64,000 bases of DNA from Rhodospirillales bacterium (GCA_038143065.1 JAYQLI010000035.1:640001-704000); one strand, 5' to 3'; positions 1-64,000 are shown, numbered from the stretch's first letter. Notes: generated by a model not told the origin, from the letters alone. Program-made: numbers and translations.

Positions 1-5
1 GCCCA

Positions 6-1744
6 TTGCAGCTGGCCCGCCACTTTGCCGCCGCTTTTCTTACACTCTTACTGATCCTGCCCAGCTCACAAAGTCTGGCAGAAAAGAGTGTGTCTGATCC
101 TCACGCAGATGTATTTGCTGAAGAGAATTATCCAACTGCTGCGCAATGTGGGACCTGTCATAAACAGATCTACAGAGAGTGGGCGTCAAGCAATCATGCT
201 TACTCATCTATTTCTCCCATGTTCCATAAATTTGAACAGAAGATTAACGATCTTTCGAGCGGTACAATTCGCGCATTTTGCGTTCGGTGCCATCAACAAG
301 TTGGAACTCAGCTCAACGAACGTCGAGACTTACCTCTTTGGGAGCGGAGCCAGATTGCGCGTGAAGGTGTAACGTGCATCACCTGTCACCGAGTGCAAGA
401 TCAGTTTTACAAGGTAAATGGTGAACGCCATATCGTGCCAGGGCCCATTTATTCTAAAGTCACTGGTGTTGGTGAAGGAGAAACACTTCAAAAGATTATT
501 GATAACCGCGACGAGTACCGCGTATCCGCCAGCCCCGACGAGCGTGGCGCGCAAATTCATACCGGCATTTACAAGTTTGATCAGATTAACAAGTCCGAGT
601 TCTGTGTGTCTTGTCACCAAGTTGCCGTGAACCCAGGAATTAAACTTGAGGTTGTTTGGGACCAATATCGAAACTCCCCTGCCGCAGCTGCAGGCGTTAC
701 CTGTCAAGATTGTCATATGGGTAAAGTACCAGGCCGAGCTGATGGTTATGAAACGGCTCCGGTAGCCATTGTTAATGGTGAGGAGATCGATCCAGACCGC
801 AAACACTCAAATCACGCCTTTTACGGTCCAGGATACCCAATAGCACATCCTGGAATTTTCCCCCATAATCCTGACGCGGCTGAAATTCCAATCGAAGATT
901 GGCTGCAATTTGACTATCGAGCAGGCTGGGGTTCACCAGAATTTGAAGAAAAAGTGGATGCTGGAGAAATCAGTGAAGATATCTTCCCAGATGCATGGGC
1001 AGACGTTGTTGATCGTGAAGAGGCGTATGAAATTATCCAGGAGAACATTGAACTTCTAGAAGAAAAACGTGAACTTCGTCGACAAGTAATGGAGAATGGT
1101 TCACGTGTAGACGGTCCGTTTTTTGCAAGTGCACCTAGATCCGGCTCATCCATGAGCTTTAAGATTAAAGTTACAAATACCGACGATGGGCATAACCTTC
1201 CATCGGGTTCTCTGGGAGCACAGCCTGAAATCTGGCTCAATGTAGCGGTGGTATCCCCATCTGGTAAGACGGTGTAGGAATCAGGTTATGTAGATAGCAT
1301 CGGCGACATGGCCGACAATCACTCCTAGATGTGGCGGCAGGCACAATTGATCACGACAATCAGTTGTTCAATCTGCAAACAAAATTCCTCTTCACCAATG
1401 TAAAAGGAACAGATAGGGAATGGTATCTTCCTATCAACGTAGATATTGACCAATTACCGTTCATACGACCACCAAATGTACCTACAACAATCCTGAACCA
1501 CCCTCCCTTCATTAGAATGGAAGGTCGCTCAATCCCGCCTCTTGGGGTACGAGACGCCAACTTTAGAGTGCCCTCAAGCGCTATGGTTGAGAAAGGCACA
1601 TACAAAATGGCAATCAGAATGCGTAGTCGTGCTGAGCCAATGTATTTCATGCGTTTCGTCGAAGCTACGCCTGAGATGGAAGAAGCCATGAATGAGTGGA
1701 TGTTAGATTTCCACGCCTACACCGTCGAATTCGACGTCAAGTAG
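6..1744 (+). CDS. Periplasmic pentaheme c-type cytochrome (c554-like multiheme family); reconstructed across an in-frame TAG at 1275-1277 and a frameshift near 1325
   Basis: Signal peptide and five CxxCH motifs (CGTCH, CVRCH, CITCH, CVSCH, CQDCH), plus W..SNH, HSNH and GHNLPSG motifs. Reading continues past the stop as KTV*ESGYVDSIGDMADNHS and joins ORF 1331-1744. Confidence 0.85.
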
Positions 1745-1818
1745 ATTGTTGAGATGCTTTCATTCAAACATTTTAATTGGTTAACCTCAGTCCATTTCTA
1801 TATAAAGGGGCTAAATCC

Positions 1819-3363
1819 GTGAGAGTTATTGAGCTCGCCAGAAGCAGCCATAAGCCCTTAATGGTAGCTACATGTGCTTCGTTGGTATTGCTTGCCACAT
1901 CAAACATCGCTGTTGCGGCTGGGCCTGACATTGATCGACCACGTGAGATGGACGGAAGCGTCCGTGTAACAGATTACGACGATAGTGTTTTTAAAGCTGA
2001 TCCTACTTACGAAGATAAGCCATATAGTGCTGAAGAGCAGATTAAGATCTATGGTGGCAAGAAGGACATCAAGGAACCCAGACCAATCATTGAAATTGGT
2101 CAGCCTCAATACATTGAGGGGCCCTTTAACCAATCCGATGGCTTTAAAGATTTAGGAGATAAAAACCCATTTTCTTGGGCTTTCTCAGTCTTCGGCGATT
2201 TCAGAACTGCAGTTGCCGGAAATGATATTGGTAACGACGAAGTATTTGAATGGGCGAATGTCCTGAACTTAGATGTTGACCTTAAGATTACATCAACCGA
2301 GAGAATACACGCTTTCCTAAAACCAATCGACCAGGGAGCAAATGTAGCAGGCTTCAGAACCGGAGATGATAGCGGGAATAATGGTTTTAACGGTGATGTT
2401 GATGCCGGGTTAGAAACCTTATTCTTTGAAGGTGATCTAGGCGTGATCGCGTCTGGTTTAACCGATGAATATCAATCTCAAGATCTGCCATTTTCGTTTG
2501 GACTAGTCCCTTTAATTATGCAAAACGGCCTCTGGGTAGATGACGCATTTCTTGGGGGAGGTTTCGCCTTCCCATCAATGAACAGCCCATTGCTCGATAT
2601 CACTAATATGGACATAACCTTCTTCTCTGGTTTTGGCGAAATTGATTCACCAGCCATTGCAGATGCTAATGGTACAGCATTCAATAATGAGGCCATGCTG
2701 TTCGGTGCCGCGGCATTTATTGAATGGTTTGAAGGTTATTCTGAATTTGGCATTGGTTACGTCGAAGGCACACAGGAAGTTGGAGATATTGATTACTTCA
2801 ACATTACCGGTGCGTTTACCAGAAGGTATGGTGGTTGGCTTTCAAACAGCGTTCGGCTGTTTGGTGCTGTAGGACAGGACACAAATAACCGAGCAAAAAC
2901 TGCTGACGGATTTGCGCTTCTCGTTGAGAACTCTCTCATTACAAGCAAACCAGGCACATACGTTCCTTATGGCAATTTTTGGATTGGCATGGATAAGCCT
3001 CAGGCTTTAGCTAAAAACAATGGTGGGCTTTTAAGAAATACAGGCATAACATTCGAAGCAGATGGGATGACGAGTTTTCCCAAACTCGATGACACCGCAA
3101 ATGATACCTACGGTGGCGCCATTGGCATTAACTACCTGTTTAGTCTTGACCAGCAGCTAGTTGTCGAGGCCTCAACAGTACAAATGCTTGAAGGTGACAA
3201 TCAAGCTGGGCAGTCCGCACAAGGCGCTCAGTATGCGGTTGGCTTTAGGTATCAGAAACCAATTACTAATCGTGTAATTCTACGCACCGATGGTATTTAT
3301 GCCGTTCGAGAAAATGCCAAAGATGTGGCTGGTGTCCGTTTTGAAGTTCGCATAAAGTTTTAG
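1819..3363 (+). CDS. Putative outer-membrane beta-barrel protein of unknown family
   Basis: Hydrophobic signal region ending AVAA, many alternating-pattern strands rich in Gly/Asp/Asn/aromatic residues, C-terminal beta-signal GVRFEVRIKF, no heme motif. GTG start follows a purine-rich RBS. Confidence 0.65.
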   Translation: MRVIELARSSHKPLMVATCASLVLLATSNIAVAAGPDIDRPREMDGSVRVTDYDDSVFKADPTYEDKPYSAEEQIKIYGGKKDIKEPRPIIEIGQPQYIEGPFNQSDGFKDLGDKNPFSWAFSVFGDFRTAVAGNDIGNDEVFEWANVLNLDVDLKITSTERIHAFLKPIDQGANVAGFRTGDDSGNNGFNGDVDAGLETLFFEGDLGVIASGLTDEYQSQDLPFSFGLVPLIMQNGLWVDDAFLGGGFAFPSMNSPLLDITNMDITFFSGFGEIDSPAIADANGTAFNNEAMLFGAAAFIEWFEGYSEFGIGYVEGTQEVGDIDYFNITGAFTRRYGGWLSNSVRLFGAVGQDTNNRAKTADGFALLVENSLITSKPGTYVPYGNFWIGMDKPQALAKNNGGLLRNTGITFEADGMTSFPKLDDTANDTYGGAIGINYLFSLDQQLVVEASTVQMLEGDNQAGQSAQGAQYAVGFRYQKPITNRVILRTDGIYAVRENAKDVAGVRFEVRIKF

Positions 3364-3447
3364 CTTAGACAAAAAAGCCTACTAATAGATTGGCGTTAGT
3401 ATTTTTACTTAAGATTGTACGACCCAAAATCTTGGGAGGATATTAAG

Positions 3448-4718
3448 GTGGAAAATATGGCGGCTTATTTAGCCACTGCTGCAGCTAGTCTCCTTGCTAT
3501 TTATATCCTGACGTTAATCTATGGATCGATTAGACAACAACTTCAGCTCGCTCGTCACTTTGAAGAACAGTCCTCACTTTTCAGAGCACGAGCAGATAGT
3601 CTGCAAAAAGCGCGGGCAGAAGAAATCCAAAAGACTCAAAATACCTGGAATGGTTTTAGAAAATTTGAGGTCGCTGAAAAAATAAACGAAATTGATGATT
3701 GCCACTCAATCTACTTAAAGCCACATGATGGGCGCCCTCTACCTCCCTTCGAGCCAGGACAATTTCTGACTTTTAAGTTTAAGGTTCCAGATCAAGCAAG
3801 CGATGTGATCAGATGTTACTCGCTGTCTGATGCACCTGGTAGAGATTACTACAGGATCACTGTTAAAAAGGTACCACCGCCACGAGGAAAGCCTGAATTA
3901 CCGTCTGGTGTTTCGTCCACGTATGTTAACGAAGTTCTCAAACAAGGTGATATTATTGATGTGAGAGCTCCGAACGGTGGCTTTTATCTGCAAAGGCAAC
4001 ATCGCCGTCCAGTCGTACTCATCGGTGGCGGTGTGGGGATCACTCCTGTTCTAAGCATGCTTAATTATATCATAGAGCATGAACCAGATCGTGAGACTTG
4101 GTTTTTCTTTGGTGCTCCCAACAAAGCAGGGCACATAATGCAGCAACATCTAAGAGAAGTTGCCGAGAACCATCCAAATATTAATATGAATATTTGTTAC
4201 TCTGACCCTACTGAAGACGATGTGCATGGCGAGGATTATGACCACCATGCTCGGGTGTCTGTGGAGCTCTTCAAAGAATTGCTTCCATCAAACAACTATG
4301 AGTACTACTTCTGCGGCCCTCCCCAATGATGAATGCCCTGGATGCCGATTTAAAGGCCTGGGGCGTACCGGAAGCGGACATACACTACGAGGCGTTTGGG
4401 CCAGCTTCGGTAAAGAAAGCCGCTCCACCTGCAGCGGCAAGCGAAGGCACTGAAGCTGCAGCTGCCATACCTTTAACGTTTGCAAAGTCAGGAAAGACAC
4501 TCGATTGGACACCAGCATCAGGTACAATTTTAGATTTAGCCGAAGCAAATGGAGTAGACATCGCATCAGGCTGTAGAGCCGGTAGCTGCGGAACATGCTT
4601 GACGGCAATCATTGAAGGTGATGTTGGATACGCAACACCACCTGATGCGGCTGTAGAAAATGGCTCTTGTTTGTCATGTGTTGGGACGCCTAAATGCCCT
4701 TTAAAAATCGACGCCTAG
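3448..4718 (+). CDS. FAD/NAD(P)H-binding FNR-type reductase with C-terminal [2Fe-2S] ferredoxin and N-terminal TM helix; frameshift near 4320
   Basis: RCYSL, GVSS, GGGVGITP and YFCGPP motifs in 3415-4329; CRAGSCGTC...C in 4326-4718. The junction lies in a C-run (GPPPMM). Confidence 0.88.
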
Positions 4719-5678
4719 CAGGAGGACTAGTTAGGCAGGCCAACTCCTGGATAGTAAACCTTACCGGAATATCTATAGTTGTCTCAACGGGGCGGCCTCC
4801 TTTTATTGCAGGCTTAAATCTCCAGTTTTTAACCGCTTTCAATGCTGCGTTATCCAGTCGATCAAATCCGCTTGTTTGGATGATTATTGCATGGGTGGTT
4901 GTGCCGGTAATCGATATATCCAATCGGACCCTAACAACCCCTCTTCACCCAATCGTTTTGAGACACTCGGATAAATTGGTGGCGCATTTTTAGAAAGTAT
5001 TGAAACAGGCTGATGCTCGAACTGTTGATTGCGGGCGTTCTTGCTCGATGACAACAGATAATATTCTAATTTATTATCATTTTTAAAAGATCTTCCTTCA
5101 GCATGTATATCTGATCTCTGGCTCTTAAAATCGCCTTGACGAACAAGATCAACGCTATCCAATTGCGGGTATGATTTTAAAGAAACCTGTCTATCTAAAT
5201 CTAAGCCTACCGCACTACTAACGACTTTGACCTCTGCGGATTTTACTTTTTTACCGAGCAAGTTCTGCAGGACTTCGGGTGTTTTTGCAGAGTGTGAAAA
5301 CTGCACTAGTTTGGAAGACGCTAATGACTCAGCATCTTGATTGGCAGAAACAATCCCTACTTCGGCTTGCTTTAATAATATACCTGGCTTCGCAGTACCA
5401 ATCGTCTCGGTTGATATGCGTTGCTCTGATCTTTCGGAAACCCTAGACCGCAAAGTTATAACTTTTTCTATCTCTTTCAATGACAACTGGTTTTCAAAAC
5501 CCGTAGGGATACTGGGCTCATAATTCTGTGGTATTTCAAATAATAAACTAATCGGGATCGCATCTTTTTGAACCGGTTTGTTAAATGCGTGATTGGCAAA
5601 AATTGCCAATACCAAAGCAAAATGGCATGCAAACGAGACAATTAGGAATTTTTTAAATGATGATGAGTATAGGGACAT
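4690..5678 (-). CDS. tonB: TonB energy transducer (frameshift near 4915)
   Basis: N-terminal TM with SxxxH (SFACH), then PPIYP..SKRLGEEG and a C-terminal domain SG..RLD.AAL.AV..WRFKPA. Confidence 0.8.
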
Positions 5679-5696
5679 TTAAGAATATTTGGACAA

Positions 5697-6473
5697 TTAA
5701 GCATCGCTCGAAATTATCCTTTCGAAATCTAACCCCTCTTTAATTTCTCCTCCTATCGGCCTTATCCCAAAACATTGGAATAAATTTTCATTGTTAAAGA
5801 CTACCTGTGGTTTATCAAAGCTTATACAGGTACCAAATTGTCCCAACAAAAGAGCTTTATCGGCAAATCGAAAAGCATGACGTATTTCGTGAGTTGTGAA
5901 AATTACTATCCTATCGGATGCAGCAATTTCTTTAAGCTTGGCCATCACATCAAGTTGGACACCAGGATCAAGCGCGGCTGCCGGTTCATCTGCAAGTAAA
6001 ATCTCAGGATCACCTACCAATGCCCGCGCTAGGTGTACTCTCTGTAACTCACCACCTGACAACTCGTTTGCGGGACGGTGAGTTAGTCTTTCCAATCGAA
6101 AATTTTCAATTTGCCGATCAATTTTTTCATTTTCAGATGCCGTAATTTTATCTAATCGGCTTCCAAACGGCACCAGTCCAAGGGCAACGACATCTCTTAC
6201 GGAAAGTGCCCAATGTATTTCAGATCGTTGGGGAAGATACGAGATGCACCGCGCACGAAAATTTGAATCCAGTTGGGTTAATTCCCTTCCATTAAAAAGG
6301 ATGCTGCCAGAACTCAAAGAACTAAGTGATGCCAACGCCCTTAGAAGAGTTGTTTTTCCGGCGCCATTTGGTCCTGATACCGCAAGCAGATTTCCACTGG
6401 TGATATTAAAACTAATGTTTTTAAGATATCCACCCTTCGTAACAGACAATTGCTTTACCGCTATCTCACTCAA
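5697..6473 (-). CDS. btuD: Cobalamin/siderophore ABC transporter ATPase
   Basis: Walker A GPNGAGKT, LSGGE signature, LLADEP; lies in the riboswitch-controlled operon. Confidence 0.8.
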   Translation of the reverse strand: MSEIAVKQLSVTKGGYLKNISFNITSGNLLAVSGPNGAGKTTLLRALASLSSLSSGSILFNGRELTQLDSNFRARCISYLPQRSEIHWALSVRDVVALGLVPFGSRLDKITASENEKIDRQIENFRLERLTHRPANELSGGELQRVHLARALVGDPEILLADEPAAALDPGVQLDVMAKLKEIAASDRIVIFTTHEIRHAFRFADKALLLGQFGTCISFDKPQVVFNNENLFQCFGIRPIGGEIKEGLDFERIISSDA

Positions 6474-6475
6474 AC

Positions 6476-7456
6476 CTAGCCTCTCCTTAGCTTAAGAATA
6501 AGAGCCAAGAAAAACGGCGCACCAATGAGTGCGGTTAAAACTCCCAATTTTAATTCTGAGCCTACTGAGAACACTCGTACTGCAAGGTCCGCAATCCCAA
6601 GCATGACTGCGCCTCCTAGAGCACTGGCAAAAAGGAGGGCTCCGGGCCGATGCCCAACAAAGGGACGCAATATGTGAGGAACAGCTAAACCAACAAAACC
6701 AATCACGCCGGCAACAGATGTTGCAGCGCCAACTGCCAAGGCTGTTCCAAATATAATCCTAACACTTACACCTCTCAGATTAAGGCCAAGACTACGAGCA
6801 GTTTCGGGGCCTAAAGACAAAGCATCTAGTGATGTACGAACACTTAAAAGTAGCCCCCATCCAATCATCATGAATGGGAGTGATACCCAAAGATGCTCCA
6901 TGCTACGGTCGGCCAACGAGCCCATTAACCAAAAGATAATCTCAGTTGCGGCAAAGGGATTTGGCGCAAAATTTAGTGCTAACGCTGTTAAAGAACCGGC
7001 TAAACTCGATATAGCCACACCTGCTAAAATTAGAGTTTCAGAATTACCTGCTCGACCAGCTAAAAACCAAACAAGCACTGTCGCCAACAGCGCCGATACA
7101 ATTCCTGCTAACGGGAGTATTAGCGTCCATCCCCCAAAAGCACCAAAGTAGAAAACTATAACCGAACCCAACGCAGCTGCAGGACCAGATCCTAATAAAG
7201 CAGGTTCGGCTAATGGGTTTTGCAAAAACCCTTGAAGGGCGGCCCCGCTTAGACCCAACGACGCTCCAATCGATATTGCAAGCAATATCCTAGGTAATCG
7301 CACTTCAAGCAGGATCAGCTTTGTTAAATTACTTCCTTCGCCAGACAACTCCTTAGCGGCTTCGTATAGTGAAATATTAGCGGGCCCATATAGTAACCCT
7401 GCGAAAAATACAGCCAAAACACTCAGGACAAGGAGTATGTATGAGTGAATCTTCAC
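6476..7456 (-). CDS. btuC: FecCD/BtuC-family ABC permease
   Basis: RLPR, LQNPLAEP and IGFVGL..PH motifs; polytopic membrane protein. Confidence 0.85.
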   Translation of the reverse strand: MKIHSYILLVLSVLAVFFAGLLYGPANISLYEAAKELSGEGSNLTKLILLEVRLPRILLAISIGASLGLSGAALQGFLQNPLAEPALLGSGPAAALGSVIVFYFGAFGGWTLILPLAGIVSALLATVLVWFLAGRAGNSETLILAGVAISSLAGSLTALALNFAPNPFAATEIIFWLMGSLADRSMEHLWVSLPFMMIGWGLLLSVRTSLDALSLGPETARSLGLNLRGVSVRIIFGTALAVGAATSVAGVIGFVGLAVPHILRPFVGHRPGALLFASALGGAVMLGIADLAVRVFSVGSELKLGVLTALIGAPFFLALILKLRRG

Positions 7457-8280
7457 TCCATATTCTCCCGAATGCGACGAAGCTTATTGAATGCCTCAGT
7501 TATAAACGGACTTCCACAAGTCCATAACCTATCTGGAATTGTTGTAGAGCGGTCATCCTTAAATATCACTTTAAGGGACCGATGACGTGGTACTATGCTT
7601 GCTAACGATGCAGGGCCATTTTCTGGAAGTATGAGAAGGTCTGGTTGGAGTGAAATTAATTCTTCAACTGAAAAATATTTTGGAACTTTAGAATTATGTC
7701 GACTGTTCAGATCGAGAAAACCAGCATGCCGGGTCACGCGAGCTGCTAACGAACTACTTCCTGGCGTATAACCATTATCCCAATAAAGAGCCGCGGTAAG
7801 CTTTTGCTTATTAAGCCCAGAAGACATCTTAAGTGCTTGATTGAGATGCTTGATAATACTTTCACCAGCTGCCTTCTCACCAACAGCGTTCGCAACAACT
7901 CTTATATTTCTCTGAATGCCATCAAAATCATTTGCTATCGGAAGTTCAAGTACATTAATGCCGGCACGTTTTAGCAATTTAACAGTGGATCGTGCTGAAA
8001 AGCCTCCAGAAAACACTATGTCTGGATTAAGAGGTAAAATTTCCTCTACAAGACCATAGTTTCTATGAAACCCTTTGGCTTTATCTGAAAGAGCTGAAAA
8101 ATTTGGATTGCTCGCAAAGTAACTCAAAGAAACGACATGTTGCTCTTTCGCGAGAAGCATCACCAACTGATCTGCGCAAAGATGAGTAGAGACAATTCTC
8201 TTCGGCGTGGCAGCAGAAGCGTGGAAATCACTATAAAGAACTAGGAGTAAGGATAAACTTACTTTGATAAATACTCTCAT
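7453..8280 (-). CDS. btuF: Periplasmic cobalamin-binding protein
   Basis: Signal peptide, PKRIVS..LCADQ, EEILPLNPD, WTCG (alphaproteobacterial BtuF type). Confidence 0.8.
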   Translation of the reverse strand: MRVFIKVSLSLLLVLYSDFHASAATPKRIVSTHLCADQLVMLLAKEQHVVSLSYFASNPNFSALSDKAKGFHRNYGLVEEILPLNPDIVFSGGFSARSTVKLLKRAGINVLELPIANDFDGIQRNIRVVANAVGEKAAGESIIKHLNQALKMSSGLNKQKLTAALYWDNGYTPGSSSLAARVTRHAGFLDLNSRHNSKVPKYFSVEELISLQPDLLILPENGPASLASIVPRHRSLKVIFKDDRSTTIPDRLWTCGSPFITEAFNKLRRIRENME

Positions 8281-10188
8281 CCCCCCAATTGAACCTGAAG
8301 CCCCATGAACGCGCCAAACCCAGGGTTGGCGGTCCCAAATACGTTCTCATACCTCTCGTTCAGTATATTCTGCAGCCTGCCAAAAATACTCACGCTGTCC
8401 GTTAATTTATATTTGATATTAGAATCAGCTAAAATGTAACTATCCAAAGTTACCGTCTGACTTCCAAAAGGTAATACCGCCTGAAAGGCCGTATCATTTT
8501 GCTTACCATAATAGGTCCCACCAAAATTTATCTCCAAGTCGCCGTTAAAACGAGTAAGTGTGGAACGCAGGCTAGCAATATGTTTAGGGCGGCGAATGAG
8601 CTCAACCCCATTCGCATCTTCTGTCGTTGTGTATGTATACTGTCCACTGAAAGAAAGGTTCGTTGCAGGGCGGATAGAAACCTCAAACTCCGCCCCCTCG
8701 ATCTTATTTTTTCCATTTAAATTTACAGCAGTTGCACCAGCACCCTGAATTAGGTTTTTGATGTTATTTTCAAAATAGGTGGCAGCAAAAGTTGCCTGTC
8801 CATTCATAAATTCTTGCTCAACTCCAACATCCCATCCGTAACTTTTTTCGGATTTCAGATTTGGGTTTGGAGTGAAGCCGGGAGCAAAACCGAATAGTTC
8901 AAAAAGTGTAGGGTTTTTAACCCCTTCTCCATAACTTGTATGAAGGCGAGTTCCAGTATCTTTAACAACGTACGCACCAGTAGTCCGCACGGTATTTGTA
9001 TTTTTGAAAAGGTCATTTTCGTCATGGCGAATACTTGCGCTTAGAAAGATTTGATCAAAAAGATCTAATTTATATTCACCGACAAAACCTATGGTTTCTG
9101 AGTCTACATCTGACTGAATGCCACCACCAAGCACGTCTTGCGCATCAATTTCATTATCAACCAGAAAGGTAAAAACATGAGATGCTTCAGCGAGCGCACT
9201 AGTTTCTATAAAAACATTTGATTGGTAATAAGCCCGTCGTTTATCTCCCTTAAAGGTAGAGGCAAACCCTCCGAAATTCTCTCGGTCAATTTCAGATATT
9301 CCGAGGCCTAATATATGCTCCCATTGCCCTTCAAAGCTCTGCAAAACAGACTTCAGGCCTAAAGAAAATGCCTCACTTTCTGTTTCTGATTGACTGTCTA
9401 CCGGGAGGGAAAAGCCCGCCTACGTTGCCTAGCTCATCAAATTCTTGCTGAGAGTCAACGTAGCGTCCTACGATCTCAAAATCTAAATTTTCAGTCAGCT
9501 GAATCCCAATTTTCGTATTGAACGCAGTAACATCAAATCCATCCTGTTCAGTATTACCCTGGCGCTCTGGAGCGAATGAAACACCTTCGGTACTGAATTC
9601 TGATAACCCAAGGGAGTAATTAACAATTCCTTCCGAACCTCGAACACTTACGGCTGCTTTCCCGGTACCGAATGATCCACCTTCGGCGCTAGCTGCAGCT
9701 TTAATCGCTCCATCTCCGCTTTTAGTTATGATATTAATGACGCCACCTATTGCATCGCTTCCGTAAAGTGAGCTCTGTGGCCCCCGGAGGATTTCTACGC
9801 GCTCAATATCATCTACGAGCAAAGTATTGAAATCGAATTCTGAAGCTCCGCTAGGATCGTTTACTTCCACCCCATCTATTAGAACCAATGTATGGTTGGC
9901 TTCAGTTCCACGCATACGAACTTGCGTTTGCGCCCCAACAGGTCCTGTTCTGCTTAACGAGATACCAGGTACGTCCCGAAAAACGTCAGCTACAAAACTA
10001 GTTTGCTTTCTCGAGAACTCTTCCGATGTCACTACAGAAATAGAGCTGCCAGACGCAATTCGCGAAGTTGGCGTTCGGTTGGCAGTAACGACAACCTCAG
10101 GCATAACCTGAGGATAATTTTGGGCAAAACTCGCGCTTTCGGACACGAATATAAGCCCCGCAAACAATAAAAATCCTGAGAGCCGCAT
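8277..10188 (-). CDS. btuB: TonB-dependent cobalamin receptor (frameshifted around 9345-9410)
   Basis: TonB box EVVVTANR, plug motifs LVLIDGV and IERVEILRGPQSSLYGSDAIGGVINIIT, barrel half in 8277-9344; directly downstream of a cobalamin riboswitch. Confidence 0.88.
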
Positions 10189-10340
10189 TACGACGTATTC
10201 CCCATAAGACCGTTGCGCCAATGACCGCCTACATGAATGAGGAGTTAAAACACACTCACCCAACAGGCACTCATTACGCATCGCCTATCACGGAGAACCG
10301 TTGCGCTACCTACCCCGGGCTACGCGTGGGCGACACTAAT

Positions 10341-10522
10341 GCTGGCAGGTCTCCTGGCTCACGGGTCTATGTCCGCTCCTGGCCTTCCCGGAATCATCCA
10401 GTGACCATGAGATAGACACGAACTCGCCGTTTACAGTTGCGGGGACAGCCAAGGTTTCCTGGTAAACCTAGATTAACCAGATCCTTGTTCCCTTTTGCTT
10501 CCCTAAGGAACCAGCACTGAAA
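10341..10522 (-). promoter_or_regulatory. Cobalamin (AdoCbl) riboswitch
   Basis: Minus strand reads GGTTCC...AAAAGGGAA...CTGTCCCCGCAACTGTAA...CACTGG...CCGGGAAGG...GAGCCAGGAGACCTGCC, the conserved B12-element blocks in order, upstream of btuB. Ends are approximate. Confidence 0.95.
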
Positions 10523-10575
10523 TTAGTTAGTAGTAGGTGCGATGAATGGTCAAGCTAAAGTTATCAAGAACTTCG

Positions 10576-10887
10576 CTATGCATCCGACATTATGTGGATT
10601 ACTCGATCAGCTAGGAGTTCTTTGGTCAAAGCACCATATGCCTTCATGTGTGCTGACACAGCGTGAGCTTTCAAATGATCCAAGCTCGCCCATTTTTCCA
10701 CCACTACGAATGTATCTTCACCGTACTTCGCAGCAAAGTCTGCATTAGCGCAATCAATCGTAGCGCCGTATTCGATACAACCATCTTCTGCAAGTACTGC
10801 GGGAACATTCGCTTTAAAGTGCTTTAGCACCTCGTCTCTTTTACCTGCTTTGGTTGTTATGACTGCGATAACATGAACACGACTCAT
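10576..10887 (-). CDS. Antibiotic biosynthesis monooxygenase (putative quinol monooxygenase, YgiN-like)
   Basis: VLAEDGCIEYG...FVVVEKWASLDHLKAH...HM pattern of the ABM fold. Confidence 0.85.
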   Translation of the reverse strand: MSRVHVIAVITTKAGKRDEVLKHFKANVPAVLAEDGCIEYGATIDCANADFAAKYGEDTFVVVEKWASLDHLKAHAVSAHMKAYGALTKELLADRVIHIMSDA

Positions 10888-11079
10888 CAATAATATCTCC
10901 ATTAATTTTACTTTTTTAGCCTGCAGTTACTTCAGATAAGCGTCAATGTCTCGTTCCACTCAACTGCAGCTAACAATGCGACTAAAACCATACACGTATA
11001 TTATCAAAGTACGTTTGGCCCTGATGAACAATGCTATTAGAGACTTAAGATCGTAAAGAAATGACTTTGGAGTTCTGGT

Positions 11080-11235
11080 GTGTCCAAAATTCGTCGAAAA
11101 TCAGACCTTCCATCAAAGACATGCAAGGTTTGTGGCAGACCATTCAGCTGGCGTAAGAAATGGGAAAAGGTTTGGGATGAAGTAGTTTATTGTTCAAAGC
11201 GCTGCGCATCGAATAGAGCCAAATCAGGACAGTAA
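11080..11235 (+). CDS. DUF2256-family small Cys-rich protein (51 aa; absent from the ORF track)
   Basis: Hand translation from GTG gives MSKIRRKSDLPSKTCKVCGRPFSWRKKWEKVWDEVVYCSKRCASNRAKSGQ*, matching the LP.K.C..C.RPF.WRKKW...W..V.YCS.RC signature. Confidence 0.88.
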   Translation: MSKIRRKSDLPSKTCKVCGRPFSWRKKWEKVWDEVVYCSKRCASNRAKSGQ

Positions 11236-11763
11236 TTGGGATTTTAGTTTTTGTACTTGGATTGCCTACCACGATTTAGATCTAGGAGTCCCTATTTTTA
11301 GCCCTGAACATAGTAACAAAAACTAATTTCATAAAAATTACTTACTTTCTCAAAGTGCGAAGAAACACAGACCTTTTTCACGGTTTTCCATGATCATAAT
11401 GAAGCAGAGCCTAAGCTAGAAAGTCTCTCCAAGCCGCAAGCCTTCAAAAATAAGCACTGTGATAATATTGAAATGCGTATCGACGTTAAAAATACAGATC
11501 GGTCGGGCTCAGAGTTTTATAATAAAACCTTATCTTTAGCTCGTACGTCTTCGGTTGCTGATGCGATAGTTACACCATGGCTGTATTAATACACCCTTAG
11601 TGTGTCCGGAACTGGCGAAGACAAACCAGCTTATCAGACAAACAATGCGTTTCGGGAACCTAGCTACCGAAGATCACAAATTGCAATTAGTTTCATATTA
11701 AAAATTAAACAGAGATAAATCCGAGCAAAATTACGACGAATACTTTTTTTCACAGGGTTTTTC

Positions 11764-12278
11764 TTAGTTTTGAGGCCATGCTTCAAATGTGATAGTTGCT
11801 TTCGTTTCGGCATTCTCTTTCACTAATTTGTACAAAGGTCCGGTGTCCATCTTTTTACATATATCCTTCGGGATGCCTTGCCCTTTATATTTTTTACCAA
11901 GCTTTTCACACGTCAGATCGTTTCCGTAATCAATTCTGTGTTTGTGCCAATTTGGTTTCAATTGGATCGTTTTATTTGATCCAGGGAAAGAGATCTTAAT
12001 TTTTTTAGGCATTCGTTTCTCTGCTTTTCTAATCAAATTATAACAATCCCCCTCCTTTAAATTGTCAGCCCTATTCATATCGACCTCCCCAACAAAAGCC
12101 ATACGATAAGTCTCTTTCTTGCCGTCTGGGGTCTTATAATTGGTACCACTCGTATAACCACAAAGCCGACGACTACTTTGGGCGTGGAATTTTCAAAAGA
12201 AATACAGACTAAAGCGACACTGATGGTCATCGCCGTAAGCCATAAACTTGCGGATCGCTCCTTTAAAAAAAACTTCAA
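11764..12278 (-). CDS. Hypothetical secreted protein with 4 Cys (reconstructed across a frameshift near 12183)
   Basis: Hydrophobic N-terminus in 12075-12278. Adding one C gives ...ENSHA-QSSRRLCGYTSGTNYKTPDGKKETYR, in frame with 11764-12102. Start is uncertain. Confidence 0.55.
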
Positions 12279-12649
12279 AACAGAATTCCTTAAAAAACCT
12301 AAATCAACTGGTTAATAACACTGCAACTAACTAAAACGCAAAAAACAGATGGAAATCCCGCGACTTAAAGCTAAAGCCAGATTTTTGAGTTTTACTGCAC
12401 ACCAGAAAGTAGAGAGTTTACAGGCCACTCTTCGAAACAACACAGTTATATCTGCGGTAATAAAATCAATTGTTTTGCAAGGAACCAAACCAGACTAGAA
12501 ATCACTGGGTATATTGCAAACGGCGGTATCAACTCACGCTGAAAAAAAAGTGATAAAATATCAGTAGAAGACAAAACTATTAATGATCATGCATATTAGC
12601 ATCAGAAATAAATTTTTATTGATTCATCAAAACTTTGGATATGTAACAG

Positions 12650-13825
12650 ATGATAGATCAAGATCTCCCTTTCGCTGGACTAAAAGTTTTAGATATGTCT
12701 CAGGGGGTTGCTGGGCCTCATTGCGGCCTATTGCTTGCACAGCACGGAGCTGATGTAACCAAACTAGAGCCTCTTGGTGGAGATTGGGGAAGAGCTCTTG
12801 GCGTCCGTTATGGCGATTTTTGCGGATTTGGCGCGGTTTATAATCGTGGCAAGAAGTCAATTTCGGTAGATCTAAAAACAACTTCTGGTCTTGAAGTTGC
12901 AAAAAAACTAGCAGCTAAAGCTGACGTCATACTTGAGAGTTTTCGACCCGGTGTAATGGCTCGTTTTGGTCTGGATTATGAAACTGTATCTGCTGTTAAT
13001 CCATCGGTTGTTTACATGTCCGTTTCTGGCTATGGGCAGCAAGGGCCATATAGCAAACAACCGGTTACTGACTCAGTTATGCAGGCATTTTCTGGTCTTA
13101 TGAGCGTCAATAAAGACGCCAACGGTAATCCGCAAAGAATTGGCATTATTGCAGTTGATGTTCTCACAGGGCTTTACGGATTTCAGGCCGTCAGCCCAGC
13201 ACTCTACCGACGCCTGCGCACGGGTAAGGGACAACATTTAGACATTAGCTTAATGCAATCAGCTTTATCCTTTTTATCTTCAAAAATGGTTGAACGACAT
13301 CTTCAAGGACCCGAACAACAGGTCCTGGGTGCCCCAGTTGGCACGTTCAAAACGTCTGATGGTTATATCAATATTAATGCACGAAGAGATCCACATTTTA
13401 AGGCGCTAATGGCGATGATTGGTCGTCCAGAACTAATTGACGATCCCAAATTCTCTACTGCTGAGGCACGTAATCTTAATACAGATGAGATCTCAGCAAT
13501 TATTGCTGAAGAAACGCCGAAGCAAAGCACTGAGGATTGGCTATCCAAGCTTCATGCGGAAGATATCTTAGCAGGCCGCGTCAATGACTTTCCAGATATA
13601 ATTGCTGATGAACACGTACAGGTCATCCAAGCTGTCAGGTGGACTAATCAGCCGGAGATGGGTGAAATACCATTACCTTTAATCCCTGGCGCTGCTGTAC
13701 CAGTGGCCGACAAGGCGACCTCGCCCTATCTTGGAGAGCATACATGTGTTGTCCTCAAAGAGCTGGGCTACGATGATCAAACAATCGAGCAAATGTTATC
13801 CAGTGGTGAGGCACTACAAAGGTAA
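12650..13825 (+). CDS. CoA transferase family III (CaiB/BaiF)
   Basis: GLKVLDMSQGVAGP, YNRGKKSI, ESFRPGVM, catalytic Asp in VDVLTG, SPYLGEHT. Confidence 0.92.
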   Translation: MIDQDLPFAGLKVLDMSQGVAGPHCGLLLAQHGADVTKLEPLGGDWGRALGVRYGDFCGFGAVYNRGKKSISVDLKTTSGLEVAKKLAAKADVILESFRPGVMARFGLDYETVSAVNPSVVYMSVSGYGQQGPYSKQPVTDSVMQAFSGLMSVNKDANGNPQRIGIIAVDVLTGLYGFQAVSPALYRRLRTGKGQHLDISLMQSALSFLSSKMVERHLQGPEQQVLGAPVGTFKTSDGYININARRDPHFKALMAMIGRPELIDDPKFSTAEARNLNTDEISAIIAEETPKQSTEDWLSKLHAEDILAGRVNDFPDIIADEHVQVIQAVRWTNQPEMGEIPLPLIPGAAVPVADKATSPYLGEHTCVVLKELGYDDQTIEQMLSSGEALQR

Positions 13826-13840
13826 TAGAAGGCCGCTTTA

Positions 13841-15621
13841 ATGACTGAACCAGCTCACGATCTTGGTGATCTTCCAAATTGGGACCTAACCGATCTTTAT
13901 TCTGGGATAAATGATCCGAAGCTAGAAGCGGACCTGTCTGAGTGCGGTGGGCGTTCAGCAACATTTGAAAAAACATGGAAAAGTAATCTTATTGGAATAG
14001 ACGCTAAGTCTTTAAAGCAAGCTATAGTCGAATATGAAGCGATTGATGAAATATTATCGAGGATAATGAGTTTTGCAGGCCTGCTTCATGCAGGCGATCT
14101 ATCAGATCCCGCACGTGGTCAGTTCATGCAAAACATGAGCGAACGTGCCACCGATATCGCATCAAAATTAGTGTTTTTTGAGTTAGAAATTAATCAATTC
14201 TCGGAGGAAGCAATTTCAGCTCTTATTAGCGATCCAGAATTGTCTCCTTATGGTATCTGGTTAGACCAGCTTAGCCGATGGAGGGCGCACCAACTTTCAG
14301 AGGAAATGGAAACCTTCATTCAAGAAAAGGCTTCAAGTGGCAGGCAAGCATGGAACAGGCTTTTGATGAAACTATGGCCGACCTGCGTTTTGTTGTCTCT
14401 GGCCAGACGCTAACTAACGCTGAAGCTCTTAACCTCCTCTCCTCACCGATTAGACAGCAACGTAAAGAAGCTGGCGAAGCAATTGGTACCACACTGAAAG
14501 AAAATTCTCGTATTTTTACGCAAATTACAAATACGCTGGCTAAAGATAAGTTTGTAGAAGATAAATGGCGCAAATACACTCGACCAATATCATCCCGTAA
14601 TCTTTCTAATCAGGTAGAAGATGAGGTTGTCGACGCCTTAGTTGAAGCTGTGCGCAGTTCTTATAGCCAACTCTCCCATCGGTATTACTCAATTAAGGCA
14701 AATTGGTTTGGTGGCGAGCGGTTGGAATATTATGATCGCAACGCTCCTCTGCCAGATAGCGTAGAGCGTAATATTCCATGGTCAGAGGCAGAGCACATCG
14801 TACTTGAAGCCTATGATGCGTTCAGCCCAAAGCTAGCTGATGTAGCAAGGCCTTTTTTTGAAAACTCTTGGATCGATGCGCCCACTCGAGCGGGTAAGAG
14901 TCCAGGTGCTTTTGCGCACCCGACCGTTCCCTCTGCACATCCTTACCTGCTCTTAAATTATCAGGGCAAGACCCGTGATGTGATGACTTTAGCTCATGAG
15001 TTAGGTCATGGTGTGCATCAAAGGTTAGCGGCGTCGCAAGGGCACTTTCTATCGAATACACCTCTCACTTTAGCTGAGACAGCATCTGTATTTGGGGAAA
15101 TGTTAACCTTTCAGAAATTACTGAAAGATGCTGATCCTAAAACAAAGAAAGCGCTTCTCGCCGGCAAGACTGAGGATATGTTGAATACGGTAATCAGGCA
15201 GATTGCCATGCTCATGTTTGAAATTAATCTGCACAATGAACGAAAAAATGGCGAGCTATCTACTGACCGAATTTGTGAAATATGGATGGAAACACAAACC
15301 GAAAGTCTAGGCCCGGCACTAAATTTCGATGATGGCTACAAATATTTTTGGTCCTATATCCCACATTTCATTCATTCACCATTTTATGTCTACGCTTATG
15401 CTTTTGGTGATTGCCTCGTTAACGCCCTCTACGCTGTCTATCAGGATAGCGAAGCGGGATTTGCCGATCGTTATCTAGAAATGCTCGCGGCAGGTGGATC
15501 AAAGGGACATAAAGAGCTCCTCTCACCCTTTGGGTTAGATGAATCTGACCCAGATTTTTGGAAACGTGGGCTTAATGTGATTGGTGGGTTTATCGACCAA
15601 TTGGAAACGATAGATGGTTAA
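13841..15621 (+). CDS. pepF: M3 family oligoendopeptidase F (frameshift near 14362)
   Basis: LPNWDLTDLY N-terminus, GKSPGAF, zinc motif TLAHELGHG, HF...PFYVYAY. Confidence 0.9.
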
Positions 15622-16954
15622 CGAAGACGGTTTTACGAGCCGAGCCAAACGTTTTGCCAGGACAACACGAACTGTTGGTGGGCTTGCTGCAAAACTAGCA
15701 AGCGAGCGCTACCTTGGGCGTACTATTAATAGAGAAATTCACGCCAGTGAGCTCCGTGAGGCGATCGGTAACCTTAAAGGCCCTTTAATGAAAGTTGCTC
15801 AAATTTTAGCAACAATTCCCGACGCCATACCAGAAGAGTACGCAGAAGAGCTTCGGCAATTACAAGCTGACGCGCCCTCCATGGGTCCGCCATTTGTTCG
15901 GCGCAGAATGGCTGGTGAATTAGGCCCAGAATGGCGTTCTAAATTTAATACTTTTGATCTCAATGCAGCTCACGCGGCTTCTCTTGGCCAAGTACACAGA
16001 GCTTCTCTGTTTGATGGGCAAGATGTGGCAGTAAAGTTACAGTACCCTCAAGTGTCAGCCGCAGTGGAAGCAGACCTAAAGCAACTTCGTCTGATCATTT
16101 CGGTTTACAAACGTTATGATAGCGCCATCCAACCAGAACATATTCAGGAAGAAATAGCCGACAGGCTTCGGGAAGAGCTGGATTACGGCCTCGAAGCCCA
16201 TCACATGGCCTTCTATAACAATATTCTGAGTGATGTACCCGGCGTCCAAACGCCAATTTCAATACCAGAGCTGTCGACAAGCCGGCTTCTCACCATGTCC
16301 TGGCTTACCGGCAGTAAACTTGTTGATTTAATCGATAAACCAGTCGAAATAAGAAATACCGTGGCGGAGAATATGTTTAGGGCGTGGTACGTGCCTTTCT
16401 ACAAGTATGGCGCCATCCACGGCGACCCCCATCTTGGAAACTATTCCGTAACGAATGATTTCCAGGTCAATCTTTTAGATTTCGGCTGCATCCGTATTTT
16501 TCCACCAAGCTTTGTTTATGGCGTTATTGAGCTGTATCTTGCGCTTAAAGATAAGGACAGAGACCGAGCTGCAGCAGCTTACGCAGCTTGGGGCTTTGAA
16601 AACTTATCCAATGAGCTCTTAGACGTATTGAATATATGGGCTAATTTTATTTATGCACCGCTCTTGGAAGATAAGGTGCGCAAAATTCAAGATAGTGATA
16701 GCGGCCATTACGGTGCTGAAGTAGCCCAAACCGTCCATAAAGAACTTCGACGCCTAGGCGGCGTAGCACCACCCCGTGAATTTGTGCTTATGGATAGAGC
16801 TGCAATTGGCTTAGGCTCGGTGTTTATGCGCCTCAAGGCAGAACTTAATTGGGCAGAAATGTTCCAAAACCTGACAACTGATTTCAATATAGATGTGCTA
16901 AAGCAGCGTCAGGAAGAAGCTCTATCTGCATCTGGCCTATCAAAGCATCATTAA
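15614..16954 (+). CDS. ABC1/UbiB/AarF-family atypical kinase
   Basis: KVAQ, AASLGQVH, VAVKLQYP, HGDPHLGN and DFG motifs. Confidence 0.9.
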   Translation: MVNEDGFTSRAKRFARTTRTVGGLAAKLASERYLGRTINREIHASELREAIGNLKGPLMKVAQILATIPDAIPEEYAEELRQLQADAPSMGPPFVRRRMAGELGPEWRSKFNTFDLNAAHAASLGQVHRASLFDGQDVAVKLQYPQVSAAVEADLKQLRLIISVYKRYDSAIQPEHIQEEIADRLREELDYGLEAHHMAFYNNILSDVPGVQTPISIPELSTSRLLTMSWLTGSKLVDLIDKPVEIRNTVAENMFRAWYVPFYKYGAIHGDPHLGNYSVTNDFQVNLLDFGCIRIFPPSFVYGVIELYLALKDKDRDRAAAAYAAWGFENLSNELLDVLNIWANFIYAPLLEDKVRKIQDSDSGHYGAEVAQTVHKELRRLGGVAPPREFVLMDRAAIGLGSVFMRLKAELNWAEMFQNLTTDFNIDVLKQRQEEALSASGLSKHH

Positions 16955-17018
16955 ATTCATCATCGCAATTATTCATTATTCACGTTAGGCTTCCTCGTAT
17001 CATTTGGGAAAGCAGAAA

Positions 17019-17888
17019 ATGAAATTTGGGCTTAGATACTGTAATACCGGTCGCTATGTGGATCCAATCAAAGCAAAAGAACTTCTTCAGGCAGGGGAAG
17101 AGGCAGGCTTCGAGAGTTCCTGGACGGTAGAACACACAGTTGTGCCTGGTGGATACGCCTCTTCCTATCCATATTCCCAAGATGGTCGAATGGCTGGAGG
17201 TAAGAATGATATTCCTCTCCCAGACCCCTTAATTTGGATGGCTTATGCCGCGGCTTGGACTACAAAGATTAAGCTTGGCACCGGAATCTTAATCCTACCA
17301 CAACACAATCCGGTGGTAGCAGCCAAACAGATAGCAACTCTCGATAATATGTCCGGCGGTCGAATTCTGCTCGGCATATGCGTTGGGTGGCTTAAAGAAG
17401 AATTCGAAGCGATTGGAGTTCCTTTCGAAGACCGCGGTCGCAGAACAGATGAATACGTCCATGCATTGCGTGAATTATGGTCAGCAGAATCTCCAACCTT
17501 CAAAGGGGAATTTACATCATTTGAGAATGCTTATTGCCGCCCGCAACCAACCAATAAGACTGTTCCAATAATAATTGGAGGGCATTCAAAAGCGGCGGCA
17601 AGAAGAGCTGGTCGACTAGGAGATGGCTTTTTCCCAGCAAGAGGTGCATCAGAGGAGCTGATAGATCTTGTCCGCAAAACGGCGGAAGAAAATCAACGAG
17701 ATCCAAGTTCAATTGAAGTTACGACCAGCATGCCTGATGACCTATCTGAGATCTCAAAATTGGCAAAAATAGGAGTTGGTCGAATCTTGGTGCCAGTTAC
17801 TGGCATGGCAGGATTGCCACCAGCAATACAAAGTCCAGAAGAAGCTTTGTCTTGGAAGAACAGGATTGAAGATATGGCAGGGATTTAA
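17019..17888 (+). CDS. LLM-class (luciferase-like) oxidoreductase, F420-dependent Rv2161c-like subfamily
   Basis: EH.VVP..Y.S.YPY, DPLIWMA, IKLGTGILILPQHNP, AARRAGRLGDG. Confidence 0.8.
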   Translation: MKFGLRYCNTGRYVDPIKAKELLQAGEEAGFESSWTVEHTVVPGGYASSYPYSQDGRMAGGKNDIPLPDPLIWMAYAAAWTTKIKLGTGILILPQHNPVVAAKQIATLDNMSGGRILLGICVGWLKEEFEAIGVPFEDRGRRTDEYVHALRELWSAESPTFKGEFTSFENAYCRPQPTNKTVPIIIGGHSKAAARRAGRLGDGFFPARGASEELIDLVRKTAEENQRDPSSIEVTTSMPDDLSEISKLAKIGVGRILVPVTGMAGLPPAIQSPEEALSWKNRIEDMAGI

Positions 17889-17998
17889 TCTGAAAGAAGT
17901 TAATCAAAGGTTCTTTGATTATAGTGCTTTAACCAATTTTAAATTGTGGAACATTGCGCCGCCTCGCTTTGGCGCTAACTCCATGCTAGTGCGAAAAT

Positions 17999-18709
17999 AT
18001 GAAAACACCTGTGATTGGCATAACAGCAGATCTAGAAGAGACTGGTGGCTACTCCGCTCTGCCTTGGTATGCTTTACGACAAAACTATGCGTCCTCAATA
18101 ACTCGCGCTGGCGGAATACCTATAATTCTGCCTCATGAGATGTCTCTTATAGATAGTTATCTCAACCTCATTGATGGCCTTATGGTAACTGGCGGAGCCT
18201 TTGATGTAGATCCCGCACTGTTTGGAGAAAGTACACAGCATTCTTCTGTTACTCTTAAGCGAAACCGCACAAATTTTGAGTTAGCGATTACAAAGCTAGC
18301 CCTCCAGAACAATCTTCCAGTTTTAGGGATTTGTGGTGGCCAACAGCTCCTTCACGTTATTTTGGGGGGAGCGTTACATCAGCACATTCCAGATGAAGCT
18401 CCCAGTAACATTGAGCATGAACAAAGAAATCCAAGGACAGAGCCAGGCCATGATGTATTGGTTGTAGAAAACACGATGCTGTCCAGGATAACTGGAATGC
18501 AAAGATTTCCTGTCAATAGCGCGCATCACCAAGCAGCAAAGAACTGTCCTGAAGGTGTTATAATATCTGCCTATGCCGAGGATGGCTTAATAGAAGCTAT
18601 CGAAGCCCCCTCCTACAAATTTTGTATGGGCGTACAATGGCACCCAGAATATAGGATTAGTCCAGCCGACGACGCTATCCTGGCATCATTTGTAGAGGCA
18701 ACAAGATGA
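17999..18709 (+). CDS. Class I glutamine amidotransferase, peptidase C26 / gamma-glutamyl-GABA hydrolase family
   Basis: PVIGIT, LGICGGQQ nucleophile, VNSAHHQA, GVQWHPE. Confidence 0.9.
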   Translation: MKTPVIGITADLEETGGYSALPWYALRQNYASSITRAGGIPIILPHEMSLIDSYLNLIDGLMVTGGAFDVDPALFGESTQHSSVTLKRNRTNFELAITKLALQNNLPVLGICGGQQLLHVILGGALHQHIPDEAPSNIEHEQRNPRTEPGHDVLVVENTMLSRITGMQRFPVNSAHHQAAKNCPEGVIISAYAEDGLIEAIEAPSYKFCMGVQWHPEYRISPADDAILASFVEATR

Positions 18710-19464
18710 GTCCTGAACTAGAAAAAGAACGTATTGCAAAACGCATTGCTCGTGCTGGGGTAGCCTCTCGTAGAGACGCAGAAGCGATGATTATGGCAGG
18801 AAGAGTTGTTCTCAACGGAGAGAAACTTAAAACAGCCGCAACTCTGGTAAACGATGCCGACACGATACTTATTGATGGGAAACCATTAAATAAACCCGAG
18901 AGAACACGCCTCTGGCGTTATAACAAACCCAAAGGGCTAGTCACGACAAATCGAGATGAGCGTGGACGCATTACTATTTTCGATAAGCTCCCCAGCCATC
19001 TACCGCGTATAATGACAGTAGGCCGTCTCGATCTCACTTCTGAAGGATTATTACTTCTTACTAATGATGGAGGGTTGGCGAGAGCTCTTGAACATCCATC
19101 AAGAGCATGGACGAGACGATACAGAGCTAGGGTGTTTGGTCTACCAACCCCTAACGCATTGGCTGCACTAAAAAACGGTGTCACTGTAGACGGTATTACC
19201 TTTGGTTCAATTAGCGCAGTGGTTGAAGAAGGCGACAAGAATGCCGGACGTTCCAATATTTGGCTTTCTGTAACTCTAAAAGAAGGTAAAAATCGTGAAG
19301 TTAGAAAGGCACTCGAATTTGTCGGGCTCCCAGTATCACGCTTGATAAGACCCGCTTATGGACCTTTTCAATTAGGAAAGCTTCAACCAGGAGAAGTCTA
19401 GGAAACCCCAACAAAGGTTCTTAAAGAACAGCTCGGCTCGTCTGCATCAGAATTTAAATTTTAA
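18706..19464 (+). CDS. rluB: RsuA/RluB-family pseudouridine synthase (in-frame TAG at 19399-19401, probably an error)
   Basis: S4 domain RIAKRIARAGVASRR, VGRLDLTSEGLLLLTNDG, EGKNREVR. Frame stays open after the TAG to a TAA at 19464, just before rsmD. Confidence 0.85.
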
Positions 19465-19466
19465 AT

Positions 19467-20027
19467 ATGCGGATTATTGGAGGTATCCATAAAGGACGGA
19501 TCATTGCAGCACCTCAAGGCATGAAAGTTCGTCCGACAACGGATAGAGTCCGACAATCAATGTTTAATGTCCTTGAACATGGTAAATTTTCTGGCATTGG
19601 AAATCCTATAAAGGGGGCCACAGTCTTAGACGCATTCTCTGGAACGGGAGCTCTTGCCATTGAAGCTTTGTCCAGAGGCGCAGCCTCGGCGACGTGCATG
19701 GATATTGATCAAAGCTCTTTGCAGCAAATTGAAAAAAATGCTGCTAGTCTCTCTGAAACACAACGTCTCCAAGTCATTTTAAGTGACGCCACAAATCCTC
19801 CTAAAGCGATAGCTTCTGCAAGTCTAATTTTTCTTGACCCGCCCTATGGCCTTGGTCAGGTTGAAGTGGCTCTAAACGCCCTTCGCGACGCAAATTGGAT
19901 ATCTAAAAACGCGATTGTCGTGGCAGAAACCGGAGTTAAGGAAGACTTATCAATAATTGATGGGTTTCTCACTTTAGATCGCCGTAAATACGGGAAAATA
20001 GCAATAACTTTTCTTCAAGCTTCTTGA
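19467..20027 (+). CDS. rsmD: 16S rRNA m2G966 methyltransferase
   Basis: MRIIGG..KGR, RPTTDRVR, LDAFSGTGAL.IEALSRGA, DPPY. Confidence 0.93.
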   Translation: MRIIGGIHKGRIIAAPQGMKVRPTTDRVRQSMFNVLEHGKFSGIGNPIKGATVLDAFSGTGALAIEALSRGAASATCMDIDQSSLQQIEKNAASLSETQRLQVILSDATNPPKAIASASLIFLDPPYGLGQVEVALNALRDANWISKNAIVVAETGVKEDLSIIDGFLTLDRRKYGKIAITFLQAS

Positions 20028-20082
20028 TCTGTTGCAATTGAGAGAGCAGTCCGACCGCAGGACTGGATGCGATCAACAAATC

Positions 20083-20775
20083 TTAATTTTTAAAACGTGA
20101 CTTTAGCTCCATTAAGACTTCATCAAGCGGTTCTACATCAGCCATTTTCATATCCATATCGAACATATTAGCTCGATGCACCTGGAGTGATCTATCGCCA
20201 CAGCAATCCTCAATTACGGTAACCCTGAAGTTGTGATTAAAGGCATCAAGAGCTCCGGCCCTCACACATCCCGAAGTAGAAATTCCAACAATAATGACAC
20301 TGTCGATATCTGCGTATCTTAACCAGCTTTCTAAAGGCGTCGCAAAAAACGGGGAAGGTTTGTTTTTTAGAACAATTACATCCTGCTCACGTGGCCCATA
20401 AGCCTCTGGCCACTGATCTGCGTTAGGGTCAGATGTGTATTGATATGTGTCCGCTGTACCTAATTTCAGGTTCCAAACACCTCTCTTCGTAGGATGGCTA
20501 CGATCATCACGCCGGCTATAGAAGATGGGCAAGTTAAGGTCACGAAACGCATCAGTTACTTTTACCAAGTTGTTGATTAATCGATCATCACGTTCAGCGC
20601 ACATATCATATTTTGGGTCTACGAAGTTATTCGTAGTATCGATATTCAAAAGAGCTGGTCGAGAACCTATACCAATCTTCTCCCCAAAACCCGCCTTCGC
20701 GTATGCCTGCATCTCCTGTTCATCTATCAAATCGGCCCATCTTTGCAGTTTTGCATTTGGGATTTTCGACATCAA
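20083..20775 (-). CDS. Isochorismatase-family cysteine amidohydrolase (N-carbamoylsarcosine/maleamate amidase-like)
   Basis: RPALLNID, K..PSPFF and STSGCVRA, giving the D-K-C triad. Confidence 0.88.
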   Translation of the reverse strand: MMSKIPNAKLQRWADLIDEQEMQAYAKAGFGEKIGIGSRPALLNIDTTNNFVDPKYDMCAERDDRLINNLVKVTDAFRDLNLPIFYSRRDDRSHPTKRGVWNLKLGTADTYQYTSDPNADQWPEAYGPREQDVIVLKNKPSPFFATPLESWLRYADIDSVIIVGISTSGCVRAGALDAFNHNFRVTVIEDCCGDRSLQVHRANMFDMDMKMADVEPLDEVLMELKSRFKN

Positions 20776-20988
20776 AATGTCCTTCTAAAAGCTAGGAATT
20801 TAAAGATATGACCGATTATGTGTCTCAAAATTTTTAAAAGTCTAAAAGATCAACAACTTCTACTAAACTCAACGAGATAGTCTTTAACATTCCACATTTA
20901 GACCAGGCAAACTGAACACATCTTATATTTTAAGTTAAACTAATGAACCTCTTTATGCACAAAAATGATACGTCTATAGGGCTAAAAA

Positions 20989-21945
20989 ATGTCGGAAAAA
21001 ATTATTGCTTTCGATTTTGTCGATAAAACTTGCCGGAATATAACTAGGGCATCTATAGCCTCAACAATTACTGAGGGAAAATATTGTTGGGTTGATACCG
21101 AGGTTAATTCAGAAACTGAGTCTCTACTAAGTGACCTTGAAATAAACCGATCAACGATTGACTCGATTTATAGAACCCAAGCTCAAAGCCAAGTTAGGGT
21201 TCGTAGTAACTTTCTGCATATCACTCTCGTCGAGACTGAGATCAAGGCAGATAAACTTATTTTAAAACCTCTGCAGATAATACTTGGCCCTGGATATCTT
21301 ATCACATTAACAAATGGCCGTTCTGAACTCCTCGATAAAATGCGCCTCACCTACGAAGAGGATTTTTCTAGTACAGCCCGATCTGGCGGTTTCCTTCTGT
21401 TTGAAATAGCTGATCATCTCATTGATGGTTTTAGAGCAGCACTCAGACAGCTTTCTGAAAAAGTTGATGAAATACAGCAACGACTTTTAAAAAATATTGG
21501 CGACGAAATTCTAATCCAAGTATCAAACTTAACTCGTGAACTCCTTGAATATCGAAATTCAGTAGTTTCTGCCCGTGAAGCTCTTGATGAGCTGGCAACT
21601 AGACGTTCTCCATATATAGAAACATCGACCCAGCCTTTTCTTGATAGGCAAACAATTCCCTTAGATCGCCTTGCAAATGATGCCGCAACGGAGCGCACGG
21701 TGTTATCAGAGAGTATTAATTTGTATATGGGATTGGTAAGCCGTCGTACCGGGAAAATAGTACACCGACTGACACTAGTAAGTAGTGTCTTTTTACCATT
21801 GAACTTTACTGCGGCAGTTTACGGCATGAATTTCGACAACATGCCAGAATTAAGTTGGAAATACGGTTATCCTGCATTCTGGTTATTCACCATCACATTA
21901 GTAGTGGCGACCGTTATCCTGCTACGCAAAAGCTCCAAAACATAG
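20989..21945 (+). CDS. corA: CorA-family Mg/Co transporter
   Basis: FLPL...YGMNF..MPEL.W.YGY followed by a TM helix. Confidence 0.88.
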   Translation: MSEKIIAFDFVDKTCRNITRASIASTITEGKYCWVDTEVNSETESLLSDLEINRSTIDSIYRTQAQSQVRVRSNFLHITLVETEIKADKLILKPLQIILGPGYLITLTNGRSELLDKMRLTYEEDFSSTARSGGFLLFEIADHLIDGFRAALRQLSEKVDEIQQRLLKNIGDEILIQVSNLTRELLEYRNSVVSAREALDELATRRSPYIETSTQPFLDRQTIPLDRLANDAATERTVLSESINLYMGLVSRRTGKIVHRLTLVSSVFLPLNFTAAVYGMNFDNMPELSWKYGYPAFWLFTITLVVATVILLRKSSKT

Positions 21946-22093
21946 CTGACAATAGTTAATAATACTCAAAATTTAAGGCGATAAATCTAAAGACTGTTTT
22001 AGCAAACAAGGATTAACTCAGTGCACCCACATATGCGTGCATCCCCTTCAGCATGAGCACTAAATGTCAAATTTTTATTGTAAATAATGTATC

Positions 22094-22755
22094 TCATTTA
22101 AGAACACTGGCCGCCTGCCATGGCTCACCGATTTTATCCAGAAACACAAATTCACCCATGCTTCCTCTTCCTACAGGCCCAAAGTTACCCAGCGGATATC
22201 CAATTGGAATGATCGCGTAAGAATGCACGCCTCTTGGTAACCCCAGAGCTTTTTCAGACTCTTCTTCAAAATAGAGGTGTCTGTTTGTTAATGTAGCTCC
22301 TAATCCAAGTGCACGAGCTGCCAACAGCATATTCTGAACAGCGGGGTATATTGAGGCACCAGAGTGACGTGTTGGTTTTGACTCCCCATGATCTATGCAC
22401 GCTACAATCCAAATTGGCGCCTCATGGAAATGATCGGTCAAATATTCAACTGCTGTATGTTGCCTATGATACCCTTCCTTCGTTGAACCAGGCGGAGGAC
22501 TGATCGAAGAGTAGCGGGGCTAATCCATTCGTCGTAAGCCTTTTTATAAATAACCTGAACTTTTTTCTTTATTTCAATGTCTTTAACAACAAGAAAGCGC
22601 CAGGTTTGCATATTCCCACCATTAGCGGCGGACATTCCAGCCTTTAAAATCTTTAACACTAAATCATCTGGCACAGGTTCTGGCTTTAAACGACGCATCG
22701 CTCTGGTCGTAAACATAATGTCAAAGACATCCTGAGAAGAAACATCGGTCATCAT
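22094..22755 (-). CDS. Nitroreductase family protein (frameshift near 22515)
   Basis: TRAMRRLKPEPVPD, A.NGGN.Q.WRFLVV, SIYPAVQNMLLAARALGLG, IPIGYP. Confidence 0.87.
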
Positions 22756-22811
22756 TAAGGCCTCGCCTAAGTGGATTTTACCAAATTGAAGTAACCAAAA
22801 ATCAAAGCGTA

Positions 22812-22827
22812 CATTGCATATGCAATG
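22812..22827. promoter_or_regulatory. Perfect 16-bp palindrome CATTGCATATGCAATG; probable operator in a divergent promoter
   Basis: Exact inverted repeat in the intergenic region between the divergent nitroreductase and TfdA-like genes. Confidence 0.55.
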
Positions 22828-22926
22828 CAATGTTATTTTGCTCATAAATAGAAATTAAAAAAACTTCTATGGCATCGAAGCGTAACCACGCTAACATCGG
22901 TTAAATAACGAGGGAGGTTTATAGAG

Positions 22927-23810
22927 ATGACACTCTCTATTCGACAAGTTGGCCCCTGTTTTGCAGGCGAAGTGACAGGAATTAATCTGACTAAACCGCT
23001 TCCACCTGGTGTCGCACAAGAAATTCATGATGCAATGGATGAATATGCTGTTCTTGTGTTTCCAGATCAGAATTTTACCGACGAAACACAGATAGCCTTT
23101 ACCGAACATTTAGGCGAAATAGAGCACTCCATTGGGGCGGGACTCAGAAAGCCCGATGAATATCGTCTCTCAACTCATTTTGCTGATGTATCGAACCTTG
23201 ATAAAGAAAATAAAGTTTACGGACGAGAGGACAGGCGACGACTATTTGCTATCGGCAATCGTCTCTGGCACTCAGACAGCAGCTTTAAGGTAGTTCCTGC
23301 GAAGTACTCCTTCTTCATGCAAGAGCTATCCCTTCAAAAGGGGGAAACACTGAGTTCGCTGATATGCGAACGGCTTATGATGACCTCGACAATGAAACGA
23401 AAAAACATATCGATGATATGATTGCTGAGCATACTCAAATCCACAGTCGGAGATCAGTTGGTTTTGAGGAATTTGATGAAGAGGAGCGCATTCGTATGGC
23501 TCCGGTAAAGCAGAGACTCGTAAGAATTCATCCATCAACCGGACGAAAATCCCTTTATCTCTCAAGCCATGCTGGCAGAATTGATGGAGTACCAGTCACT
23601 GAGGCCATGCTTCTTCTAAAAGACCTTACAGAACATGCTACCCAAAGGGAGTATGTATACTCCCATAAATGGCGGCTGCACGATCTGGTCATTTGGGATA
23701 ACCGACGCACAATGCACCGGGCTCGCCCCTTCCCTGAGAATGAACCACGGGATATGCGTCGAACAACTGTGATAGGTGATGGCCCCACAGTAGAACAACA
23801 AGTCGCTTAA
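22927..23810 (+). CDS. TauD/TfdA-family Fe(II)/2-oxoglutarate dioxygenase (frameshift near 23310)
   Basis: GNRLWHSDSSF (HxD), GGNTEFADMR in the corrected frame, WDNR.TMHRA, DMRRTT. Confidence 0.9.
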
Positions 23811-23861
23811 GATATTTGACTAAACTAAACTTTAAAAAGCATCTATTTAAAGGAAGATAAT

Positions 23862-24317
23862 ATGGAAAAACCCCGATTTGCCGAGGATTTCCATGCTGGA
23901 CAAGTATTTAATCTGGGGAGCAAATCGGTCACTAAAGAGGAAATTATCGCTTTTGCTCAAAGGTATGACCCCTTTCCATTTCACCTAGATGATGAAGAAG
24001 GATCTAAAACTGTCTTTGGAGGGATAATCTCAAGTGGTTGGCAAACCGCCTTAATCTGGTTGGAAATGATGCATGAAAACATCCTAGACTATACAACAAT
24101 AATGGGATCACCAGGTCACGATGCCCTCAATTGGAAGACTCCTGTACGACCGGGAGACACTCTCTCGGGCTCTATGGAGATACTTGACACCAAATTATCA
24201 AAAAGCCGGCCAGAAATTGGTTTCGTAAAATACAAAGCACAATTGGTTAATCAAAAAAATGAACAAGTATTTTTTACTGAAAGCACACTGATCATAAAAA
24301 CACAGCAAGCAACCTGA
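23862..24317 (+). CDS. MaoC-family (hotdog) dehydratase
   Basis: FAQRYDP.PFHLD, FGGIISSGW, PVRPGDTL. Confidence 0.87.
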   Translation: MEKPRFAEDFHAGQVFNLGSKSVTKEEIIAFAQRYDPFPFHLDDEEGSKTVFGGIISSGWQTALIWLEMMHENILDYTTIMGSPGHDALNWKTPVRPGDTLSGSMEILDTKLSKSRPEIGFVKYKAQLVNQKNEQVFFTESTLIIKTQQAT

Positions 24318-24399
24318 ACCTTTGCTAGCTTCAAAATAAGATTATCTGCTGCTTTCGCAAAAAGAATGCCGGTTCAAAAAAACTTTTTAAAATTACCAA

Positions 24400-25068
24400 T
24401 CAGTTTTGAACGAGCTCTTCTATAGAATCACTGCGAGCGATCATCATTTTATCTATCAAATCGACAAATAATCCATGGGCAACAATCCCTGGTGTCATAT
24501 TTAGAAGTACATCAAGCTCATAAGGGTCTTCAATCACATTGAATGCTGCATCAATAATCCAATGTCCTTCATCAGATACAAAAGGCATTCCACCGCTCAT
24601 ACGAATTTCAGATGTAGCCCCTAAATCCAAAATTTTTCTTTGAATAGCTGGGCTTGCAAAAGGAGAAACCTCGATTGGTAAGGGAAATGCCCCAAGTTGG
24701 GTTTTCAGTTTTGAAGAGTCGCCAATGCACACAACCATTTCAGAAATACCGGCAACAATTTTTTCTCGCATAAGCGCACCACCACCACCCTTGATGGCAT
24801 TTAAATCAGAATCAACTTCATCAACACCATCGACAGTCAAATCTACCTTTTTGATATTTTCTAACCCCACCACATGTAAACCAAGTGACGTTGCCAAAGC
24901 AGCAGTAGCCTCGGAGGTTGCAACACAGCGCGGCATAAGATCTTTTTTTGCTAATGCTTTAATAAAGAATGCGGCAGTTGACCCTGTGCCGAGTCCAATG
25001 GTCATGTCCGGTCGAACAAGCTCTGCAGCTGCTTTCCCTACACGTTCTTTTTGATCATCTTGCATCAT
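24400..25068 (-). CDS. rpiA: Ribose-5-phosphate isomerase A
   Basis: GLGTGST, DG.DEVD, IKGGGGAL.REK. Confidence 0.95.
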   Translation of the reverse strand: MMQDDQKERVGKAAAELVRPDMTIGLGTGSTAAFFIKALAKKDLMPRCVATSEATAALATSLGLHVVGLENIKKVDLTVDGVDEVDSDLNAIKGGGGALMREKIVAGISEMVVCIGDSSKLKTQLGAFPLPIEVSPFASPAIQRKILDLGATSEIRMSGGMPFVSDEGHWIIDAAFNVIEDPYELDVLLNMTPGIVAHGLFVDLIDKMMIARSDSIEELVQN

Positions 25069-25148
25069 TCAGATCCAACCAATTCTCTCGAAAATTAACA
25101 TCGTAAAAAGCTTCAACTTAACCCATAGGCGTTATTGAATTCGTGCCG

Positions 25149-26890
25149 TCAATTCGCAAGGGCAGCATCTTCGATTATCAACCTAGCCTCATCCCTTCCC
25201 CGCCATGTATTAATTTCAATTCGACCAATCACATGGATAACTGCTGGTCGCGATTGAAGAAAATCCCCAAGAGGTGAACCAATACTTCGGAACGACATAG
25301 CCGAGATACTAAAACCGTCAGGCCCTTCTAACCGGATTGCTAGATGCGAATTCTTAATCACACGCAAATCTTTTAACCTCACGCCTGCTACAGCAAACCT
25401 AGGCTCAGGGTTACCCATACCAAACGGGGATAACTTCTCTAAAGCGTTTGCCGCAGCATACGCGCCCTTAGGGCCAATGACCGCGTCTATTCTTATTGAA
25501 ACTTCCTCAGCTGCTTTATCAATATTTTCCGAAAGCTTAGAGGACAAAACCTCCACAAAACTCTTGAAACCTTCCTCCGCAACACGAAATCCCGCGGCCA
25601 TATTGTGGCCACCACCTGAAATTAATAATCCTTCTTCGCGGAGGTCAATTATCGCAGGACCTAAAGCTACCCCAGAAACTGACCTACCTGAACCAGTAGC
25701 AATCCCATCTTCAATTGCGGCAACCAGGGCGGGTCTTTTGAAACGCTCAACCAAGCGACTTGCAACAATCCCAACAACTCCTTGCCGCCACCCTGCACTT
25801 GAAACAGCGATTACCTTGGCCCCGCTATCGGCTTGAACGTCAGCTTGTTCTAGAGCTTGGTCAAACACAGACCGCTCAATTTGCTGACGTTGACGATTGA
25901 GATTATCCAGCTCGGAGGCAATCATTGCAGCTTCCTCTGGATCATCCGTTGAAAGAAGACGCACCCCAAGTTCGCTGCGGCCTATTCGCCCTCCAGCATT
26001 GATCCTTGGGCCTATCACAAATCCCATATGGGACGCTTTGGGTGCGCCCTGCACTCCACCTACCCTTAGCAACTCAGCAATACCCAGCTTCGGGTTAATA
26101 GCCATTACGCGGAGGCCTTGCGCCACTAGTGCTCGATTGACACCTGTTAAAGAAGCAACATCTGCGACGGTACCAAGAGCAACCAAATCTAGAAAATTCA
26201 TCAGATCAATATCGACCTTAAGTTTTCGTCGAAGCGCTACAACAAAAGAAAAACTACTCCCACAGCAGCAAGTTGAGTGTGAGGGCTGATTTCGTCTGCT
26301 CGGTTAGGGTTAACAACTGCGACAGCATTTGGTGTGGCTTCTGCGCCTACATGATGGTCTAGAACTATGACATCAAGGCCAACTTCATTGGCAGCATCAA
26401 TGGCTTCAAATGCAGTAGCTCCGCAATCAAGGGTCAATACTAAGTTACAACCTGACTCCTTAAGATAATTCATAGCGGCTGGATTAGGGCCATACCCCTC
26501 TTTCTCGCGGTCCGGCACGTAAACCAACACATCTGCGCCTAGAACGGACAAAAACCTCTGGAGAAGCGCTCCTGATGTAGCGCCGTCAACATCATAATCG
26601 GCGAATATTGCAATGCGTTCATTGCTCTGAAGAGCCGCTTCGACCCTCTCAACAGCTCTGTCCATATCAAGAAAAGTTAAAGGATCGGGAAGCTGATCTC
26701 GCAGCCGCGGCGACAAGAAAGCTGCCGCTTCCTGTTTGTTCTGAATACGGGCTGCTAATACATTGGCAACGCCGTCTGGAAGATCAAACTGCCTTGCATA
26801 AAATTCAGCGAGACGAGAGTCGCTAATTACAGAGACCCAAGCTTTGCCACTAGCCGACTTTTCAACATTTAACGCGTATTTTGAGACCAA
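25149..26890 (-). CDS. recJ: Single-stranded DNA exonuclease RecJ (frameshift near 26240)
   Basis: DYDVDGATS, DCG, DHH, LVALGTVADV, GPRINAGGR, GSGRS, GGGH.MAAG. Confidence 0.95.
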
Positions 26891-26904
26891 ATAGAAAACC
26901 TTAC

Positions 26905-27878
26905 TCAGTCAAACATCGATTTCCGTTCAAAATTATGAAAGGTTTCAATTTTACGAACGGTACCAGTCTTTGAACGCATTACAAGTGATTGGGTGCTTAC
27001 ACCTTTACCTTTTCTGCGAACACCCGCGAGCATAGAGCCACTAGTTACCCCAGTGGCTGCAAACATCACATCCCCAGATGCTAGCTCTTCGAGATTGTAT
27101 TTCCTATTTAGATCTTCAACGCCAATTCGATGTGCGCGTCCGCGTTCATCGTCATTGCGGAATATCAATCGGCCTTGAAATTGGCCGCCTATGCAACGAA
27201 GCGCGGCCGCGGCTAACACACCCTCAGGAGCACCGCCAGAGCCCATGTAAATATCGACACCACTCTCTACATTTGTTGTCGCAATCACTCCGGAAACATC
27301 CCCATCAGAAATGAGCATTATACGCGCTCCAGAGTTTCTAACTTCCTCAATCAATTCCTGATGACGTGGGCGATCTAGAATACAGGCGACAAGGTCCTCT
27401 ACTTTAACACCACGCGCATCGGCCAAATTATTAAGATTTTGTGTGGGGCTGTTGTCTAGATCTATCACGCCCGCAGGCAGACCCGGACCTACGCCAATTT
27501 TGTCCATGTACACGTCAGGTGCATGTAAAAACCACCATCATCTGCCATAGCAATAACGGCTAACGCATTAGCACCACCTTTGGCGGTTATAGTAGTACCT
27601 TCCAAGGGGTCTAGAGCAATGTCAATTTTTGGACCTCTACCAGTTCCAACCTTCTCACCGATATAGAGCATGGGCGCTTCATCACGCTCGCCCTCACCTA
27701 TTACTACTTTCCCATCTATATCTAATGAGTTTAGGGCCTGACGCATTGCATCAACTGCCGCCTGATCTGCAGCTTTTTCATCCCCGCGCCCCATGAGCCG
27801 TGATGCCGCAAGCGCCGCAAATTCTGTCACACGAACAGCTTCAAGCGCCAGGTTACGGTCCATTTTTTCTTCAGACAT
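26905..27878 (-). CDS. glpX: Class II fructose-1,6-bisphosphatase (frameshift near 27528)
   Basis: [41 protein letters not shown]. Confidence 0.95.
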
Positions 27879-27910
27879 TTTTAAATTTCCTTCAACCGAT
27901 CAGACTGCGG

Positions 27911-29197
27911 TCACAGCGATTCTATGCGCATTAAAATAGGCGTTTCCGCAACAGTGGCCAATGCACCAAGTTGCTCCACCACCTTACGGATTGTGCTCTC
28001 ATTAGTATCGTGAGTCGTCATAACCACCGGAACTGCTTCGTCAGGTTGGCGACCATGCTGTAGGAATGACTCAATTGATACTCCATTCTTTCCGAATATC
28101 GAAGCCATTTCAGCTATGACACCAGGGCGATCAATTACCGTCACTCGTATGTAAAATGATCCTGCTCGAGCTGAAACTGGAGCAACGGACAGTTCTTTGA
28201 GTGATGAAGCCGCCTCTCCAAATCCTCGAGCTCCTCTTCCGCTAGCTATATCAACAATATCACCAAGAACTGCAGAAGCTGTTGCTCCTCCTCCTGCGCC
28301 AGGACCAACCAGTAAGGATTGTCCTACAGGGGAGCCCTCAATCAGCACTGCATTGGTTACACCATCAATACGTGCCAAAGGGTGCGCTTTTGGTGTCATG
28401 CACGCTGACACCCTTTGCATCACCCCGTCCTTTGTTCTTTCCGCAACACCGATAAGTCGGATTTGATACCCAAGCTCTTTTGCAAACCTGATATCCAAAT
28501 CAGTTACATATCTCACTCCAGAAGTATCAACAGAGTCGAAGTTAGGAGCACCACCAAATGCTATTGCGGCAAGGATTGAGAGCTTTTGCGCTGCATCAAC
28601 TCCATCAATATCAAAAGCTGGATCAGCTTCTGCATAACCCTTAGCCTGTGCTTCTTTTAGAACATCATCAAAGGATCTGCCTGTTTCAGACATCTCTGTA
28701 ACGATATAGTTGCAGGTACCATTCAAAATCCCAGATACCCGATCAATTCGATTTCCAGCCAACCCTTCCTTGAGAGCCTTTAGGGCAGGAATTCCTCCTG
28801 CAACTGCCGCTTCTAAAGCCAAAGTAACGTTCATACTTTCAGCTATCGCAGCAAGCCTTGCCCCATGACGAGCAATCATTGCCTTATTTGCTGTAACCAA
28901 ATGCTTGCCGGCCTTCAGGGCTGCCTCTGCAACTTCCAGGGCAATACCATCTTCTCCACCGACCAGCTCGACAACAACATCGATATTGGGACTAGTTGCC
29001 AACTCTATTGGGTCGTCTCGCCAAAGATATTCCTGAACGTCGAAACCTCGATCTCTGCTTTTATCCCTCGCAGAGACTTCAAGTATTTCAACCTTCTGGC
29101 CAGACCTTTCTTCGATGACATTCGAATGATTTTTAAGGGTTTGAAGGGTTTCCGCCCCAACTACGCCTAATCCTATAACCCCCAACCGAATGGTCAT
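27911..29197 (-). CDS. hom: Homoserine dehydrogenase with C-terminal ACT domain
   Basis: GLGVVG, VTANKA, EAAVAGGIP, GILNGTCNY, GYAEADP, DRPGVIA. Confidence 0.96.
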   Translation of the reverse strand: MTIRLGVIGLGVVGAETLQTLKNHSNVIEERSGQKVEILEVSARDKSRDRGFDVQEYLWRDDPIELATSPNIDVVVELVGGEDGIALEVAEAALKAGKHLVTANKAMIARHGARLAAIAESMNVTLALEAAVAGGIPALKALKEGLAGNRIDRVSGILNGTCNYIVTEMSETGRSFDDVLKEAQAKGYAEADPAFDIDGVDAAQKLSILAAIAFGGAPNFDSVDTSGVRYVTDLDIRFAKELGYQIRLIGVAERTKDGVMQRVSACMTPKAHPLARIDGVTNAVLIEGSPVGQSLLVGPGAGGGATASAVLGDIVDIASGRGARGFGEAASSLKELSVAPVSARAGSFYIRVTVIDRPGVIAEMASIFGKNGVSIESFLQHGRQPDEAVPVVMTTHDTNESTIRKVVEQLGALATVAETPILMRIESL

Positions 29198-30438
29198 TTT
29201 GATGCCTCCGCAATCCTTGCATCCTGTCGTTTTGCCATTTCCATCGCATCTTTAGGGTCTCTAACTTTGCTCAGGAATTGTTTAATACCGCGCGACGCTT
29301 GACGTATACGTTGCCTATTCTCAACAAGCGCTAAACGCACATATCCTTCACCTCGTTCTCCAAAACCCACTCCAGGTGAAACTGCTACATCTGCCTCCTC
29401 AAGTAGCAACTTAGAGAACCCCAAACAGCCAAGTTCCTGGAACTGCTCTGGTATAGGAGCCCAAGCAAACATGGTTGCGGGTGGTGGAGGCACCTCCCAA
29501 CCAGCCTGCCCAAAAGCGTCGACCATTACGTTTCGTCGCTCCCTGTAGAGATTGCGAGCATCTTCAACACAGTCTTGTGGTCCATTGAGAGCAGCAGCCG
29601 CCGCAACCTGGATAGGAGTGAAGGCACCATAATCAAGATACGATTTTACTCTAGCAAGAGCACCTACAAGCTCTCTATTGCCAACACCATAACCAACACG
29701 CCAACCTGGCATTGAGTAGGTTTTAGAGAGCGAGCCAAACTCTACGGCGATATCAATGGCTCCAGGTACCTGCAGAATAGAGGGAGGTGGCGTCTCGTCA
29801 AAATAAATTTCAGAGTAGGCTAAATCTGACACAACGAAAATTTGGTGTTTTTTTGCAAACGCTATTACGTCTTTATAAAAATCAAGATCTGCAGTGAGAG
29901 CAGTAGGATTTGATGGATAACTAAGTAGTAGTGCTGTTGGCGGTGGAACCGCATGACGAACGGCACGCTCTAGCTCTGTAAAGAAAGATGCGTCCGGCTT
30001 TACGGACACATGCCAGAGAGATGCCCCTGCAATAACGAAACCGAATGCATGAATTGGATAGCTAGGATTAGGTGCCAGTATAATGTCACCAGGAGAAGTT
30101 ATCGCTTGAGCTAGATTGGCCAAGCCCTCCTTAGACCCCAAAGTAACTACAACTTCACTTTCTGGATCCAAAGTGACATCAAAGCGGCGATCGTAATATC
30201 CAGCGATAGCGCGCCTAAGCCCTGGGATGCCTTTCGAACTTGAATACCGATGCGTTCGACCATCACGCACGGTTTCCGTTAGTTTATCAACAATATGCTG
30301 AGGCGTAGCTGAGTCTGGATTACCCATACCAAAATCAATGATATCTCTACCAGACTTCCGTGCTGCTGCTTTCATCGCGTTTACTTCAGCGAATAAATAT
30401 GGCGGCAGACGACGTATTTTATGAAATTGAAAGCTCAT
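29194..30438 (-). CDS. alaC: PLP-dependent class I/II aminotransferase (AlaC/AatC type; often annotated LL-DAP aminotransferase)
   Basis: RLPPY, DFGMGNPD, GSKEGL, DLAY, SLSKTYSMPGWR; usual position upstream of hom. Confidence 0.8.
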   Translation of the reverse strand: MSFQFHKIRRLPPYLFAEVNAMKAAARKSGRDIIDFGMGNPDSATPQHIVDKLTETVRDGRTHRYSSSKGIPGLRRAIAGYYDRRFDVTLDPESEVVVTLGSKEGLANLAQAITSPGDIILAPNPSYPIHAFGFVIAGASLWHVSVKPDASFFTELERAVRHAVPPPTALLLSYPSNPTALTADLDFYKDVIAFAKKHQIFVVSDLAYSEIYFDETPPPSILQVPGAIDIAVEFGSLSKTYSMPGWRVGYGVGNRELVGALARVKSYLDYGAFTPIQVAAAAALNGPQDCVEDARNLYRERRNVMVDAFGQAGWEVPPPPATMFAWAPIPEQFQELGCLGFSKLLLEEADVAVSPGVGFGERGEGYVRLALVENRQRIRQASRGIKQFLSKVRDPKDAMEMAKRQDARIAEASK

Positions 30439-30492
30439 AGTTTAAACAAATCCAATGCCACATGGGGCGTGTTAAATGGAGGAATAACCCCT

Positions 30493-30939
30493 TCAGCGCT
30501 CAAGGTATAGCTCTACGTTCGAAACAACATCTGCTGAATGCGAAAAAATTAAAAGTTTAACACTTACCCCTACCGCTTCTAGCTGTCGGACAATATCTGT
30601 CAGGGCGCTGTCGGACACCTCGCTAGATGAAAGAATTACCAGAGTCTTTTTACCCTCCGAAACCAACCCCTTCACTCGATTTATCGAATCCTCGTTTAAA
30701 GTCTGCTCCCCTCTTAGAGAAACAATTTGCAACGGGTTGACTAAGAGGGTTTCTTTGATGCTCTTCTTTGGTCTTGGTTTCGAAGCAGCCAAAATCTTTG
30801 CTTGGCGAACAAAAGCCATTTCTCTCGCCTCAAGCATGGAGGAAGGCACTTTATTTGGCGCAGAGCCTAAACTTGGGTAATCGCCGCGACAGCCAGCCGC
30901 AACGGCTAAAATCATAAATAACGTTGCAAATACTTGCAT
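30493..30939 (-). CDS. Hypothetical lipoprotein
   Basis: Signal peptide with lipobox-like AAGC; occupies the gap between phaC and the aminotransferase. Confidence 0.55.
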   Translation of the reverse strand: MQVFATLFMILAVAAGCRGDYPSLGSAPNKVPSSMLEAREMAFVRQAKILAASKPRPKKSIKETLLVNPLQIVSLRGEQTLNEDSINRVKGLVSEGKKTLVILSSSEVSDSALTDIVRQLEAVGVSVKLLIFSHSADVVSNVELYLER

Positions 30940-30991
30940 TTTAACACATCTATTTGTTGTTTGCTGCAGCGCAGCATTTTTGGAGGGACCA

Positions 30992-32785
30992 ATGAATACT
31001 AGCCCAGAGCAGACTTCTCAGGAAGCATTGAGCCGCCTTGCACAAGAGCTAACCGACATTGCCGAGCGGAGCCAGAGATTAATCGCTGATTTCACTGAAA
31101 ATGCAGATAAATTAAATACTGGTGAAACACAGCAGGAATTTATGCTTATCGGGCAAACGTTCATGCAGTATGCGATGAAGCTTGCAGAAAACCCAATACA
31201 GATGATCGAAGCTCAGGCGGATCTATGGGCACAGTATTCCACTCTCTGGCAGAACACGCTCCAACGAATGACTGGAAATGAAGCTGAACCTGTAGCTACT
31301 CCGGACGCTGGCGACCGCCGCTTTAAAGACTCAGAATGGTCAAACAACATAATTTTTGACTACATAAAACAATCGTATCTTCTAACTTCACGATGGTTAG
31401 TGGATCAAACGGGGCATGCTGAAGGGCTTGAGCCCCATCTTGCGAAAAAGGTAGATTTCTTTACCCGCCAATTTGTTGACGCAATATCCCCAACAAATTT
31501 TGTAGCAACCAACCCAACTGTTCTCAAAGAAACACTTGAGACACGAGGAGAAAATCTGCTCAAAGGCCTGCAAAATATCCTAAACGATATGGAACGCGGG
31601 CATGGGCAGCTTCGTATTAGCCAAACAGATATGGAGGCATTTTCTGTTGGAGAGAATATCGCAGTAACTCCGGGCCAAGTCGTTTTCCAGAACGAATTAA
31701 TGCAATTGATACATTACGAGCCCACTACTGAAACCCAATTTGAAACACCTTTGTTGATAATTCCGCCATGGATCAACAAATTTTATATCCTCGACCTCCG
31801 TCCAGAAAACTCATTTATTAAATGGGCTACAGATCAAGGTCACAGTGTCTATGTAATCTCTTGGATAAATCCAACAGAAGAACTGAGACACAAAGACTTT
31901 ACTTCTTACATGATGGACGGCCCTCTTGCCGCATTAGAAGCCATCAAGACAGATATAGGCATACAGAAGGTAAACGCGATTGGGTATTGCTTAGGGGGTA
32001 CTTTACTCTCGGCGACACTGGCTTATGCCGCCAAAAAGAATATGGACAGCTTTGCTAGCGCCACCTTCTTCACAACGCTTGTTGACTTTGAAAAAGCTGG
32101 CGAACTCTCAGTCTTTGTTGACGAAGATCAAATTCAAGCCATTGAACGTAAAATGCGCGACAAAGGCTTTCTAGACGGTGCTGAAATGGCGTCAACTTTT
32201 AATAGTTTACGCTCTAACGACCTAATTTGGTCTTTTGTAGTAAGTAATTATCTAATGGGGAAAGAGCCCTTTCCTTTTGATTTATTGTTCTGGAATTCTG
32301 ATTCCACACGGCTCCCTGAAGCAATGCATTCTTTTTATCTCAGAAATATGTACCAAAAAAATTTGATGCGTGAGCCAGGCGGTATTTCTATGGGTAATGT
32401 ACCAATTAATTTAGGCGATATTGATGTTCCAACATACTTTCTAGCCACTAAGGAGGATCACATTGCTCCATGGCCAGGCGTTTATCAGGGTATGAAACGT
32501 TTTGGTGGTGAATCAAAATTTGTGCTGGCTGCCTCAGGACATATCGCTGGGGTAATTAATCCTCCTGCTGCAGAGAAATATAGCTACTGGACCAATGAGA
32601 AAAAATTAGATGAGCAAGGGGATTGGCTGGAAAGCTCTGTCGAAAAGCCTGGCTCTTGGTGGGTTGATTGGCAATCTTGGATCCTAAGTAATACCGGTCT
32701 AAAAGTTCCGGCCCGTATTCCTGGTAAAGGTAAGTTAAGCAGGATTGAAGCTGCGCCAGGCTCCTACGTTAAAGTTCGATCATAG
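30992..32785 (+). CDS. phaC: Class I polyhydroxyalkanoate synthase
   Basis: DRRF, PPWINKFYILDL, lipase box GYCLGG, WNSD, DHI, SGHIAG. Confidence 0.96.
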   Translation: MNTSPEQTSQEALSRLAQELTDIAERSQRLIADFTENADKLNTGETQQEFMLIGQTFMQYAMKLAENPIQMIEAQADLWAQYSTLWQNTLQRMTGNEAEPVATPDAGDRRFKDSEWSNNIIFDYIKQSYLLTSRWLVDQTGHAEGLEPHLAKKVDFFTRQFVDAISPTNFVATNPTVLKETLETRGENLLKGLQNILNDMERGHGQLRISQTDMEAFSVGENIAVTPGQVVFQNELMQLIHYEPTTETQFETPLLIIPPWINKFYILDLRPENSFIKWATDQGHSVYVISWINPTEELRHKDFTSYMMDGPLAALEAIKTDIGIQKVNAIGYCLGGTLLSATLAYAAKKNMDSFASATFFTTLVDFEKAGELSVFVDEDQIQAIERKMRDKGFLDGAEMASTFNSLRSNDLIWSFVVSNYLMGKEPFPFDLLFWNSDSTRLPEAMHSFYLRNMYQKNLMREPGGISMGNVPINLGDIDVPTYFLATKEDHIAPWPGVYQGMKRFGGESKFVLAASGHIAGVINPPAAEKYSYWTNEKKLDEQGDWLESSVEKPGSWWVDWQSWILSNTGLKVPARIPGKGKLSRIEAAPGSYVKVRS

Positions 32786-32913
32786 CGTATTCGCACTCTT
32801 AAACAGAATTACCTGCTAACACCTAAATTTTTAGGCTGGATCTAAAACTGTGGCTTAACAGTCCACAGTCTTTAGTGTAGCTAGCACTTAATTCGCGGAT
32901 TATAAGCGGTCCT

Positions 32914-33878
32914 ATGATAATGCCTTCTGCTGAATCGCTGTCCTCTCGCCACCTTATTGGTATCGAGGGCCTTTCGCCCGCTGAAATTGGTTTGCTTCTG
33001 GATTTATCTGATCGCTATGTCGATTTTAATCGTAGTGCAAACAAGAAAGGTGACGCACTACGTGGACGAACAATTATTAATGTTTTTTTCGAAAACTCGA
33101 CACGTACACGCACTTCTTTTGAGCTGGCTGGAAAACGCTTAGGAGCGGATGTCATCAATATCTCTCCGGAGGTGAGCTCTGTTCGTAAAGGCGAGACACT
33201 CCTCGATACAGCTTTAACTTTGGATGCAATGCATGCCGATCTATTGGTTGTTCGACATCCTGAATCTGGAGCCGTTGGCCTAATTTCGCAAAAAGTGCGC
33301 TGCTCAGTTGTTAATGGTGGCGACGGCGCACACGAGCATCCAACACAAGCTCTTTTAGATGCCCTTGCAATCCGTCGACGTAAGGGAAAACTCTCCGGCC
33401 TAATAGTCGCGATATGTGGCGATATTCTTCATAGCCGGGTTGCCCGTTCAAATATGATTTTGCTTCGAACAATGGGTGCAGAAGTAAGGCTGGTGGCACC
33501 CCTACTCTTTTACCAGCTGAGGTAGAAAGATACGGAGTAACCGTCCATACTAACCTTTCAGAGGGTTTAAAAGATGCAGACATCGTCATGATGTTGCGCC
33601 TTCAGCAAGGACGGATGCGTGGAAGTTTTGTCCCCTCCACAACTGAGTACTTTCGATTTTTTGGTTTGGACAGCCAAAAGCTTGCGATGGCTAAACCAGA
33701 CGCCCTTATTATGCACCCTGGCCCTATGAATAGAGGTGTCGAAATTGACTCTGATGTGGCTGACGACATTAATCGCAGCCTAATCCAAGAACAGGTAGAG
33801 ATGGGCGTTGCAGTACGCATGGCATGTCTTGACCTGTTAACCAGAGATCTCACGGGTAATGAGGGGCCGGCAGAATGA
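32914..33878 (+). CDS. pyrB: Aspartate carbamoyltransferase catalytic subunit (frameshift near 33500)
   Basis: [36 protein letters not shown]. Confidence 0.95.
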
Positions 33879-35168
33879 AGCGTATGTTCTTTCAGAATGC
33901 CCGAATTTTAGACCCAGCGAGTAATCTGGATGTCGTTGGTGGACTTCTCGTTGAGAATGGAAAAATTGCGGATCTTGGTCCAGATCTTGGAGATCCACCT
34001 CTAGATGTCGAGGTTTTTGACTGCAAAGGTCTTTGTCTCGCCCCCGGCCTCGTAGATATACGTGTTCACCTGTGTGAACCAGGCGAAGAACACAAAGAAA
34101 CCATCGATGGCCTTTCTGCCTCAGCAGCTAAAGGAGGCATAACAACATTAGTTGGGCTGCCTAATACTGAGCCTCCAATTGATGACGCTGCAGTCGTAGA
34201 GTTTGTTGCAAGACGTGCTCGCGAAGTTCGTGGAGTGAAAATTTTTGTCTACGGCGCCGCCACTAAGGGCTTTGACGGGAAACGCCTCACTGAAATGGGA
34301 TTATTAAAAGAGGCTGGAGCAAGAGCCTTTACAGACGGCAATATTGCTATTGCAGATGCCATGATGATGCGTCGCGTTCTATCATACGCTAGTGGTTTTG
34401 ACGCCCTAGTCATCCAGCACCCTGAAGAGCCAACACTAACAGCGTCTGCGGTAGCAACTGAGGGTGAATTTGCGACCAGATTAGGTCTATCTGCGGCACC
34501 GGCCTCAGCAGAGGTCATGATGGTGGAACGTGACATCCGACTTGTTGAAATGACAGGCGCTCGCTATCACGCCGCACATATTTCGACTGCTGCCACCGTC
34601 GATAAAATTGCAGATGCAAAATCACGTGGCCTGAATGTTAGTGCTGATACCGCTCCAGCGTATTTTGCCCTAAATGAAACTGAGATTTTAAAATATCGAA
34701 CTTTTTCAAAACTATCACCGCCACTGAGATCAGAAGATGATCGTCGATCTATTGTTGAAGCTCTCAAGGCAGGAACTATCGACGTCATCGCAAGCGATCA
34801 CTGGCCTCAAGACCAAGAGTCAAAGCGTCTACCTTTTGCTCAAGCCAATCCTGGTGCTGTGGGTGTTGAAACTCTGCTGCCAGTGTGTCTCGAACTCGTG
34901 CATAAGGGTGAAATTGGATTACTCGACCTTCTAGGAAAACTGACAGTAAACCCAGCAAAGCTTCTTGGCCTTCCAGGAGGAAGTTTAAAGGAAAGGCGGT
35001 CCGGCAGATATAGTTGTGTTTGATATTGACCGGCCCTTCAAAGTTGACTCAGACAAACTTAATTCAAAATCAAAAAACTCAGCATTCGATGGTCGTCCTG
35101 TTCAAGGAATGGTCATGGTAACTATGGTGGATGGCCGTATCGTCTATGATGGACGCATCTCAGAATGA
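33875..35168 (+). CDS. pyrC: Dihydroorotase or dihydroorotase-like PyrC' (frameshift near 34993)
   Basis: APGLVD.RVH..EPG, PNT.P, HIST, PPLR, IASDH. C-terminus continues ADIVVFD...SKSKNSAF to a TGA at 35168 overlapping plsY. Confidence 0.88.
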
Positions 35169-35776
35169 TATACCCCTTAGGAGGTTGGGATTTCATTTGG
35201 CCTTTAATCTTCGGCTTCCTTGCAGCCTACGTACTAGGCTCAATACCGTTCGGACTTATATTAACAAAGCTATTTGGTGCTGGAGATATTCGAACAATAG
35301 GTTCCGGTAATATTGGCGCGACGAATGTTTTAAGAACAGGCCGAAAAGGTTTAGCTGCTTTCACGCTTATTCTTGATATTGGAAAAGGTACCACTGCTGT
35401 TGCCTTAGGATGGCACTTCGGTGGTCCAGACTTAGCCACGCTGGCTGCCTACGGAGCAGTTTTAGGACACTGCTTCCCTATATGGCTTAAATTTAAAGGC
35501 GGAAAAGGTGTTGCAACCTTTTTGGGTGTTGGGTTTGGACTCGCAGCACCAATCGGGATAGTTGCAGCTGCGGTTTGGATAGCTTCTGTAGTCTTCTCAA
35601 GAATATCTTCTGTAGGTGGTTTACTGTCCGCAATATCAGCACCAGTAACAGCGGCTCTAATTGGTGACAGGCAATTGACGGAAGCTACAGCCCTTATAGC
35701 GATCCTTATTATCCTTAGACACAAGGAAAATATCCATCGCATTATCCGAAAAGAGGAACCAAAAATTGGAGAATAA
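35165..35776 (+). CDS. plsY: Glycerol-3-phosphate acyltransferase
   Basis: YVLGSIPFG, GSGNIGATN, GH.FP..L.FKGGKGVAT, RH.ENI.R. Confidence 0.96.
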   Translation: MIYPLGGWDFIWPLIFGFLAAYVLGSIPFGLILTKLFGAGDIRTIGSGNIGATNVLRTGRKGLAAFTLILDIGKGTTAVALGWHFGGPDLATLAAYGAVLGHCFPIWLKFKGGKGVATFLGVGFGLAAPIGIVAAAVWIASVVFSRISSVGGLLSAISAPVTAALIGDRQLTEATALIAILIILRHKENIHRIIRKEEPKIGE

Positions 35777-35880
35777 GGCATAACAAAACGCGTTGGCCTT
35801 GTTCCTCTTAACCCAAGCAATTTAGCCTAGATAATCTGTTTCTTTATTTTTAATAAACCTTCGCTTGAGTGATGAGCTTA

Positions 35881-37107
35881 TCATTTCCACTTCAGTTTTG
35901 GTTCAAAACCAAAACAACGTGCGGAGTTCATTCCTAGAATATTTCGTTTGGCTTCTTCGTCTAACCAGTCAATTTCAGCGATGACACGCGGTGCATCAAA
36001 ATCGAAGTGCGGCCAGTCCGATGCGTAAAGTAATTGGGTCTTAGCATTAATCATCTCAAAGGTAGCCTTGAGACCCACCTCACTAGACTTTTCCATTGGC
36101 TGACAAGTGTACCAACAATTTTGGCGCATATAGTCAGAGGGCATTTGCTTTAAGAGAGGCGCCTCGGACATCCTCATTAAATATTGGTCATCGAGGCGTT
36201 GCATTACAAATGGAACCCATGCAAGACCACTTTCAATCCATACCGATTTTAGATTAGGGAACCTCTCTGGAATTCCATTGAGTATCCAATTCGTCATATG
36301 AACGATATTGCACCACGCAAACCCAAGTGCATGCATTCCGAGAAAACTATTACATGTTGCTAACGAAGGGTCTTGCCAGTGGTAGCCCGCATGAAAAGCA
36401 ATTGGTTTTCCAGTTTCCTCAATCATTCGTTAAAGTCGCATATTTTCATTTGCGTGCACTGGCTTGTATCGAGTTGAGGTTACCGTAAATCCGATAACGC
36501 CAGGTTTATCTGCAAAATCCTCAACGGTACGACAGGCATCTTCAGGCGAGTTAAAGGGAAGAAGTGCCAATGCTCCAATTCCATCATCGCCAGGGGTTAC
36601 TCGTTCTGTCAGCCATCGATTATATGCACGAGTAAGCAACACCTCCATTTCCACTTGAGGGTGCATCCCCAGAAAAAGCATCGGGGTAGGAAAAACCACC
36701 ATTTTATCGATGCACATAGCTTCCATAGCGCGACGAGTTAAGACGACATCTCTATGAACGTCGCCTTCTTCCACCTTCTCACGCTGACCAGATTGATGAG
36801 GAATTCGACCCCCTACATCCTGATATCGAAGACCAAGGTCTCCATTTAATCCATAAGGTGGCGCCCCAAAACGCTCTTTTTGATAAGTCATTGCTTGATG
36901 ACGAACTACAGGGTCTTCTATGTGTTCGATGACCTCGTGCCAGTGTACAGTCTCTAAGTGGTGGGCATCGATGTCGCAGATAAACCAATCCGCAAACCCC
37001 ATTTTCCGGGCGTCTTCACGAGCAGGCGCGAGGTAATCGCGAGTATCAGTATAGACGTCCATTTCCTGGACGGGCATTACCTTTGGCGAAATTATATTTG
37101 CGTCCAC
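35881..37107 (-). CDS. Amidohydrolase-2 (TIM-barrel) protein, probable dinuclear oxygenase; in-frame TAA at 36430-36432
   Basis: DIDAH, AFHAG, WIESG and ASDWPHFD motifs. The two ORF halves share a frame (MRL*RMIEETG). Co-oriented with a Rieske gene. Confidence 0.8.
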
Positions 37108-37143
37108 TGCCTGTCTCCTTTCTAGAAGTACTTTAACAACACA

Positions 37144-37512
37144 CTAATCACCGAGAGGCTCTGGTGGGAGATCATGATAATCTTCTGGACGACGGCGAGA
37201 CCAGAGGCCAAATTCCATTGGTCCTAATCTTAGAGCTCTCAGGATCTCTGTGACGGACGTTAAAGCCTCGGTAGGCGTTAAGATCTCGTCACTCTCACCA
37301 AGCACTGCTTTAGGGCTCCGCATCTCTCCATCAGCTTTTGCAGCATAAAGTTTTAATGCTGCCGTCATAATCCTTGCAACTGCCACATCTGAAACACGGC
37401 CCGCCTCGCCCTCTGCGAGAAGAGCTTTGGCATCTTCCCAGACGCGGCCAGACATTGCTTCTAGATCTGCTGCTGGATCGTTTCCTTTAAGGATATCCTT
37501 AGATGACGACAT
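37144..37512 (-). CDS. Small helical hypothetical protein between the Rieske and amidohydrolase genes
   Basis: Open frame overlapping the Rieske stop codon and ending just before the RBS of the amidohydrolase. Confidence 0.7.
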   Translation of the reverse strand: MSSSKDILKGNDPAADLEAMSGRVWEDAKALLAEGEAGRVSDVAVARIMTAALKLYAAKADGEMRSPKAVLGESDEILTPTEALTSVTEILRALRLGPMEFGLWSRRRPEDYHDLPPEPLGD

Positions 37513-37872
37513 AAACATCACCATCTTGGACCTGGGTTGGATACCCTTCGAGGGCCATTATTTTCACGTCCGATGCACCAGCGAATTGCCCAGTTCGTAT
37601 GTCGAACTCAAGCCCATGCCACGGGCAGACTATATGAATGCTCTCTTCATCATAATCCCGCCCCTACTCTTCAAGTCAGCATCCAGGACCTCAATTACTT
37701 TATTAAAAATTCTTCCCTGACAGATTGGACCACCTTGATGTGGGCACCTATTTTTCCAGGCATAAAACTCATCGCCAATACGAAAAATACCAATTTGTTC
37801 GCCATCAGCTTCAATGACTATTTTTCCGCCATCTTCAATCTCACTTACTTGGCTTACTCGTATCGTTGGCAT
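37499..37872 (-). CDS. Rieske [2Fe-2S] ferredoxin (frameshift near 37660)
   Basis: CPHQGG in the first frame; HIVCPWHGLEFDIRTG...VQDGDVYVVI* in the second. Confidence 0.88.
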
Positions 37873-38039
37873 TGATTATCCCACTGGAATTTTGAAAATC
37901 AGGAAGTAATAATCTCCATTAAGCCCTCAGCGATCAACTGATCTTGCACAAATTACTTAATTTTTGCTCGAATTAGCAAACTTCTGGCCTGATAGGCCTT
38001 GTTCCATCGGCCCACGAACTCAAGAGCTATCAATGGAAA

Positions 38040-39197
38040 TTATTTAACTGGTGGTGTGTGGAGAACCTGTCCTGGATAAATAAGATCTGGATTAGTTACC
38101 TGATCTCTGTTTGCAGCAAAGATCACAGTATAGCGAAAACCTGATCCATACGTGCGCCTTGCAATCCGCCATAGACTATTTCCGGGTTGAACCACAACTA
38201 ATCGCCCCTTAGGAAATTTCTGGACTAATTCATCGGGGGCAAACGGCATACTTGCGGTAGAATATTCATCGCCCAAAGAGGCTGTAGCCACAATTTTATT
38301 GGCCCCATCAGCCATACCCTCGATGGTTGTGAGCGACCATTGCCCCTGATCATCAGTATCGGTCGAGCCAATGGTCCGACCATTTACTTCAATACTTATC
38401 TTCGAACCAGGTTTAGCTTCCCCACTAATCGCTAAACGTCCTTTTTCGTCATAATCAATAATTTTTATCTTGAGTAGTTTGCCTTCAGCACTCTCTTTAG
38501 AGGCGTTAGAGTTTGATACTGACGCGTTATCTCCACTTTTTTGAGCTGTATCTAAGGGTCTTCTAGATAAAGGTTCTTGCAATATTCTAGATACAGTATC
38601 TGCAGTATCTTTCTGCGCCACAATCAGGGCCGGGCCTCCAGGAAATCTCGAGATAACTAATCTTTCGGAAGCTACCTTTATTTCACCGCCGGGAATTTCT
38701 TCTGCAACTAATGCCAGTACACTCTCTCCCTCAGGCAAGGGAGCATTTGTGAGAATAGTGAAACTTCCATCTTCAAGAGATAATGTTTCTCCTACTACTG
38801 AGCCATCCAACTTCTTTAGCCAGACCCGCACATTACGAAATGCACGACCTGAGAATACCCCATTCCCAAGCTCATCAACTTCTGCCACATCAAATCGAGG
38901 TAGATTATTGTTTTCTCCTTTATCACCGCTATCAATTTTAGAGGAATTTGAGCTTTGACTGGTTGCTTTGACGTCCAGTTTGGTCTCATTAGACCGGCTT
39001 AAGACTTTTTGAGCTTCGTTGAGTGCCTTCTTTAGGGATTCATTATTAGATTGTTCAGTTGCGATAGTTGGCCGAGGCGACATCACAACTTTTTCGCCTT
39101 CGCCATCGGCTGGCTCATTTGTTATTAATTGGCTGTAATAAACACCGCCGATTATTATCCCTATTGTTAGGAGTCGAGCCCACCAAGACCTTTTCAC
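38040..39197 (-). CDS. Membrane-anchored LysM peptidoglycan-binding protein with Ig-like repeats
   Basis: N-terminal TM; C-terminal VVQPGNSLWRIA..YG.G..Y..IF.AN..Q..NPDLIYPGQ. Confidence 0.88.
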   Translation of the reverse strand: MKRSWWARLLTIGIIIGGVYYSQLITNEPADGEGEKVVMSPRPTIATEQSNNESLKKALNEAQKVLSRSNETKLDVKATSQSSNSSKIDSGDKGENNNLPRFDVAEVDELGNGVFSGRAFRNVRVWLKKLDGSVVGETLSLEDGSFTILTNAPLPEGESVLALVAEEIPGGEIKVASERLVISRFPGGPALIVAQKDTADTVSRILQEPLSRRPLDTAQKSGDNASVSNSNASKESAEGKLLKIKIIDYDEKGRLAISGEAKPGSKISIEVNGRTIGSTDTDDQGQWSLTTIEGMADGANKIVATASLGDEYSTASMPFAPDELVQKFPKGRLVVVQPGNSLWRIARRTYGSGFRYTVIFAANRDQVTNPDLIYPGQVLHTPPVK

Positions 39198-39316
39198 GAC
39201 GTCAAACCCTCCCGCGAAGCGTGCTTTAAGCGTTTTTCAGCCAATGTTACATAATGCACTGCAATTACTGTTTTTATAAGAGGACTCATGTCACAACAGC
39301 TCAATTGGTTCATTCC

Positions 39317-39868
39317 ATGACAACAAAATTTAACGTCTGCGTGTTCTGTGGTTCCAGAAAAGGCAATAATTTGGACTTTCGCACCACCGCGGTAGCTACT
39401 GGAACGGCTATTGGAAAACGTGGTTGGAGATTGGTTTACGGCGGCGGTGGCGTAGGCTTAATGGACGAGGTAGCGAATTCGACCATCGCAGCGGGAGGTG
39501 AAGTAATAGGAGTAATTCCAGAATTCCTTCGCATCCGCGAAGCTGGGCACGAAGGCCTTCATGACCTAATCACAACATCAGGGATGCATGATCGAAAGCA
39601 AATTATGTATAGCATCGCAAACGCTTTCCTGATCTTACCTGGTGGTGTGGGAACTTTAGATGAGACAATTGAAATTATAACCTGGAAGCAGTTAGAACTT
39701 CATAAAAAGCCTATCATTCTTATAGATACAAACAATTTCTGGAGTCATTTCTTAAAAACATTGGAAAATAGTGTCGATAACGGTTTCATGGATAAATCTA
39801 TTTTTGATTTGTTTGAAATAGCTCCTGATGTAGACGCCGCAATAGCCAAGATTGAGACGACATTGTGA
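39317..39868 (+). CDS. LOG family nucleotide phosphoribohydrolase (TIGR00730 type)
   Basis: VCVFCGS, LVYGGG..GLM, MH.RK, PGG.GT.DE. Confidence 0.92.
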   Translation: MTTKFNVCVFCGSRKGNNLDFRTTAVATGTAIGKRGWRLVYGGGGVGLMDEVANSTIAAGGEVIGVIPEFLRIREAGHEGLHDLITTSGMHDRKQIMYSIANAFLILPGGVGTLDETIEIITWKQLELHKKPIILIDTNNFWSHFLKTLENSVDNGFMDKSIFDLFEIAPDVDAAIAKIETTL

Positions 39869-39898
39869 ACAATTCTAAAACACAAGGAATAGAAGTGC

Positions 39899-40267
39899 GT
39901 GTTTAAGTATCATGGGAGCTGCCATTGCGGCGCTGTGGAGATTGTTATGTCTAAAACATCTCCCATACAAAATATAACTGAATGCAACTGCTCCATCTGT
40001 CAAAAAAAAGGTATTTTGCACGTAGCAATACAAACCAATGAGCTCAACATACTTAAGGGCTCAAATTCTTTAGCTATGTACCAATTCGGTTCAAATGTAG
40101 CTGAACATAAATTTTGTAAAAGATGCGGAATACATATTTACGGAACGCCAAGGAGCGCGCCAGAACGACTGACTGTGAATATTCGCTGTCTTGATAATTT
40201 CTATGAAATAATCTCTACAGCTAAAATAACTAAATTTGATGGGAAAAATCATCCAAAAGATCAATAA
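39899..40267 (+). CDS. GFA/CENP-V family zinc protein
   Basis: GSCHCG, CNCSIC, FCKRCG. Confidence 0.9.
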   Translation: MFKYHGSCHCGAVEIVMSKTSPIQNITECNCSICQKKGILHVAIQTNELNILKGSNSLAMYQFGSNVAEHKFCKRCGIHIYGTPRSAPERLTVNIRCLDNFYEIISTAKITKFDGKNHPKDQ

Positions 40268-40342
40268 AATTATTGTTTTACAATAAATTCCTAATTTAAT
40301 TTTTGATCAGAAAACCTCTTTAAAATCCCCATCACTCATTAA

Positions 40343-40829
40343 TTATTTTGGCTTTAGATAATGGAGCTCGTCACCCGTCCATCCAACACCGTTGGGTACC
40401 GTATAATAGAAATCAATTGTCATTTCTTTAAACAACCAACCTGCCTCCGTTCGATGATAGACATCATCATAACGACCAGAAACAAGATATGAGACACCAA
40501 ACCTGCCATATCTAGCCTCTAGATAAGAATGACCAGTTCCCCGATCTCCATCCACAAATATTCTATGGCTATGAATCATCTGCTTTATAAAAAATCGGTC
40601 TCTCTTCCCCCATACCCTGGAAAGTAGCCTCAATTTCAGCCTTTCCACGGCTTTGGGATAAGTATCCCAATTTTACATAGGCATCTTCAGTAAAAAGCTT
40701 TGCAATATCGCTGTACCGTCCATCATTTATTGCAGCATGATATGAGTCTCGCAGTGACCTTATCTCTTCACGGTCTTCGAGCATTCTAATTCGCGCTTCA
40801 AGTCTCTTTATGGTTTTATCATCCGACAT
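40343..40829 (-). CDS. SnoaL/NTF2-like protein (frameshift near 40610)
   Basis: LE.RI..LEDREEIR.L...Y...I, LFTEDA, GRYDD.Y.R...GW.F. Confidence 0.82.
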
Positions 40830-40893
40830 TTTTAAATCCGGCCCTTGGAATAAACTGATATTTATATTCTGAACTATATAGAGGATTTACCCA

Positions 40894-41706
40894 ATGCGCT
40901 TCTGGTACCAAAGTGTAACGAGAGAAGGATCATTTCCGAAGTACCGGGCAACACTACAGCGCCTCATAGACGCCGCAGCCGGGTCAAATTTATCGGTCGA
41001 TGTTCATGGAATCAGACGCCAAGGTGGTACGGGTGATCAGTATCGGTACCTTGCATTTTTAGAAACTGTTGAAATTTTGGAGAACGTGCATCGTGCCCAG
41101 CAAGAAGGCTATGATGCATTTTTAATAGGTAACTTATTTGATCCCGGACTTCGCGAAGCTAGAGAAATCGCAGACATTCCAGTGATAAGCCTAGGTGAGA
41201 CCGTACTTCAGACTGCTGAAACAATGGGAGAAACACTTGGATTTGTTTCAATAAATAAAAAATTTGAGCCACGCCTTTGGGATGTGATTAATCGCCGTAG
41301 GCTGGCAGATAAAGTTTCTAAAATTTCTTCCATGCAAGTACCTTCTATGGCCGAGTTAGAGGCAGCGGGGTCTAGCACTGACGCAACAGATGCTCTGCTG
41401 CAGAGGTTTATTAGAGCCGCGGACGAAACAGTAGATGCTGGCGCCGAAGTGGTTATTGCTGCAGGTGGCGTTGTAATGGCAATTGTAGCTGATCAGGGCA
41501 TCCACAAAACAAGTAAAGGAGCCCCAATTATTAACGGTGTTGCAGCTCTAATCCAGCAAGGGAAAGCAGCTGTTTCACTCCGCAATCTCATGGAAGGATC
41601 CTATACATCCCCTATTCTATCCTTTGCAAAACCAAGCGACAATGAAACGATAGGTTTCCGTAAAGCATATGGTCAACGTGTGTACCCAGGCGTTAAAGGA
41701 GAATAA
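40894..41706 (+). CDS. Asp/Glu/hydantoin racemase-fold protein lacking cysteines
   Basis: EGYDAFLIG...DPGL.EAREIADIPV and GAEVVI patterns; the translation contains no Cys. Confidence 0.78.
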   Translation: MRFWYQSVTREGSFPKYRATLQRLIDAAAGSNLSVDVHGIRRQGGTGDQYRYLAFLETVEILENVHRAQQEGYDAFLIGNLFDPGLREAREIADIPVISLGETVLQTAETMGETLGFVSINKKFEPRLWDVINRRRLADKVSKISSMQVPSMAELEAAGSSTDATDALLQRFIRAADETVDAGAEVVIAAGGVVMAIVADQGIHKTSKGAPIINGVAALIQQGKAAVSLRNLMEGSYTSPILSFAKPSDNETIGFRKAYGQRVYPGVKGE

Positions 41707-41710
41707 CAAC

Positions 41711-42493
41711 ATGGAAATGAACCGAAGGTTTGCTGGTAAAACCGGAATTCTAACCGGTGGCGCTAAAGGCATAGGCAAGGCCACATCTCTCCGATTTTTG
41801 GCGGAAGGCGGCAACCTTGTTGTGATCGATAAAGAGCCCGAAGACGGGGAATTTGCAAACGCTCTGCGAAATGATGCAGGTGCCTCAGCCAACCGACTCT
41901 GTTTTATTCACTGCGAGGCTACCGATGAACATCAGGTGAATGAAGCGGTAGCTAAAGCTAATAAAGAAATCGGCGTACCTGATATCCTAATCAACAATGT
42001 TGGATTTGGCGGCAATCCAAGGCCAATCGAAGATCTGAGTCTTGATGAATGGCGTCAATTTCAAGATATCAATTTGACTAGTGTTTTTCTCCTCACGAGA
42101 GCGATTGTTCCAGGCATGAGGGAGAAGGGTTATGGACGCATTGTAAATCTTGCATCAATTGCCGGGCGCAGCATTTCTGAAATTTCCAATCTTCATTACT
42201 CAACGGCAAGGGCTGCTGTCCTAGGTTTCACCAGAAAACTAGCATTTGAAGAGGCAGCATACGGGATAACCATAAATGCCGTAGCTCCAGGCACAGTTTT
42301 TACAGAGCGAGTGGAGACCCGATACCGCGCCCTTCCTGAAGATGAACAGATATTGCGCATGGAAGAAATACCTATGAAACGAGCAGCAAGACCAGAAGAG
42401 ATTGCCTCTGCCATTCTTTTTCTTGCTTCTGATGACGCCAGCTACATCACTGGCGCTGCATTAGATGTTAATGGTGGTCGTTTTATGAGTTAA
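41711..42493 (+). CDS. Short-chain dehydrogenase/reductase (FabG-like)
   Basis: TGGAKGIG, LINNVG, GRIVNLAS, YSTAR, NAVAPG, ITG..L.V.GG. Confidence 0.9.
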   Translation: MEMNRRFAGKTGILTGGAKGIGKATSLRFLAEGGNLVVIDKEPEDGEFANALRNDAGASANRLCFIHCEATDEHQVNEAVAKANKEIGVPDILINNVGFGGNPRPIEDLSLDEWRQFQDINLTSVFLLTRAIVPGMREKGYGRIVNLASIAGRSISEISNLHYSTARAAVLGFTRKLAFEEAAYGITINAVAPGTVFTERVETRYRALPEDEQILRMEEIPMKRAARPEEIASAILFLASDDASYITGAALDVNGGRFMS

Positions 42494-42628
42494 CAACCAA
42501 CAAATTTAGATTTGGGGCTTACATTAATCCGCTACGATTTGACCTTATGGAAAAAGTCGGCGTCAGAGCCTATTTCATGATAGTGAGCATCATCAGTCTT
42601 GTTCCAGCGATAAAAGATTTTAAGCAGC

Positions 42629-43863
42629 ATGAACCGTGAAGATTATGAAGCTTTTTTCCAAAGTGGAATTTCAAACCTTCAAGATGAAGGTCGCTATCGT
42701 GTTTTTGCAGCTTTAGAGCGTTTAGCAGGACAGCACCCCCGCGCTATCTGGCATCATCCTGACGGTAGCAAAGCGAAACATCATTAACTGGTGTTCCAAT
42801 GATTATCTTGGAATGAGTGAGCACCCCGATGTAGTTCGAGCCTCTGAAAGTACTCTCAGAACTGAAGGCGCAGGAGCTGGAGGAACACGCAATATAGCAG
42901 GATGCAATCATTTTCATGTTGAATTGGAGCAAGAACTAGCTGATCTCCATGGGAAGCAAGCGGCTCTGCTTCTAACCTCTGGATATGTTGCAAACGAAGC
43001 AGCCCTTGGTTCTGTGGGCGGCATGCTTCCAAATGCTGTAATTTTTTCAGATGCCCTTAATCATGCTTCGATGATTGCTGGAATAAGAACAAGCCGCGCT
43101 GAAAAGCATATTTTTAGACACAATGACATGACAGACTTACGTCGTCTCCTGCAGTCAGTTGATCCAGCGCGTCCTAAAATAATTGCCTTTTGAATCCGTT
43201 TATTCAATGGACGGTGATATTGCCCCAATTTCTGAAATCTGTGACCTAGCAGAAGAATTTGGAGCCCTTACTTATTTGGACGAAGTTCATGCTGTTGGAA
43301 TGTATGGAGAACGCGGCGGAGGCATTGCTGAACGTGACGGTGTTATGGACAGAGTGGACCTGATAGAAGGCACCCTAGCCAAAGCGTTTGGGGTTGTTGG
43401 CGGTTACGTAGCCGGAACTGCAGCTGCCATCGATTTTATCCGGTCCTATGCTGCTAGTTTCATATTTACCACTGCTCCTGCGCCAGCTTTAGCGGCGGGT
43501 GCGCTGGCTGCTGTGCGTCATCTCAAATTAAGCGGGCAAGAACGCGCAGCTCAGCAGAAACAAGCTCAGTTAATGAAAGACAAACTTTCTGCTGCAGGTC
43601 TTCCGCAACTGCCTTCTGTCAGCCACATAGTTCCCATTCCAGTGGGCGATCCTAAACTTTGCAAGCAGGCCAGTGATATCCTACTGGAAGATTTTGGAAT
43701 TTATGTTCAGCCAATAAATTACCCAACCGTACCCAGAGGTACAGAACGACTACGTTTTACACCTGGCCCAAATCATGACGACCGAATGATCGATGAAGTC
43801 GTCCGCGCCCTTAGTGATGTATGGCATCGTTTAGGTTTATCGTTTGTGGAAGAAGCGGCTTAA
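42629..43863 (+). CDS. hemA: 5-aminolevulinate synthase (frameshifts near 42770 and 43190)
   Basis: [69 protein letters not shown]. Confidence 0.95.
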
Positions 43864-44086
43864 TACGCTTTTGCAATCTTTTGGAATATTAACCCCAGAA
43901 ACGGCTTCTTTTTTGCCTTTAATTGTAGGGCACAAAAGTAAGTGATATCGCAAATCAAATTACAGCCTTAATCGACATTACTTTGACAAATAAGTTAGGC
44001 AACAATTTAAAAACAACATTCAAAAACTAACGACTTTTGGGTTTCAGCATTCGCTCAGGCATCGTAGGCTTTTAGCATGATGTCAC

Positions 44087-45664
44087 ATGGATACTTTTAG
44101 AATGCTTCATACTCCCGAAACATTTGTTCCAACAAAAGCAGTAGTTCGCTCATCTGGCGGAATAGTAGCAGCTCAGCACTGGGAAGCAGCAGAAGCCGGT
44201 GCTGCAGTCCTAAGGGCTGGAGGAAATGCAGTTGATGCAGCAATTGCCACTGCATTGGCTATCGGCTGCGTAGAACCATGGATGAGTGGCATTGGTGGCG
44301 GCGGTTATATGCTTATTGGGCTTGCTGGGAGCAAAAAAGTCTATCAAACAACTTATGGAATGATTGCTCCTAAAGCACTTGATCCCGCTCGTTATCCATT
44401 AGCAAAAGAAGGAGTAGCTCCAGCTGACTTCCTGTTCGTATGGCCTCGAGTAGAAGATGATCGGAACGTGCTTGGTCCGGAAGCCGTTTGCGTTCCTGGA
44501 GCGGTTGCCGGATTTTCCAGTGTTTTGGAAAGGTTCGGCACACTTTCTTGGCGCGAAGCAATTCAACCAGCCATTTCTCTTGCAGACAAAGGAATGCCAA
44601 CAGACTGGTATCAGACACTCCAAATTGCTTACGGGGCTGCAGCAGGGCTAGGAAAATTCAGCGAAAGCGCAAAGACATATCTGCCTGACGGCACACCACC
44701 AGTATCTCTTTCATCCCATTCGCCCAATAGAATTAAGTTAGGAAATTTAGGTAAAACTTTGCGGCGATTGGCTGAAGCAGGCCCAGAAGATTTTTATGAG
44801 GGCAAGATATCAGAATTAATTCTTGCCGACCTCAAAAACTCAGCATTTCAAGCTTCTGATCTGAGTGACTACGATGCTCCCATCACAGAAGTCGAAGGTA
44901 TCGAGTATCGTGGTAAGCGTATTCATCTTGCCAGTGGACTAACAGCTGGGCCCACATTTGCGCGTGCATTGAGATCTATTGAACAAACTATAGATCCAAA
45001 TAAGCCATTAGGGGTCGACGCGTATGTCGCTTGGGCGGAAGCGTTGAAGGAAGCATATGAATACCGTTTTAGAGTGTTAGGGCATGCTGCTCCAGCAGAT
45101 GAATTAGCATGCACCACCCACCTGAGCGTCGTAGACCGTGAAGGTAATATGGTATCGCTTACAAACACTTTGCTGGAAAGATTTGGGTCGCGCTATATGG
45201 GCCCAGAGACAGGTATTTTATTTAATAACGGAATGATGTGGTTTGATCCTGAACCAGGGAAACCAAACTCTATTTCTGCAGGCCAACGCCCACTCTCCAA
45301 TATGTGTCCAACAATTGTCACAGAAAATGGATTGCCTGTTTTTGCGTGTGGAGCCTCTGGAGGACGACGAATTGTTCCGGCTTGTTTTCAATTAACCTCC
45401 ATGGCCGTTGATTTTGGGATGAACCTAGAAGAGATCTACTCAACACCAAGATTGGACGTCTCCGGCACTGATGGGGCCATGGCTGATGCTCGACTTTCAA
45501 GTAAAATTATCGAGGCAGTGGGTTCAAGGATGCCCATCCAAGCAACCTTTCAATCAATAGGAACCCGCCCTTTTGCTAACCCACAAGCGGTAATGCGAAA
45601 GGGTAGTGAAAATTCTGGCGCCGCTGTTATAGAAATGGCCACCTCAGCAGCGATATCCGAATAA
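44087..45664 (+). CDS. ggt: Gamma-glutamyltransferase-family Ntn hydrolase, no signal peptide
   Basis: GGNAVDAA, SGIGGGG, VPG, autoproteolytic TTHLSVVD, PLSNMCP. Confidence 0.85.
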   Translation: MDTFRMLHTPETFVPTKAVVRSSGGIVAAQHWEAAEAGAAVLRAGGNAVDAAIATALAIGCVEPWMSGIGGGGYMLIGLAGSKKVYQTTYGMIAPKALDPARYPLAKEGVAPADFLFVWPRVEDDRNVLGPEAVCVPGAVAGFSSVLERFGTLSWREAIQPAISLADKGMPTDWYQTLQIAYGAAAGLGKFSESAKTYLPDGTPPVSLSSHSPNRIKLGNLGKTLRRLAEAGPEDFYEGKISELILADLKNSAFQASDLSDYDAPITEVEGIEYRGKRIHLASGLTAGPTFARALRSIEQTIDPNKPLGVDAYVAWAEALKEAYEYRFRVLGHAAPADELACTTHLSVVDREGNMVSLTNTLLERFGSRYMGPETGILFNNGMMWFDPEPGKPNSISAGQRPLSNMCPTIVTENGLPVFACGASGGRRIVPACFQLTSMAVDFGMNLEEIYSTPRLDVSGTDGAMADARLSSKIIEAVGSRMPIQATFQSIGTRPFANPQAVMRKGSENSGAAVIEMATSAAISE

Positions 45665-45666
45665 AA

Positions 45667-47031
45667 ATGAATGAGCTACCTAGTAATCCTCAAGATCTCC
45701 GGGTTCCAGATCCAGGCATTCGAGCATTATTTAAAACAGATAGCCGTTGGCAAGCATGGCTAGATGTCGAAGTGGCGCTGGCTAAAGCTCAAGCAAAGAT
45801 AGGGATGATTCCATCGAATGCCGCGGAAGAAATATCTAAAAAAGCAGATCTTTCACTTTTTGATAGACAAAAATTAGCTGATGGATTTCTCCGCAGCGGA
45901 CATACGCTAACTCCTTTGATTTGGGAGTTAGATCGGCTTTGTGAGGGTGATGCTGGTGGTTATGCGCATTGGGGTGCAACCACACAAAATATTGTGCAGA
46001 CAGGGGACCTTCTGATTCTTCGAAAAGCTGGCGCAATTTTTCGAAAGCAAATATCAGATCTTTTATTTGTAATGGCTGATCTTGCGGAGCATCATGCGGA
46101 GACAGCCATGGCTGCAAGGACACATGGTCAGCACGCAGTCCCCACAACATTTGGTGCAAAAGTTGCAGTTTGGCTTGATGAAATTTCACGGCACGGAATA
46201 CGGCTTTCAGAAGCGTCTCCCAGAGTATTTCGAGCAATGCTGGGAGGAGCAGCTGGAACTCTCTCATCCTTTGGAGCAGATGGCTTTAAGCTGCAGGAGG
46301 TATTTGCTGCAGAACTGCAAATGACAGCGATGGCTGTGCCAAGCCGCGCAGAAGGCGATCACTTATCTGAGTATGTTTTATTACTTGGCTTAATGGCTGC
46401 AACTACAGGAAAGATTGCTCGAGAAATTTATACCCTCCAAAAGCAAGAATTTGGAGAGTTGGAGGAACCAACGCCTGAAGGCTCTGTGGGATCAAGTACA
46501 ATGCCACAGAAAAGAAATCCATTTATGGCACAAGATATTGTTGCTCTATCTTCAGAAATAAGGATGCAAGTACCTTTAGCTCTTGAAGCCATGCAAACGG
46601 AGGACGAAGCGGATCGTGCGACTTCTTTACAAATACGCCAAGCTACTGAAAGAGCATGTGTTGCGACTGGGGATATGTTCGCTCGAATGAAAATAATTAT
46701 TTCCGATTTGAGTGTTAAACCAGAACGTATGAGGCAAAATTTAGATTTAACTGGCGGACTTATCATGGCTGAGCCCGTCATGTTGGCTCTTGGTAGCAGT
46801 ATTGGAAGACAGGAGGCTCATGACATTGTTTATGATGCAGCTCAAGCGGCTGCACTTGGCCAGAAAAGTTTTGCTGATTTATTGGCAGCCGACCAGAGAA
46901 TTTCAGCAAAACTCTCAAAAAATGACATCAAAAACTTACTGAATCCCTTAAGCTACGTTGGCTTGTCGCCAGAACTTGCGCGGCGCGCTGCATCATCCGC
47001 TAGAGACACCGCTGCCGAATTATTAAATTAA
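45667..47031 (+). CDS. Fumarase/aspartase superfamily lyase (adenylosuccinate lyase / PcaB-like)
   Basis: HWGATTQN, RTHGQHA.P.TFG, GSSTMPQKRNP, C-terminal GRQ.AH domain. Confidence 0.85.
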   Translation: MNELPSNPQDLRVPDPGIRALFKTDSRWQAWLDVEVALAKAQAKIGMIPSNAAEEISKKADLSLFDRQKLADGFLRSGHTLTPLIWELDRLCEGDAGGYAHWGATTQNIVQTGDLLILRKAGAIFRKQISDLLFVMADLAEHHAETAMAARTHGQHAVPTTFGAKVAVWLDEISRHGIRLSEASPRVFRAMLGGAAGTLSSFGADGFKLQEVFAAELQMTAMAVPSRAEGDHLSEYVLLLGLMAATTGKIAREIYTLQKQEFGELEEPTPEGSVGSSTMPQKRNPFMAQDIVALSSEIRMQVPLALEAMQTEDEADRATSLQIRQATERACVATGDMFARMKIIISDLSVKPERMRQNLDLTGGLIMAEPVMLALGSSIGRQEAHDIVYDAAQAAALGQKSFADLLAADQRISAKLSKNDIKNLLNPLSYVGLSPELARRAASSARDTAAELLN

Positions 47032-47043
47032 GAAACTGCTAAA

Positions 47044-47711
47044 TCAGTTCCAACCTGTTTCAAAATACTCCAAATTTTTTGAAGGCATCGACCGGATCCA
47101 TACCTGCCATAAGTGCAGCACGCATATCCGTTTCCGTACTAGCCTTTGTTTCAGTAGCTCGAACAGCTCCTCAGCCATTAATTGAGGAATAACAACCACA
47201 CCATCAATATCAGCCAGAACATAGTCCCCACTGGCGATCGTTACCCCACCAATAACAATCGGTTCGCCCATGCTTTTGGCCTTCCAGCGGCCAACAATGT
47301 CCTTCGGAGTGTTAAATCTACAAAAAGTAGGAAACTGGTTTTCTTTATGAATGAGACGTCGCGGGCCGCCCCATCGACAATGTAACCTCGCACCCCTCTT
47401 TTCATCAGGACTTCGGAAGAAAGTTCACCCATCAATGCTACTTCAAAGGTGTTAGGCTGGCACACTAAAACCTTGCCAGATGGTGCCTTTGAAAGAACTG
47501 TCGCCCAACTTAGCAGAGTTTCATAGTCGTCCTGCCCAAGCTCGAAGTGACCATCGATAGTAAAAATCTCTCCAGCAAGCTTCTGACCAGGATTGAGTGA
47601 AGCAATCCCATGAGGTAACACGCAGTTATCATGTCCCATTGCCCGCAATGCATCATATACTGCGCTTGCATAAAGCTTCTCTAGCCTTTTGGTTAAATCC
47701 ATAAAAGCCAC
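47044..47711 (-). CDS. RraA / HMG-CHA aldolase family protein (frameshift near 47335)
   Basis: AVYDAL, ALMGEL, VDGA.RD, GD.V.AD.DGVVVIP. Confidence 0.87.
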
Positions 47712-47897
47712 ACTCCTACCTACAAAAATACTTTTGCCATTTATTAATGCTTAATGCGGTGAGACTAACGCCTTTTTATATTCTCACCAGAGTTATTGAA
47801 TTTTATAGCCTAAAGGTATTTACCTTTTAAACGCTAACATAAAAGGCAGATCACATTTGGAAAATAATAAATATTTTTATATATTTAAAAGATTTAC

Positions 47898-50800
47898 TTA
47901 AACTCTTATCGAAGATTTAAATGCAGTTTGCATTATATAGACACCGACTTTTTTGAGATCATTACCAATAACTACAAGTGCAGGGACCACAAACAAAACT
48001 AAAAATGTTGCAACTAACAAACCAAAGACAATTGTTACGGCCATGGGAATAAGGAAACGTGCCTGCAAGCTCGTTTCAAAAATCATCGGTGTAAGACCAC
48101 CAATTGTAGTAAGTGAAGTTAAGAGGACTGCCCTTAGTCTATCCACACTGCCTTTAGCCGCTGCCGTTATAAGGTCCTCCCCATCAGCACGACGTCCATC
48201 AATTGTGATGATCAATACGATGGAATCATTCACAACAATCCCTGCAAGCCCTAAAAGGGCAATCATGGAGAGGATAGTCAAATCAAATCCCATAAACAGG
48301 TGCCCAAGTGTGGCACCAATAAAAACCAAAAGGTATGATAAGCATCACTGCTATTGGTCGACTAAAACTACCAAAGACCCAGCAGAGCACGATATACATC
48401 AAAACTAGACCAATAATTGCGCCAGTTTTCATATCCTTAAACGTACCCTGTTGCTCCTCTGCCTTACCCGCAAATCGGTAACTTACCCCATACTTTGCTG
48501 CTATTTCTGACAAACCATCTTTCTCAAGTGCGGCTAAAACATCATTACTGGTTGTTACTGCTTCGTCGATTTCGGCAGTAACAGCAATCCGCCGCACTCC
48601 GTCTTCACGCTTTATCTGAGAAAAACCAGCAGTTTCTCTAAATTCTACAATTTCACTTAAGAGGAATTTGTGTCCCGCTAGGAGAACGGAGATATAAATC
48701 CCGAAGAGGCACATCAGTCAGCGCTTCCTCATTAAGGCTAACTCTTACGGTCACCTCATCATCCCCGCGTGCAAATCTTTTTGCAATCGCACCTGAATAG
48801 GAATCCCTGACCTGACGGGCGACATTTTCCGTTGTGAAACCAAATGCCCGTCCCTTGCTGCTCAACACGAGCACAAGTTCAGGCTTGCCGTACGGCATAT
48901 CGTCTTCAATAGCACTGGTGCCAGAGTAATTAGAGAGCAACTGCCTAACTTCCTGAGCAGCACCTTTTAGAACTGCCGGATCACCCCCTGACAGCCTTAC
49001 GTCTACTTCACGTCCAGGAGGACCTCCCTGCGCAGGTGTTAGAGTCAGACTTTCAACACCAGCAATTGGTGGTAATGCCGCCTTCCATGCAGATAGAAAT
49101 TCATTGGTCCTAACAGATCTCCGGTCGGCTGGAATTAGTTCGAGAAAACAGAGCCTATCTCGTCACCAGTTGATCCGCCTCCTTGTTCACGTCCAACTGA
49201 TGCACCGACCTTTGCAAGGGTCTGACGAACGAGAGTTCCTTTGTTAAAACCCAATGCTTTCTCTGCTGTGTATGCCGCACTTTCAATAGCCCACACCGCT
49301 GTTTCGGTTTCACTACGCCCTCCGCCAGGAGCAAGTCGGACATTTGCGTAAGCCACATCTGCCTCAACAGATGGGAAGAAATTGAAAGCAACACGACCAC
49401 CAGCAACAAGACCAACTGATATAATCAAAGCCGAGACGGCAACAGCCATGGTTATGTATCGAAACTCGATAGCCTTAAAAACAGCATTTTCGAAATGACC
49501 GGAGCGAAAACGGTCAAACCAATTATTAAAAGAAGCACGAAAACCAGTTTTGCTAACAAAGGAGCTACTCAACGCACTTTTCATATGGCCTGGCAACGCC
49601 AAAAAACATTCAATCAAACTTGCTAGAAGAGCCGCAACAACAGCCATTGGAATGGCAGCAATTATAACCCCGATAAGGTCCCCTATTACAAAAAGCGGCA
49701 AAAAGGCTGCTACCGTTGTTAATGTTGAACTAACGACAGGGGCAGCCATTTTACGAGCGCCCTGCTCTGCTGCGTCTAGCGCCGATAAGCCTTTGCGTCT
49801 TAAGGCCTCTGCATGTTCACCGACAACGATTGCATCATCAACGACAATACCAAGTACAAGGATTAGACCAAACAGGCTTATCATGTTTACAGATTGCCCA
49901 GATAACCACATCACTGATAGAGCTGCCATAAGTGATGCGGGTATGCCAATCGCGACCCAAAATGCAACGCGGGCATTGAGGAATAGGAAAAGCACAAGCA
50001 CTACTAGCACGAGCCCACCCGCACCATTTTTCACTAGAAGCCAAATTCTTTCTTTTACTAAGTTGGACTCAACGCCGTATTTTTCGACCCGAAGTTCTGC
50101 GGGGAGAGTTGGCAAAGTCTTTTCGAGATAATTATCAAGGAGTGCAGCTGTCTCCAGACTATCCGCCGTCGTGGCACGCTGCACCAAAAGCACAATTGCA
50201 GGTTGGCCAAAATGCGATGCACTTACTTGATCTTTGTCATAAGACTCTCGAACTAAAGCAACATCAACAATGCGAACCTTGCCCCCTAAATCATTATTTT
50301 TCAGTTCAATAGAAGAAATTTCTTCTGCAGTCTCTGCCAGACCTAAACTGCGTATTTGACGAACACCTCCCGCTGTTTCTCCCGAAGGAACATCTTGAGA
50401 AGCTTTGAGTAATAGCGCTTGCGACGTCCCCCACTGTTAGGTCCAGTGCGCGCAGCCTGAACGGATCGACTTCTACAGAAATTTCCGGATCGCGCATTCC
50501 AGAGAATGAAACCCGGTCGATCCCGGCCTTCATCATTTCATCGCGCATGCGTTTTCCTAGGGTCCTCAGGGCTGCTTCTGAATAAGGACCAGAAATTGCG
50601 ATCCGTGCTATCGTGTCATAACGAACGATCCGCGCCACATCAGGCTGCTCACTGCCTTCAGGTAAAGTTGTTGCGCGGGCAACAGCAGCATCGACATTTG
50701 CAAAAGCAGTCTGCATGTCAGCGCCTTGTTGAAATTCTACTATGACAGAAGCTGCGCCCTCTCTCGCTGTAGAGCGCACCCGCTTAACATCGTCTAAAAA

Positions 50801-51069
50801 GCGAACCTCTCGCTCAATTGTTTGTACAATAGATAGATCGACATCATCCGCAGATGCTCCTTCCCAACCAATATTTACTGAGACGATATCAATCCCAAAG
50901 TCAGGAAAGAATTGAGTATTCATCCTCCATAAACCAGCCAATCCAGCAATTATCATGATAGCCATGACTAAATTAGCGGCTGTAGGATGACGAGCAAAAA
51001 GACTTATGAGCCCCCTCTTGGTGTTAAACCAACCAATTCCTCTGAACTGGAATTGTTGGGACTATTCAC
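47898..51069 (-). CDS. RND efflux transporter permease (AcrB family; several frameshifts)
   Basis: FARHP.AANL, FFP, GIVVDDAIVV.E, GIVVNDSIVL and RLRAVLLTSLTT spread over five consecutive ORF fragments. Start is approximate. Confidence 0.9.
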
Positions 51070-52301
51070 GGATCTGAACCTTTTAAACCTGGAGCTATTT
51101 CGGGAATGCGTTACAACAAGCCTACTGTCTTCAGCTATGTCTCCTGAAATAAGTGCATCAAAACGATCCAGGGTTAGCACTGAAATAGATACTTCTACCA
51201 AGCGCCCATTGTCGACGACATATACTCGTTCTGAGTCATAAACAGCACTCTCTGGAACTCGAAAAACATTTTCATAAGAAATATCTGGGGTGCGCGCTTC
51301 TACAAATGCACCAGGGCGCAAATCGTATATATTCTGGCCTCCACTGATCGGTGCATAAAGCCAAACACCACCCGAAGTGGCATCAAATTCTCCTTGAACA
51401 CGAGATAAAGTAGCATTGAGTTTGATTAGGGTTTCACCCGCTCGCCAGATAATTTCAGCAGGCCGCCCCTGAAACCCACCATTTACGGCAAGCCTTCCAA
51501 CTGAGCGTCGCTCATGTGGAAACGGGCCTCTAAACGCTCTCCATCAATCAATCTTGCTATCTTGTCAGAGCTACTAACACGTTTCCCAATCGCTGCAGAA
51601 ACATCAACTAAAATGCCATCAAATGGGGCAAGTAAACGCGTCTCTTCAAGATCACGTTTAGCTCTTTTCAATCGCACCTCCGCGCGCGTCACGCTAGCAG
51701 TAAGACGTGAAATCTGTGCTTTCAAACGAGCAATTGTCTCAAAGCGCACCACTCTATTTTGTCTGGAAGAAAGATAAGCAAAACGCGCGTCATCAACACT
51801 TTTCCCTGATACCACTCCATTGCCTAACAGACTTTTCTTCCGATCAAGGTCTATCTTGCGAAGTGTCTCTTGCTCTTTATCAAAAACGACAAGCTCCTGG
51901 TTGGCGGCAAGGTCCGCCTTAGCTTCTTCAAGTGCTGCATTTGCTTCTAAAACAGCAGCTTCTGCATCAACAACTTCTGTTTCGTATTTGAAGGGATCTA
52001 CTGCAACCAGTAATTCACCCTTTTTAACCCGTCCTCCAGCGTAGAAATTTGATCCAGTTTCGACGACACGGCCCTCAACTAATGGACGAAGATCAGAATC
52101 TCTTGACGAAGTAATTCGTCCAAAAAGTTTTAGGTTTGGTTGAAGATTAGTTCGCTTGATTGAGATAGTGTCCACCACCCATTCACGCTCTTCAGCAGGA
52201 TTAGACGCAGCCTCCGGTTTTGTGAGGACCAACAGAGCAAAAAGGCCCCCTGCGCCGCCAAGCAGCGCAAAAACAACAAGTAATTGGACGAGCTTCTTCA
52301 A
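51066..52301 (-). CDS. RND periplasmic adaptor (membrane fusion protein; frameshifted)
   Basis: N-terminal TM, G.VKKGELL, coiled coil, APFDG, LRPG.FV, VPESAV. 3' end is approximate. Confidence 0.87.
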
Positions 52302-52474
52302 AAAATACTCCTCGGCCTAACCAAATCTGTGGTCTAGGCTCAATACGGCAATTCGATATGCCTGGGAAATTATAATTTCGCATCTACCAAGATGCAGAAT
52401 TCCAATCACCAACAATGATCATCTGCTTAGAAATCTCTGTTAGCATTGCTGCCCGTTAAAGATCCCTTGCTACA

Positions 52475-52834
52475 TTGAGTTCTATCACTAAGAATTACGC
52501 AATGAATTCAACATCCGATCATCAAAAACAACAATTTCTTAATTCTTCAGCTTTAGAAGTTGTAGTGGAATTACAAAAAGCGGAGTTAGATCGTCTCCTT
52601 GCGGAAAATAAACGGCTGCATCAACGGATAGATCAGTTACTTCAATTGCAAGAAAGAGAGCAGGTCCTGCGTCAGCAGCTGCAATCTGTTTTAGGAAACC
52701 CATCAAAAACGACTCAGCTCCCGAATACACTATCATATGGCAGCGAAGTTCAATCCTTACAGACACGATATGGAAGGTTGAAAGATGCCTTAGGTGTGCT
52801 GCTTGTAGCGCTAGAAAAACGTTCTAGAGGTTAA
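52475..52834 (+). CDS. Hypothetical coiled-coil protein
   Basis: 119-codon ORF with heptad-like Leu/Gln/Glu pattern filling the gap between the RND genes and the Rieske gene. Confidence 0.5.
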   Translation: MSSITKNYAMNSTSDHQKQQFLNSSALEVVVELQKAELDRLLAENKRLHQRIDQLLQLQEREQVLRQQLQSVLGNPSKTTQLPNTLSYGSEVQSLQTRYGRLKDALGVLLVALEKRSRG

Positions 52835-53222
52835 CTATAACAAACTCACCCTCTGTGGTCACATCTACTGTTTCGACTTCAAGCTGCTGAGCGTCTCCCA
52901 CCTCAACATCGTAGGAATGAGTTTTCCAGCGATTTGGATCAAAACGAGACTTTCCAGTTCGGAGATCAAACTCCCACCCATGCCATGGACATCTAACAAT
53001 CTCACCCCCACGACTATAGCTATAGCAACCTGGTCGATCTGCTTCGACTAGACCAATAACAACACCTTCGGACAATAGCCCCCCCATATGTGGGCAGGCA
53101 TCACGCAGGCCAAAATATTCTCCAGCAACATTAAAAATTGCAATTTTACGCCCCTGAACCTCAACACTTAGTCGCGCACCCGGTGGTATATCCATTACCT
53201 TTGCGGCTATGTGTTTTGCCAT
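52824..53222 (-). CDS. Rieske [2Fe-2S] ferredoxin
   Basis: CPHMGG ... CPWHGWEFD..TG. Confidence 0.92.
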   Translation of the reverse strand: MAKHIAAKVMDIPPGARLSVEVQGRKIAIFNVAGEYFGLRDACPHMGGLLSEGVVIGLVEADRPGCYSYSRGGEIVRCPWHGWEFDLRTGKSRFDPNRWKTHSYDVEVGDAQQLEVETVDVTTEGEFVIVNL

Positions 53223-53226
53223 GTGA

Positions 53227-54335
53227 TTACACCCTGTAGAGCGAACGGGCGTTGTCTATAAAGAAACTTTGTTTCTGTTCATCGGTAGCGCGAGGAAGGG
53301 GAATACGGGTTGGATCATCAAAATCCCAGTGCGGATAATCCGTTGCAAAAAGTAACTTTTCCCACCCAATCCACTGAATATATCTTTCAAATGGCCTCGC
53401 CGATCTGGTTCCTCAAATGGTTGCGTCGTATACCAGATATGATCTGCCATATATTCTGAGGGAGGGCGTTTAACGTGCAGCAACTCCTCTCTATTTTGGG
53501 CCCATATTCTATCTAAGCGCCATGAGAGTGCTGGCGCCCAGGCAAAACCCGCCTCTACTATTATCAATTTTAATTTAGGCCAACGCTCAAAGACGCCTTC
53601 CATAACCATTGATGTGACAAGAGACTGAGCGGACTGAGAATGTCCCACCATATCTTCGGTATAATAACTAGGCCAGCCACCCCCAGTTACGGGCGTACCA
53701 CCAAAACCAAAGGCATGAACGGCGAGTGGAAGATTAGCTTCCACACAGGCATTAAAAATTGGCCAATATCGTCTATTACCCAAAGGTTCAGAGGTTCTAA
53801 TCAACATAAACGCTTGTATAAAATTTGGGTCGCCTGCTCGGCGCTCAATTTCTTTTGCTGACAGAATAGCGTCTTCATAAGGCAAGCAAACTGAGCCTTT
53901 GAGACGTGCTTCTTTGGATGTCCATTCCGCGATCTGCCAATCATTTATGGCCTTGCAGTACGCAGCTGCAAAATCGGGGTTTTGCAGGCCTTGGCCCGAT
54001 TTGAGGGGATTTAAAACGCCTAATTCAATATTATAGCGATCCAGGTGATGTTTTCGCATAAATTCTAAGTCAGAACCTGGCTTCTCTCCATTAGGCCCAT
54101 AGGCGTCTCGCCTTGCGGCATCTGGCTGCCCTTTTGGATAAGCAGGTCCTGCTTGGTATGGCTGGCGCAGAAGCATCCCATAAGTTTGATAATGGTCACG
54201 CCAGCGCTTTTCCAAAAATGGAAAAATTTCTTTCTCAACTGATTTTGGGCTTGGATGAATATCGCAGTCTGCGATCACTAGCTTTTGATTTGCAGGCATC
54301 GTGGCCGATGCTTTGCCGATAGTTTCGACACTCAC
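53227..54335 (-). CDS. Amidohydrolase-2 protein, probable dinuclear oxygenase subunit (frameshift near 53375)
   Basis: DCDIH, AVHAFG, GWPSYY.E, IVEAG; corrected C-terminus [14 protein letters not shown]...NARSLYRV*. Confidence 0.85.
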
Positions 54336-55402
54336 GTTACGGCCTCCTTCAATCTAGGATAGGTCTTGAGTGGATTATCATAGCACATTTTATTCATTAG
54401 CGCCTCTGAAATGCCATTTGGGATGGCATTTGTACCTTCATAGTGCCAATGAGGGTAATCACTTGAAAAACGCAGCATCTCATCGCTATCAAGGTGATTA
54501 ATCAATTTTTCTAAATCTTCGGGTCTAGGTGGAGCATCTGATGGCTGAATAGTCAGTCGAAGATGGTCTTTAGCAATTTCTAGTGGGTGTCGGTCGACCC
54601 AAGGGGTCTCCATGCGCAAGCCACGCCAGAACTTGCCAAGCCTCCAAAGGTGTGAGGGCAGCCAAGCAAATCCAGATTCTAAAAACACCACCTTCAAATC
54701 AGGAAATTCAGCAAATACACCCTCGGTTATCAAGCTGGTAAGCGTAGTTTGAAATGCTTGAGACTGGGCAGCAGAATCTTCTGCATAGTATGTTGGCCAA
54801 CCTACCGATGTAACCGGATGTCGGTATGCACTTCCGGCATGAATCCCTATTGGCAGGCCACATCTTTCTGCAGCGCGGTAAATTGGCCAATAGCGCCGGC
54901 GCCCGAGAGGCATCTCATCCATAACCAGCATCAGGACCTGAACGAAACGGCTATCATTAGACATCCGCTCTATCTCAGCTGCAGCATAATCAGGGTTTTG
55001 CGGAGGAACAACTATCGAGGCCCGGAGGCGTTCATCCTTGTCTAACCATTCAGATACTATCCAATCATTTACGGCACGAGCAAACGCGTAAGCCATATCT
55101 TCAGTGTATAAAAGTTGCACTCCATAGAGGCAGTTACAAATAGCAAATTTTACTTGGAAGCCGTCCAATGCCTCTTTTTGCAATCGTCCCAAATCCTGGC
55201 CGGCTTTACCTGATTCCGGTTTCCAATCTGGTCGTGCTGTAACGGGTGCATTTTTAGGATAGCTGATAGAGTCCAGTTCATGAACACCTTGTTGCACAAC
55301 CATGTCACGCCAATGATCATCTAAATAAGGCAACAATGCCTTAAGGTTTGGCACAGCTGGATGAATATCACAGTCGATAGCACCGATAGGAGGATGAGGC
55401 AT
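54332..55402 (-). CDS. Amidohydrolase-2 protein, probable second oxygenase subunit
   Basis: DCDIH, GIHAG, GWPTYY.E, FLESG, SSDYPHW; stop overlaps the start of its paralog. Confidence 0.85.
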   Translation of the reverse strand: MPHPPIGAIDCDIHPAVPNLKALLPYLDDHWRDMVVQQGVHELDSISYPKNAPVTARPDWKPESGKAGQDLGRLQKEALDGFQVKFAICNCLYGVQLLYTEDMAYAFARAVNDWIVSEWLDKDERLRASIVVPPQNPDYAAAEIERMSNDSRFVQVLMLVMDEMPLGRRRYWPIYRAAERCGLPIGIHAGSAYRHPVTSVGWPTYYAEDSAAQSQAFQTTLTSLITEGVFAEFPDLKVVFLESGFAWLPSHLWRLGKFWRGLRMETPWVDRHPLEIAKDHLRLTIQPSDAPPRPEDLEKLINHLDSDEMLRFSSDYPHWHYEGTNAIPNGISEALMNKMCYDNPLKTYPRLKEAVT

Positions 55403-55406
55403 TTTT

Positions 55407-56301
55407 TTAGTCCTCTTCTGGGCGAGAGCGCCATTCCTCGGCATCAAACGCAACATGTTCCCCAAAATGATGAATAGTGGTCTCATCAGGAAGTGTTAAT
55501 TTTGAGAACTGTGCATCGGCCGATGAAAGATGAACAACGCGAGACTTTGTCTGAAGCCATTTTGTTGCAGGTAGAAGTGTTGACTGCCGCTGAGTTACGT
55601 CCATCACATAATAATGATGCGGGATGACTACTTTAGGCTTCAAGTGCTCAATTATGCTGTCAATCATTTCAAATCCCATCACATGCTGGCTATCGTCAAC
55701 CGGCAGCAGAACGATGTCTATATCCCCAATCATTTCCCAAATATAATCAGGGGGGTTGTGTCGATTATCACCCCAATGAAGAAAGCGAAGACCACCCGTC
55801 TCAATAACGACTAACACATTATCCCAAGATCTAGGATTATCAGGCGGCTCAATGTTAACTCCATTGAAACGTTTATGAATTAACTTGAAATCGTATAAAG
55901 CTGCACTTGCGTCCGTAGCATGTTTATCGGCAATACCTTCAATTGAAAGGTCAAGAAAACTGTATCTGCCAATTGGCCTATCTAAAAGTACGTTTGCATC
56001 TAATCTATCAAGAGCGTCATGATCAAAATGCGCATGGGTTGAAACCCCTATATCAACACTTGTGAGTGGAATATCTTTAAAATACCAATCCCAGGTTCTA
56101 CTCGGATGATTACGCCAAGGGTCAATCATTACTGTCAGACCTTGCGGTGTTGTCAGTCTGAATGCACTCGATCCAAAATAAGACACTGTTACAGTACCAA
56201 AGTCTTCTGGTCGCCCAATCCCAGCCTGCTGTTTGAGCATCATTGAATTATGATTGCTTGTTCGAAGCCAAGATGTGAGACCTGGAATAGAGCTTACGCA
56301 T
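55407..56301 (-). CDS. Metallo-beta-lactamase-fold hydrolase
   Basis: YFG.SAF, IDPW, STHAHFDHD, HWGD, VIPHHY. Start is uncertain. Confidence 0.82.
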
Positions 56302-56304
56302 GAA

Positions 56305-56995
56305 TTAGTCCTCAAAAATAGCAACTGCTCGGATAGGACTTGCAGTACCCCCGGATCTTCAATGGAAAACCCACAAATCGAAACCGCCCTTCACCGACTA
56401 ACCTTTCTAAATTCCAAAGACACTCAATATGCGTTATTCCTCGCTCTCCGCACGCAAGATGCGCTTTATAATTCGCAGCACCCTCAGGAGCTGGGCTGAT
56501 TGCTTCCACCCCAAATTGACGGATATTTTTGTCTGCAAGCCAATGGACTGAGTTGACATGAAGCCCTGGAAAATCATGCTGATATCCGGGAGTTCCCCAA
56601 AGTCGGGCATTTACTCCCATATGCAGGAGCACGGTATCACCCTCTAGGATTGGCGCTCCAGCAGCTTCCAATGCGGCCTCCATCTCTTCCACTGTTATCT
56701 CATGCCGGAGTTCAACATGAGATAAATCCAGACAAATACCGCCTGTATAAAAATTTTCTAAGGGCATTTCGTCTATAGAGGCCGCTCCAGGCCTAGGGTC
56801 AAAGTGGACGGGTGCATCAATGTGGGTTCCGGCATGATCAGACATAGAAATCGACATCGCCTTCGAAGAAAATTTAACACCACCCGCTTCCTTAACCTCT
56901 TCATGATCATTCCATGTTGTCATTACCACTGGAGGATGCGCAGGATGGGCGGGAGTTCGATGGTATATTTCTCGTGAAAGATCGATAAAACGCAT
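56305..56995 (-). CDS. Cyclase family (kynurenine formamidase-like) metal hydrolase (frameshift near 56350)
   Basis: IDLS, HAGTHIDAP.H (HxGTHxDxPxH), HIE.L.NL, corrected C-terminus PLKIRGGTASPIRAVA. Confidence 0.9.
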
Positions 56996-57026
56996 ACAGT
57001 ACTCCATTAAATTCAGAATAAGATTA

Positions 57027-57044
57027 TTGTCATAAAGCTTACAC
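57027..57044 (+). promoter_or_regulatory. Candidate Pho box (PhoB site) upstream of phnN
   Basis: TTGTCAT-AAAG-CTTACAC versus consensus CTGTCAT-N4-CTGTCAY (6/7 and 5/7), about 50 bp upstream of phnN and on the same strand. Confidence 0.5.
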
Positions 57045-57092
57045 AAATAAGATCTAAGCAAGGATCTTCATAATAGTGAAGAGTGAACGAAA

Positions 57093-57674
57093 ATGTCTGG
57101 CCTAGCGCCATTAGTTTTAATTGTGGGGCCAAGTGGGGCCGGAAAAGACACCCTTTTAGAAGGAGCTAGTCAGGTCCTAGCACCGACCGGACAATTTTAC
57201 TTTTCGGGACGGAAAATAACGCGCCCCGTTTCCGCGGAAGGCGAACAACACACTGAAATAAGTCGAACAGAATTCAATCAAAAGGAAGCTGAGGGAAAAT
57301 TTCTTCTGTCCTGGCGAGCCCATGGTAATTGCTACGGCGTACCGAACACACCATCAGAGGAAATGAGACAAATTGGCAAAACGGTGGTGGCAAGCGTTTC
57401 CCGCTCCGTAATAGATGATGCTAGCGCAAGGCATCAGCCTGTCCATGTAATTTACGTTACAGCACCAAAATCACAGCTTGCTAAACGATTAGCTCTCAGA
57501 GGGCGGGAAACGGAGGCAGAAATATTGGAAAGGCTTAACCGCGCAGGTGAGCTTGAGGTAAGCGGTAAGAACGTAACAATAATCACAAATGACCAAGATA
57601 TAGAAACAGGTATCTCCAAGATGATAACTGCTCTACAAATTGCCTCAATTTTGGAATGGGAACCGGCGGAGTAA
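57093..57674 (+). CDS. phnN: Ribose 1,5-bisphosphate phosphokinase
   Basis: VGPSGAGKDTL, R.ITRP, W.AHG..YG, RL..RGRE. Confidence 0.93.
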   Translation: MSGLAPLVLIVGPSGAGKDTLLEGASQVLAPTGQFYFSGRKITRPVSAEGEQHTEISRTEFNQKEAEGKFLLSWRAHGNCYGVPNTPSEEMRQIGKTVVASVSRSVIDDASARHQPVHVIYVTAPKSQLAKRLALRGRETEAEILERLNRAGELEVSGKNVTIITNDQDIETGISKMITALQIASILEWEPAE

Positions 57675-58340
57675 TTTAAATGGCGTACCAAGGCCTGGTT
57701 GCTCATATAAGGCCAATCCGGATATTTCTGTTGGTCCAATTACCCCAGCTGTTTGTGCAGCGTCCGATAAAGCTTCCTTTAGCCTGGATCTAAGAGCAAC
57801 TGTTTTCACAGCGTTTGTTAATGTCATATGAAAACGAAAATCCTCTTTAACGTATGGGTAACCCCAGTTTTGAAGATTTTCTTCCTGTCTGGAAGTTAGG
57901 CTGACCGACCGTCGCTTCCTTAGCTCCTCGTCTGTTAGAGGCGAACGATATAGGTCAAAAAACTCTACCGCCTCAGATGCAAGGCTATCCATTTCTGCTG
58001 AGGCATGGCCAAGCGCAAACGCGATAAAGTTTCCAATTTCTGATGGACTAGCCAAGGAACACACAAACGATTTTCTAGCTGATACAAACTCGTCCAAAGA
58101 CTTTATCAAATCCCCCAAATCAAAAGGATTGGATAATCGAAATGGCGGTTTAATTGTTGCATGGAAACCATAAAGACTTGGAGAGCTTGTAAGCTCGTCA
58201 ATATCGACATCTTCGAGGCCAATTATCGATGGTCGCCTTAGTTCTTCACCTGTTTCAACATCCCGCCCCAACCAAGAATTACCAAAGCTCCACAGAGCGG
58301 ATCCACGCGGTGGCGCGAAATAGATTGCATACCGCTTCAT
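57645..58340 (-). CDS. DUF1045 phosphonate-metabolism protein (2H phosphoesterase fold)
   Basis: RYAIYFAP, YGFHATIKPPF, WGYPYV..DFRFHMTLT, with two HxT motifs. Confidence 0.9.
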   Translation of the reverse strand: MKRYAIYFAPPRGSALWSFGNSWLGRDVETGEELRRPSIIGLEDVDIDELTSSPSLYGFHATIKPPFRLSNPFDLGDLIKSLDEFVSARKSFVCSLASPSEIGNFIAFALGHASAEMDSLASEAVEFFDLYRSPLTDEELRKRRSVSLTSRQEENLQNWGYPYVKEDFRFHMTLTNAVKTVALRSRLKEALSDAAQTAGVIGPTEISGLALYEQPGLGTPFKLLRRFPFQN

Positions 58341-59470
58341 GCGGCTTGCACTCCAGACACCCATGTTCCTCTTACGATTGCAGATCTATCTATTTTGCGC
58401 ACACGCACAAGATCCGCACGTTTTCCAACTACAATCTCTCCACGATCAAAGTGACCAAGCATTTCTGCGGGATTTTTAGAAACAGTAGCCACAGCCTGTG
58501 GTAATTTCATTACGTTCAGATCATCCAGCTTAAATGCAGCCTGAATGAGACTAATTGGTGCATAATCTGATGAGAGAGCATCCAGCAATCCAGCCGATGC
58601 CAAATCTATTGCTGAAACATTACCGGAGTGAGAGCCACCACGAGCCACATTCGGCCCTCCCATAACAGTCCTCATACCAGCTTTTTTAGCAGCCTCTGCG
58701 GCTTCCATTGTAGTTGGAAATTCAGAAATCAGAATATTATCGCTAATTGCTTCAAGAACATGATCAGGAGTGGTGTCATCATGGCTAGCAACTGGGCCCC
58801 GACCTTGCCATAGATCTAGAATCTTTCTCCGGTTTGCATTTACATTTTTGCTCGCAGACGCAATACGCGAGGAAACATATTCTTCAAATTCCTTGTCCGG
58901 CATATTTTCATTTTTATAAACCTTAAACGATTTCAAATCGCGCCATTGCCGCTGCCCTGGCGTATGATCCATGAGAGAAATTAATCTCACTACGGGGTCA
59001 TTTGCATAGGGTTTAAATAGCTCTGGAGCGATGTCATCAGCAATTTCACACCTCAAGTGCACATAATGATCGGCGCGAAACAATCCTTCTTGCTTGGCTT
59101 GCGCCACAGCATCCATGACTGTCTTTAGAAGGGCTCGGCGGTAATTCCTATCCAAATACTCTCCAACCGCGATAGCATCATAAACAGTTGTTACCCCGGC
59201 GGCCGTCATTTGCGCATCATGAGCAAGGATAGCTGCCAAGGGTGATGGCCAGAGGATACCAGGTCTAGGTACCATATGCTTTTCGACATTGTCCGTATGA
59301 ATTTCTATGCATCCGGGAAGTAAAAAATCTTTACCAAGATCTTGGGAACCAGCGGGGATTTTATCACCCTCCCAAATTTCTTGAATTTTGCCACCTACTA
59401 CTGAAATTCCACCATGAAACACAGCATCTGCTGTCACAACATGTGCATTTGCCAATACGATATCAGACAT
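58337..59470 (-). CDS. phnM: Alpha-D-ribose 1-methylphosphonate 5-triphosphate diphosphatase
   Basis: PG.IE.HTDN.E.H..PRP, MDHTPGQRQ, ASHDD, EFPTT, GGSHSGN, LSSDY. Confidence 0.95.
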   Translation of the reverse strand: MSDIVLANAHVVTADAVFHGGISVVGGKIQEIWEGDKIPAGSQDLGKDFLLPGCIEIHTDNVEKHMVPRPGILWPSPLAAILAHDAQMTAAGVTTVYDAIAVGEYLDRNYRRALLKTVMDAVAQAKQEGLFRADHYVHLRCEIADDIAPELFKPYANDPVVRLISLMDHTPGQRQWRDLKSFKVYKNENMPDKEFEEYVSSRIASASKNVNANRRKILDLWQGRGPVASHDDTTPDHVLEAISDNILISEFPTTMEAAEAAKKAGMRTVMGGPNVARGGSHSGNVSAIDLASAGLLDALSSDYAPISLIQAAFKLDDLNVMKLPQAVATVSKNPAEMLGHFDRGEIVVGKRADLVRVRKIDRSAIVRGTWVSGVQAA

Positions 59471-60177
59471 CAGGCTGCAGCCTTAAATTGAGAAACATCA
59501 AATAATCGGTCAGCAAAACGGTCACGCGCTATCTCATCATGGCAAATGGCCACTACAGCTGCCCCTCGTTTTTTTGCTTCCAAGATGAGCTCGATAGCTG
59601 CTTCCCTATTTGCAGCATCAAGCGAGGCTGTAGGCTCATCCAACAGTAAAATCGAATAAGGCCGCACAAGCCCCATTGCGATATTAACCCGCTGTTGCTC
59701 ACCTCCGGAAAAGGTTGCGGGCGGAACATTCCAAAGATGTTCTGGAAGATTGAGCCGTCTTAAAAGTCCTGCTGCAGCTTCAATAGCTTCCTCAGAAGAA
59801 CTACCAGCAGCAATTGCCACTTCGGCGACTAGATCAATCGATGAAATTCTTGGGATAACCCGCAGGAACTGACTGACATAACCGATAGTTTCCCGACGAA
59901 TTTCAAGCTTTGTCCTTGCCTCGACAGAAGCAATATCTACCCAATTTTCATGATGATTGATTAGGATTTTCCCTGAAGATGGAAGATAGTTTGCATAAAG
60001 ACTTCTAAGAAGCGTTGATTTACCAGATCCTGAACTGCCAACTAACGCAACACATTCACCTGATGCCACATCGAAAGAGACGTCTTGAAAGACGGGCAGT
60101 TCAATCCCCCCTCGTCCATGCAAAGTAAAAGTCTTATGCAGATTTTGAACCCGAAGCTTTGAAAGGTTTTGAGTCAT
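59470..60177 (-). CDS. phnL: C-P lyase ABC-type ATPase
   Basis: KTFTLH, G.SG.GKS, GYVSQFLRVIPR, PATFSGGEQQRVN. Confidence 0.95.
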   Translation of the reverse strand: MTQNLSKLRVQNLHKTFTLHGRGGIELPVFQDVSFDVASGECVALVGSSGSGKSTLLRSLYANYLPSSGKILINHHENWVDIASVEARTKLEIRRETIGYVSQFLRVIPRISSIDLVAEVAIAAGSSSEEAIEAAAGLLRRLNLPEHLWNVPPATFSGGEQQRVNIAMGLVRPYSILLLDEPTASLDAANREAAIELILEAKKRGAAVVAICHDEIARDRFADRLFDVSQFKAAA

Positions 60178-60946
60178 GCTTGTAAAACCGATGAGACAAG
60201 AAGTTGACTGTAGGGATGCTGAGGGTCATCAAGAACTTGATCAGTTAGACCTGATTCTACGACACGCCCCTGACGCATAACCATCAAACGATCTGATAAT
60301 AGACGCACAACCGCCAGGTCGTGAGTTACAACCACCGCCGCAACGCCTAAATCACGGACCAAACCCCGCAAGAGGTCCAGCAGCCTTGCCTGAACTGTGA
60401 CATCCAAGCCCCCAGTGGGCTCATCCATAAATACCAGTCTTGGCTTAGATACGAGGATACGAGCAATTTGCACCCTCTGCTGCATACCTCCTGAAAAGGT
60501 ACGCGGTAAATCGTCAATACGGCCTGACGGTATTTCAACTCGAGTTAGCCAATCTAGGGATTCCCCACGTATTTCGGAGTAGTTCCGAGCGCCAACTGCC
60601 ATTAGGCGCTCTCCAACATTTCCACCAGCTGACACGTTCATCCGAAGTCCATCGCGGGGGTTTTGCCTAACTATGCCCCAATCTGTCCGCATAAGAAGTC
60701 TTCGTTCAGGCTCTGATAGGCTAAAAACATCGCGAAGCCCCTGTCCACCCGCATCAAAGCGAACAGAGCCTTGTGAAGGTTCAATCATTCCAGAAAGGCA
60801 ACCTAGCAACGTTGATTTTCCCGATCCAGATTCACCAACAACTCCTAAAACCCTCCTGGGTAGAGACGAAAGGAAACGTCTTCACACCCTAGCTGGCCTC
60901 CTGCATACGAATGACCGACGGACTCAGCTTCAAGTAATGCGTTCAT
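60174..60946 (-). CDS. phnK: C-P lyase ABC-type ATPase (frameshift near 60850)
   Basis: GCEDVSF.LYPG, GESGSGKST, RTDWG.V.QNPRDGL, FSGGMQQR, MDEPTGGLDV.VQAR. Confidence 0.95.
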
Positions 60947-60950
60947 TAAT

Positions 60951-61866
60951 TTAGCCCTCCGTCGGAACAAAACCCATATCGGCTGCATCAGAAGCTCGCG
61001 ACCCTGTATGCCCAGCAGCACGACGTTCTCGGCAATGATCACTGTCAGAACACACGAACATATGATCACCTTTGTCATCTAAAATTACCTCATCAAGAAA
61101 TACCTCCTCAGCTCCACAAAGAGCACAAGGTTTATCAAAACGCTGAGGCTTAAAGGGATGATCATCGAAGTCGAGACTACGAACACGTGTGTAAGGAGGG
61201 ATTGCGTAAATTCGCTTCTCTCTTCCCGCTCCAAAAAGCTGTAATGCAGGCATCATCGCCATTTTTGGGTTATCGAATTTGGGAATGGGAGATGGCGACA
61301 TTATGTGTCGAGCATTGACCTCAACCGGGTAGTCATAGGTCGTAATAATCTCGCCATGCCGTGAGATATCTTCGTAAAGCTTTACGTGCATCAGGCCATA
61401 TTCTGAATAAGCATGTAACTTTCTAGTTTCAACTTCTCGAGGCTCAAGTTTCCATAGAGGCTCAGGTTGAGGAACTTGATAAACAAGGATTTTGTTTTTC
61501 CGTTAACTGCTTTTCAGGTATGCGATGTTGAGTTTGTATAAGAGTTGCTTTGTTTGTTTCTTCAGTAGTTTGAACGCCCGCAACACGTCGAAAGAAGCGC
61601 CTAATTGAAACAGCATTAGTTGTATCATCGGCCCCTTGGTCGATAACTTTCAACGTATCGTCACTACCAATTATTGAGGCTGTAATCTGAATGCCGCCCG
61701 TTCCCCAGCCATACGCCATTGGCATCTCACGGCCTCCAAAGGAACCTTGATAACCAGGAACGGCGATCGCCTTTAAAAGCGTCCGCCTTATCATTCGCTT
61801 AGTCTGCTCATCCAGATAGGCGAAATTGTAGGTACCATCTACAGAGTGGAATGCTCATGAATTCAT
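60951..61866 (-). CDS. phnJ: C-P lyase radical SAM subunit (in-frame TGA at codon 4 and frameshift near 61493)
   Basis: YNFAYLDEQTKRMIRR, MP..YGWGTGG (catalytic Gly), DQGADDTTNA, CALC...CSDSDHC cluster motif. Confidence 0.95.
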
Positions 61867-62957
61867 TCAGCTACCTCCTTATCGTGAGTGGTCAACACAT
61901 CCTCACGGAGACCACGGAGTAGAGAAAGCTCAGATTGGAAATCTACATAGTGTGGAAGCTTCAAATGACTTACGAAGCCTGCAGCCTCGACATTGTCGCT
62001 ATGAGCAAGGACAAATTCCTCATCTTGAGGAGGATGAACTCGGTCCTCACCCAGCTCGCTAGCTTTGAGCGCACGGTCAACAAGAGCCATGGCCATCGTT
62101 TTTCGCTCCGATTGACCAAAAGCAAGGCCATACCCTCGAGTAAACATGGGTTGAATATCTTTTGTCCCAGTAAACTGGTTGATCATCTGACATTCAGTTA
62201 CTTCGATTTCACCAATTGAAATTGTAAAGCCGAGCTCTGGTGGCGTGAATTGAACCTCAACAAAACCCATCCTTATCTCGCCAACAAAAGGATGGTTCCT
62301 GCCATATCCTCTCTGCGTGGCGTATCCCAAAGCTAATACAAACCCCTCGTCACCGCGGAATAAGTTTTGTAGTCTCTGATCACGGTTAGCGGGAAATGAC
62401 ATTGGTTGCCGGCCAAGATCAAAAGGCTCAGCCTCAATCTCTTCTCTATTTTCAGCCTGCATGAGGCCCTCTGCGCCTAATATGTCAGTCACGCGAGGCA
62501 TGGTTTGCTCAGTAGCAGTTGCCTCTGGCGCTGATGTAGCATCAGCACTCTTTTTAACGAGATCAAAATCAAGCAGTCGATGAGTATAATCGTAAGTTGG
62601 ACCTAAAATCTGACCACCTGGTATATCCTTAAATGCCGCTGAAATACGCCGACGGATAATCATTTTAGATGTATCTAGTGGCTCAGCAGCACCGAAACGC
62701 GGCAGCGTTGTACGAAATGCTCGGAGAAGGAAAATAGCTTCTACCATGTCCCCTTGAGCTTGCTTGATCGCCAAGGACGCAAGGTCTGGATCATATAAAG
62801 ATCCCTCAGTCATAACCCTATCGACAGCACGTCCAAGTTGGTTTCGCACTTGATCAGTGCCGAGCTCAGGAACAGCAGTATCACCCCTTCTTTCCTCAGC
62901 TATTAGCTCGTGAGTAGCCTCTATGGCTGACTCACCACCTTTGGTCGCAACATACAT
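61863..62957 (-). CDS. phnI: C-P lyase subunit
   Basis: MYVA.KGGE.AI, FKD.PGGQ.LGPT.DY.HRL, H.D.VE..GFV.HLKLPHYVDFQ. Confidence 0.96.
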   Translation of the reverse strand: MYVATKGGESAIEATHELIAEERRGDTAVPELGTDQVRNQLGRAVDRVMTEGSLYDPDLASLAIKQAQGDMVEAIFLLRAFRTTLPRFGAAEPLDTSKMIIRRRISAAFKDIPGGQILGPTYDYTHRLLDFDLVKKSADATSAPEATATEQTMPRVTDILGAEGLMQAENREEIEAEPFDLGRQPMSFPANRDQRLQNLFRGDEGFVLALGYATQRGYGRNHPFVGEIRMGFVEVQFTPPELGFTISIGEIEVTECQMINQFTGTKDIQPMFTRGYGLAFGQSERKTMAMALVDRALKASELGEDRVHPPQDEEFVLAHSDNVEAAGFVSHLKLPHYVDFQSELSLLRGLREDVLTTHDKEVAE

Positions 62958-62961
62958 CGTC

Positions 62962-63550
62962 TCAGACCTCCAGAGGTTGCGCAGAAACCCCGCGCGGTAG
63001 CGCTAGCACTGCATTGTCTGCAAAAAAGAAAACATCAAAGCCCAGTGGGTAGAGAGAATTATTGTCCGCCCAAATCCCCCAAAACTTATTGTTCCCAATG
63101 TCTGGGGCGATTCTGTTGCTCAACTTTATTCCTGGACCAGAAGCATCTATCGGCGCACCATCTGTAAGGCTTTCACACGCAATTAAAAGTGTCGCTGACC
63201 TATCCGGATACTGGTCAGTGCCAATTTTGAATTGCTGGAATGGCGCTGAAGCAACATCAAAAATAATCGCGAAGTCAGCGTCTTCCGGCCTAGGCGATAT
63301 CCGACAGCCCGTAAGGAAATTTCAGGTAATGGAGGGCGTCAGGATCTTCACGGTCAAGCCAGACTGCAACATCACTGTCCAAAAGAGTGAGGCACCCAGC
63401 CGCAAGAGATGATGACCATCCTTTTGGATGCCCCTGCGGCCTTACAACTTCCAGTACCCTCCCGGGAAAAGAGATCGCCTCCATTATAGAGCGAAAAGCT
63501 AACTGCGTTCCAAAAACTGGTTCGTCAAATCCAGCAGCTAAAGATACCAT
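62962..63550 (-). CDS. phnH: C-P lyase subunit (frameshift near 63315)
   Basis: GF..PV...Q..FR....A...PG, LTLLD, GTDQYPDRSATL, YPLGFD, LPR. Confidence 0.9.
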
Positions 63551-63552
63551 CG

Positions 63553-64000
63553 CTAACTCTCCGCCCTAACCATGGTGAAAAAGTCAACTTTGGTAGCGCC
63601 AGCCTTCCGACGAGCCTTTAAATGACGTGCACTTTCTTCATCTTTGAGCGGATTAATAATGGATCTTAAGATCTCTTCCCTCCTGTGCGTTTGTAATAAA
63701 GCATCACAAATAGCGGCGGATTTAGCTTTTTCGATATCCCGACCCTGGACATATGCATGTCCAACAATATTAGGCGATGAGTTAAGAGTTACTGCGCAGC
63801 GAGTAACGCTCATTTCGCCAACGGAGAAATACTTGGCCGGTACCACCTGCACGCCCACGCGTCATCACCGCTCCAACCTCTGGTTGCCTCAACCAATTAA
63901 ACTCAGGCAATTCGCCCAAGCTTTTGATTAATTTGGCCAACGATGAAGCAGATGCTCTTGTGAGCACACCCATCCATTCCGCTCTTGAGGCGTTTGCGGA
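63553..64000 (-). CDS. phnG: C-P lyase subunit (5' end outside the window; frameshift near 63825)
   Basis: R..WM.VL, LRQPEVG.VM.RGRAGGTG, GEMSVTRC, DALLQ, TKVDFFTMVR. Confidence 0.92.

Follow-up and report, generated by a model that had tools for sequence, protein, structure and literature searches.

A candidate ptdABC segment of a seven-gene redox cluster in a Rhodospirillales bacterium

The three genes at the left end of the window

The stretch of DNA analysed here (the window, 64,000 nucleotides) opens with three co-oriented genes, all on the + strand, as are the features given below. They encode an exported pentahaem c-type cytochrome (ptdA, 3..1744), an exported outer-membrane beta protein that is a putative porin (ptdB, 1819..3363) and a putative membrane-anchored NAD(P)H-FAD-[2Fe-2S] reductase (ptdC, 3448..4718). 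The intergenic gaps measure 74 nt (ptdA-ptdB) and 84 nt (ptdB-ptdC), in keeping with an initial, sequence-only reading that put them below 100 bp, and no promoter or terminator signal above chance was found between the genes. The genes are real and conserved, but not all of them are intact in the window: ptdB is an intact ORF, ptdA is truncated at its 5' end and interrupted twice, and ptdC carries one frameshift.

About six codons of ptdA are lost to the window edge, and the remainder falls into two ORFs, 6-1277 and 1331-1744. Relatives begin about six codons earlier, so the TTG at position 6 lies inside the gene rather than at its start. ptdA is 97% identical to the intact 586-aa P0121 and lies in a single frame in all 11 related loci. 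As first described, ptdA has five CxxCH motifs, no CxxCK and a long haem-free C-terminal region. The motifs (147-161, 279-293, 375-389, 603-617 and 702-716; overall span 147..716) contribute ten Cys and five His that are invariant in 88 sequences, and CxxCK is missing from the window copy and from all 11 related PtdA proteins. The protein matches Pfam Cytochrome_C554 and other multihaem families. Among 11 sequences, the C-terminal domain has 123 invariant columns out of 210, and a GHNLPSGS loop (1188..1211) is invariant in 88 and in 40 sequences; taken alone, this domain matches nothing in the PDB or NCBIfam, and no HMM aligns the loop region. There is no conserved Cys outside the haem motifs of PtdA and therefore no His/Cys haem. 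Among the seven proteins of the cluster described below, PtdA is the best conserved between two clades, with 57-71% identity (42-51% for PtdD and 30-39% for PtdG), which speaks for a catalytic role but could also reflect tight protein contacts.

ptdB starts at GTG 1819, the same codon at which its closest relative begins, as ATG. The earlier description of an exported protein of about 515 residues with a VRIKF beta-signal agrees with what is found: 514 residues, a 33-residue signal peptide (1819..1917, ending ...NIAVA, read from the translation with a predicted cleavage site) and a C-terminal VRFEVRIKF (3334..3360) with alternating hydrophobic residues and a terminal Phe. Invariant positions at this end are G505, E509, R511 and K513, with conservation of at least 90% at F514. 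The protein has no Pfam, NCBIfam or PDB sequence match; among 8000 candidates, 1452 homologs were found at E <= 0.001. No haem motif occurs in the window copy, in 12 locus copies or in six longer relatives.

Does PtdB form a barrel? Covariation was scored in an alignment of 243 sequences (Meff 186), with parallel ladders as the control. Antiparallel ladders gave 41 cells above 20 and the parallel control none (maxima 30.7 and 18.4), and eleven distinct hairpins exceed every control. The signal covers residues from about 118 to 514 and speaks for an antiparallel beta meander, probably of about 16-18 strands, a crude estimate from noisy data. It does not amount to proof of a closed barrel, because contact between the first and last strands gives no significant covariation (equally high scores arise in 23% of random far-apart blocks).

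ptdC is split into ORFs 3415-4329 and 4326-4718; alignment to relatives places its real start at GTG 3448 rather than 3415, and in all 11 loci it is a single ORF of 421-428 aa. The proposal of an FNR-type reductase joined to a plant-type ferredoxin is borne out, and a hydrophobic helix is found where the N-terminal TM helix had been proposed. Pfam recognizes FAD_binding_6, NAD_binding_1 and Fer2 (Fer2 at 1.2e-12), and the protein contains RCYS, GGGVGITP and CGP motifs along with the CxxxxCxxC of plant-type ferredoxins, here CRAGSCGTC (4572..4598), whose fourth Cys lies downstream in ...NGSCLSC.... The N-terminal hydrophobic helix, AAYLATAAASLLAIYILTLIYG (3460..3525), is present in relatives too, weakly conserved between clades; the positive residues that follow it, and the need for NAD(P)H, would place the redox domains in the cytoplasm. 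PtdC matches the flavohaemoprotein reductase modules 1cqx/3ozu (2.7e-49) and, over residues 69-413, the phthalate dioxygenase reductase 2pia. Its reductase module aligns with profile positions 142-366 of 399 of NCBIfam Hmp, at 223 bits against a cut-off of 432 bits. The FAD/NAD module is like that of the flavohaemoproteins Hmp/FHP, and the domain order FAD-NAD-[2Fe-2S] is that of 2pia and PaaE. Unlike Hmp/FHP, however, PtdC has no globin domain, with the TM helix and a long linker instead, and unlike the phthalate-dioxygenase-reductase-type fusions it has no oxygenase partner gene nearby. Many PtdC homologs carry a precomputed match to PF08030, a ferric-reductase NAD-binding family.

A seven-gene cluster beyond the window edge

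The three genes had been proposed to form a co-occurring unit, possibly within a larger operon, and both ideas are borne out by related DNA. Of 12 related loci, 10 keep the co-oriented order cytochrome-barrel-reductase, and contig ends cut the remaining two. Four further genes, ptdD-G, precede ptdA wherever related DNA extends that far and are cut off here by the left edge of the window. Where upstream DNA is available, ptdD and ptdE are found in 9 of 9 loci, ptdF in 10 of 10 and ptdG in 11 of 11 (one partial), all co-oriented. PtdA has five CxxCH motifs in 11/11 copies, PtdD four in 9/9 and PtdG ten in 10/10 full-length copies, for a cluster total of 19 c-haem motifs.

A cluster of this composition has been named ptdABCDEFG (bioRxiv 10.1101/2023.11.21.568154). 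[quoted passage not shown] All seven component types are found here with the stated haem counts, and the host range matches: marine Alphaproteobacteria of order UBA11136 and others in the preprint, marine Alphaproteobacteria MAGs here. The same text reports that ptdAB are highly transcribed in Alphaproteobacteria of oxygen-deficient zones, and also notes the homology to Thermochromatium tepidum c552 and the flavohaemoprotein likeness of PtdC. Matched in this way, the three genes are ptdA, ptdB and ptdC and form the 3' part of the seven-gene cluster; the assignment is one of component types and haem counts rather than of sequence identity to the preprint's query. There are differences. The gene order in every locus readable here is D-E-F-G-A-B-C rather than alphabetical, PtdE has four ferredoxin Cys motifs rather than the two given in the accessible text, and the window contains A-B-C alone, with A and C interrupted. 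The module was at first judged to fit neither the porin-cytochrome conduits nor NrfA. By this match it is already described in marine bacteria, and it is neither new nor a self-contained three-gene unit, since its inner-membrane link is encoded by the cut-off upstream genes for a 4x[4Fe-4S] protein, a four-His membrane protein and a TM-anchored decahaem protein.

In PtdE, 16 invariant Cys make up four ferredoxin motifs; the protein also has an invariant FGELAALGR.PR cassette and lacks a signal peptide. Four His of PtdF are invariant in 10 sequences and sit in pairs on two hydrophobic helices, 14 residues apart; PtdF is matched by Pfam Ferric_reduct in one of three sequences, below the cut-off (19 vs 28 bits). 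PtdG begins with a TM helix, followed by its ten haem motifs. The predicted arrangement resembles that of NOX/FRE and of MsrQ with Fre, in which electrons pass from NAD(P)H to flavin, to two b-haems bound by His pairs of two TM helices and on to an acceptor outside the cytoplasm. Compared with NOX/FRE, the ptd system would be divided among three proteins, with a [2Fe-2S] centre and four ferredoxin-type [4Fe-4S] Cys motifs inserted, a membrane protein that falls under the Ferric_reduct cut-off, and a chain of c-type cytochromes as the acceptor.

Interrupted reading frames

Are ptdA and ptdC broken in the organism or in the sequence? The in-frame TAG of ptdA (1275..1277) is TGG in the related locus L001, whose DNA is 86.8% identical, and the Trp that it replaces, W431, is invariant in 88 sequences. 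At the ptdA frameshift (1324..1325), CC stands where L001 has CCC in a blastn alignment. The ptdC frameshift lies in a run of four C (4321..4324), where an intact CCT CCC CCA would need five; two other loci, L002 and L005, have CCA CCG CCA in frame (CGPPPMM), and relatives read CGPPPMMNAL. At each frameshift a C-run has lost 1 nt; the TAG is a substitution rather than an indel.

One explanation is that the lesions are real, ptdA and ptdC having recently become pseudogenes as the genome decays. Three lesions within 4.7 kb would fit such decay, as would the substitution, which homopolymer error does not explain, and the state of the window at large, where about a quarter of the genes are split (at least 13 clearly so in 64 kb). 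Yet the comparison with L001 gives dN/dS of 0.017 and 0.004 in ptdA and of 0.025 in ptdB (dS 0.7-0.9), and any loss would therefore have to be very recent. The broken genes include glpX, pyrB and recJ, whose joint loss would hardly be tolerable for a free-living cell, and each ptd frameshift is the contraction of a C-run. Considering that many window genes are similarly split and that dN/dS is so low (0.004-0.025), sequence error is likelier than gene decay, and we regard a dead module as improbable. The case for error stops short of proof, because the other frame breaks in the window show no clear enrichment of homopolymer runs.

Relatives of PtdA and the direction of electron flow

NF040886, the ExtKL model, heads the NCBIfam matches of 40 of 40 PtdA sequences (best E 1.6e-13). 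The similarity is weak, at about 41 bits where the cut-off is 250, and confined to the haem domain. By these matches the nearest characterised relative is ExtKL/MccSep of Geobacter, a distant rather than a close one. The best PDB sequence match is 5ze8, the pentahaem c552 of T. tepidum (profile E 1.1e-8, single sequence 4.3e-7), which covers haem motifs 1-3 and 4-5. This low-potential cytochrome, reportedly described by Chen et al. in 2019 as having five haems and an Ig-like domain, has 435 residues against about 586 in PtdA, and the C-terminal domain of PtdA does not align with it by sequence. 5ze8 and ExtKL have been placed in one pentahaem family (PMC11976967), and the sequence matches predict that PtdA shares the MccSep/5ze8 fold.

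According to the available portions of the ext literature, MccSep reduces polysulfide in the periplasm, and its gene adjoins that of the porin ExtI; in Geobacter sulfurreducens MccSep corresponds to ExtKL of the extHIJKLMNOPQS cluster, which also encodes 4-, 10- and 12-haem cytochromes, a b-cytochrome and an Fe-S protein (PMC13510729, PMC5877670, PMC6148476). MccSep is a mushroom-shaped homotetramer with a periplasmic five-haem cap and an Ig-like domain, a loop of which builds the active site; this loop, GHSIPDGU, holds the catalytic selenocysteine, and Sec and Cys residues are used for S-S chemistry (PMC13510729). Matched by eye, the PtdA loop GHNLPSGS places Ser at the Sec position, an alignment left to the eye because the C-terminal domain alone has no database match; the shared motif T-N-x-x-G-H-x-[IL]-P-x-G was likewise found by eye, and PtdA lacks the Sec/Cys residues. 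The clusters are also alike in that a periplasmic pentahaem protein (haem cap and C-terminal Ig-like domain or beta-sandwich) adjoins an outer-membrane porin-like gene, accompanied by 4-haem and 10-haem cytochromes, an Fe-S protein and an inner-membrane cytochrome of b type, in ptd a predicted one. The ptd cluster differs from the ext cluster, as far as the latter is described in these sources, in having no rhodanese (ExtH), ExtJ or 12-haem protein, in replacing the Rieske/b (quinol-type) module with the NAD(P)H-FAD-2Fe-2S reductase, the cNMP-binding 4x[4Fe-4S] protein and the four-His membrane protein, and in its hosts, mostly alphaproteobacterial marine MAGs rather than anaerobic Desulfobacterota. 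The sequence-only reading had allowed that a close characterised homolog might explain the neighbours through its own operon. The ExtKL/MccSep cluster does contain a porin and cytochromes, but PtdA is only a distant relative.

What, then, might the system do? The reading that we favour, with a probability of roughly 0.5, has electrons from NAD(P)H leaving the cytoplasm for a catalytic PtdA in the periplasm, with PtdB as a solute channel and with the lesions likelier errors than decay. PtdC, held at the cytoplasmic face by one TM helix, would pass electrons from NAD(P)H through FAD to its [2Fe-2S] centre. Cytoplasmic PtdE, with its four ferredoxin-type Cys motifs and two cyclic-nucleotide-binding domains, would relay and probably gate them; five-helix PtdF would carry them across the inner membrane via two b-haems; and anchored PtdG with soluble PtdD would be the periplasmic wiring. 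PtdA would be the terminal enzyme, of ExtKL/MccSep fold (five-haem cap and beta-sandwich), with different active-site chemistry: Ser for the selenocysteine and no Cys haem ligand. PtdB would be a mid-size outer-membrane channel for the substrate or product of PtdA. The path is read from the domains of the proteins, and we infer its outward direction from bioenergetics. ExtI has been proposed as a selenite channel and is needed for selenite/tellurite reduction in Geobacter, according to the accessible text of the ext papers (PMC13510729, PMC5877670, PMC6148476). The suggested link between cytoplasmic NAD(P)H and periplasmic redox chemistry is plausible, though the bridging genes are missing from the three-gene unit, and what had been offered as an alternative, a barrel admitting substrate to a catalytic cytochrome, is now preferred.

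An Mtr-type conduit, with haems inside PtdB and respiratory electrons passing to extracellular Fe(III) or Mn(IV), was the first suggestion of the preprint, in its available parts (bioRxiv 10.1101/2023.11.21.568154), and the 19 haem motifs and a barrel gene adjoining a multihaem gene speak for it; MtrAB(C), PioAB and MtoAB likewise pair a multihaem cytochrome gene with one for an outer-membrane beta-protein, and the ptd cluster shares with them a decahaem (PtdG). We consider it unlikely all the same. The barrel's neighbour in ptd has five haems and a large non-haem domain, resembling a globular enzyme (the MccSep homotetramer) rather than a thin MtrA-like wire, and scores about 33-35 bits against NCBIfam DmsE/MtrA (cut-off 192). 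The decahaem protein is anchored in the inner membrane, and the conserved cluster contains no outer-surface cytochrome or lipoprotein gene. PtdB, with about 480 mature residues and a family free of haem motifs, crudely fits 16-18 strands rather than 26. The donor module would be NAD(P)H-linked, with no CymA/NapC-type quinol dehydrogenase, and a conduit so fed would therefore conserve no energy. ExtI, moreover, is dispensable for Fe(III) citrate reduction in the same ext sources. These features agree with the original view that the module is neither Mtr/Pio/Mto nor, in having five CxxCH and no CxxCK, NrfA.

Could the electrons run inward? PtdA would then oxidise a low-potential periplasmic donor, and PtdD/G, F, E and C in turn would reduce NAD(P)+. 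Hmc and Tmc complexes, which move periplasmic electrons into the cytoplasm, provide a model. FNR-type modules are reversible, and the closest solved relative, T. tepidum c552, is of low potential and tied to sulfur metabolism, as cited in the available part of PMC11976967. The preprint records transcripts of sulfide-oxidation genes in its organisms and places ptd in nitrite oxidisers, which need reductant (bioRxiv 10.1101/2023.11.21.568154). Candidate donors are sulfide/polysulfide, sulfite or hydroxylamine. Nevertheless, an inside-negative membrane potential would oppose inward movement of electrons on a haem wire, a donor able to reduce NAD(P)+ must lie below about -320 mV, and PtdA lacks the Sec and Cys residues that MccSep uses on S-S bonds, so that inward flow is a doubtful alternative to export. 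Least credible is that PtdC is a separate membrane-bound NAD(P)H reductase (of NO or ferric iron, for example) that merely lies downstream. Its FAD/NAD module is closest to NO-detoxifying flavohaemoproteins, and one helix cannot pass electrons through a membrane; it lacks the globin domain, however, and the gaps between the genes contain no promoter or terminator signal beyond chance. ptdC directly follows ptdB in 11/11 complete copies, in two clades about 50% identical, and its start is also seen at the end of L001; the partners that it lacks would be supplied by PtdE and PtdF upstream.

The ptd cluster and its gene order

Three co-oriented genes fill positions 1-4718 of the window (+). The first codes for a c-type cytochrome that is exported and has five CxxCH motifs (147-161, 279-293, 375-389, 603-617 and 702-716, +) upstream of a long haem-free C-terminal part; by comparison with relatives, its true start lies about six codons left of the window edge. 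The second runs uninterrupted from a GTG at 1819 to 3363 and encodes 514 aa with a signal peptide and the C-terminus ...VRFEVRIKF. The third, from a GTG at 3448 to 4718, encodes a protein with an N-terminal hydrophobic helix, the motifs RCYS, GGGVGITP and CGP, and a CxxxxCxxC ferredoxin motif. Between these genes, neither promoter-like sites (6 found, 8.3 expected) nor terminator-like sites (5 found, 5.1 expected) rose above chance.

The three genes are ptdABC, matched by component description and not by the sequence of the original query. [quoted passage not shown] All seven parts match, including haem counts of 5, 4 and 10, with A to C found in the window and D to G in its relatives. According to that text, ptd is common among marine Alpha- and Gammaproteobacteria, Nitrospirales and Planctomycetes, and transcription of ptdAB is high in Alphaproteobacteria of oxygen-deficient zones; it proposes a role in extracellular electron transfer or nitrogen cycling, and states that the function "remains completely unknown". 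A full-text literature search found "ptdABCDEFG", and "PtdA" together with "porin-cytochrome", in this preprint alone, and within the same scope found no paper linking ptd to MccSep, the Geobacter enzyme discussed below. The sequence-only reading, which took the three genes for a candidate trans-envelope redox module unlike known systems, was right in part, but the cluster was already in print as ptd, function unknown, and the novelty is low for that reason. The useful additions of the present work are a link to MccSep and its neighbour ExtI and a wiring plan starting from NAD(P)H, both offered as predictions at the sequence level.

The neighbourhood of the three genes proved to be conserved. 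Relatives of the barrel protein PtdB were sought in one genome from each species, with gene order established by tblastn; this yielded 12 loci, all from metagenome-assembled genomes and mostly titled Alphaproteobacteria. The order ptdA-ptdB-ptdC of the window recurs in 10 of the 12, and the remaining two are cut by contig ends: the closest locus, L001, stops just past the barrel gene, and L006 starts within it. Clustering of the neighbouring genes revealed four further conserved, co-oriented genes directly upstream of ptdA in relatives, which bears out an earlier suspicion that the operon is larger than the window reveals. These are ptdD, encoding an exported c554-like tetrahaem protein (304-326 aa; four CxxCH motifs in 9/9); ptdE, encoding 540-557 aa that comprise two cyclic-nucleotide-binding domains and a ferredoxin part resembling DmsB/NrfC; ptdF, encoding a membrane protein of 271-308 aa with no family match; and ptdG, encoding a decahaem protein with a TM helix (626-730 aa; ten CxxCH motifs in 10/10). 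D and E were found in 9/9 loci, F in 10/10 and G in 11/11, the L001 copy being partial. All loci examined have the order D-E-F-G-A-B-C, which differs from the naming order of the preprint. Because the end of the decahaem gene lies directly before the cytochrome gene in L001, the window edge falls in mid-operon.

PtdA and PtdB compared with known cytochrome and porin systems

The five CxxCH motifs of PtdA are present in the window copy and in 11 of 11 loci, and PtdA shares five such conserved motifs with MccSep/ExtKL, which is encoded in the Geobacter ext cluster. The ExtKL model NF040886 was the top NCBIfam family for all 40 family members searched (best E 1.6e-13), with scores of 37.5-41 bits in two sequences (37.5 for the window piece) that lie far below the 250-bit cut-off. 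The best PDB sequence match was 5ze8, the pentahaem cytochrome c552 of T. tepidum (4.3e-7 with a single sequence, 1.1e-8 with a profile), and the relevant text of PMC11976967 groups ExtKL, Gsu2801 and T. tepidum c552 in one pentahaem family. The 210-aa C-terminal part of PtdA is free of haem motifs, has 123 invariant columns and is predicted to fold as a beta-sandwich. The domain itself found no PDB match as a single sequence or as an 11-sequence profile, and three 210-aa copies plus a 250-aa extension gave no match to the ExtKL model and nothing by HMM. A word-index search recovered 2759 PtdA relatives among 8000 candidates scored.

A recent study (PMC13510729; Sci Adv 2026) identifies ExtKL as MccSep, a homotetrameric enzyme of the periplasm that reduces polysulfide (and selenite) and in which a helical cap with five haems is joined to an Ig-like stem. 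The active site described there comprises haem 2, with Cys239 on its distal side, and a selenocysteine carried by a loop of the stem domain, within the peptide ...TNHAGHSIPDGUP..., and the family survey in that text retained only sequences with Sec or Cys. The counterpart peptide in PtdA is the invariant ...TNTDDGHNLPSGSLG..., in which, by an alignment made by eye, an invariant Ser (S409) takes the position of Sec. There is no in-frame TGA at the equivalent position of ptdA. Moreover, PtdA has no invariant Cys outside the ten of the haem motifs, in sets of 88 and of 40 sequences, so that Cys239, which makes haem 2 of MccSep His/Cys-ligated, has no counterpart. This result is independent of the by-eye alignment, and by it PtdA can possess neither a Sec/Cys nucleophile nor a His/Cys haem. 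PtdA is therefore not an MccSep, even though it probably has the MccSep fold; a caveat on the fold is that the C-terminal domain by itself found no HMM match.

The cytochrome c nitrite reductase NrfA has a CxxCK motif at its active-site haem, and we found none in the window ptdA or in 11 of 11 PtdA sequences, as the sequence-only reading had claimed; the Pfam Cytochrom_C552 model matched PtdA over residues 204-242 only. Some PtdA proteins (those of L007-L012 and homologues P0171, P0177, P0182, P0188, P0193, P0210, P0224 and P0236) carry an Ala/Glu/Lys-rich insert of 71-171 aa past residue 326, between the haem and C-terminal domains; it is absent from the window copy.

PtdB has no sequence match in Pfam, NCBIfam or PDB, either as a single sequence or as a profile. 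A scan of 83 family members at E <= 1 gave only sporadic hits (YfaZ in 5/83, Porin_4 in 1/83 and OMP_b-brl in 1/83), and the homologue P0006 led to unnamed clusters with a weak lead to PF13372 Alginate_exp (31% of one cluster's members, score 0.93). The family is large: in a profile search against 1.84 billion entries, 857 cluster representatives passed E <= 0.001, while 643 passed 1e-10 and 329 passed 1e-30. Its 73 invariant columns in 83 sequences are unusually many for a porin. Evidence on the fold comes from mean-field covariation (243 sequences, Meff 186), in which seven-cell antiparallel ladders were scored against a parallel-ladder control. Antiparallel ladders gave 41 cells above 20, against 0 in the control, with maxima of 30.7 and 18.4, respectively. 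Eleven distinct next-neighbour hairpins exceeded every control, and about seven more lay at or below the control maximum. This is the signature expected of an up-and-down beta meander, which is predicted to start near residue 118, to reach the C-terminus and to comprise roughly 16-18 strands over about 400 residues; a crude amphipathicity heuristic gave about 13 segments past the signal peptide. Closure would be proved by a contact between the first and last strands, for which covariation gave no significant signal. The conserved mature residues 34-117 lie outside the meander and could form a plug or docking segment.

Which known conduit might such a barrel resemble? The Mtr, Pio and Mto systems pair an MtrA/DmsE-type decahaem cytochrome with a barrel of about 26 strands, whereas the neighbour of PtdB has five haems. 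The covariation estimate for PtdB itself, a crude one, is about 16-18 antiparallel strands. The MtrA/DmsE-type model TIGR03508 scored 33-35 bits on PtdA, against a cut-off of 192, and the five-haem neighbour and this score uphold the earlier view that MtrAB, PioAB and MtoAB do not fit. A fused cytochrome-barrel of the Cyc2 type was rejected, as the N-terminal extensions of six long PtdB relatives (P0362, P0363, P0370, P0395, P0439 and P0465) contain no CxxCH motif. A parallel in gene context is the Geobacter ext cluster, in which, according to the ext passages of PMC13510729, PMC5877670 and PMC6148476, the porin-like ExtI adjoins ExtKL much as ptdB adjoins ptdA. Those passages also place 4-, 10- and 12-haem cytochromes, a b-type cytochrome and a Rieske protein in the ext cluster; ExtI is required for selenite and tellurite reduction, dispensable for Fe(III) citrate reduction, and proposed to be a selenite channel. 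Many barrels of the PtdB family elsewhere are 600-1255 aa long and extended N-terminally, by Cds6_C/NTF2-like repeats, by FimV_N plus LysM, or by long Pro/Gln-rich linkers.

A proposed path from NAD(P)H to the periplasm

The remaining proteins suggest where the electrons could come from. PtdC matches Pfam FAD_binding_6, NAD_binding_1 and Fer2, and the structure 2pia over residues 69-413. It has the FAD-NAD-plant-type ferredoxin order of the FNR-[2Fe-2S] fusions (PDR, PaaE, Hcr), in one ORF in relatives and frameshifted in the window. The flavohaemoprotein Hmp has an N-terminal globin where PtdC has a TM helix and linker, and the Hmp profile covered PtdC only from positions 142 to 366 of 399, with 223 bits against a cut-off of 432. 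The word-index search recovered 3410 PtdC relatives among 8000 candidates scored. PtdE has no signal peptide and, in L002-L011 (for example, L005 3499-5121), has 16 invariant Cys in four ferredoxin motifs, in contrast to the two clusters given in the preprint's ptd text. An invariant FGELAALGR.PR cassette lies in the first of its cyclic-nucleotide-binding domains and resembles the cassette with which protein kinase A binds cAMP. In 10 sequences of PtdF, four His are invariant, two per helix and 14 residues apart, on two helices. Such pairs are the classic layout for two b-haems stacked across a membrane. The match of PtdF to the ferric reductase family PF01794 is weak (one of three sequences, at 19 bits, under the 28-bit cut-off). 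In its cytoplasmic N-terminus, before the TM helix, PtdG has a region of some 90 residues with eight invariant Cys (L002-L012; for example, L005 5876-8068); this region could serve as a metal or Fe-S site in contact with PtdE or PtdC, and the ptd text of the preprint makes no mention of it.

Arranged domain by domain, these features give a complete wiring plan that leads from NAD(P)H to the periplasm, an addition of this work. Domain content, conservation and gene order are observed, and from them we infer the path itself. PtdC would sit on the cytoplasmic face, held at the membrane by its one helix; it must face the cytoplasm because NAD(P)H is there. PtdE would accept electrons from the [2Fe-2S] cluster of PtdC and may gate them, PtdF would carry them over the membrane on two stacked b-haems, and the TM-anchored PtdG, with PtdD, would extend the path on the periplasmic side. 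PtdA would be the periplasmic enzyme at its end. It fits an enzyme better than a wire because it is the best conserved of the set, with 57-71% identity between the two clades against 30-39% for PtdG.

Electrons could in principle run through such a chain in either direction. Inward haem electron transfer is opposed by the membrane potential, and NAD(P)+ reduction needs a donor below about -320 mV; outward flow is favoured on both counts. The ptd chain would then conserve no energy, as is likewise the case for NOX and MsrQ, and therefore points to assimilation, detoxification or some other non-respiratory reduction in the periplasm. A bolder joint reading, to which we give roughly one chance in four, is that PtdA represents an undescribed Ser-type branch of the MccSep/ExtKL fold whose haem-centred chemistry is new and acts on a seawater solute, that PtdC, PtdE, PtdF and PtdG make up a split, NOX-like NAD(P)H exporter that is gated by cyclic nucleotides and does not draw on the quinone pool, and that PtdB is a dedicated outer-membrane channel. 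Candidate substrates for PtdA under this reading are iodate, selenite, an N-oxide or hydroxylamine, and sulfur species. If it is true, ptd would represent a kind of periplasmic reductase system that is new, non-respiratory and widespread among marine bacteria. The cluster itself occurs widely in marine metagenomes, and reduction of a seawater solute by PtdA would matter for redox cycling in low-oxygen marine water. MccSep, described in 2026, is the only biochemically solved relative, and the link to it turns a "porin-cytochrome complex of unknown function" into an enzyme hypothesis with named residues.

Interrupted genes and surroundings of the window copy

The protein descriptions of the sequence-only reading were correct, but three lesions in ptdA and ptdC had been overlooked. 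The window ptdA lies in two ORFs, one at 6-1277 that ends in a TAG stop and a remainder at 1331-1744 in a different frame. The TAG (1275-1277) stands at a position that is Trp (TGG) in L001 and in P0121, a homologue of 586 aa that is 97% identical, and the C-run at 1324-1325 has one C fewer than in these relatives. Likewise, ptdC is split into ORFs 3415-4329 and 4326-4718 by a C-run at 4321-4324 that is one base short of an intact CCT CCC CCA; relatives read CGPPPMM in a single frame. Unlike the window, the related loci have both ptdA and ptdC as single frames. Recoding of the TAG was rejected, since the position is an invariant Trp, encoded by TGG in L001.

Do these lesions reflect gene decay or errors in the sequence? 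DNA identity to L001 is 86.8% over 3508 aligned bases, and comparison with this locus gives a dN/dS of 0.017 for one ptdA piece, 0.004 for the other and 0.025 for ptdB, with dS of 0.7-0.9. With values this low, any inactivation of the ptd genes must be very recent. Both frameshifts are C-run contractions. We regard sequence error as the more likely explanation, but the TAG arose by substitution, and 13 frame breaks show no clear enrichment of homopolymers (background, 1.65 runs per 100 nt). About one in four genes of the window is split or truncated, among them genes that a free-living cell needs, and this frequency suggests a noisy assembly. Clear splits affect tonB (4884-5678 plus 4690-4923, -), a TonB-dependent receptor (9373-10281 plus 8277-9344, -), an M3 peptidase (13841-15621), a nitroreductase (22094-22845), tauD (22927-23810), recJ (25149-26890), glpX (26905-27878), pyrB (32914-33878), a SnoaL-like gene (40343-40829), an aminotransferase (42813-43863) and phnJ (60951-61794). 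Probable splits affect an amidohydrolase (35881-37107), AcrB (47.9-51 kb), a RraA-like gene, a HlyD-type protein, phnK/L and phnG. The interrupted ptdA and ptdC copies and the noisy assembly are a warning for users of this sequence.

The tonB and receptor genes belong to a cluster (4690-10281, -) that converges on ptdC and overlaps it by 29 nt at its 3' end. Between them lie genes for an ABC ATPase (5697-6473, -), a FecCD permease (6476-7456, -) and a periplasmic binding protein (7453-8280, -), and a cobalamin riboswitch (RF00174, 101.8 bits; 10327-10530, -) heads the cluster. A functional link to ptd was considered and rejected: the riboswitch marks these genes as a B12-uptake cluster, and the cluster is absent from all 11 other ptd loci. 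Beyond it, an ABM-family monooxygenase-like gene (10576-10902, -; 108 aa) has a counterpart with 80-83% identity downstream of ptdC in five loci (L002-L006), where that counterpart directly follows a CoA-transferase gene; in the window, the B12 cluster separates it from ptdC. A 51-aa ORF with two CxxC pairs (11080-11235, +) lies in a low-GC, gene-poor stretch at about 10.9-12.6 kb. Towards the other end of the window, C-P lyase phosphonate genes (57645-63858, -) encode PhnG, PhnI, PhnJ, ABC-type PhnK/L-like proteins, an amidohydrolase and a DUF1045 protein, and several of them are interrupted.
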